A stretch of 63,563 nt of DNA, the filler included, from Kipferlia bialata (taxonomy: Eukaryota), in assembly GCA_003568945.1 (NCBI GenBank). It is 7 parts of 7 records of this genome, joined end to end, with 100 filler letters (N's around TTAATTAATTAA, not from the genome) between each part and the next. Parts side by side here need not be neighbours in the genome. Positions count along the whole stretch, not along the records: positions 30,927 to 41,118 come from BDIP01001476.1; 6 more parts are not named here. The stretch is one strand, 5' to 3'. Of the stretch, positions 1 to 63,563 are shown piece by piece; position 1 is the stretch's first letter; each line of letters opens with the position of its first letter. The notes beneath the pieces were generated by a model, which saw only the letters and a program-made list of their open reading frames with translations, did not search any database and was not told the origin of the DNA. The translations under genes and the position numbers were made by a program.

Positions 1-52
<52 letters not shown>

Positions 53-72
53 ACCATAAATGGAAGCCATAC

Positions 73-2681
73 CTGACCGAAGAGGTATGCGTCACGCTGG
101 GAGAGCCCCCCCGTGCTGCCTATCCCCATGACACCGCTGATGGGCATAGAGACATGCTCCAGTGCATCGGAGGGGGTGAGGGAGAGAGAGAGGGCGGCGC
201 TGACCTCAGAGGTGGAGGTACCATCGGCTCCCATAGCAGCAGCGATGAGGCCTGGTGGGAAGAGGCAACAAAAGGGACCCTGTAAACATACTTGCATCCA
301 CGAGAGAGAGTATATATATATATAACACCACGGCCATTATAACACTGCCCACCTGTGAGGTACCCTCTTCCCTGACCGATCACAGTGATGGGGACAGAGT
401 CATCCACCCTCTTGCCTTGGGGGTGAGGGGAGAGAGGGGGGGAGCATTGACCAATAGACTCTATCACACATCGGAAAGAGATCTCTAGAAAGCCGAGGAC
501 GCGTGTCCATATCCAGTTGTGCACCCACCTAGCCAGCACTCCATGCCTGCAGTGTGGCTGCTTCTGCACGTGGCGTCTGTCTGGCTGTACTGCCTCCACT
601 CAGACGCTAGAGACGAGTGCTGCAGAAGCAGAGAGGCCCTGGGGTGAGGGTGAGGGTGGGTGTGAGTATGGGTATGAGTGTAGTGTCAGAAGGACAGGCA
701 GCAAGTGCATAATTATGACACGTGTATACATGCATGAGCCCCTTCGCACTGCCACTGCCCCCACCTAGCCACCAGGTCCTCCTTGCCAGACCCCTCCGTG
801 TAGAGTCTGTCTGTGGCGCTGATGCCGCTGTTGAGGAAGGACATGTCGGGTATCAGAACCACATACCCAAACCCTGGGTCAGAACAGGAAGTGATATAAT
901 GGAGTGCGAAAGGGAAGTGTGAGGTATATATACCCTGATCTTGGCATCCTACCTACCATATGACACGTCCTACCACCATGCATCATTATACAACCGCACT
1001 TCAACTATATCCAAGCACCCTGGAACTATACACAGTCACCACCTACCTACCAGATTGTGTCCGATGTGTATGTATATATATGTGTGTATATATCTATACG
1101 TACCTGCCAGATGGTGTCCGAGGTTGTTGAGGGTCACGGTGACGTCTGAGGTGTATATGTAGTCATCGTGGACCAGGTACACAACGGGGTACCTGTCATG
1201 TCAGTGTCACACTCTCGGTATATGGAAGTGCCCATACTTGTACATACACGAAGATGAGCATTCCCACATACTCCGGTACTAGGCCTAGTAGCAGTTCAAT
1301 TATCTTACTATCATAAATTAATTAATATGGACGTCAGCCGTATGTATATATACATAGGATGGTTCCGGGGCAGTGTGCCGCCGATACGGCTGATATCAAC
1401 ACACTCAATATACTTCACTGAGTATCACTGTACCTGATGGTATCTGGAAATAGATAAATATATATAAATATATATATAGAGACAGTATGAACAGAATATA
1501 TATCCAATGAGTGTACCTGTTGGTGTCTGCGTATCCCAGTTTGGGGAAGTACACACGTCCACACAGGTTGACCTGGGGTTGGAGAGGTGATAGATGGAGA
1601 GGCCAGTCATATATATCATATATATATATCACAGGTCAAGACTCTGCGTACACCGCCGAAGGGAATACACATACCTCGTCGATGCCGAAGTTGAATGTGT
1701 CTTGTCTGGTGGAGAGAGTCTCAGCGGAGTCAGAGGTGCTGGCCAGGACTGGGTGAGACAGACAGAGAGAGACCAATCACCCTAGCACAAGAGTAAAAGT
1801 GCTAAAGTGACACAATACCCACCAGTCCGGGATTACATATATATACAGACCCCATACTCTTCATTACATATATACAGACCCCATACTCTTCCCCACCTGA
1901 TGACAGGTCGACTGGGCTGGTCTCGACATCCCCAAACAGATACACCGATCCCTCCATGTGGGTGTTGTCGCTGGAGGTCAGGGGCAAAGAGAAACTAGGG
2001 GGCATATACACATACTATAACCCGCACCTGTACACGAGCATCGTGATCTCAGAGCTGTCAATGCCACCTGGAGACAGCAGGTCAAGGGAGATGGAGGGGT
2101 AGAGGCCGGACGGCACGCCAGGCAGTGCTGGGTAGGTCCAGGCGTCTGAGTGGGACGGAATCATAGGGGGGACGATGACAGCCACTAGGCTAAGTAGGGC
2201 AAAGGCCCCGCAGGTCATGCACCCACAACAGGAGGGACGGGAGGCCCAGAGGTGGGTGCAGAAGCAGGAACAGAAGAGCAGAAGGGAGGACACCGACACA
2301 GCCAGCCACGCAAGAGCCGCAGGGGCAAACACATTCCTGAGCAGGTTGTATTGCTCCTTCAGTGTCAGTGTCAGTGTCAGTATCTGATGATCATATATAT
2401 GTATATAGGTATATAATTATAGTGGGATGGTTATGAAGGGGGAGGGGGGTTTCTGACATATGATCACTCACCTGATCCGTCCTGAATAGGAAGTACCAAC
2501 ACACTGCGGCCTCAATGACCAATATCGACCCCAAGAACACTGAAAACAGCTTGCAACTGAAAGCTGAGCCTGTGGCCAGGCCTCCGGACACAGGCTTGAA
2601 CTGCAGCTCGTCCTCAGACAGAGACTCAAGGAGAGCCCCCTTGGAGTCTTCCGTCGCAGGTTGATACTCTAGTTGGGACAT
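73..2681 (-). CDS. Multi-exon membrane protein of unknown function, 3' end truncated at scaffold edge
   Basis: ATG at 2681; exon 2681-2472 (MSQLEYQPATED...FLFRTDQ, GT donor) splices in phase 0 to 2383-2028 (ILTLTLTLKEQYNLLRNVFAPAALAWLAVSVSSLLLF...LVAVIVPP). About three hydrophobic segments, then several further GT-AG exons. No family recognised. Confidence 0.6.
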
Positions 2682-3099
2682 GCACAGAGTGACTCTGTGA
2701 GTCAGGTGAACAGTGTGCCTTCAGTGTGGGGGGTGGATGGATAGCCCCTCAAGGTTTTTGACAAAGACACGTCTATACCCGTTTGTATGATACACGTAGG
2801 TCTATTGAGAAGATACATATATATTTAATAATAATACTTTAGATTCTAATGGGCCTAATATACTGTGATACATTCATACATGTATAGAGAATGAGTATTT
2901 ATGGATACTGTGTAATAATATAGTGCGTATCTGATCCATATGAATCTGATAACAATATGAACAGATTTGTGAATTTGATAATACATTAGTACTCTATAAT
3001 ATACACTATAATAGCACTGCTAGCAGCATAGTATCAGACCATAAATATCGAGTAATAGTAGAAGAACCCTCACATAGAGTGGTGTATACAGAACACACA

Positions 3100-5320
3100 A
3101 CACACTGTCTAGAATCGATGGGACTCTACTGACTGGCCCAGTCAGACTGGGTGATGAATGACACAGGCACATGACGGTCTAGGAGGCGATAAAGAATCGA
3201 CCACAGGCTCAGGTAGCCACAGACAGAAGCGGTAGTCCCGAGAATGACTCCCTGGTAGGTATCACACGGTGACGGTGACCATACTCTACATACACGCACC
3301 CAAGGACCCAGAACTAAGGCTTCGCATAGTAAACTTGTGGTAAGGTATTATAGTGTTCGCATTCCTGAGCCAACTCACTAGACTAGGCCTAGTAATACGA
3401 ATCCCACCATATTCTACCTGACGAATCACGTGGCTGGAATCGGACTGGCCCAATCATTGGCCACCTCCTATATGGTCAGGGCAGGATGTAATAAGAGAGC
3501 ACTACTGATAGAAGTATTCCGGTTGTGTGCTTGGTGAACAAGAGACGTGGTAACCCCAAGACCATTGTTCTGATAATCATATAGTATATAATCATATAGT
3601 TACCCCTACTGTGGGCCTAAGGTCTTACAATCAGAAGTGGACTCAGATAACGGATGATAAAACGCCTACCAGTAACCTAGACCCTAAGGAAGGGGGTATC
3701 AATAAAGAAGGATCTCGGTGTACCTCAAATGAATGCCTTGATAACATCCACACTCAATGAGACAAGTCCGTAGATATCCACGTATCCCGTCAATGAATGC
3801 CCGACAATCATGGTAGTAGGGTCAATGTAGGCATTCCTGTCGTCGGACGGTACAAAGAGTCAAATGTATTGGCTACAGAAAAGCAATAGGAACAGAGGGG
3901 AATACTGAAACACTCTGTTCTCTGCCACCAACACCTGAAAAATGCTATACTAACACTATTCGACCAATTATATTGCAATGTAGGCTTCAAAACAAGTGAG
4001 AAGACTATACTAAACATATCTGCCCATCCTATCTCCGGGTGCTTACCTCAGGTGAACTGATTACACAGCAGGTATGTCAGCGATGTGTTGGTAGTAGTGG
4101 TAGCTGAAGAAATCCATGTTTGATCTGATGAGCCCCGGTAAACTGATGGACAACTCATTCCAGGCACAGTATCCACTGTCGAATAGAGAGTATAAAGTGG
4201 CAAGGATTCTTTGAGGTAGACAAAAATACTGCCCCCTTTTATACAGAGTTTCATTACAACACCGACTATACACTACTTGATCTGGCAATAGGGGGCTACG
4301 ACGGCGCTACAAACACTTTTTCTTCTCCTCTTGATAAATTTGGTATCAGATAGAATACATACATAATCACCTCTATCGGGTCCCAGGTTCACTTGGACGA
4401 CATGCACTACCTAGTCGCATGTGTATCATCCACTATCCTACCGATTGGCTGATACACCTACCACAGACACTGAGTGTCACACTCAGTGTCTGTTTGATGT
4501 ATGGTAGTGCCATTAGATGAAGCTGTATTTCCAGTGGGTCAATGAGTCTACTCACCCATTCATTGATCACGTAGGTATGCTGTATGGAACAGTAGACGTT
4601 AGTGGTGGTTCACAGTAGTGTCTATTCGGTCATTAGTTGTGATCCTACTGAGTTTGCACTAAGTACACTGGGATTGAGTCTCAATTAGCAGTAGAAGCTA
4701 CATCTATCTGTATCAGGACCTTACCGGTGTGAAGGCAGGAGACACTAGATGAGACAGAAACGTTTGGAAACGTCTCCCAGTCATATATTCGAGTTTGTCA
4801 GGTTGTAATAGCAATGAGCCCCATGGAAGACAAGAGAGCACGTACACAGCAACATATGGGTCTACTATGACCTCAGATGGGACCCTAGCCAGCAGCCTCC
4901 AAACGTGAGAGTCATAGAGTGAGGTTGATCCTTCCATTCTCCCATACCATCTACTCGCAGGTTTCGTCCTCTCCCATAGCCCACAAACACATAGACGCGG
5001 GGCAACACATCTACTACATACTAAGAGTAGGTTGCCACTGCGACTGCATGACATAATGATACTGTATCCTACTCCACATGACACACTAATTACCAAAGAA
5101 TATACTCACCCCCACCCCTCTAAATATGTCAGTATTGACCACATACGGAACCCATATATACTGGGGTTGACTCTCCAGTGTCTACAGAATACCACACTCA
5201 CGACTGTGAACATGGGTGTTATACCCCATAGATAGACTGGTACTGACTCTCTAGTATGTCTACAGAATACAATACTCACGATTGTGAACATACCCGATAC
5301 AGACTGGTACTGAGGGTATA
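3100..5320 (-). pseudogene. Decayed multi-exon gene, probably class-3 lipase (alpha/beta hydrolase)-like
   Basis: After a GT-AG intron the minus strand reads ...YIDPTTMIVGHSLTG (GHSLTG at 3802-3785)...VIKAFI*GTPR, resembling Lipase_3 GHSLGG...(Y/F)TFGxPR, with in-frame TGA/TAG stops (e.g. 3727-3725). Upstream exon-like blocks have stops in all frames. Boundaries approximate. Confidence 0.4.
4463..4493. repeat. Perfect inverted repeat, 15-bp arms, 1-nt spacer
   Basis: ACAGACACTGAGTGT-C-ACACTCAGTGTCTGT. Confidence 0.9.
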
Positions 5321-5442
5321 GTTCTCTAGCCCAAGGACACGTCACTAGACTATACTATACCGAAACGATTGTCTCAACTCGCTGGTCCCTAGTAGGGACC
5401 CAACTTGTACATATATAATATACATCCAGCCGAATCAAACAC

Positions 5443-5481
5443 CTCCCCGATGCTCTGATTACTGATTAGAGCATCGGGGAG
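5443..5481. repeat. GC-rich stem-loop, 14-bp perfect stem
   Basis: CTCCCCGATGCTCT (5443-5456) pairs with AGAGCATCGGGGAG (5468-5481); a smaller hairpin GGTCCCT-AGT-AGGGACC lies at 5384-5400. Confidence 0.85.
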
Positions 5482-5920
5482 ATACCTAGGTCTAAATCTG
5501 AGACCGTGTAAGTAGTTACTCGATGATGACTGTCGACGAAGCAGCCAACCAGGAACCCCCAGTGGATACTAGGTCCGGGAAATACAATTACAGAGTGGAG
5601 CTATTATAGTATTCTACTCATTCTATATTCTACTCCTCAGAGAAAGTCCTCAGAGTACGTGCATCTGTAATATGTATCAATATATATTCAAGGACCACTT
5701 ATACTGTTGCACTATATCTTCCTTCGCCCAGAATCTACTTCAGTGCTGTCTACTCTATTACTCTACCTGACAAGGTATTCTTGTCTTGAGAAGAAGCTGA
5801 ATGAATGAAGCAACGAATTGCAATAAATAGTTATATAGAAAACATGACGATAGCTGATCGACAGTATTGCAAAAGTGAGTTAACTGCCAACAAAACATCA
5901 TAATGAAGAGAGAACACCCA

Positions 5921-7099
5921 TCAGTGTCCGTTAGTCCAGATTCCCTTGTGGATGAGACCGTTCTTGACATCCTGGTAGACAGACTCCTTGTCCTGGGGGT
6001 AGCGTCAGAACAGGTCGCAGTCCCAAGAGTAGAATAGGATCAGTATCAGTATCATAGAGAGTCATAGAGTCATATATCAGAAGTCAAACCACCAAGGCAT
6101 CAGTTCTCCTACCCACCTGCATTGCGTTGACCGTTAGAAGAAGCCTCCCTCCTTCCAAGGCGGCGTATCTGGGATAAGACATAAACTAACCACCAATAAA
6201 CAACAGTACTTATACGTGAAACACTAAAGGAACTACAGAGTTACTATGAGAATATGGTAATACCTCTGTTCTACGGGCCTAGTCTCGGTGGCATACTGTT
6301 CAAAGCGCTTGTCCAACACAGAGACCTTATCATCAGCACGTCCAGAGGTACGTGACCTGGATTGAGGGTCATCGGAAAAGGAATAGAACGACTGATCAGT
6401 TACGCATACACAACAACAACTAGAACAGAGATCTGCCACCTATCCCTACCTCTCACTGAGCCTGAGTCTCATACACTCCTCCGACGAGTCAAGAACGACA
6501 ACGAGAGCCGGAAGGCCGAAGCTAGGATAAGACGCACTCTGATAAAGATCAGGAAGGACGCATATCTATCGTCAGTGATCATTCAAGACACATACCTCTC
6601 AACCCACCCATCATCCTGCTGCAAGGATCTGGGGAATCCGTCGATAAGCACGGCACTGTGCTGCAGGTGAGAACACGGCCAGAAATCAGCGAATATTACA
6701 ATGCAAACAACACGTCACACAATCATAACACCTGTCGTAATTGATAGAAACTAAACATCCTAGGACAGATATTGAGTCATAAGTCGTATCTGGAGCATTT
6801 AGCATTACACAGAAGGCACTTACGTGGGCGTGTGCCTCGAGAGCCCGGCGCATAACGGCCATGCTCATCTCCGGGGGGACAATCACACCGCGGTCAATGA
6901 GCCCAGAAATGGCCTTACCAAGCTCAGAACCACTCTGCTTCTCTGCACGGAGTAGTGAGCCCACAGAAAAGTACACAAAATCGGGGTTCTCAGCAGAAAC
7001 ACGCTGTGAACAAGTACCCTTCCCGGAGCCGGGTCCCCCAAGGAAGAAAACCACAGGTGGGGTAGTCCTAGAGAGAGTGGTGCTGACTGATCCTTCCAT
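5921..7099 (-). CDS. CMPK: UMP-CMP kinase (adenylate kinase family), complete 6-exon gene of 209 aa
   Basis: Exons 7099-6824, 6660-6596, 6521-6450, 6356-6264, 6168-6117 and 5992-5921 join in frame via GT-AG introns. Motifs: P-loop FFLGGPGSGKGT, SVGSLLRAE, LIDGFPRS, short LID SGRADD; TGA at 5923-5921. An upstream in-frame ATG exists at 7144. Confidence 0.93.
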
Positions 7100-7281
7100 T
7101 CGCCCAGAGCACGGCACGGCACGGGAAAAGACACCAAGCTCCATCTCGCAGCAAAAGATTTGCTGCTGAACCCTCAGACAAAAATCGCCGTCTCTATCAG
7201 ACGCTCTGTTGTACGCCTTTTACCAAGTTGGTCCTTCCCTTGTGGGCAATCGTAATTGAAGCTACACCGGTATTTGTACGT

Positions 7282-9488
7282 ATGAGGTCTCCTAGCATCA
7301 TTGGGTTAGTGGCCATATTGCTTGCATTGTGGGTGCAAGCTGTGGACGCCACTACTCTCACTGTGCCACAGTCAGAAGTCGAGACAGCAGCGAGCCTCTA
7401 CCTGGGAACCCTTCTGCAGGTATTAGTGATACATATGGGTAAGGGTATTAGCGATACATGTGTTCAAGGGAATTGAGTCATACGAACCCAGATAGTGACA
7501 GTATGTGTACCCTTCTTCATTTAGCTCATGTACATATACCCCGTGCTCACTCCAGGTTATCAATTCACACCTCACACTGCCTGACGCCTCAGGTCGTTAT
7601 CGTTGGGGACCAGGTTAGCGGTAGAGTATGTTTCGTGAATATATATACGTGATTCGTCTCCTGTCCCTCTCTTATGTTAGCTCTCCTTCATTGCTTTCAT
7701 TGATTCATTATCACTCTTTCAGACCTCACTGGCCCTCACCCCAGTTCCTCCAGTGGAGTGGACCCTTCGCAACTTCAGCCTGCTGGACATCAGTGACGAT
7801 GGGATGGCCGTGCGGGTGACCTCAGGCCAGGATGGGGTGCCTGTGGTAGCTGTGTCTCTCAATGGGGTCGATGTCACAATGAGTGGGAACTGGCAGTATG
7901 CACAGAGGTACTGGGGATGGTGTATGTCCAGTCACCGGTGTCGATTGAATGTCCCCCAGTGGCATGTCTGATATATATATATAGACCCTGTCCCATATGT
8001 GTGTCTTCTCCCCCTCAGGTTCTGGCCCTATCTGTCCGGGTCAGGCCAGGCCCTGGTCTCCGTGACTGTGTCAGGCTCAGTGTCGGTGGGGGTGGGGGTG
8101 GGGGTGGGGGTGGCCATGGGAGGGGCTCACACCCCTGGGCCCATGCACATACAGAGCACTACATGCAACATCAGTGTGTCCAATGTCAAGATTAGGGCGG
8201 TATGTGGCCTGGATATAGCTCTCTCTATGCACTGTCTGCCCCACCCCCCTCATACTGATACTGATACCCTCACCCTCATATATATATATATATATATATA
8301 TATCCCCCCACCTCAGTCTGGCATGGGGGGCACTCTGTTCAAGGTGCTGGAGAGAAGCCTCAAGAGCAGGGTGGCGACTGGCCTCGAGCAGTCTATCGAG
8401 GTGAGAATATGATACTTGGTCGTGCTATAGAGGACGTGTACATTGTATAGATGTATAGATGTTGGTGGGTGTCGAGACTCTGAATGCCAGGCCTTTCTCG
8501 AGGCGAGGGCCCCTGGTATTCTCGATGTGCCTCTGAGACTTGTACATAACGCAGCGCTAGTATCACGTATAGGTACCCATCACGATGTCTCGTTCGCTGT
8601 ATGTGTCATTTCTCCCTCCACCTTTGCATTATCGTTGCAGACTGAGGGCACCACGGATATGTATTATTAGTCTTGCAGGACAACTGTTCATTGTGGTATA
8701 TGACCAAAGTGTGTTAACTCACCTGCAGATGGTACCTATAGCAGTGGCCCCACCTACTCGTGGAACCGGGGCCTCAGGATGCAGTACCCCTCTGTCCCTG
8801 GTGGGTCTCCCTCGGCCGAGGGTGCCGACAGGCCGTGGGAGGGCCAGGGTCTGTCTGTGCACTGGGGCAAGGCCCATGTGGCACAGACCGTGGACTGGGC
8901 AGGTGGGACGGGACACTGTGTATACTCTCTATCTCAAGACTGGCTGTGATACTGGTGCTTTATTATGTCACTGACTCTAGGTACAGTGATATCCACGCAA
9001 GAAGCAGACTCAACAGGGTATATAAGGTCGGTGTTCCTTCGGGAGGGGTCTGAAGCTCCCGTTGTGACTATTGTTGTCGTGACTGGTTCCACAGAGCAAG
9101 AGGTATCGTGTATGTTGGAGATGCATGCCGGCCTGTCCCCTGATGGCGCCTCTACCGTTGTGACACTCGGCCTGTCGCCAGAGGTGTTGGACTCTGGTCG
9201 CCCAGACCTTGCCCCCGTCATATCTCTGGTGGCCGACAGCCTAGGGGCATGCACCGTGGCCCTGCCTCTGTCAGACCTATCGGTCACATGGCGAGATGGG
9301 GTATTTGTGCAGGTAGGGTATAATCCTAACTCTGTATACCTGCATATTTCATAGTTGAGTATAGGTGAATACCTCTCTGAGCCCAGGGAGACTGGGACCC
9401 CTCCACCTTGCTGCATGAGACCCAGATGGCCGGGCTGGCCTATGCGTCCATCCTGCCCCTGGTCAAGAGGGTCCAGGCCACACGCTGA
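7282..9488 (+). CDS. Secreted BPI/LBP/CETP (TULIP)-like lipid-binding protein
   Basis: Signal peptide MRSPSIIGLVAILLALWVQAVDA; spliced sequence includes VEWTLRNFSLLDIS, VTMSGNWQYAQR|FWPYLSGSG, STTCNISVSNVKI and LFKVLERSLKSRVATGLEQSIE, matching the BPI1 domain pattern. Last exon GDWDPST...VQATR ends at TGA 9486-9488. Confidence 0.75.
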
Positions 9489-10227
9489 TCGATGACCCAT
9501 GAGTCCTGACCCGTGACCCATCATCCGTGAGGGGCAGCGCTGCATGGGGTATTGCAGAATCCAGTGTATCCTGAGCCTAGGGGTATATGACACACGCGGC
9601 AGGGTCCACCCTTGTGTTATGTCAGTGGCAGTGGCTGTCTATGCGTGACAGTGTCTGGCTGACACAGTGACACCATGTGGCATGTTGGAGGATGTACCCA
9701 AGCGCTGTCTGATGTTAGTACAGGACCTTGTCCTGCACCGTGAGTATGACGGATGCCCAAGACACTGATGAGACCGCCAGCTTGTCACATGACTGTGTTA
9801 CACAGTCTGTGTATGCAAGGGCGTCCGATGATCGCAGGCAACGTCTTCAACAGTATGGAGTAATGAATATTTACACATTTGTCAGAATCTGACTCACACA
9901 GAGGATAAAGAGCTGATAAACAGAGTTCTGTAACTTACAGGCTGTGAGACAGTATAATAACCCACACCTTGACATTTATGGTACCAATACATATGCGGGG
10001 TGAAGGTCAGTGGATCCAATCCACTAACAGACACGGGCAATAACAGACACAAAAAAGAACGAAAAAGACACAAGAGCACAGAAACACACGGGACACAGGA
10101 GAAAGGGGGAAACAAGGCCAATAGACAGCCAGGAAGGCACACAAGACACAGCCCACAAGAGAAAGGGGGGCAGGAGGGGTCCCTCACACCTCAGTCTGGC
10201 TGGCCCCTGCGTTGAAGTGGGGTGTGC

Positions 10228-10327
10228 NNNNNNNNNNNNNNNNNNNNNNNNNNNNNNNNNNNNNNNNNNNNTTAATTAATTAANNNNNNNNNNNNNNNNN
10301 NNNNNNNNNNNNNNNNNNNNNNNNNNN
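10228..10327. other. Artificial scaffold linker (same at 20528-20627, 30827-30926, 41119-41218, 51404-51503, 61684-61783)
   Basis: 44 N + TTAATTAATTAA (stops in all six frames) + 44 N, identical each time; flanked scaffolds decrease in length (10200, 10199, 10192, 10185, 10180). Confidence 0.98.
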
Positions 10328-10373
<46 letters not shown>

Positions 10374-10489
10374 CTGGAGAGATCACTGAAGAGTCAATCC
10401 GATAATGCTATCACGACCGATACCATACCTAATGGCTACGAAGGTACCAGGAATCAAGATATTGAAAGCCAGAAGATGAGATAGAATAG

Positions 10490-10530
<41 letters not shown>

Positions 10531-11310
10531 CTATAGATAGAGTGAGATACATGGGAGTCAGATATGACACTGAGTCAAGCATGGTCCAGATATCAATACA
10601 CATCCCAAAACACCTCACACCCATGCATATATAGTAGTATATCACGAGGGTATGGCAATAGCAGAATGACATCTCTGGGAGTTGCTTTGTATACTGTAGT
10701 GCGCATGAAATGCTTGTGATATTTTTGGTACATACGTATACTATACAACAATAGGTCAGGTATCAAGACAGGATTGCCCAACTAGACACACGAGACACTG
10801 TGACACCCAATACCCCAGTAATTAACCCTATTAAGACCGATATCCAGCATAGGGTTCTGATGTATTCTCATTCCCAGTGAACATGGGTGTCAATCATAAC
10901 CAGTATACGATATTTACACTCACACATACCGTGTTCTGCACTGCGCTACTCTCCCCCTTTGCAACAGATGACCCTGCTCCCATGTGATATGCACTAGGTC
11001 TCTAAAAGGGACTAAATACAAAAGCTGAGAGAACACTCGAGGCTGCGAATCTCAGAAATCCTTCCGCGAGATCTGGAGGAACGTAAGGGTCTTGACGATG
11101 TTTGACCAAGACGTTTAGTTGCTTGTCACCACTCCATACATAAACACCTCCAGTGAGGACGAAAAATCTATTACACACACGGATACTTGAACAACGAAGC
11201 ATATTACTGACACTTGAAGTATAGAAGGCAGAGATTGAGATATTAGAATTGTATCACTGTCACACACACATCGTGACTCTGCACTAAGCATTCACTCTAG
11301 GTGATGGGTC

Positions 11311-14300
11311 CTAGTACCCGTATCTGGAGTACTTGGGTGGGCTTGTTACAGCAGTGCCGCTGGCCACCTGGGTCATCTTACGCAGGATCTGGGGGTAAAT
11401 ACATATACATTATACATATACTCATATTATGGAGTGTGTATGTACATCTGCATACAGTGCCACTGGCCACCTGGAGGTTGAGTAGAAATCAAGTGATTAG
11501 TGAGGCATAATATAACTAAGAACAGTGTACCTCACGCTCCTCCAGGCTCCCAATAGGGATATCCCCCACCCTGAGGCCCCCACTCCTCAGACCCCCACCC
11601 ATGGCATAGCACCGGAAGCACTTCTTGGTCCTGATAGTAAGTACTTAAGTGCATAGTCAGAATATACATGAATGTACATATGCATGCTAGAACAAGGAAA
11701 GAAGTACCGCCATTGTTCCTGTGTATCACGGAGCACAGCACAGTATAGTATAGTATAGTATAGTATAGTATACATATACGTTACCTAGAGTTTGTACTTG
11801 GAAACAGACCCCCACACTGAGAGCAGATGATGGCCTGCCACCTGGGTGTTAGAGAGCTGTAGCTCTCTCTCTCTCTGTTTCCAAATATATCTCGGCACCC
11901 TTATTTTCAAATAGCCAAGGCGGCCGCCCCCTCGTAATACATCTATAATACTAGTGATATCCATAATAATATATATAATAATGAAACAATGTAAAATGTA
12001 TGAGTAGATGATAGCCTGCCACCTGGGCATTAGAGGCATACCCTCTATGTACTAGAATAAGAAGAGTATGACATATATAATAATACATATATTGATATAT
12101 AATTAGAATGAAACAGTGTAATATGTATGAGCAGATGATGGCCTGCCACCTGGGTGTTAGAGAGCTGTCTTCTCTCTGTCACACATCTTTCACTATCTCA
12201 TCTATACACACACATATATATGTATATATACTGACCTCTCCCCATCGTGCATAAAGTATCTTTCTCTCTCTCCATCTCTCTCTCTCTATATATATATACA
12301 TATATGTCATACCTCTCCCCATCGTGCATGAAGTATCTCTCTATATATATTCATACATTAATACATATAGACTGACCTCTCCCCATCGTGCATGAAGTAT
12401 CTCTTCTCCCCCTGGGTCATTCTATCTCTCTCTCTCTCTCTAGATATATATATATACATATACTGTCATACCTCTCCCCATCATGCATGAAGTATCTCTT
12501 CTCCCCCTGTGCCATTCTGGTACGGTATGTGGGGATGGGTATGGTTGCAACCTGGCATCAGACAGAGTATAATATATATATACACTGATATATATACATA
12601 ATTATATATGTGTGTGTATGGCCAGCAATGATATACCTTTGGGGGTGATGACTGCATGAAGTCACGCACAGACACCTTGGGCTGGGCCATCCTGGGGGGT
12701 GAGATAGGTATATATACACACACACGTGTATATGGGGTCAGAGTGTACAACATACTAATATATGAAGTATGAGCTTATGCAGTGAATATGCAATGTGCTA
12801 GTTCATGTACACATATGATGATGCAATTTCACCTTAACCTGGGCCATCCTGGGTGAGAGGGATGTATATAACATATTTATGTATATATATTATAGTGCAG
12901 ACATCTATAGTATAGGAGGGTATTTGTATCCCTGCATACCTGGCTGCTGTGTCTCCGGCTGCCCCCTTGGTAGGGGTCTGAAGATTAGAGTGAAATATAT
13001 ATCTCATACGTGTGTATGTGAATTGTCACACATAATGGTACTATCAACCGCCGCTCTCTTTGTACCAGAACCAATGTACTTACACTGAACCGTACCTTGG
13101 GCACCACCAGCACGGGCACATACTTAGACACAAGGTACCTTATACTAGTATTCAATGAATCTAATATATATATATATATATATACTGTACCACTATCCCG
13201 TACCTTGGGCACCACCAGCACGGGCACGGGCTGGGGGTCAGAGAGTGGTATGAAATACATGTATAAAAGATTATAACATAGTACTTCACTATGACAATGT
13301 ATGCATATGGAACATCAATCGATGCCTTACCTTAGCCTCGCAATGTACCACAATACTCATCCTCTGCCCAACCATAACATAGCGCCAGAACTGGGGTAAG
13401 CAGTAGCAATACAAGCAAACTATACACAACTCTAGTTGCAAGACAGGATCTCTAGTGGGTGACTCACATACACATGTATTCTACCCATGTGACCCAGAGA
13501 GAGCCCCTTACGAGGTCTAGCAATATATGTTTATATATCATTTCATTAAGATAGAAGCCCTTAATGAAATTTACTACTCAATAACTGCTCACACACATAT
13601 GAAGTGGTATGTATACCTGCAGTAGTCTCTTTGCGTCCAGCCCCTTGAGAGGCAGTGACTGGGTCTTGGTCACATTGAGCTAGAGGTGAGTGAAATATAT
13701 AAGGTTACAGTGACATCTGGGTCTTGGCCAGATAGAGCTGAGGGTGAGGGTAGACTTCGTCTGTGCAATATGAATTGATATGGTATGGAGATACAAATAT
13801 AGATGTGTATCGGACGCCAGGGATTTATGCAGTGAAACTCAACTAGAATAACCATAGCTCCACCTTGTCCTTCTAATATTCATGGTACCACTGGAGAGAC
13901 ACATATGAACACAGTACATTACAATCATACACTATATACTGTATAGTACGTATCCATACCTCCACCTTGTCCTTCCAGTCCTCATCCACCCTGAACCCTG
14001 CAACGCTGGATGGTTAGACGCTAATATACACATATACACATAATGCCCTAGGGTTAGAGCGAGGATAATCAATCGATATGTGGAGCCGTCTGAAGTATAC
14101 ATAAACCAGACACCGTCAACACATTCATAGGAATACTACTGCCAAGATCTGTGAAGTCATGATCGTTCCACATCATGTAAGATAGAGAAGCCGTAGGATA
14201 GATATACCTAACGCAGTCGTACACCGGAAGGATATACCTAATAATAATAGATATGTATATATATATAATAATATATATATATATATATCTATTATATATA

Positions 14301-17300
14301 CAATAATAGATATACCTAACGCAGTCGTACACAGGCTGCCTCAGCCCCTGGAGACATATCTCCTCTCCCATCTGCGTACACATATCCTGCCACTTGTCTC
14401 CGTTGAAGGCCTGATGCAGGATGTCGCACACACGGTGGTCGATCTTAAGTAAGAGAGGTAGTTACAAGCGAACGATATGCTCATACACAATGAATGAGTG
14501 TGTGCCCATGTATATATGCACACATGGTGGTCGATCTCTGGTTAGTACGGAATACACATTTACACTCAACAGAAAATAGTATCAAATGAACTATATACAG
14601 TTCTGGAAAGAATGATAACATACCATAAGGCCTAGTAACATACCTCCCATAACACTTGCTTTACGTAATGAAAGAAAGGTAATGAGAGGTCGTGTGCCGT
14701 ACCATCACTTTGACCATGGCACTATCCATATATATATATATATATATATCTCTGACCATCACTCTAGATATGTATATATATGTATATACATACTCTATTT
14801 GTGTGTCGTACCATCATTTTGACCATCACTATAGATATATACATGTCAATACATACAATACTTGTGTGCCGTACCATCACTTTGACCATGACCGTATATA
14901 CATACATACACATTAGTATATGTAAATATATATGTATATATATGAGCACAGTGTATATCTAGTATATAGTGTATGCCGTATATATAGTATATAGTGTGTG
15001 CCGTACCATCACTTTGACCATGGCGCTGTTGTCCTTTCTGTACTGGGGTGAGATGAGTCACATGGGAGAAACATCTAAGAGATATGCGAGGAATGTGGAA
15101 ATGCCACTCGATTAGATGTCTCCGGAACTATATTCTGATAACGAGCATCGATTCAGATGAAGACATGTAATGTGTGAACTTGTGCATATCTTACCATACC
15201 TTTCCCGTCTTTGGCTGGGGCCAGGCAGGAATGACCTGATGTCAGTAGCTGATACATGATCAAGTAAGTAATATGGAAATAGCTCAACTGTATTTGTAAT
15301 TGTCTCCGGCTGTTTTCACGTACATGGATCTCATAGTATCTCTCCTTGCAGTATCTCTCTGGCATGGGCTGACCAGGGGCAAAGCATGCATAGCCAGAGG
15401 GAGTAGGTGGGTACACGTACTGGGGGTGAGTTGACAACACAGTATAGACCATATGTATATGTGTGCCAGTGTGTGCGTGGTATACATATGAAAAGCAGGC
15501 ATAGCCAGAGGGGGTGGGGGAAATATTAATACTGGAGGTGAGACTTGCTGTGCCACTTACACTATAGTGACTTCAAATGAATATGATAGCTATGAAGCAA
15601 CAGGCATAGCCAGAGGGGGGTGCTCGTACTGAAGTCGGCAGACAATACGATAGACGATATATCTCGCTGGCCGATATACATACACATATGCAAAAGTATG
15701 AATGAAAATTGAGTGCAGAATGCATGTAAGGCAGGCATAGCCAGACGGAGTGGGGCGCAGCACATCTATACGACACCCGACATATATGAATGCACACACA
15801 CCTTGGGAATGGTAGGAGGGGGCAGGGCATACACTGGCTTGGGAGGGGGGAGTGTCTGAGGGTCAGTAAAACAATAGCGAAACACAACACAATTGCGTTG
15901 ATAACACATACCATTAACAAATTGGATTATCAGTTCGATGTCGTAGGTAACAGAATATAGAGAACAGAACATATACTACCCCTTTTCTACGTACTATGCT
16001 TTCGTATGTATAGTCACAATTTCTCACCAATGGATTACAGTGCACGTTCAGGCCACCCACTTCTTGTAAACACATATGTATACACACATAGTAATATATA
16101 TATAAGATAGAGTATATATGTAGAAGAAGAATCAGACTCACCAAGGGGTTGCACTGTACATACAGGGCTACCCCCTGCTTGTTATCATGCACACATGTGT
16201 ATATATAATAGTATACATGTATATCCACTATAGTAGTCATACATACCAATGGGTTGCAATGTACATATATGGCCACCCCCTTCTTGTTCTCATGCACACA
16301 CACATATATATAATAGTGTATATACATATATACAATAGTTCTCACATATACTTACCAGAGGATTGCAGTGCACGTACAGGGCCACCCCCTTCTTGTTCTC
16401 ATATATATATATAGTATATATGTATATACACTATAGTAGTCATACATACCAATGGGTTGCAGTGCACGTACAGGGCCACCCCCTTCTTGTTATCATATAT
16501 GTATACCCACATAATACTATACATAAATNNNNNNNNNNNNNNNNNNNNNNNNNNNNNNNNNNNNNNNNNNNNNNNNNNNNNNNNNNNNNNNNNNNNNNNN
16601 NNNNNNNNNNNNNNNNNNNNNNNNNNNNNNNNNNNNNNNNNNNNNNNNNNNNNNNNNNNNNNNNNNNNNNNNNNNNNNNNNNNNNNNNNNNNNNNNNNNN
16701 NNNNNNNNNNNNNNNNNNNNNNNNNNNNNNNNNNNNNNNNNNNNNNNNNNNNNNNNNNNNNNNNNNNNNNNNNNNNNNNNNNNNNNNNNNNNNNNNNNNN
16801 NNNNNNNNNNNNNNNNNNNNNNNNNNNNNNNNNNNNNNNNNNNNNNNNNNNNNNNNNNNNNNNNNNNNNNNNNNNNNNNNNNNNNNNNNNNNNNNNNNNN
16901 NNNNNNNNNNNNNNNNNNNNNNNNNNNNNNNNNNNNNNNNNNNNNNNNNNNNNNNNNNNNNNNNNNNNNNNNNNNNNNNNNNNNNNNNNNNNNNNNNNNN
17001 NNNNNNNNNNNNNNNNNNNNNNNNNNNNNNNNNNNNNNNNNNNNNNNNNNNNNNNNNNNNNNNNNNNNNNNNNNNNNNNNNNNNNNNNNNNNNNNNNNNN
17101 NNNNNNNNNNNNNNNNNNNNNNNNNNNNNNNNNNNNNNNNNNNNNNNNNNNNNNNNNNNNNNNNNNNNNNNNNNNNNNNNNNNNNNNNNNNNNNNNNNNN
17201 NNNNNNNNNNNNNNNNNNNNNNNNNNNNNNNNNNNNNNNNNNNNNNNNNNNNNNNNNNNNNNNNNNNNNNNNNNNNNNNNNNNNNNNNNNNNNNNNNNNN

Positions 17301-19356
17301 NNNNNNNNNNNNNNNNNNNNNNNNNNNNNNNNNNNNNNNNNNNNNNNNNNNNNNNNNNNNNNNNNNNNNNNNNNNNNNNNNNNNNNNNNNNNNNNNNNNN
17401 NNNNNNNNNNNNNNNNNNNNNNNNNNNNNNNNNNNNNNNNNNNNNNNNNNNNNNNNNNNNNNNNNNNNNNNNNNNNNNACATATATATATACCTACCTTG
17501 TGCAGTCTGCCACCCTGACGTATGTGTTGGTCTTGGGACTGATCTGACGGTGATGGATGGTTGACTATAACGCACACTGGGAATATGGACCAATACGTAA
17601 ATCACAAAACACTCCAGTATCATACATGATACCTCGACTGCACTCTAACCACTCTGGACATAAGTGAAAAGAAATATACATTGGGGTGTTCAACTATATA
17701 TATGTATGTGTTATTAGTTCATCTGCACACACACCTCCACTCTGCTCAACCACCCAGTGCATATGTAACCAGTACATGTGAATATACATACTTGTGAACT
17801 AGTATATATATACTGGAGTGTATATGTATATTCTTGTGTACATACCTCCACTGTACCCATCCACTCTGGGCATATGTCCAGACCACTCCTGTTGACACAG
17901 ATGAGGCAGTACTCGCCAAGCACATTGCGGTTGGCAGACCTGATGTTAGGACTACATATAGGTACACTCATTAATGTATGTATACATACGTTACATATTG
18001 TACTCCCCAAGCACATTGCGGTTGGCAGTCCTAAGGGTTGGGAGAAAATTATCCAGTAATACCCATATAGTGTGAATATATTGTAGTATAATTATTCGAA
18101 ACAACTATATCAAGTTTAGGGTATTCATATGTGTACTTACGTGCGAGGGTCTTGAGAGTCATATGCATATGTATATATATATGTTCATATGTATCTGCGT
18201 ATAATAGTGTAGTGCATGCATATGTATACGCATTGACGTACTTTCGAGGGTCTTGAGAGTCATATCCGCCCATCAGATAGTCCATACGGCTGTACTGGGG
18301 TGAGATTGGGAAGCTGTGAAACATATACATTTACTTAAGTGAAATAGAGATATAGATATTCTGAATACATATTCATCCATACCTTATAGCCTTCCGTGTC
18401 TCTGGCGCTACAATACTGGATAATACAGCATAATATGTATATGCAGTATTATATAGTGTATTGAATTCATCAGTAAATACCTTATCCGTTGGCTGTGTTG
18501 CCTTCCGTGTCTCTGCCTCTAAAAGAGTATATATATACACAAATAGTACAATATAGTGTTCATATATCATATATACATTGTATGCATTTACCTTATCCGT
18601 TGGCTGTGTTGCCTTCCGTGTCTCTGGGGCCGCAGTTCTCAATATTCTGATACGCTTTGTCTCCTTCCTCACACGGCAAGAGAGCTGGGGTGATGTATAT
18701 AGAGAAATATAGAGCATTGACAACACGTATACATATAGAATATATATACCATGCCACCAATGTATTCACTTGTGTATAATCCATACCCTGATCCTCACAT
18801 GTACCTTAGACATACTAGTATACATGGGTATGAATATTACTGATAGTATATATTATTCATACATATCCATACCCTCGACCCTGTCTTGTACTTTGGGTCC
18901 CGTGGGTATATATGTATAAATCATATATATATAAGTAGTATATCCCCCCTTCTCAATATATATATACATATACATACCCTCGACCGTGTCTTGTACTTTG
19001 GGTCCTGGGGGTGTGTCTTGTAGATGGGGATGACAGACACAACGAGGTGCTGGGGTAAGAAAGATGTACGGTATACAATATATCATATGTATTCATAGCT
19101 CCTTGTCTGACACGATGTCACTGTTGGGGGGAGACCATATGAGTATACACAGTATGCATTTATATACATTCACAAAGTGTGTATATATCCCTCCTTATCT
19201 GACCCATGTCACTGCCGGGGGTGTATATATGACGTAGCTATATATACACACACATATATATATACAAGTATATGGGTTGGTGACTACATATATATGATGT
19301 ATATCCATACCCCATGTCACTGCCAGAGAGAGAACACATAAGTATACGTAGTATAC

Positions 19357-19389
<33 letters not shown>

Positions 19390-20422
19390 CATATGTATAC
19401 ATATATATATATGTACTAACTGTATATGGATACCTCCTTGTCTGACCCCATGTCACTGCCAGGGAAAGAACACATAAGTATACGTAGTATGAATATATAT
19501 ACATATATATAAATGTGTGTACTATCTCTATATCCATACCTCCTTGTCTGACCCCATGTCACTGCCAGGGGGGAGTGTATATATGTATACGTAGTATACA
19601 TATGTATACATATATATATTGTATGTATACATATATATATAGTATGTCTATATACCTCCCTGTCTGACCCCATGTCACTGCCAGGTGGCAGTACCACCAG
19701 ACTGGGTGGACCCTTGGGCTTGACCTGATAGTGAGATAATGCATAGAGAGAGAGCAGACAGAGAAAGAGAGTCTGATTAGTATGGGATGCCTCGGGAGTG
19801 GGAGGGGCTCAATGAATATATAGATAGACAGATATGATAGGTATATACTATTAGATAATACTAATATGTAGAGCAGACATAGAGAGTACCTGCTTAGGAG
19901 GAGATGCCTTGGCAGCTTGAGGAGTGGCAGTGGCAGCTGACCCTGTCTGGAGGATGAGGAATACATATATATATGTAGATATACATACTATATACATACT
20001 ATATACATATACATATACATACTCATACATGTACCAATGGAACCATATATTATAGATGTATATAGTGTACATTTGCAGGAGAGGGGAGAGAGGGTGAGAA
20101 TTTAACCTGGGGAGGAGGTTGAAAGGGGGGGGGGGGCGTAAGGCTGACCATTGTATCATTTGGGGATGACTTGATATATATGACATATATATCCTCCAAG
20201 GATACAGAGTATCGTTTAATACATAGGGATATGAGAGAGAGAGACTACCTGCTTCGTTGGAGGTGGCTAATATATATTAATGAATATATGCACAGACAGG
20301 CAGAGAGAGAGAGAGAGAGACAGAGAGAGAGAGAGAGATAGAGAGAGAGAGACTACCTGCTTTGCTGGAGTTGGCTTCAGAGCTAGGGGAGACACACTGG
20401 CAGAAGTGGTAGTGGACTCCAC
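11311..20422 (-). CDS. Large many-exon protein of unknown function (5' truncated, internal gap) with C-terminal CxxC-CxxC motif
   Basis: Exons read e.g. YSRMDYLMGGYDSQDPRK, SANRNVLGEYCLICVNRSGLDICPEW, IDHRVCDILHQAFNGDKWQDMC, FWRYVMVGQRMSIVVHCEAK, WQAIICSQCGGLFPSTNSR|TKKCFRC, ending PKYSRYGY* (TAG 11313-11311). Could be two genes across the 16529-17478 gap. Confidence 0.55.
16020..16495 (-). repeat. Array of five partial exon copies (NKKGVALYVHCNPL-like)
   Basis: Variants of the plus-strand motif CCAATGGGTTGCAGTGCACGTACAGGGCCACCCCCTTCTTG recur at roughly 100-nt spacing with TA-rich spacers. Confidence 0.85.
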
Positions 20423-20891
20423 CTATATGTAAGGTATAGGGAGAGAGAGAGAGAGAGGGGACAGGAAAGGATAGCGCAGGGGAAGGGGGGGGGGGGGATG
20501 ACAGGCGAATAAAAAAAAGATCACATANNNNNNNNNNNNNNNNNNNNNNNNNNNNNNNNNNNNNNNNNNNNTTAATTAATTAANNNNNNNNNNNNNNNNN
20601 NNNNNNNNNNNNNNNNNNNNNNNNNNNATAGAGGGGGGAAAAAAGAGGGGGGGGGGGGGGGGGGGGTCAGTAGAGGTGATATATACACACGCACAAGCAG
20701 AATATACTTCATGCAAGAGAATACGGACACTGCAACCACTTAAACAAGCCACACACAAGAATAGAGCATTGCGTGATAATCGTGTAATCGTATGCATAGT
20801 GAGGTGAAGTCCTTATTATGGCACCAACGGCAGTTATGCCCCCGTGTGTGTATCTAACCACCAGAATGTATACGTATAACAATGTATACCC

Positions 20892-21450
20892 ACCTCTCAT
20901 TCTCTGCTGGGCTATCCTAGCAATGTCCCTGACCACAGTGCCAAGGGCTCTATGTCCAGGTACATCCGAGGGCGTGGTGAACTCAAGCAGCCTATCACCA
21001 TTACCAGACTGCTCTATGCGCACCTTTAGTTGTGCTGTAGAGTCCACAGGGACCATCTATACACCAGGCTCCTGGAATTGATGGTAGAAGAGGGTAAAAC
21101 AGTCCACACAGTAATGCTATTAAAAACCCTTTGGTCCATTTTTGACTGTTAGTGTCAGAAAGCATTCTTGTCACAGGTTGTGACATCCCTCCCTCTTCCA
21201 TGTACCCCGGACGGTAGACTACCATTAGGGTTGTGCCACGTAGTTTAGTGTCTACGAAGGAATAGTATGAAGATGTACTTCGACAAGACTGTGTCAGCCT
21301 CTCCATGTACCAGTATCCTTGCTGGAAACATAAATAATTACATACATTTCTACAGAAATAGATATATACCATTGTTATTGAGCCAAATCACTGACCAACA
21401 CCCTCCCCGGGGTCATAGCACATGCTCTGCTATAGTGCCGGGATGTGGAA
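20892..21450 (-). pseudogene. Probable decayed gene fragment
   Basis: An exon-like block with acceptor and donor reads EPGV*MVPVDSTAQLKVRIEQ...IARIAQQRMR, with an in-frame TAG and several CTA/GTA/ATA codons that look atypical of the intact genes here. Confidence 0.3.
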
Positions 21451-21767
21451 GAGGGAGATGGAGAGGGAGTGGGAGAGGGAGAGGAAGAGGGTTTATGAGG
21501 GACTAACCAATCTACAGAGAGGTACTGTGATTCAAACCAAACAATAACCCTTCATTATCGACAATAACTACTACTCGGGATAGCAAGTCACTGTGGTCAA
21601 ATTTACTATTAGACTCCCAGACTCACCTTCACCGTAACCTCTTCAAAAACACATAAAACGGGATACAGAAACACAGACAAATTGCACAATAGAGGTTGAA
21701 GAATATGAGTGAGTATGGGTAGTACCCATAGGGTGATGATACCCTTTGGATACACCTAGAGTACAGT

Positions 21768-21894
21768 CTACCCTAGCACCCCAGCGTGTGCACTGGGTGT
21801 AGAGTGGTCGTCACCATCGCCCAGTAGAGAGCGGGTTCCACCTCCCACAGACACAGATATGGAGTCCCTGGAACCCCTGAAGGCTACGGTTAGA

Positions 21895-21931
<37 letters not shown>

Positions 21932-24900
21932 AATAGACAATATATATATATGAGATACTGATACTGACACAGATATGGAGTCCCTGGAANNNNNNNNNAT
22001 ATATATGAGATACTGATACTGACACAGATATGGAGTCCCTGGAACCCCTGAAGCCTTGGATAAGAAACAATAACTACGTGGTATTTAGAGAAAAGTGTGC
22101 ACATACCTACGCGTTCGGAGCCTGGCATAGGAGATGGCGGGGCACTGTCTCTCGAGTATGCTCTGGACCTAGGGGTGCCTGAGGGGTAAGCAGAGTGAGG
22201 GAGAGAGGTAGAGAGCGAGAGAGGAAGTGGCAAAACCTGGACCTAGGGGTGCCTGGGGGGTAGCAAGAGAGGGAGAGGGGATATGATACACACATGCATA
22301 TACAATTATGGAGAGAGAGAGTTAGGAAGTGGTACCTGAGGCCGGCGACCGCATAGCCCGGTACCCCTTGCTCTCTCTCTCCACCATCTTCTCTCTCTCC
22401 CTGTCAGATCCACCAAAGTTGTATAGGTCGAACCAACACCCTAGGGCTAGGACGAAACAGAGCGCAAAGAGAGACAGGAGCATCACGGTGGTCTGGTGGT
22501 GAGGTATATACATATATGTATATACAAGAATAGTGAAGATGAATGATATAGGCACAGGAGCATGACGGCTGTCTGGTAGTGAGAAGCTGAGTAGACACAT
22601 ATACTGATACTGATAACGCGTATATACTCATGATGGAAAGGCAAGTGAAGGAGCGGATGAGGGTGAGATACAGGCGAGAAAGGGAAACCACATACGCACC
22701 CCCCCCCCTGCAATGTGCAGTACCAACAGGACAGCTGCCATTGTGCATGTTGTACCAGTGTCAGTCAGGACCGACATGACAGCCAGAGGGACATGCAGTA
22801 CACGCAGTGACTTAGATTAGTATACATACATGAATACATATATATATAGAGAGAGAGAGTGTGTCGGTCAAGACAGACATGACAGCCAGAGGGACATGCA
22901 GTACACGAAGAGACTAAGGTTAGGATACGTATGAATATATATATATATATGGCGAGAGAAAGAGAGAGTCTGTCATTATTTCAGACATACATTACGGAGG
23001 GACTTGGGTCAGCAGAGAGAACTGAGGGAGGAAGATATGTAGTGCACGCAAGAACTAGTATGGAAGCCCACCTCCACCATGACGTCTGTGCTGGCATCTA
23101 CATACACTACCTATGTTATACACTACAAATAAATACCATATGTATACACTATACATATACATCCACCCACCTCCACCATGACGTCTGTGCTGGCAAAGGA
23201 GAACGTGCCCAACAGACACCTGGGGTTCAGGGGGGTAGAGCAACCAAATGATAGTAGAATACAAATGTGCACATAAAAATATATATATTCATACATATAG
23301 AATGTGCCCAACAGACACCTGGGGGTCAGGGGGAGGGAAAGAGATGCGATATATGAGCAGACGTCAGAGAGTGAGAGCGAAGCGCATAGTTAGATTACAC
23401 ATAACCCCCCCCCCCCTCCAATAGCTATGCTGTAACTGTATACATACCACAAGGGTGACTCCTCATGGAAGACTGAGTATATATACAGTACAGGTACTTA
23501 CCCCATGGCTATGCACAATATACATGTGCTAGATAGCAGGAGGGACTCCTCATGGAAGACTGAGTATATGAACAGGGCAGAGGCCAGGGCCAGGAGACAG
23601 AGGGACAGACCCACACCGGCACCCTCGCCACCCCTTGGTATTAGTATTTGGTTTGAGATATAATAGAAGTAATATATATATATATATATCTTTATATAAA
23701 AGTGTATATGAGAGAGAGAGAAAAAGAGAGAGAGGGACCTACACCGGCACCCTCGCCACCCTTTAACATCAGAGCGAGACAATTGGAAAGAAGGAAGGAA
23801 AGAAAGAGAGATAGAGAGAGAGAGAGAGAAAGAGAGAGATAACGCTGTCAATGGAATTGTGGTACCTTCCCCTCCCCTTTCTGCTCCCCCTGAGGCTCCT
23901 GGGCTGGGTCCTGCCCTTCTTGATAGAGGACTGCTTAGAATGTCTGACACAGCCATATGCAACAAACATAATGGCAATGCCTGATGTAAGGGGCTAGAGG
24001 GAGAGAGAGAGAGAGAGAGAGAATGACGCAACCATAGGCCACAAACATGACCGCTATGCCTGGTATATGGGGCTCGAGAGAGTATGGGTGTCCACATCAC
24101 CGCAAAACCAGTATACAAAACTACATATATACATATTATCATACCTACAGCAAGACCGACAGCTGTGCACAGGAGACACAGGGCACCTGGGGATAAGAGA
24201 GACACAGAGGGGGAGAGAGAGACAGGGAAGAAGTAGAACACTCGCAGGGAAATATATGTACTTGTGTAATGATATGTAGAATTTTACCCGTGTGCATGAG
24301 GTTGTCTGACACGACAGATGGATGTGCAGCCAAGAGCTGGGGCAGGACACACACAAGGGCCTGATTGTGAGAAGAGAGAGAAAGGGGAGGGGGGGGGGGG
24401 GGATATCAGAGAGGCGACACCGACTGTACCTTCAGACACCCACATACTGCCTCGTTAACAAGATTGTGCATACATATATGCACAACCCATACATACACAT
24501 ATATACCTTGAGACACCCACACACCGCCCCGTATCTGAGGCTTCTGTTGACCATGCCCCTGCCCGCTAGTCGCTTCCCAACCTTGAGACCCCTGGGGGTG
24601 AGTATACACTTTCAACACATATCTATACGTATGACATACAGAGACTTAGGTGTGAGTTATAATGGAGAATAGTAACGAGTATAATATACAGAGATACTGC
24701 TTACCAGTCTCTTGCCAACGTTGAGACCCCTGCGTGTGACATATCATGTGACTATATACAACACTGCGTGGTATATATACCTGAACACGTGCGTATGGGC
24801 GTTGCGGGCAGCTGCCGTGAGGGACCTGCGCCACGTGACAAGACCGGGTCTGTCCTAGGGGGTAAGGCATAATTAACATATCATATAGAACAGCAACACT

Positions 24901-26396
24901 TAGAATTGCACTATATTCTACTCTTTAAGTAAATACATATATCATCATAAATACTGGAAATGGATAGTAATTTATATATACGTTTACCCATACCTTTGGC
25001 AGCAGGAATGTGAGTGCCCCAAGTATCATACAGATTCACGATAAATATATATAATATACGAATATGAAAATAATATATATATATACTAAAATACTAATAC
25101 ATATACCCATACCTTTGGCAGCAGGAATGTGAGTGCCCCAAGGCCAAGCAGAAGGAGACACACAACTACCTGGGGTGGGTATATACAGTAGATACTAGAA
25201 AGATACATAGACAATATATTAATGTATATTTTTTGATTATGTATATATCACAACCTGGGGTCAAATAAGTATGTAGAAAGAGAGAGAGAGAGTAGGACTT
25301 TGGTCTCACCATTGACATGGTCGCACTGTGCCCTGGGTATGTGTGTGTGGACAGGGAGGCAGGTATACATATATGCATATATATATACATATATATATAC
25401 ATATCAATATACATACCATCGACATTGTGGCACTGTGCCCTGGGTATGTGTGTGTGGACAGGGAGGCAGGGGCCAGTGCAAACAGGCCCCCACAGACACA
25501 CACCAGGGTGAGGCAGGATGCAAGGGCATGGCGCTTCTGTCTTTGGTTAGTCATACTCATCACACACACACATATATAGTGTATGCCAGGGTGGTTAGCA
25601 CTCAGGTACTTTCCTATACAATAATCATGCAGTGTGTTGCATAGTACCTAGACACCGACACTGACAGTATGTATCTGCAGTATGACAGGAAGTGTGTCAG
25701 CACAGCCATGGCCACGAAGCAGCAGCAGAGGACAGCGGTGGAGAGACCTGAGGGGTGAGAGACATTCCAGTATACTATGTTAGTATTGGGGATTGAATGG
25801 TTAGAGAATAAAAATATACTGAATTTAGACATATACAGAAATACATATTGGTAGAAACATCATTATTGACTGTATATTGTAACACTATACCTGATACCGA
25901 TTGCCCCATGAGCATCAGGGGTGAATATGAAGAAGTACACACATACACACACACACACATATACATATATATATAAATTCGTATATATACTAGACCAGAT
26001 ACACTACCTGACACCGATGGCCCCATCGACCCCATGAGCATCAGGGGTGCATTGAGAAGGGCAGACCCAAGGGTCACAAAGACAACGGCAGACCGGAGGT
26101 GCTGGGGTGAGATATACACAATTCAGAGGGAGAGAGAGAGAGAGAGAGACTGGGGTGTTAGTTCTTATATGAAAGGAATGTGTTAAGAGAGACAGAGACA
26201 TCGGTGGTGGGATGAGAGCACGTGAGATAGAGAAGGGTCAACCGGTTCCTTCTCAGATAGTAGGCATTATACTTCGTATTGTATTAGTATTTCATACACC
26301 ATATACCTGTCTCTCATATGTGGCCACACTGGGGCAGTATCAGTAACAATTTCCACCAAAAGGTCTAGGAACGTATGGTCCCACTACTATATATAC

Positions 26397-26429
<33 letters not shown>

Positions 26430-26487
26430 CCTGTCTCTCGTATGTGGCCACACCCAGTGCAGGCAGCAGAACGAGGGTGCAGAGGCC
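21768..26487 (-). CDS. Polytopic membrane protein (about 10 or more hydrophobic segments; transporter-like), start not resolved
   Basis: Exons e.g. GLCTLVLLPALGVATYERQ, HLRSAVVFVTLGSALLNAPLMLM, GLSTAVLCCCFVAMAVLTHFLSYC, GVGLSLCLLALASALFIYSVFHEE, TTVMLLSLFALCFVLALGCWFDLY; Ser/Arg-rich tail ends at TAG 21770-21768. Confidence 0.6.
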
Positions 26488-27510
26488 TAGGGGGTAAGAG
26501 GTGCGGGAGTGAGTAGATACGTGTAAAGATGGTACTGAAACTGAAACTGATACTGAGAGATGGTGCAGAGGCCTAGAGGTAAGGAATGGGAATGAGAGAG
26601 AGGGAGAGACTGAGGAGATACACGTGAAGCTGCTGATAAATATGTGACGGGAAGCGAGGGGCCAGAGAGAGAGAGATAGGCGGGGGGGGGGGGGGGGAGG
26701 GAAAAAAGGATGTTTTCCCACAATATATGTATATATATATATTGCATACTTCGAGCTATATGTAAAGATTGGTGGACATACCATGGGGATATACACATCT
26801 GGTATCAGAGACTCTACACTAATATGTATATCGCTCTTAATATCCGAATTCACACTCTCTCCGCCTCCCTGAAACTGATATTATTCACAGCGAACTTCAC
26901 TACGACACTCCAGACCCCTGATAATGTTGATTAGGGCCAGGGGAAGAGATATAAGAAGTGGGTACCGAATTGAAACTTGGGTTGAGTGCGTATCGCCTTC
27001 ACTCCCGCAATACGCACTCACATACACCAAATCCACTCTCCACAGTCATATAACAACAGAATGTACTTGCCCCCTTGAGTATTTGTACCTGTTCTTAACC
27101 CAGGAGTGCCAATCCACTGTACTGATGAGAGACTCGTCACGAGTTTTGGGCCAATACACAAGGGTCTAGGAAAGTCCAAACAAAAATAGTAGTTTTGAGC
27201 AAGGGGTGTAGGCTGCCAGCCCCTTTTTGGTGGATGGTATGAAAAATCGCTTTCCTTCTATCAACCTTAGGACACCAGTAGGGCTCTATGTGACACTAAA
27301 ACCGTCGGTTCAATTTGATTGACCAACCTGGCCGCTTTGAATGAGACTTCAGGGCGTTTCGCCCGTTTGTTTCGGTGAGCCTAGGAAACAGATGGCTTCA
27401 ATACCAAGTATTCTATACTAGTAGGTACTGTAAAGATAACTATCACATTCGAACGGAGTCTGGGCAGTTTCTAACACAACTGTATCTATCCTACCATCCA
27501 CACGCGGTAC

Positions 27511-28479
27511 ATGGAAGAGTCACTTGAGGGCACCTCTAGGCTCACTGCTGGTGTTGCCTGTCTTGGGTGCAGGGCACCCCATGCCTTCGACGCATCAGAG
27601 GAGAGGGAGTGGCTGGCATGCCTGGCCACAAGAGGGTACGGTGTGATAAGGAGTGTGGCACCTAGCCCTGATGCCGTGTCCTCTGCTCAGTCACAGGTCT
27701 GGGACCATCTAGAGGCACAGTCGAGAGGAACACTCCTTCGTGGTGACATTGATACGTGGGACAAGCACTGGCCTGTGCAGAACTGCGGTATCTGCTGGAC
27801 AGCAGGGCAGAGTCAGGCAATGTGGTCGATGAGGGGATGGGCCAAGGTGCAGCAGGTGTTTGCTGCAGTGTGGGGCATGGATGAGCTTGTCACCAGTTTT
27901 GATGGGTTCATCGTGTGGCGCCCCTGGTGTGACAAGGAGGCATGGAAGCCCAAGACATCGAGACTCCATCTAGACCAGAACCCATGGTACAAGGAGGGCA
28001 AGCTGTGTGTGCAGGGGATGGTGCAACTGTGTGACTCTAGTGCAAGGGTTGGAGGTCTCCAGGTGGTAGAGGGTAGCCACCTAGAGAACATGGCTATTCG
28101 TGACAAGAATCCACAGTGGAAGGCCTCTTCCAGCGACTGGTGTGAGACTAGAGAGGGAGACCCACTGAATGATAGGGCCCACTTAGTCCTGGCCAACAAG
28201 GGTGACATGATACTCTGGGACTCCCGTACTGTACATGGAGGAGTGGTGGGAGATGTGGGTAGTGCCTGTAGTGACACAGGGCTAGCACGCATGGTAGGGT
28301 GTGTCTGCATGCTCCCTAGGGAGAGGTGTACATCAGACGTGCTGGCTAGGAGACTGGCTGGGTTCAAGAAGGGTGTGACATGCAACCACTGGGCCGACGA
28401 GTACCATGCCTCTGGATATGCGTCCAGTCACGACTACTCCCCACCAGACCTCAGTGAGGAGACTACCAGGCTGATATAG
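27511..28479 (+). CDS. Intronless phytanoyl-CoA dioxygenase (PhyH)-family Fe(II)/2-oxoglutarate dioxygenase, 322 aa
   Basis: Single ORF with GYGVIRSV, HxD motif LHLDQNP, VQGMVQLCD...GGLQVVEGSH and GDMILWDSRTVHG (distal His). Confidence 0.88.
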   Translation: MEESLEGTSRLTAGVACLGCRAPHAFDASEEREWLACLATRGYGVIRSVAPSPDAVSSAQSQVWDHLEAQSRGTLLRGDIDTWDKHWPVQNCGICWTAGQSQAMWSMRGWAKVQQVFAAVWGMDELVTSFDGFIVWRPWCDKEAWKPKTSRLHLDQNPWYKEGKLCVQGMVQLCDSSARVGGLQVVEGSHLENMAIRDKNPQWKASSSDWCETREGDPLNDRAHLVLANKGDMILWDSRTVHGGVVGDVGSACSDTGLARMVGCVCMLPRERCTSDVLARRLAGFKKGVTCNHWADEYHASGYASSHDYSPPDLSEETTRLI

Positions 28480-28638
28480 AGAATATTGAACACCTCATGT
28501 TTCAGAATACTGCATACACAGTGTGTATTACACACAGACTCTGCTGGAGAGCTCTAGCTTGATATCTGTTTTGGTTAGGGTATCAAAGTTATTGCTGTAT
28601 TTTACTGGAACAATCATCTATTCATGACAGAGTAAATA

Positions 28639-30532
28639 TCACATGATGAGACCAAATGCGTTGCCGTCTCTTGTCACTACCATGCTTCCCTCTTGTGACA
28701 CTATCGACACCTGCGTGTGACATAGGGGTGAAAGGTACCAATAAGCCGAATGTAGTATGCGTATCGGTAGGAGCATATGCATGTACTGAGAGTGTTGATT
28801 GTCCTATACCATAACAGAGTCTGGTTCACAGATGGAGGCGTCAATCTCACTGAAGAGAGTGGCCTCAGAGAGAACATCCTCAGACACGTCAAACCCTGTC
28901 TCGGTCCCCTCTTCCAGCGATAGCACTCCATCCTCTGCTTCACACCTACACGATCCACAGGCACCCCAACTCAGCTCGACAATGGCCTCAATATCACCCA
29001 CACAGTCAACGTCGATCACGTCCGACCCGTTGCTGTTGAGGACGAGACTGGCAGTGTAGGTGGCGGAGTCAGTCGACGTCTGGGAGAGAGATAGTGGACA
29101 CGACTCCTCCATCCCAAGAGCAATGTTGGAGTCGGTGATGTCGACGTTGACGTTGCTGAAACAAGCAGCGGCCTTGCCAAGAGTGAGAGCAACGACAGTC
29201 TGGGGTGAGAGAAGAAACTACAAGTTTACACTATATATCGTTGACACACAAGTGACATACCTCCTCCATATGCTGTGCCACCACCTGTCCACCCCCTGTC
29301 ACAACAACATTGAGAGCACTGTCAGTCTGGGGTGAGGGTATGACTCTGTGCAGCTAGAGTCGAAGATACAACGAATGTATAGACTAATATTGAAAGCTTA
29401 TGAAATCTCTACCAGATGCGCTATATATTCATATACTATATATATATACATATATGAATGTATATACCTTGGTACCAGCCTCATCGGCGTTGTCCATGAG
29501 GGTGAAGACAGTGCAGTCGGTACACCTGAGGTCATGGAAATAGATACTCTTATAGAGAGCTAGTAATTCAACGGAGTGCATGTGATATCCATTGCTATAT
29601 ACACGATGTGTTGTATAGAGTGTAACGCCACTCACTTAATGTTGAGGTTGGTATTGAGGCCACTGGGGACTGTGATACCAATGGGAGCATACACCACTGC
29701 AAAGTCATCGTCGTCATAGGCACACTTGTAGCCCTGGAGTGAGACACCGTACAGTGGAAAGAGAGTCACCTGTAACTGGAGAGCCACATCCACACGATAC
29801 ATACACATCGTACCTTCCCTGTGACCTCTGCGTTGCCAAATGTCATGGACTCTGTCTCCTCGCACTCTAGTTTGGCACCGAATGCTAGAGAGGTGGCGGC
29901 TATCTTGAGGGATGTACCCTCATCTGGAGTGTTAGGGAAGACAGGGGTAACGACGAATTAATACCTGGTGTACGCTATTGGGAGCTTGTGTGACACTAGC
30001 CCCGATGCATTGTAACATCGGTACCAGCTGTGCCTACCTAGTACAATTGACACACCGGAAAGGTGATCCAGGTCAATGAGCATCTCAGTGTCACCAAAGA
30101 ACTCGCTGGAGGGGGTGTGGTGGGCATAGTAGCTGAACTGAATGTGAGAAGATATCTTATAGCAACATAGAGTGTTGAGTATAGAAACTACTGTGCACAA
30201 CATCAGAAGACACTTTGGAACTACTCACATTCAGGAATACCACGCATAGAGTGACCAGGGCAATTGGTACCACACAGCACCCTAGGGTACAGCACACACA
30301 TGCCAGTTTACCACAGCTGACGTGAGAGGGGTATTAATACGACATCCTATGTACAGATTACTATCAGAACATCAACTGCCATGCAAGTCACTGTAACAGA
30401 GATGACTTAGTGACTACGAGATACCAACCTGGACCAACAGCTGTTTGACTTCTTGACTTGTGGCTGGATGGGTGGGAGGGCACGTGGTGCTACAACAGGC
30501 ACTAGGGGTGTAGTGGCATTGAGGGGAGCCAT
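28639..30532 (-). CDS. Type II single-pass membrane protein with acidic, beta-rich ectodomain; unknown family
   Basis: ATG 30532 (MAPLNATTPLVPVV), Cys-rich TM segment LACVCCTLGCCVVPIALVTLCVVFLN, about 9 GT-AG exons, ending RDGNAFGLIM* (TGA 28641-28639). Confidence 0.65.
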
Positions 30533-31080
30533 GTATGACGGTCAGGCGTCAGTGGGAGGTAAGTGGGACACGCCTGATAGGAGAGAGTGACTCCTGACTC
30601 ACACTGCATGGACTGGCATGTGAACCTGGGTTGTGGGCGGTCTCCTACATCTCGAACCCTCTCTTCAATGAGCCCCTAGTAGCGATGACTGCTCAACCTG
30701 GTAGAGATACCCTCTTTCAGCTTCTCAAAGGGTAGAAAGGGTTTAGCAGCAAAACCTCACTGTTACCTGGGACCAGGGGTGCCAGAATGGATCCAGTCTG
30801 GACTGAAGCCAAACTGGATCGCCCAANNNNNNNNNNNNNNNNNNNNNNNNNNNNNNNNNNNNNNNNNNNNTTAATTAATTAANNNNNNNNNNNNNNNNNN
30901 NNNNNNNNNNNNNNNNNNNNNNNNNNTTTTTTTCCACCCCCCCCCCGTTTGCCCCCCCCCCCCCCCCCATCACAACAACTAGAACGGTGGACTCAGTATC
31001 AACTATATACACATATATATATATATATACTCTTGCTATATTATATATATATATATATAGATACTCTCTATGTGTATATA

Positions 31081-32311
31081 CCTCTGCCGATGTGACCCCC
31101 CCTATCACCACAACCAGCACTGTGGAGTCAGCATCCCTCTCGTCCAGGGAGTCAACGGCCTGGGGGTCAGAAATATATATATATATATATATATATATCA
31201 CTAAATAAGACATATGAAGTCTGTCGTCCATGGAGTCAACGGCCTAATGTCAACGTATTGCTACTGGTAATAGTAATGGAGAAATAGGTAAATATATATA
31301 CTGTAAGATAACTCTCGTCTAGGGAGTCCACGGCCTGGGGGTCAGTATAATAATGATTATGTACTGCAAATAGTGTAGTATATATATATACATAGTACAT
31401 TAATATGGAGGAGACATGGAGAGAGAGAGAGACATGGACCAGACTATTATTGCCAATTATACTGAGAATCTACCACATACCTGCTTCACTGCCTTCTCAT
31501 ACCCTCCCTCCCTCTCTCTCTCTATATATATATATATATACATCAATACATATTTATATATATCCTTCATACCTGCTCCACTACCTTCTTATACTCTCTC
31601 TCTCTCTCTCTCTCAATATATATATATATACATCAATACACACATATATATACATATATACATATATATATACATATATATATACATATATACATATATC
31701 ATTCACACCTGCTTAACAATATGGTACATATGTATATACCTGCTTGACTGCCTTCTTGTCCACATTGAGACCAGGGAAGGGGATGACTGGGGGTAAGAGA
31801 GATGACAGAGTAGGTAGTGTACACCGAGAGAGTGAGATAGGGGAAAGAGCACATCCAACCATTAACAGGACAAAGAGGGTGTAGAAAGAGAGAGAGAGAG
31901 AGAGAGAGTCCCACCTTCGTCGGGGTATGACCTAAACAGACTCCTGATGCCAGAGGTGGCAGGGGCAGACACAAAGTAGGACACAATCCTGTAAATTAGA
32001 GGGGAATTATTTAGGTAAGGCTTAATAAATACGTGGCAGTCTCAATAGAAGTGTATGTATAATAATAAGCAATCTATCTCATCCTTCCAACTAGATATAT
32101 ACTAGACATATATTATATATACATGTATACACAATTACCCACCTGCACAGGAGTGGGGCATAGCACTGGTACACATAGGCCTCGTCATCTGGGGGGGTTA
32201 GGCAATGGTCATTAGTAATAATTATAGAGAAATGAACAATCCATATATATCCATATATATACTCTACATACTATACCTGGGTCATTGATGTCCACCTCTG
32301 GGTTGATCTGG

Positions 32312-32343
<32 letters not shown>

Positions 32344-32926
32344 CCATGTATAGATGCATACTATACCTGGGTCATTGATGTCCACCTCTGGGTTGATCTG
32401 GGACATGGCCTTCTCTCTCTCTCTCTCTCTATCTATCTACATATATACTATATATTACATACTATACCTGGGTCATTGATGTCCACCTCTGGGTTGATCT
32501 GGCTCATGGCCTTCTTGGCCTTGTCACGCCACTTGCCTGCCTAATATAAGTGTATAATATACAGTGTATATATATATTTCATACTAATGAGATATATATA
32601 TATATATCTATATATATCTATTTGACATGGCCTTCTTGGCCTTGTCACGCCACTTGCCGGCCTGACATTAATGAATATGTGGGTTCATATACATACAATC
32701 ACTCCAGGAGGTATTGTATATGACCACTATATACTGCATTTGCACCATTGCAGCAATGCTACTTACTACGAACGGCCCTGCCTCCTCCAGAGACTTCAGT
32801 ACACTCCCTCTCCCTCTCTTTCTATATATATATATATACAATGCTCACACACTGCATATACATATACCTTAGCCGTAGGGCGACTGTTCACTACAAGGAG
32901 TTGTGCCTCCTCCAGAGACTGACGTA

Positions 32927-32961
<35 letters not shown>

Positions 32962-33837
32962 GTAATCCCAGTACCTTAGCTGCTGGGTGGCTATTGACAA
33001 CAAAGAGTTCAGCCTCCTCCAATAACTGCAGTACTCTCTCTCTCTCTCTATATATATATATAATTACACTATATACCTTAGCAGCGGGATGACTGTTTAC
33101 TACGAATAGACCAGCCTCCTACAGGGACTGGACTACTCTCTCTCTATATATATATACATATGCACAGTATATATACATAAAATAATATATAAATACCTTG
33201 GCTGCTGGGTGGCTATTGACGACGAATAGACCAGCCTCCTCCAGAGACTGAACTACTCTCTCTCTCTCTATATATATATATATACATATGCACAGTATAT
33301 ATACATATAATAATATATATGTACCTTGGCTGCTGGGTGGCTGTTGACAACAAACAGGCCAGCCTCCTCCAATGACTGGAGGGTCACAAGGTGGGCAAAG
33401 CCATACTGCTGGCAGAACTCAACACACAGCCTGGGGGATAAAGGTGCAGATAGAGAGAGAGAGAGAGAGAGAGAACAGGCATAACAAATTGAGATACGAT
33501 ATATGATACTCATGTCATAGAGTTAATATCAATATACATGTCGATCTATATACACATACCTATTGTAGTTCTTGGCCGGCACCCCGTTGCATGTCAGGGA
33601 GTAAAGACACATGAGACGCATGGGGTAGGTGATGTCAGAGCTGATATTAGAAGTGTAGGAGGGAGAGAGACAGAGAGAGAAAGAGGTACGTACCCTGCTG
33701 CTATAGCGTCTGACACATACTCGTATGGGCTCATCTTGCCCTTCATGGGGGCAGTGCCTGTATTAAGGGTGTAGACACAGTATATATCTTAGATATAATA
33801 TCTAGTATATTGGGGCAGTGCCTGATATAAATGGTGT

Positions 33838-33873
<36 letters not shown>

Positions 33874-33919
33874 TCATCTTGCCCTTCATGGGGGCAGTGC
33901 CTGATATAAGGGTGTAGAC

Positions 33920-33950
<31 letters not shown>

Positions 33951-34549
33951 TAGACTCATACCTTGCACCAGGTTTCTCTCAAACTCGAGCAGCTCATAGA
34001 AGCGTCTATCCATGGAGTCGTTGATCTCCTTGAGGAGGCTGATAGTGAGGTATATAGTAATGCATAGTAGTATACAATACCTCCATACATATATATGTGT
34101 GTGTGTATGTTAATATATCAATACGTACCGCATGTGCATCTCGATGCTCTCCTTCCTGGCAGTCTTACAATTAGGTATATATTAGTATCATATAACAAAT
34201 ATATTATACTATATATATATATATACTAACTGCACTCACCGCATGTGCATCTCGATGCTCTCCTTCCTGGCTGTCTTCTCCACAATCTCCTTGGTGGTCT
34301 CCTGGAAGCCACCGCCCCTGGTATTAAGGGGGTAGAGGGGGAGAGATGATATATATAGATCACTCTGAGTCCAGCATAGACTCCTTCATATCAAGATTAG
34401 AATGCAGCGACAGCACATCTATATACATTCACATACACACGTATACATATAGAATTCTCACAGAGAGAGCATTATAACACATATAAAATACTCTCTCTAC
34501 ACATATATACTACATATACTATATAACATATATATAATACCACATGTAA

Positions 34550-34580
<31 letters not shown>

Positions 34581-36439
34581 CTACTTATACCATATACCTA
34601 AAGTCGAGCAGGGACTCCTTCTTCTTCTCATAGAGAGAGCATTATATCATATATCTAATACTCTCTCTCTCTCTATATATATATATATACTACTATACTA
34701 CTTATACTATACCTAAAGTCCAACAGGGACTCCTTCTTCTTCTCAGACTCTGCAAACCAGTCAGCAACGGCATGGCCAGCCTGACATAAGGGGGTAGGGG
34801 GGGAGAATAAAAGGGTGCAGGAGGAGAGAAACTGCCAGCCACGGCATGGCCAGCCTGATATAAGGGGGAAGGGGGAAGGAATATATTTCATATATATACA
34901 TACTCTATTACATATATCCACAAAGAATGCATAAACTATGTCAGTCAGCAACGTCATGGCCAGCGTGATAGGAGGGCACAACGGTATAGATACGATATAC
35001 AGACAAAAATCCTATATATATATACATATATTCAGAACGTATAGCAAACAGCAATGGTATGGTCAGCCTATATCAGCCTGATATAAGGGGGAAGAGGGAG
35101 AAGAATGAAGGCGTAGGGAGAGAAACAACCACTAAGCACTTGATCACCTGCTAGAGTGTATATGATGAGTAAATATACAAGGGTATATATACACTCATGT
35201 ACATATTACTACCTGTGCAAGGGCACTATATAATATATAAATATATATATATATATATAATACGTAATAATTAATACACATATATATATAGAAAGTAATA
35301 TGTATATATATACACTATATATACTATATATATGCCCTACCTGTGTCAGGGGCTCCCAGGAGTGCGACACGTGCTCATCCTGACAGTGAATAAAGGGTGT
35401 ACAGGGGTGTAAATAGGGGAAGGACAGATATATATAGTAGAATAGTACATATATAGATAGAACTATTGGAGTGTGACACAAGTGTGTAGATGGGGAACTT
35501 AGGGGCAGGAAGCTGGATACAGAAAGCACTATGACATCATAAATACCACTGCTCACCTGTATCATCCTGTATATCTGGTCTGTGTTGTTGAGGTACTAAG
35601 TGACATATTGTATAACAGCAGTACATATATATACTGATATATATATATATATACATATACACTCACCTGTATCATCCTGTATCTCTGGTCTGTGTTGTTN
35701 NNNNNNNNNNNNNNNNNNNNNNNNNNNNNNNNNNNNNNNNNNNNNNNNNNNNNNNNNNNNNNNNNNNNNNNNNNNNNNNNNNNNNNNNNTATATACTGAT
35801 ATATAGATATATATACATATACACTCACCTGTATCATCCTGTATATCTGGTCTGTGTTGTTGAGGTACTTGGTGTCGGTGGGGGGCTTGGCCTGGGGTAA
35901 GGGAATATACAATAGATAAAGAATAATATATATTTATATATGAATATATATGAATATATATAACATACATAGTAATATATAAACGGGATATACATACAGA
36001 TGAAGAGAGAGAGAGAGAGAGCTTGGTGTCGGGGGGCTTGGCCTCGGGGGGTAAGGGCATATACGTACATACACACATATATATATCGAGAGAGACATAT
36101 ACACCGCCTGTAGAATTGTACCTTTTCTCTCTCACACACACACACTTCATATATACAATTACGAATGTATACACGCATATCATACCTTCTCGTCTGCCTG
36201 TGGAATAGCACCAGCCCTGGCAACCTGGGGTAAGACATATGGAGCCAAGGAATATATATATAATAGTGTAGTATAGTATATGAATATGAGAATACACATA
36301 GCCCTGGCAACCTGGGGTGAGATATAGAATGCATCCTATAATCGTATAGAAAATCATACACAATAGAATATGTACAATCAATATAAATTCACGGTAATAT
36401 ACATAGCCCTGGCAACCTGGGGATGAGACACATGCATAG

Positions 36440-36475
<36 letters not shown>

Positions 36476-37688
36476 CGATATACCTTGCAGCGCGTGTGCT
36501 TCATCTGGCCAATGTTCATCTCGTACATCATGCCCTCATGGGTGACCTAGATCATTAGAATAGGGGATCATTCAAAAGATCTAGAACAGTATATAAACTG
36601 TGGCCATACTGTACACATGCACACAAATCAACAAGACTAGAACTACAGGGACATGTCCATCTCATACATCATACCCTCTTGAAATTGAGGCCAATAATTA
36701 CTATTTGCAACATTACTATATAATATATATGAAGGATATGCATATATAGTATAGTATAGTATACTATATACTATGTGTAGTATATATGTATACATAAACC
36801 CACCTGTGTCATCATGACTGCTGGCCAGTAACACATGTTGAGTATATAGTGTTATAAATATATAGTATACATATATGGATACATACATATCCATAGTATC
36901 CATAGTATAATGAAACTGAATAACATAGTATCAGTGAAATATACATATATTTATATATTTACTCATATATATATGCCCACCTGTGTCATCATGACTGCTG
37001 GCAGGTCCAGCTGTCTGTCCAGGATGATGACCTCGCTGAGAGTAAGAATATTTTATGAATATATATATATATATTATAGATACATGCACTGCATATATAA
37101 CAATCATAGAGTATACATATAGAGAGGCATCTGTCTGTCCAGGATGATGACCTCACTGACAGTAAGAGACACACATGTATATATATACTATAGATACATG
37201 TATACATATACATATNNNNNNNNNNNNNNNNNNNNNNNNNNNNNNNNNNNNNATGTATACATATACATATACAATAGAGTGGATGTCCAGGATGATGAAC
37301 TCGCTGACAGTGAGTATCTATATAGTATACAGTATGAAAAATAACCATAGACTAGAGAGAGAGAGAGAGAGTTCGGACCATACCTGATATGGGGAAGGGT
37401 GTGTACAGTACTGTATAGTATTGCCATTGTTATTGTATACACATTTATGGGCTCATGAGGAGTATACTAGTATCATATTCCTACCTGTATGGGCTGATGT
37501 CTGTGGCGTCCAGCTCTCTGGATACACATATATATAGATACATGAATATAGTGAAGGGAAATGGTATATACTATATACTATATACTATATACTATATACT
37601 ATACTCTATATACTACATACCTGTATGGGCTGATGTCTGTGGCGTCCAGCTCTGTGGCATTCTCCTTCCTCTGGTGGTTAAAGGGTGT

Positions 37689-37728
<40 letters not shown>

Positions 37729-39490
37729 TCTCCTTCCTCTGGTGGTTAAAGGGTGTAGGGAGAGAGAGAGAGAGAGGGAGAGAGAGAGAGAGAGTCCTTC
37801 CTCTGCTAGAGAGAGCAAGAGTCAGATGATAGGTGAAGGTGATATATATATATATATATATACATATATATACATACACTCATATACCTGGCTCTGTATC
37901 AGCTCTGCCACCTTCATGGCACAGGGACCCTTGGCCCTGAGGGGTCAACAGAGGTCAAGAGAGGTCAAGGGAGGTATGAGGGGGTCAATAGAGGTCAAGG
38001 AGTGTAAATGGAAAACACATTAATACGGATATATATATATATGTGTGTGTGTGTGTATATATACAACACTCACCTGATCACCGGTACCACACCGAAACTC
38101 TTCTCGAGGCTGATCAGACCTGGAATGAGCATATATAAACATATATACATATATATATATATATACATAGATATATAGAATATATATATGATATATATAT
38201 ATATACATATATATATACATTTGTCTCGAGACTGATCAGACCTGAGGAAAGTATTTATATACATGATATGTGATGAGGAAGAGTGGGGTATAACTATAAG
38301 AGTATAGTATAGTATGTATACATGTATACTCGCAGGACTCTTCTCGAGACTGATCAGACCTGGGATAAGTATGACATACTATATATATATATATATATAG
38401 GTCAGACCTGCAATTGGAGTAAAATGAACAGTATATATAAAGAGTCCGACCTGTGATAAGGGTGTAGGGGAGATGGATAGGCGTGCAGTGACAGTATGTA
38501 TATATGATAATATCTCTCTCTCTCTCTATATATATACAATATTTATAACACTAACCTCTAGCTGTGGCATACACTGAGTCCTCCAGTCCCTGCACCACAC
38601 TGCGGTATGTGCCTGGCATCTCAAGGCTGATGTTAGAGGCATATACACTACATGCTTATACTATATGTATATACTATATATATATACATATAAATATCAT
38701 ACACAATATAACCACACTGCGGTATGTGCCTGGCATCTCAAGGCTGGGGTTAGATATATAGTATATATATATATATATAGAGAGAGAGAGTGTGTATGTA
38801 TGATATACCACTCATGCATATATACAATATCTACACTGGGATAGGTGCCCGGCATCTCAAGGCTGGGGTAAATATTGAAAACAATGCCCGCTGGCAAATA
38901 CACTGTACCTAATCACATCTCTGTCCCACACTATCCAGTGATGAATGGTAGTATACACACCCATAACTATTCACACAGTATATATCATACTATACGGTGT
39001 ATACATTGATATACCTGATGACGTCTCTGTCCCACACTATCCAATGACTAATGGTAGTGCTAATACCTAGTTATACATACTACATCTCTCTCTATATCCA
39101 TATCTAAATGTATACATTGATACCTGATGACGTCTCTGTCCCACACTATCCAGTGGTTGTCCCACTCAATCACATTGGGGAAGCACAGGCACTCCCTGGG
39201 GTGAGATGGAGATATATATTCAGAACAATATAGTGTAGAATGGAGACAGAGAGAGAGAGAAAAAAGAGAGGGATAAAAACTCAATCACGTTGGGGAAGCA
39301 GAGGCACTCCCTAACAGTTAGATAGAGACAGATATATAGATATAGACAGATATAGANNNNNNNNNNNNNNNNNNNNNNNNNNNNNNNNNNNNNNNNNNNN
39401 NNNNNNNNNNNNNNNNNNNGCATACAAAGAGAGAGAGAGAGAGAGAATCACGTTGGGGAAGCACAGGCACTCCCGTGGGGTGAGATGGAG

Positions 39491-39526
<36 letters not shown>

Positions 39527-39944
39527 TCCACAGTAGAATAAAAGTATACCTGTCCAGGAACGTGTCCAGCATCGATGGCTTGTATGGCACAAACACCACG
39601 AACCAGTCATTGAGGTCGGCACTCTCGTCATTATGAGCTGAGATGTGAGACACAGTACACATAGTACAATATATACACACTAATATGTATATAGGACTAT
39701 TCTATACACACACACCCAGTGTGGCCAGCGTGGCCAGGTTGTCCGGACTCGGTCACATACTATATGTTCTACTTACTATACTCACTATACATAACATATA
39801 TAGATAGACACTATACCTATACAAATATCCTATACCACATACTCTATAATTACTATATACACATACCTAGGGTAGCCAGTGTGGTCAGGTTGTCCAGACT
39901 GGGAGATATAATATACTAATCTATATATATATATAAATCTAATC

Positions 39945-39976
<32 letters not shown>

Positions 39977-41060
39977 CATACACATACCCATTGTGGCCAG
40001 TGTGGTCAGGTTGTCCAGACTGGGCCTCAATATATACTAAGTATGTTACTCTATCTCTCTCTATATATATAAGTATATACACACCCAGTGTGGCCAGTGT
40101 GGTCAGGTTGTCCAGACTGGGCCTCAGGAAGAAGAACTTGACCTTGTGCTCGGCCTTAGACCTAGATGTCAATACAACGGTATATAATAACTGTAGATAT
40201 ATACAATGCTAAATAGAGGAAGCGAGAGAGAGAAGGAAGAGGGGGAACTTGACCTTGTGCTCGGCCTTAGAGTTACGTATTAGTACAATCGATATTACAT
40301 AATAATAATTAATGGTGTATAATACAAATGATAACATATATGTAAATGTGAGAGAGGGGGAGAGAGGAAGAACTTGTGCTCGGCCTTAGATCTATGTATT
40401 AGTACAATTGATAATACATAATAAATAGTGTATAATACATAATTAATAGTGCATAATACAAATGATAGCATATATATGTAAAGAAGAGAGAGGAAGAACT
40501 TGACCTTGTGCTCGGCCTTAGATCTATGTATCAGAGGAGGTATAGATTATAGAGAGAGAGACAGAGAGACAGAGAGAGAGAGAAAAGGAACAGGCTTCCT
40601 ATCGGCCTTGGTATTCAAATACCACTGCGAAACAACGGTCTATATACAGAGGTACAAAAGTGCATGAGTGCAAAAAAGAACTGTGTACATAGATACATAC
40701 CTTGCCCCGAATCTGTGAATCTTGACGTTGGATATCTCGGGCCAACCGGGGGGGAGCTTGCTGGAGTAAGACTCTATACACATATATACAATGGCTTTAC
40801 TCAAAGTAGTATAAAATATACTATTCTATATTAATATATCTAATTACAATCAATATATCTAATTCTTTTATAAACAATCTATATCGAATAATAATAACAA
40901 TACTGAACTATATGTCCATCGGGCCAACCGGGGGGGAGATTGCTGATATGAGTGTATCATACTAATATATGAGTACATATAGGATCTTTTTAGTGTTTAG
41001 TACATATTCATATATATACGTACTGGCTCTTGTCCTTGGCCCTGATGGCCGGGAACTGCA
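31081..41060 (-). CDS. VPS33: Vps33 (Sec1/Munc18 family, HOPS/CORVET subunit), both ends truncated, more than 20 small exons
   Basis: Spliced motifs: FFFLRPSLDNL, FVVFVP, WDRDVI|SLEMP, IILDRQLDLPAVMMTQ|VTHEGM, LRLMCLYSLTCNGV, QQYGFAHLVTLQSLEEAGLF, AYVYQCYAPLLC|R, VLVVVIGGVTSAE. Confidence 0.92.
32760..33430 (-). repeat. VPS33 exon (33430-33325) followed by five donor-side partial copies
   Basis: Copies at about 33252-33197, 33132-33077, 33031-32975, 32922-32868 and 32800-32760; each is preceded by (TA)n(GA)n and the first four keep AAG|GT. Confidence 0.93.
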
Positions 41061-41425
41061 TACATATAGTATACATACATACACACTATATAATATATAA
41101 CATATATATAATACAAACNNNNNNNNNNNNNNNNNNNNNNNNNNNNNNNNNNNNNNNNNNNNTTAATTAATTAANNNNNNNNNNNNNNNNNNNNNNNNNN
41201 NNNNNNNNNNNNNNNNNNTTTTGGCACATTGCACTGTGTGGGGGCTCCCCCCCCCCCCCCCCTCCCCCCCACGCACAACTCCATAGGGGTCAAATCCCTA
41301 TGATAGCTCTCCTCTCCAGTATATAACTAGGCATGGTCCCTATTTGGTGTGTGAATGCATTGATGCAGGTCACAGACAAAAGAAGCAAATGCGATTTTGA
41401 ACCAAGTATTGCGTATATACACTTA

Positions 41426-41701
41426 CCTAATCTTCATACTCTCCATATCCTGCTCGATTCTGGGCATTTCGCCATCCAGAAACTTGTTGACACCGGTGGT
41501 TGAGAATATGAACGATATCCCATGCCAGGCTGGGCATAAGTGATAATCGGTGTGAAAACTGTGCCAATGCGAGATAGCAATAATCACTCCCAAGGCTAGA
41601 GTACAAGGTTCGGCACCTGGATCGGCGTTACCAGGGCACTCGGCGCAATATACACCTGCTAGACAGGCGCATATCAGTGCCAGGACTAGTGTACGGGGCA
41701 T
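41426..41701 (-). CDS. 5' end of a second probable BPI/LBP-like secreted protein (truncated by scaffold end)
   Basis: Signal peptide MPRTLVLALICACLAGVYC; after one intron WHGISFIFSTTGVNKFLDGEMPRIEQDMESMKI|GT, resembling the BPI N-terminus (PGxxxRITQKGLDY...ELxxIxIP). Confidence 0.55.
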
Positions 41702-42085
41702 CTGTACAAGAATGAGGGACGATTGGCAATCAAGTCAGGGGATACTTTTGTTGCCATTATGGCTTGTTACAGTGCACTTATTAGCTAATAGGAATGCCCA
41801 CGACAAGTGTATAGAATCTATTGACAGTCTTAGATTACCCTGTATACAGTGTACAGTATACTGTGTCTACTCCACTGTGAGACGTGTATACAAATACTAT
41901 GAATTAGTGATCTATTGACACAGGCTTAGACTACAGCGTATGTAGTGCACACCCTACTAGTGCACCCTCTACTCCACTGTGAGGCATGCCCCCGACCCAC
42001 CACCATACCACTGATACATGTGTTACCAATCTATTGCACATAGTCTTAGCCGACACGCAGTGCACTGTATACACTTGCACATAGT

Positions 42086-43042
42086 CTACTCCACTGTGAG
42101 GCATGCCCCTGACCCTCCCAGCTTGGACCTGGCCTTGGCCTCGGACTGGGCAGTGTGGCGGATGGAGTCGCTGGGGGTGAGGGTATGTGGTATATATACT
42201 ATATAGGTGTATATATATATATATGATGGGCAGTGTGGCGGATGGAGTCACTGGGGTGAGAGAATATACATTAATAATAGTATCCATACAATAATAGTAA
42301 CATCTGATACCACTGTATTTATGCAAGTATACAATATGGGCAGTGTGTCTGATGGAGTCGCTGGGTCAGAAGGGTGTGTTAATATATATATATATATACA
42401 TATATAGATATATATATCGATGTATACATATATATATATATATATACAAAATGGGCAGTGTGCCGGATGGAGTCACTGGAGTAAGGGTATGTGGTATATA
42501 CAGTATACAGTATATATATTATATACACAAATATACAATACCTAGTGCCACTCCTGCTCTTCTGCTCCATGGTCATGATGAATATATAGCATGGAGTATA
42601 AAGAGTATAATAGTGTATATTAATAATAGTATACATAGTATATATCAGAGAACAGTACCTTGTGCCGCTCCTCCTCTTCTGCTCCATGGTCATGATGTAC
42701 ATATGAATATTGAATAAATAGTATATATATACACATTGATGTATATACCTAGTGCCGCTCCTCCTCTTCTGCTCCATGGTCATGATGTACACATATATAT
42801 AGCCAAAACAGTATATAGATACACTAATACCATACCTAGTGCCGCTCCTCCTCTTCTGCTCCATAGTCATGAGGTACACATATACTATATATATACTATA
42901 TACACATATATATTATACCTTGTGCCGCTCCTCCTCTTCTGCTCCATGGTCATGATGTACATCTAATAGGTATATACAGTACACCATATACACATTGATG
43001 TATATACCTAGTGCTCCATGGCCATGATGTTCATATGCCATA

Positions 43043-43077
<35 letters not shown>

Positions 43078-44269
43078 CTAATGCCACACCTTGTGCCGCT
43101 CCTCCTCTTCTGCTCCATGGTCATGATGTGTCTCTTCATGGCCACCTCCTGTCTCTTGGGGCCTCCGTGCTGGTTGTGGAACACCCTGGGTGGTAAGAAG
43201 ACGCACAAACATATATATATTTACATACACAGATCTAACGTATACATCTGGTTACGCCATCATATACCCGACATGTGCTTGTAATCCTCCTTGGTATACG
43301 TATATATATACGTATATAGTTACTATCATATACCTAGACATGTGCTTGTACTCCTCCCTGATATATATACATATATATATACACATATATACACTAATAT
43401 ATATACGTATGTATACATATACATCACATACCTAGACATGTGCTTGTACTCCTCCTTGATAAATATACATATATATATATATATCCTTGATATACATATA
43501 CATATACACAAATACACATATACCCACCTAGACATGTGCTTGTACTCCTCCTTGGTGGACCTGAGCTGTCCGAAGGAGTCTCTGTACTCAAGAGAGAAGG
43601 GGGTCAGCTTGACAGCGGCCTCAAGCTCCTGGGGTGGGTATGCACTGTATATCACAACCAATACTCGAAGTATACTGACCACTATATATACATACTATAC
43701 ATACCCTTCCCATCTCCTTGCCCCTGGACCCCTTGGACACCACCCTCACAGTATACACATATACTATACATACACACTATTCTATAAGTATACATACTAA
43801 ATGTATACTACATACCCGTCCCATCTCCTTGCCCCTGGACCCCTTGGACACCCCCCTCCCGCCTGGCATTCTGACCCTGGCCTCAGAGGCCTGGCGCTTG
43901 GCAGTGGCCTCCTCACGCTTGGCCTTGTCCTAGGGGTGAGAGGAGGATATATATATATAAGTATATATATATATATATATATACGAGGCCTCCTCGCGCT
44001 TGGCCTTGTCCTAGGGGTTAGTAACTATATACTATACTGTATATACTGATAAATATAAATTATGAAGAGAAATATGATAAGTCTTGGCCTCCTCACGCTT
44101 GGCCTTGTCCTGGGTGTACACGCATACACATATATACACATAAAGTGTATTCTTGATATACACATATATACTCAATGTACCTCCTCTGTCTGCTGGTTGG
44201 GGTCTGTGTACAGTGCCAGAGAGGCCTCGTCCCTGAGGGCATCCATGTCTCCTGGGAGTCAGATATATA

Positions 44270-44316
<47 letters not shown>

Positions 44317-46409
44317 GTATACATATAAATATATACTCATGGATGTGTATTACATAGAGTTTATACAGTATATATATGTATCCTCAGGGTATCCATGGCA
44401 CCTGGGTGAGCGGTAAGTATATATATATATGAATACAGGAATATATATACACGCTTGAATGTATAGTATATAGAGTATATACAGCCAGGGCTATGTACTT
44501 GACTTGTTGAACATCCTGAGTATATACATATAATTATATACACTGTCCCAACGTGTCTATTTGAAGAGCGTATATACACATACTAATATCCATAGATAGT
44601 GAGGGCTATTTACCTGACTTGTTGAACATCCTGAGTNNNNNNNNNNNNNNNNNNNNNNNNNTATTTACCTGACTTGTTGAACATCCTGAGTGCGTCAAAG
44701 ACTGATATGGATGCATTGCCAGAGTCAGCGGAGGACACAGCCTCCATGACCTCGGGCTCGGCATGGGTGGAGGCCTAGCGTTATACATATATATAGAGAG
44801 AGAGAGGGGGAGAGAGAGACATCCATGACCTCGGGCTCGGCATGGGTGGAGGCCTTGGGGGTAAGGGAGAGAGAGAAAGAGAGTATGGTACCTTGCCGAT
44901 GTTCTCTGCTGCAAATGCGGCGTTGGCTGCCTCAGAGGCAGCGTCATCCCTGGGAGTGAGTAAATATATATATATCAGCGTATGTGTGTATATACAGTGC
45001 ATTCATCAATATACCGGGTTGGGAGGCTACTCCGTAATTCATGTGGTAAAGGAGGAAGATAATAGTATTAATACAAAAAACAAAGCTACGTACTTCTCTG
45101 CTGTGATTCCCATCTGTCTCCTGGGCCGCCTCTTGAGGGCAGGGCCAGAGGGGACCTGGGGTTAGCAATATATAATATATCACATACATTCATATATTGT
45201 AGGTAAGACATACCTCTCCCCCCTCCTCGAAGGACTGGTGCTTGGTGGCCTGCACAGTGACACTCTGCACATCCTCCTGGGGTCAGGGGGCATATGCATA
45301 CATTATATACATATATACTGCTCTGCAATAAACATGTGTATCACGTTGAATACCTCTGGAGCGTGTGCCGTTGCCATGTTGACAACCATCTTGGAGGCAG
45401 ACTTACGCATGGCGCCCTTCCTAAGGGTGAGAAGTGGATGGGTAACTAGTACAGTAACCAGATAGAAACTCATACTATATACATATATATGAAGTAGTAC
45501 ATATCATACACGTACTTGTCTCCCAGCCTGGATATGAACTCTGACACGCTGTCCAGCACAATACATAAATAAATATATACATATACTATATATATATAAT
45601 GTATATACACTATATATATACAATAAATATTAACACACATATACACATATACTACATATATATACTCACTTGTCTCCCAGCCTTGATATGAACTCTGACA
45701 CGCTGTCCAGCACAATGCCCTCCTCCAGCTGGGGGGCAGGGCCCTGGAATGAGAGGTATATTAATGAGTATATATGTATATATATGTATGCACACTGTCT
45801 AGGACAATGCCCTCCTCCAGCTGGGGGGCAGGGCCCTGGGGTTAGAACGGTATATACATGTATACAACAGCTGTATATACTACAACAAAATCATGACTTG
45901 CAATATATGACAACCTCCTCCAGCCGGGGGGCAGGGCCCTGGGGGGGGGGGGAGAGAGAGAGCATATATGTACGATCCACAATATACACAAACACTACAT
46001 GTACTGCTATAGATGCACCTCTCCCAATACCACTTCCTCCCATGGGCACATCGGCATATATCTCTATATATACTACATGATACTATATGTATACTATATA
46101 CTATACCTGCCCCAGTGCCACCTCCTCCTCATCATCCTGTCCCTCAGGTAAATCGGTNNNNNNNNNNNNNNNNNNNNNNNNNNNNNNNNNNNNNNNNNNN
46201 NNNNNNNNNNNNNNNNNNNNNNNNNNNNNNNNNNNNNNNNNNNNNNNACTACACATATAACCCCACATACCTGCCCCAGTGCCACCTCCTCCTCATCATC
46301 CTCTCCCATGGGCACATCTGCAGCAGAGACACCACTAACCATCTCCCTGGTCTTGGCCTGGACTGCCTTGGCATACATGGCATGGCGCCGCATCTCCTCC
46401 TCCTCAAGC
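42086..46409 (-). CDS. SART1: SART1/Snu66 (U4/U6.U5 tri-snRNP protein), C-terminal half
   Basis: GIVLDSVSEFISRLGD, SVFDALRMFNKS|G and FSLEYRDSFGQLRSTKEEYKHMS|RVFHNQHGGPKRQEVAMKR (exons 43628-43528, 43185-43090) match the conserved SART1 C-terminus (IEYVDETGRKLTPKEAFRQLSHRFHG); stop TAG 42088-42086. Confidence 0.85.
42540..43130 (-). repeat. Six donor-side partial copies of the SART1 exon end (MTMEQKRRSGT|GT)
   Basis: Plus-strand GTGCCGCTCCTCCTCTTCTGCTCCATGGTCATGA recurs at about 80-120 nt spacing; one copy has an internal deletion. Confidence 0.9.
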
Positions 46410-46627
46410 CTAGGAGTGAGGATGATATGAGAGGGAAATAGACAAAGACATAGTGGGGTATATCAGAGTAAGACTCCGCCTAAAGACTGGAAATGAGAGA
46501 GGGAGGGAGATTATAAGATGTATAAGGGGGGGGGGGGGGGGGGGGGGGGAGGGAAAGAGAGAGAGAGACGCGGACACTAGCATACATACATAGTGCACAC
46601 TTCATATCAGTAGGGTAACGAAGGCAC

Positions 46628-49600
46628 CTTATGACGCGCAGGAGTGTCCTGAGTATGTCCCCCTGCATGTCACAGAACGTGTTGTGTGACAGGGCCAGAC
46701 CACTGTCCAGCTGATGGGGCTGGTTAGGGGTGTCTTCCCTCTCTTGGTCATCAGGAGAGGATATCTGGGGTGAGGCAGGGTGAAACAGCCAGTGTGAGTA
46801 GGTATGAGTAAGGAATAGGGAGATGGCATGGCCCACCTGGGACTCGTATGGGAGTGCTCCCATTGCCACCACTGACGACATCTGAGTGCGGGACAGGTCA
46901 CGGGCACCTGCATCAGAGACGGGATAATGCATGGGGGGATGTATATATATATACCATACGTGATCCGAAACGGTACACACACATATATATGTGTGCAGAA
47001 CCCCACCTGAGTGTGTTCTGTTCATGCTACTGGGTCTCAGGGGTTTGGGGGAGGGGCAGGCACAGGCATGGCCTGGCGGTGAGGGAGACATAGGCAAAGA
47101 GAAATAGTGAACTGTGAGATGCACAGTGTACCCGTACCCTCTGCTGCGCCCATTGTCAGACTGAGCCTCCCCTGCCTGGGCTGGGGGTCAGACCCCTCCT
47201 GCAGCATACTCTCTCTCTCCTTCTGCCGCTGGTTCAGGCGGGACTCGGCCTTCTGGGGGTCAGATAAGGGAAAAGAGAGATACTCCTGGGCAACACATAC
47301 ACTATCTGACTCTGTCTCCGTGTAAATAAATGTATGTCCCTACCTTGAGCACTGTGTCTGGTGCCACCCCTGTGACATGCACAAAGGACTGGGCCACAAG
47401 GCGTAGCAGCATGGCCCTGATGAGGGAGCTGGGCTCACAGGACACACCAGTGCCCAGTCTGGGGGTGGGGAGAGAGGGTGGGGGGGGGGGGGTATGTGAT
47501 TGAAAGTGACACAACCAATGGGGTCCAATCACCACTGTTCCCTGTTCCATTACTTCACCTTCCTATATACACACACGTATATATCATACCTCTCTGCGGC
47601 TGGGCCTGCCTCTGGTCCCACAGAAGGCCTAGAGTTGAGGTCGAGGCCCCCTAAGAGGACAGACAGACACCTGGGGGACAGGTAGGCAGACCTGGGGTGG
47701 GGGGGGGGGGTCATGTATATCATCCATTCCACACACATGCATGGGCAGGACTGTGTGCTGGGGATGATATATATAACCATACTCACTGTAACCATACCTG
47801 CCAGGTCTTGCAGCGTACAGCGCCGACGCGCTGAGGTCCATGTCGCCGTATACCACCACCTTGCTGGGTGCTGTGGCCTCTGGGTCTGTATACAGCCTGA
47901 GACAGGAGTCCGAGGGTGGGCACTGCTCGTAGGTCAGGGAGGGGTCTAGGCACACACCCTCGGCCTCATCCTCACCCACAGGCCGCAGGGCCATACGCTT
48001 GGCATCCTCCCTGAGGAGCAAGGCCACAGACCTCTCCCTCTCCCCCTGGTCTGGGATGGACAGGACGTGGGACAGGAGGTCGTGGACCTGGGGGTGAGAG
48101 GGAGGGGGAGATATAGGGGTGGGATAGAGAAAACGGATGGAGGCAATATGTATAGGACATCTGACATGCGGCACCTGGTAGTCTGCAACTGCCCCCCCCT
48201 CCCCCAGCCACACCCTGACACACTCTATCAGGGAGGGGTCGGTGTGGTTGAACTGGAGCAGGTAGCACAGGGTCGAGAGGGTGCGCTCACGGACGAGGGA
48301 GAGAGACCGTAGCAGGGAGGCAGTCTCCCCCTCCCCCTGTGTCTGTGTCTGTGTCTGTGTCTCCAGGGTGGTACAGGCAGAACACATGTCATGGCATATG
48401 TTGAGGACAGCGGTGAGACGGGTCAGGAGGGGTAGGATGCCACTCTGGCACAGAACAGAGGCCCAGGCCTGGGGTGGGGGGGGGGAGAGACAGACGTGGA
48501 CAAGGGAATACTAGCGTTCCCAGCACTACTAGGGAAACAGGTGTGAATATGAATATGAATTTTCATGAAATGATACTCCTAGACACATACCTGCAGCATG
48601 AGGTCGTTGTCGGAGTGTGTGCCCACAAAGGTCACCACCTCCTTCAGCCCAGCCCTACTGGTAAGAAGGGGTATACCTATACAGATGTAATGGGAATGGA
48701 GACAATGTGTCAGATCTGATACACCCTGTACCTGAGCCCCCCCACTATGTCTGTGCACACACACTGGGCATCGGCTGGGGACAGCTCTGTCTCTGCGGCA
48801 GAGAGCAGGGCCTCCTCGGCATCCGAAAGAGACTGGGGTCAGGGGAGAGAGAGAGAGAGATAGAGAGAGGGATAGAGAGATGTGTGCCATACACACCTGT
48901 GCCAGGGAGTCAAATGCTGCCAGCACATCAAAGACTGGCACACAGTCGGCACAGGCAGCGTCACAGTCGGGGACAGACCGGCCTGGGGGTGACTTGGGGG
49001 GAGAGAGACTGAGTTTGATGAGTGATGACTCAGAGGCGTACCTGCCCACAGCTGGTCCACGGCCTGTGCGGAGTATGCCACTGCCAGCTCAGGTCCCCCT
49101 ACTGACACCAGGAAGTGGTCATGGGCCAGAGAGGCAGAGGTACGAGACTCAATCCACCTGCGGACTGAGGCATCCTAGGGTGTGAGTCAGAGAAAGGGAG
49201 AAGATATATACACATACGGACTACTAGGCTCTACCCTCAGCATGACACATATACAAGTCACATTCATACATGATACCTGCACGAGTGGCACAGCATATGC
49301 CAGACAGTCTCTGGTGGCCAGCTGGAGAATGACAGAGCGGAACCTATGGGGTAAGATAGAGAGAGAGAGTGAGAGGGCGATCTACCACTGCTGCGTACCG
49401 TGTGACTGCTGCCCCCCACTGTTGCTCAATGTCCTTCTCAAGGGAGGACACATGGGACACAAAGTGGCGGAGAGAGAGGACCTGGAGTGAGGGACAGAGA
49501 GACAACCTGGGATTCCAAAGCGACTACAACAGGCTATGTCTTCAGTGTAGTACTAGTACCGCCAATAGCATACTTCTCCCCACCTGCTCCAGGCTCCATG

Positions 49601-49690
49601 CACTGGATGCTCTGACCACGTCCCTCAGAGACATCTTGGGGTCGTGTCTGGGGGTCAGAGGGTATAGTTGAGGGGGGGTCAGGTCAATGT

Positions 49691-49724
<34 letters not shown>

Positions 49725-50510
49725 TCTGACCTAGGATCCACAGGGTCAGGCTCTTCATTGTGCATGGCCAGCAGAACCCTAGGGTTAGGAGGGGGGGGGG
49801 GGGTAACAGAGAGAGAAGGTCAGAGTCACACAGTATTACCAATGCAGGTACCGGTATATCACTCTCTGCCAAGTCCCACTGTCCCCACCATATACATATA
49901 CATACCTGTCCCAGTCGTGCTGTCTGATCCAGCCACAGTTCTGGACATCCAGGATATGGAACACCTGGGATGAAAGGAGATCACAAGAAGTACACACACT
50001 GTTGAGCCAGATGGGGGGGACGGGGGGGGGGGGGGGGGGGGGGGCATCTTCCACCCGTCTGCATCCACATTACAAGTATATCCCACTCACCTCTCAAACA
50101 AGGCATCAGAGTCTGCCAGGCAGGTGTTCTTAGTGGTCTCGCATACAGCATCACAGGCCACTCTGTCAGTTTCCTCAGTCATCATGGTCTTGACAAGCTG
50201 GTCAGAAGAGACACCCCGGTCGAAACGGGCATCTCTCAGCGCAGTGCGAGCCACCTTTGGACTCTCCAGGTTGTTTGCATGCACAGTGGCCAGAGCCAGC
50301 GCCTGGGGGTGAGGAAAAGACGCAACAATATGCCATTCCAGTCGACAAGTGCTAAATCATTGAACAAATACCAATAATAACGCTACCCGCACCACACAAC
50401 GTACCAGTAGCACCAAGCAGAGCCCTCGCATACTCATCTAGTGAGTAGCAAGCTGGAAAAGGAGCACTTTGGGTGAGTTTGGTCATTTCAACTCGACTAT
50501 CCGTCAGCAT
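46628..50510 (-). CDS. Large multi-exon protein of unknown function with compact introns
   Basis: ATG 50510 (MLTDSRVEMTKLTQSAPFP); about 18 GT-AG exons including long ones (LLTRLTAVLNICHDMCSAC..., VHDLLSHVLSIPDQ...); last visible exon ends DILRTLLRVI|GT at 46628 without a stop. Confidence 0.65.
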
Positions 50511-50618
50511 CCGAATATTTGCCGACAAGTATCCGCTTTTAGTGTGTAACGACGCTGAGTTGACTCGATGAGAAAGAAGCTCCGACAAGTTGTGTTTCTC
50601 TTAGCAACTGATCCAAAT

Positions 50619-51341
50619 ATGACCCAGCTTGAGCAGACCCCCCAGCTTATCGCCGCCGCCGATGCCATTCAGACCGCCATGAAGGGCCTAGGTACATGTA
50701 TATACCCTATCAGCGTCGTGTAGGGTTATAGCGAATTTCGTCCTTTTCTTTGTCTTCTTTCATCGCGTCACAATTGCAGACCTCGCTTCGGAATACCATC
50801 AATACATACGCAGGCCATATATAGAGAGATATTCACTTTGATGTGTCAGTGCATAATATGCATATTGCTTTGATATGCTTCTGTCTTGCTGTTTCTGTTT
50901 GCCCGTTCTCCGACTCCAGGCACCGACGACCCCGCCCTCATCCGCAGCCTGGCCTCCCACTCCAACGCAGAGCTCCAGGTTAGCATCAGTATTCTATATA
51001 GGGTTTCCCCACTCGTCGCCGTACTCCAAACGAAGTGATGTCTTGACTCAAGACGGTCTTGAAACGGACGAATACTGACAGCTGTTAATATAATAATAGA
51101 CCTATGCACCCCCTCTCTCTGACTCCTAGGTCATCCGTGCCACCTACGAGGCCAAGTATGCCAGGTGCCTGGTGGACGACATCAAGGGCGACACCGGCGG
51201 TGAGTGTGTCTAGGTCTATATGCTTGCTCTTTCTCTCTCTCACACTCTCTCTCTCTCTGTCTCCCTCCCTTTTGCATTCTCATGCCAGGCAACTACGAGT
51301 CTCTCTGCGTCGCTCTTGTCACCGAGAAGCACCGCTACGAG
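50619..51341 (+). CDS. Annexin, first repeat (3' truncated)
   Basis: Exons 50619-50691, 50920-50978, 51130-51199, 51289-51341 give MTQLEQTPQLIAAADAIQTAMKGLGTDDPALIRSLASHSNAELQVIRATYEAKYARCLVDDIKGDTGGNYESLCVALVTEKHRYE; canonical MKGxGTD type II Ca2+ site with acidic cap. Confidence 0.93.
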
Positions 51342-51355
51342 GTACCCACATACAT

Positions 51356-51403
<48 letters not shown>

Positions 51404-51513
51404 NNNNNNNNNNNNNNNNNNNNNNNNNNNNNNNNNNNNNNNNNNNNTTAATTAATTAANNNNNNNNNNNNNNNNNNNNNNNNNNNNNNNNNNNNNNNNN
51501 NNNATACACACAC

Positions 51514-51558
<45 letters not shown>

Positions 51559-51559
<1 letters not shown>

Positions 51560-52320
51560 GTTGCAGAGATCAAGGACCAGATGGCACAGCTGGAGGCACA
51601 GAGAAAGGTATAGAGCGTATTCTATACGGATCTGTACCAAGTATTATATATATATGTGTTTGTGGTTGTGTATTTGCAACCTAGTTGAAACACCACCAGT
51701 CCTCTCTCTCTCCCTCTACCCCCTTATTGTCAGGAAGAGTTGAAGACCATGCAGGAGAGACTCAGCATGTACCACACGGCCACTAGGTCACTGAGGTATA
51801 TATATTAAGAGAGAGAGAGAGACTGACGTGTATAGTATCATAGAAGTATTACTAATATATATATGGCATGTACCACACGGCCACTCGGTCACTGAGGTAT
51901 ATCTTATGTATAGAGAGATTGAATTATACATGTACTAATTGACTATTATTCTACTAATTGAGTGTGTATATAGCATGTACCACACGGCCACTCGGTCACT
52001 GAGGTAGGGTATTGCATATATAGTATATATATCTAATTCCAGTTATTGTTTTAGTGTGTGTTTACACTTACCCCAGGATGCTGATGGACCAGCTGAGACA
52101 GGAACTAGACCTTCTCTCTCTCTCATTATTGTGTTATATACTGTATAGCGCTATTTCTATTCTCTATACTCATCCTAGGATGCTGATGGACCAGCTGAGA
52201 CAGGACCACTCTCCCTCTCTCTCTCTTCATATGCATAACTCTGCTCTTATATATATTACTAGTTCTATGTTACATATCTTACCACATGATGCTGATGGAC
52301 CAGCTGAGACAGGAACCAGA

Positions 52321-52352
<32 letters not shown>

Positions 52353-53818
52353 GTATTCTAATATATAATTGCTTGTGCTATGATACATATCCTTACCCCA
52401 GGATGCTGATGGACCAGCTGAGTGTATACATGAATAGCAAGCAGTCTATACATAATGATTATCCTCCTGATCTATCCTTACCCCAGGATGCTGATGGACC
52501 AGCTGAGACAGGAACCAGACTCTCTCTCTCTCTCTCTCTTCTATATATATCTGTCCTATACTGAATAGTGCTAATCATATGTTAAATATACTAACCATAG
52601 GATGCTGATGGACCAGCTGAGGCAGGAACCAGACTCTCTCTCTATATATAATAATTGCTACTATCTATAATATCCCCTAGGCCTTACTCATTCTAGGATG
52701 CTGATGGACCAGCTGAGACAGGACCAGGCAGTCAAGGTGGTGGAGGACCTGAGATCAAGGTATATGTAGATATATGGATATATATATATGAATATAGTGT
52801 GGATATTTATATATAGTGTGTAGGTATGTGTATTAATATATATGATAGGACCAGGCAGTCAAGGTGGTGGAGGACCTGAGATCGAGGTATGTATATAGAT
52901 ATACATGTATATATATAGAGAGTATATGGTCAGGCTTAAGCACTCCCAGCACCAACTCTCTCTCTCTCTCTCTCTCACTCTCTCTCTCCCCCCCCTACCC
53001 CCTTAATACCAGGCTTGAGCACTCCCAGCACCAGGTGGCAGCTGTCAGCAAAAGGAACGGCGAGCTGGTTAAGGAGGTATCTTTACTGTTGTATATATAC
53101 GTATATATGTATACAGAGTAATGTATCATACTATACAGCCCCCTCACCCCAGGCTGCCGAGATGCAGGCTGGCCATGCCAGTGCCAAGACAGACCTCGAC
53201 AGGGCAAAGCAGGTATATATATATATATATATGTATACACATACATAATCCAGGTGTTCTCTCTGTCTCTCTTCCTCTCTGATATCAGTCTGTCAAGAAC
53301 CTTCGTCAGAAGCTAGACTCTGAGATTGAGTCCCGGCAGTTCTGTCGGTACTGCAGTGCCAAGATCACAACCAAGCTGGATCAGTCAGGTGGGTATAGTA
53401 TATTACTGTACTAATACTCAGTCTATATGTCTATATTAATATATATTAATTTACACCCAAAAGTACTGCAGTGCAAAGTTCATGGACCAGCCAGGTGTGT
53501 ATTAGTGCATAGTATGTTTATGTGAGTATATCTCTCTCTAACCCTCTAGGCAAGAACATGTACAACAAGCTCCTCAGACTGCGGTCAGTCACAATGGCAA
53601 TCACACAGGTATGAGTGTATATACCATATGTGTATTGTATTGTAAGTATAGGCACCGTAGTGTGGCAATGGCAATGGCAATCACACAGGTATGTATACAC
53701 AAATACTGTATGTATATATTGTATCTCTCTATATACATATACATACCCTGACACTCAGTCTGGTGCCGAGTACCCCCATGACAAGACATCTCTCTCTCTC
53801 TTTCTCTCTACACATATG

Positions 53819-53854
<36 letters not shown>

Positions 53855-63563: not shown

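What the first reader, a model, noticed from the sequence alone, without database searches (positions are those of the whole stretch)
32760..33430. VPS33 echo array with distance-graded, synonymous-first divergence
Seen: the real exon ends QSLEEAGLFVVNSHPAAK|GT. The nearest copy gives the identical peptide with 7 synonymous and 0 replacement changes. The second has many recoded codons plus one GAG>TAG. The third reads QLLEEAELFVVNSHPAAK, the fourth QSLEEAQLLVVNSRPTAK and the fifth KSLEEAGPFVVSS with no donor. Six distinct versions, one with a stop codon, in a normally single-copy housekeeping gene are hard to explain as two alleles. Inference: a treadmill in which new copies arise next to the exon and older ones are pushed outward and decay, leaving an ordered record of earlier exon versions.
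Basis: partly seen in the sequence, partly recalled or inferred. Interest (0 to 1): 0.85.

Follow-up and report, generated by a model that had tools for sequence, protein, structure and literature searches.

The report
Exon ends echoed inside protist introns
In the free-living protist Kipferlia bialata, the ends of many exons are repeated inside the neighbouring introns; the repeats are spliced out (shown for one gene) yet differ from the real exon mostly at silent positions, likely because they were captured from other working versions of the same gene by slipped recombination.

Summary
Observation confirmed, and the pattern is wider than reported. The gene is Kipferlia bialata VPS33. Five copies of the exon 20 tail lie in intron 20, and the spliced contig uses only the real exon. 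Across five genes there are 127 echoes in 59 of 89 introns: exon tails plus GT after donors, and AG plus exon heads before acceptors. Four other genes have none in 32 introns. Echoes differ from the exon at 168 silent and 71 replacement sites (pN/pS 0.12; duplicate-then-decay simulates 0.34-0.43), keep splice signals and the AAG/GAG codon rule, yet their intron flanks are nearly unrelated. They look like pieces of divergent working alleles that died recently. The strict ordered treadmill fails: nucleotide distances run 7, 13, 6, 16; the ladder tree ranks 50 of 105; only replacements rise with distance. Best mechanism (about 0.5, inferred): out-of-register recombination between divergent alleles. 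It needs very high diversity, which is unmeasured. No description found in print. The scan noted single-gene cases on other DNA (annelid, sea urchin).

The parts
33325..33430 (-). VPS33 exon 20 (106 nt), the real exon; its last 54 nt are the echoed tail
   Evidence: Exact map of P0001; covered with 0 other letters by the spliced contig X2 record 9
32541..33324 (-). Intron 20 (784 nt, GT..AG), holding five tail echoes and one head echo
   Evidence: X2 record 9 runs from exon 20 (record 875-980) straight into exon 21 (981-1052), table 8
33197..33250 (-). Echo 1 plus GT: same peptide, 7 silent changes; its spacer is nearly identical to the spacer after the real exon
   Evidence: present on DNA contig piece 4 of X1
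33077..33130 (-). Echo 2 plus GT: 12 silent codon changes and one stop
32975..33028 (-). Echo 3 plus GT: closest to the real tail in nucleotides (6 of 54), two replaced codons
32868..32921 (-). Echo 4 plus GT: 16 of 54 nt differ, four replaced codons
32743..32796 (-). Echo 5: only the first 13 codons align (11 of 39 nt differ), no donor
   Evidence: on one DNA contig with the head echo of exon 21 (X1 record 3)
32626..32661 (-). Head echo: acceptor AG plus the first 36 nt of exon 21, one silent change
32468..32540 (-). VPS33 exon 21, the real acceptor exon, itself followed by two tail echoes
34129..34166 (-). Tail echo of exon 16; one DNA contig bridges the real exon end, the spacer and this echo
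   Evidence: X1 record 7 covers 34131-34271 with 0 other letters
31082..41061 (-). VPS33 gene (25 exons mapped, 3' end incomplete): 39 echoes in 19 of 24 introns, pN/pS 0.097
   Evidence: (Sec1 family)
11318..19946 (-). KIPB_005976 gene: 21 echoes in 10 of 21 introns, pN/pS 0.357
42090..46409 (-). Predicted gene (SART1-like by recall, not confirmed by Pfam): 21 echoes in 8 of 11 introns, pN/pS 0.124
   Evidence: Own gene model
51734..60858 (+). Predicted gene of unknown family: 37 echoes in 14 of 22 introns, pN/pS 0.085
   Evidence: Own gene model
23167..26486 (-). Predicted gene of unknown family: 9 echoes in 8 of 11 introns, pN/pS 0.081
   Evidence: Own gene model

Best explanation
The array is one case of a pattern in five genes of this window, where exon ends with their splice signal are repeated in the adjoining intron, are spliced out (shown for VPS33), and were likely captured from divergent working alleles of the same gene by out-of-register recombination. 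Step 1 (inferred): a slip at microhomology between an intronic (CT)n, (GA)n or (TA)n tract and the exon duplicates one splice junction. A copy with only one splice site is tolerated, because the first donor and the last acceptor are used (shown for VPS33 exons 16-23). Step 2 (inferred): intron flanks lose similarity fast, so the 20-60 nt exon-derived part is the only handle for homologous pairing. An echo on one chromosome pairs with the real exon end of a divergent allele or homeolog. Crossover or conversion then adds or removes a unit of about 110 nt, refreshes the echo with that allele's exon end, or swaps the real exon and leaves the earlier version behind. Step 3: silent differences are inherited allelic divergence (inferred); replacement differences look like neutral decay since capture and rise outward (shown). 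The array is a shuffled sample of alleles, not a dated ladder.
For: Echo-versus-exon divergence has the profile of two coding alleles: 168 silent changes in 860 sites and 71 replacements in 3035, ratio 0.12, bootstrap over arrays 0.08-0.19, against 0.34-0.43 for duplicate-then-decay run through the same detector. The excess holds for each base at 4-fold versus 0-fold sites. Echoes keep the codon rule: AAG/GAG/CAG third G>A in 2 of 226, against G>A in 12 of 159 at 4-fold sites, p 0.001. GC3 equals the real exon's, 0.653 vs 0.657. GT is kept in 67 of 71, AG in 51 of 56, a branch-point-like motif in 48 of 56. Flanks are near unrelated: identity 0.65 vs 0.62 for tails, 0.63 vs 0.55 for heads. Neighbouring echoes differ from each other the same way (52 silent, 30 replacement, ratio 0.145, focal array left out). 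Silent changes are symmetric in direction (69 vs 63). Replacements look unselected (2 stops vs 3.2 expected; same share of conservative changes) and rise with rank (p 0.012). Units in one array share their length (mean difference 4.1 vs 12.7 nt shuffled). (CT)n lies at 14 of 56 head junctions against 4% background, (GA)n at 6 of 71 tail junctions against 1.8%. PMC8516963 (passages) reports that metamonads lack NHEJ, likely rely on homologous recombination and keep key meiotic proteins.
Against: It needs silent diversity near 0.2 and unalignable introns between alleles; neither is measured, and no second strain was in reach. The DNA run shows no other letters where its contigs cover the gene, so no second allele is visible in that sample; contigs drop rare variants. 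Sex has not been observed in Metamonada (PMC8516963 passage). Echo 2 differs at 12 silent codons, near saturation, which is deep for alleles. The spacers after the real tail and after echo 1 are nearly identical, so that pair needs an extra exon-only swap. KIPB_005976 gives 0.357, the duplicate-then-decay value. Weaker remnants found at a lower threshold give 0.26 (24 pieces; combined 0.14). The predicted enrichment of replacements at the far end of echoes is weak (p 0.08). Frames for three of the five genes come from my own predictor, which recovered 21 of 25 VPS33 exons when trained without them. Why four genes have no echoes is unexplained.
Confidence: 0.5

Rival explanations
1. Spare parts in current use. 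Echoes replace the real exon end often enough to be selected as coding, either in DNA (deletion or conversion between the direct repeats) or in RNA (polymerase jump between repeats, then splicing at the echo's own site).
For: It explains at once the retained amino acids, codon rule, GT/AG and branch points. Deleting from the real tail to an echo tail would leave an intact gene (seen in the sequence).
Against: The main spliced contig carries the real exon with 0 other letters and joins across all echoes. Replacement changes look unselected, with 2 stops. By my own population-genetic argument, exchange frequent enough to expose echoes to selection would also erase silent differences unless diversity is very high, which merges this with the best explanation.
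Confidence: 0.2
2. Error-prone recopying. Each duplication or repair event rewrites the functional copy with a burst of mutations, only silent bursts survive, and the old copy is pushed out unchanged.
For: It needs no population diversity. In multi-copy arrays 11 silent and 1 replacement changes set the real exon apart from all its echoes. The near-identical spacers of the real tail and echo 1 fit a recent duplication followed by fast recoding.
Against: Changes private to inner echoes are also silent-biased, 20 to 8. Direction is symmetric. Echoed exon parts are no lower in GC3 than other exon parts (0.639 vs 0.620). Bursts of 7-12 purely silent changes are unlikely to pass selection in one step (inference).
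Confidence: 0.12
3. One reading: duplication beside the exon in one lineage, with older copies pushed out and decaying in order.
For: Replaced codons rise 0, 1, 2, 4 along the focal array; replacements rise with rank across arrays (p 0.012).
Against: Simulated ratio 0.34-0.43 against 0.12 observed (p 1e-15). Silent distance is not ranked (p 0.20). Ladder tree ranks 50 of 105. First versus last echo: 13 vs 7 of 29 arrays, p 0.26.
Confidence: 0.06
4. Assembly artefact: haplotypes or strains of a mixed culture strung in tandem by a short-read assembler at microsatellites.
For: The divergence profile is that of alleles. Junctions sit in TA/GA/CT tracts. Three echoes abut N gaps and were dropped. 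No listed piece spans the focal array, and 32799-33169 was skipped as repeat. X1 may be the source data of the assembly.
Against: One separately assembled DNA contig bridges exon 16, its spacer and its echo (34131-34271), another links echo 5 to the exon 21 head echo. Pieces with the real exon, echo 1 and echo 5 have depths 380, 437 and 392, like neighbouring pieces at 418 and 444 (depth is only a weak guide). Chained alleles should give tail-intron-head blocks, but tails precede heads in 17 of 17 introns that have both. Echo 2 carries a stop in a housekeeping gene.
Confidence: 0.07
5. Alternative or mutually exclusive mini-exons translated in minor isoforms.
For: Strong silent bias; a CAG at the start of echoes 1-4 could serve as an acceptor for an in-frame 51-nt add-on.
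Against: Each echo has only one proper splice end. Exon 20 starts in phase 2, so a phase-0 tail cannot replace it. Echo 2 has a stop. Echo lengths are arbitrary (median 29 nt). The spliced contig joins across them.
Confidence: 0.05

Closest known systems
Human F7 intron 7 37-bp VNTR with 5' pseudo-sites (PMC1557585; abstract and Discussion read)
   Same: The repeat unit spans the exon-intron junction, downstream copies keep the donor, and only the most upstream donor is used.
   Different: F7 is one locus whose pseudo-sites are identical in sequence, on the donor side only. Here 79 of about 178 exon ends in five genes are echoed, on both donor and acceptor sides, spacers are mostly unrelated, and the exon part diverges in a codon-aware way.
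Intron gain by tandem or internal gene duplication (Rogers model recalled; Gao and Lynch 2009 seen only as a reference line in PMC3488318; text not held)
   Same: Local tandem duplication of coding sequence at splice junctions; intron length grows by about 102 nt per echo.
   Different: No new intron is made. The Rogers layout would put a head copy after the donor and a tail copy before the acceptor; here tails precede heads in 17 of 17 introns.
Tandem exon duplication and mutually exclusive exons (established knowledge, recalled)
   Same: Neighbouring copies that differ mostly at silent sites.
   Different: Those are whole exons with both splice sites and are expressed; these are half-exons with one splice site and are skipped.
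Silent-cassette gene conversion such as Borrelia vls (PMC11499132, start of abstract in a search listing only)
   Same: Unexpressed partial copies beside an expressed sequence, linked by recombination.
   Different: vls cassettes diversify a surface antigen by one-way conversion. These sit in introns of ordinary genes and differ silently; no conversion was shown here.

Membership tests
F7-type junction-spanning repeat | Unit spans the exon-intron junction and the first unit holds the real donor | tested here: met
F7-type junction-spanning repeat | Downstream pseudo-donors intact but unused | tested here: met
   GT kept in echoes 1-4; main spliced contig skips them; minor use cannot be seen in contigs
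F7-type junction-spanning repeat | Units near-identical along their length (minisatellite) | tested here: not met
   Exon part 94-95% identical but flanks near unrelated; focal spacers 48-74 nt and different
F7-type junction-spanning repeat | Copy number varies between individuals; pseudo-sites work when the first is mutated | not testable with these tools
   One genotype only; no experiment possible
Tandem duplicated / mutually exclusive exons | Each copy has its own acceptor and donor in a compatible phase | tested here: not met
   One splice end per echo; phases
Tandem duplicated / mutually exclusive exons | Copies appear in mRNA | tested here: inconclusive
   Absent from the main contig, which joins across them; rare isoforms are not visible in contigs
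Intron gain by tandem duplication (Rogers model, recalled) | Intron reads donor, head copy, tail copy, acceptor | tested here: not met
   Tails before heads in 17 of 17; wrong-side hits 3 of 168
Introner or other mobile repeat | One sequence family shared among unrelated introns | tested here: not met
   Echoes match only the adjacent exon; 1 of 2972 control hits within genes. Terminal repeats were not examined specifically.
Silent-cassette conversion system | Cassettes donate sequence to the expressed copy | not testable with these tools
   Needs raw reads or several clones

The most novel reading that the evidence does not exclude
Across the Kipferlia genome, introns are built largely from captured exon ends of other alleles, so one genome stores a population sample of its own coding variants and betrays cryptic sex in a hyper-diverse metamonad. 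The echoes may also serve as a selected reserve that recombination swaps back into the gene, and a reduced spliceosome picks the last of several intact acceptors thousands of times.
Probability: 0.35. Interest if true: 0.92.

Novelty: new variant of a known kind. Interest (0 to 1): 0.78.

Why it matters
Untranslated intronic copies should not respect the genetic code, yet these do, in four of five genes. If they are captured alleles, a single genome gives a read-out of population diversity and recombination in a group where sex has never been observed. It would show a route of intron growth (about 100 nt per event) in the most intron-rich fornicate of the published comparison (124,912 introns; PMC5874029 section read). 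It also supplies many natural tests of splice-site choice: intact acceptors with branch points are skipped in favour of the last one, in a species reported to keep only 87 of 174 spliceosomal proteins (PMC6679479 passages). Practically, echoes mark true splice sites, mislead gene finders and may explain breaks in the assembly.

Tried and rejected
No whole genome is held, so the genome-wide rank test was replaced by a window-wide one. Only two runs hold the stretch, none on record as RNA; X2 is a guessed RNA run that behaves as spliced. Only 31900-34480 was laid, and only contigs, so rare variants and adjacency inside the focal array stay open; lack of X2 cover over the echoes is used only because a contig joins across them. 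No second strain or relative was found in metagenomes by protein (40 pattern matches, 0 confirmed) or by DNA pattern (0), so no outgroup tree was possible. A homolog search for the 51734-60858 gene found nothing. The representative search for the 42090-46409 gene returned two repetitive, unrelated proteins. Pfam named only VPS33 and adenylate kinase above cut-off among 22 queries. A mutation-spectrum explanation was rejected: the excess holds per base and per change type. Detection bias was checked: adding 15 or 24 weaker remnants gives 0.12 or 0.14. A cDNA origin was rejected: tail echoes continue into GT, not into the next exon. Literature: nine searches (listings only) and term look-ups in the genome paper ('duplicat', 'ploid', 'heterozyg' 0 hits) showed no description of these echoes. 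Subscription papers are mostly not held and I opened no supplements, which could mention intron repeats. Look-ups of earlier scan notes by place and by sequence were empty.

Full report
Identity and layout. The exon query matches vacuolar protein sorting 33 of Kipferlia bialata at 100% (P0001; Sec1 family). P0001 maps exactly as 25 exons with GT..AG introns on the minus strand, 41061 to 31082. The flagged array lies in intron 20 (32541-33324, 784 nt), after exon 20 (33325-33430). No whole genome is held, so all counts are for this window, which is a chain of pieces of about 10.2 kb.

The observation. The six peptides, the 7 silent and 0 replacement changes of copy 1, the stop in copy 2 and the lost donor of copy 5 are as reported. 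All copies start at the same codon after a (TA)n(GA)n tract, and copies 1-4 end in GT. Grading by distance holds for replaced codons (0, 1, 2, 4 of 18) but not for nucleotides (7, 13, 6, 16 of 54).

Is it real, and is it expressed? Two runs hold the stretch; I laid both on 31900-34480. X2, a guessed RNA run, gives one 1919-nt contig whose pieces follow exons 16-23 with 0 other letters. It passes from exon 20 (record 875-980) directly to exon 21 (981-1052). That joint is read from the table of pieces; the joint table lists three other introns and says four joints at repeats were dropped. So the main transcript uses the first donor and the last acceptor. In the DNA run X1, one contig bridges the end of exon 16, the spacer and its echo, and another links echo 5 to the head echo of exon 21. 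Pieces with the real exon, echo 1 and echo 5 have depths like their neighbours. No listed piece spans the focal array, echoes 2-4 fell in a skipped stretch, and X1 may be the assembly's own source, so long reads are still needed.

It is not confined to this exon. An anchored, ungapped search found two mirror-image kinds of echo: exon tail plus GT downstream of a donor, and AG plus exon head upstream of an acceptor. Models came from P0001, from P0002 (adjusted by my predictor) and from my own predictor for the other genes (21 of 25 VPS33 exons recovered when trained without them). After dropping three echoes next to N gaps and one weak hit, 127 echoes in 79 arrays remain, in 59 of 89 introns of five genes. 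Copy 5 of the focal array is not among them, because it lacks the donor end. Four genes have none in 32 introns. Controls: 1 hit in 2972 trials with non-adjacent exon ends and 3 wrong-side hits in 168. Tails precede heads in 17 of 17 introns with both; the unit period has median 110 nt; units of one array share their length.

The puzzle. Echoes differ from their exon at 168 of 860 silent and 71 of 3035 replacement sites, ratio 0.12 (bootstrap 0.08-0.19; 0.133 without the focal array). A duplicate that drifts while the exon changes silently gives 0.34-0.43 through the same detector, rejected at p 1e-15 (sites within arrays are not independent, and rank-1 echoes alone give p 2e-8). Per gene the ratios are 0.097, 0.357, 0.124, 0.085 and 0.081; KIPB_005976 is the exception. 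The excess holds for every base. Echoes also obey the species' codon rule (AAG/GAG/CAG to A in 2 of 226, against 12 of 159 at 4-fold G), match the exon in GC3, and keep GT in 67 of 71, AG in 51 of 56 and a branch-point-like motif in 48 of 56. Their intron flanks, in contrast, are little closer to the real flank than to unrelated introns. The replacement changes that do occur look unselected. This is the profile of two working alleles, one of which stopped working recently.

Testing the treadmill. Outer echoes carry more replacements (27 vs 10 pairs, permutation p 0.012) but not more silent changes (22 vs 15, p 0.20); first versus last echo is 13 vs 7 of 29 arrays. For the focal array the ladder tree costs 35 steps against 30, rank 50 of 105, and the best trees put echo 3 next to the real exon; on five copies the ladder ties second of 15. 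Changes private to an inner echo are 20 silent to 8 replacement outside the focal array, where neutral decay predicts about 70% replacement. Position therefore tracks time since a copy died, weakly, but not the order of exon versions.

Mechanism. Founding duplications likely arise by microhomology slips: (CT)n lies at 14 of 56 head junctions (4% background) and (GA)n at 6 of 71 tail junctions (1.8%). Copies with one splice end are harmless if the outermost sites are chosen, as in human F7 intron 7, where only the most upstream of five to nine identical donors is used (PMC1557585, abstract and Discussion). Within one lineage, neither drift nor conversion between exon and echo can push the ratio much below the simulated range (my argument). 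The silent excess must come from sequence that was coding elsewhere. The simplest source is another allele or homeolog, brought in when the short exon-derived part pairs out of register with the real exon end of a divergent chromosome. PMC8516963 (passages) reports no NHEJ in metamonads, likely reliance on homologous recombination, conserved meiotic proteins and no observed sex. Against this reading: it needs silent diversity near 0.2, which nobody has measured; X1 shows no second allele where covered; echo 2 is near saturation; the spacers of the real tail and echo 1 are nearly identical; and one gene fits plain decay. I put it at 0.5, current use as spare parts at 0.2, error-prone recopying at 0.12, artefact at 0.07, the strict treadmill at 0.06 and mini-exons at 0.05.

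What is known. Structurally it works like the F7 repeat but fails the near-identical-unit feature, and it occurs on both sides of exons. It fails the tests for mutually exclusive exons, Rogers-type intron gain (model recalled) and mobile introns. The genome paper reports 124,912 canonical introns, and the section and passages I read do not mention such copies (PMC5874029). Nine literature searches (listings only) showed no description; supplements were not opened. Earlier notes of this scan describe single-gene junction repeats in an annelid and in sea urchins; these are unchecked leads, and one of them pointed me to F7.

Verdict. A real and surprising feature: dense, two-sided, codon-respecting echoes of exon ends in introns. 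New variant of a known kind, interest 0.78.

Noticed in passing
window 46628-50302, 28830-30501, 6297-7144, 7372-9312, 73-2189: Four predicted genes have no echo in 32 introns and a fifth has one weak hit in 8. Their introns are short (median 93-120 nt) and TA-poor (0.16-0.22 vs 0.26-0.35 in echo-rich genes). A model-free repeat scan agrees.
   Followed up: partly
coding exons across the window: Lys and Glu codons are almost only AAG and GAG (VPS33 35 of 35 and 37 of 38).
   Followed up: partly
window 16030-16500: About five tail echoes with a period near 100 nt, whose real exon probably lies in the 950-N gap; not counted.
   Followed up: no
window 14443 and 14535: A head echo matches an exon start 33 nt upstream of the one in the public protein P0002, so echoes can mark true acceptors.
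   Followed up: partly
N gaps at 35700, 44637 and 56838: Assembly gaps sit inside echo arrays; the arrays may be a cause of the fragmented assembly.
   Followed up: no
window 10228, 20528, 30827, 41119, 51404, 61684: The window is a chain of pieces of about 10.2 kb joined by 100-nt linkers, so neighbouring genes across linkers are not neighbours in the genome.
   Followed up: yes
window 42542-42958: Five tail echoes alternate between two silent states of the last codons (real-type, other, other, real-type, other), a mosaic rather than a ladder.
   Followed up: partly
window 32255: A second X2 contig leaves the sequence here with 242 letters that lie on nothing in the laid stretch.
   Followed up: no
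window 27475-28479 (+): Intronless open frame of 334 codons among intron-rich genes; family not tested.
   Followed up: no
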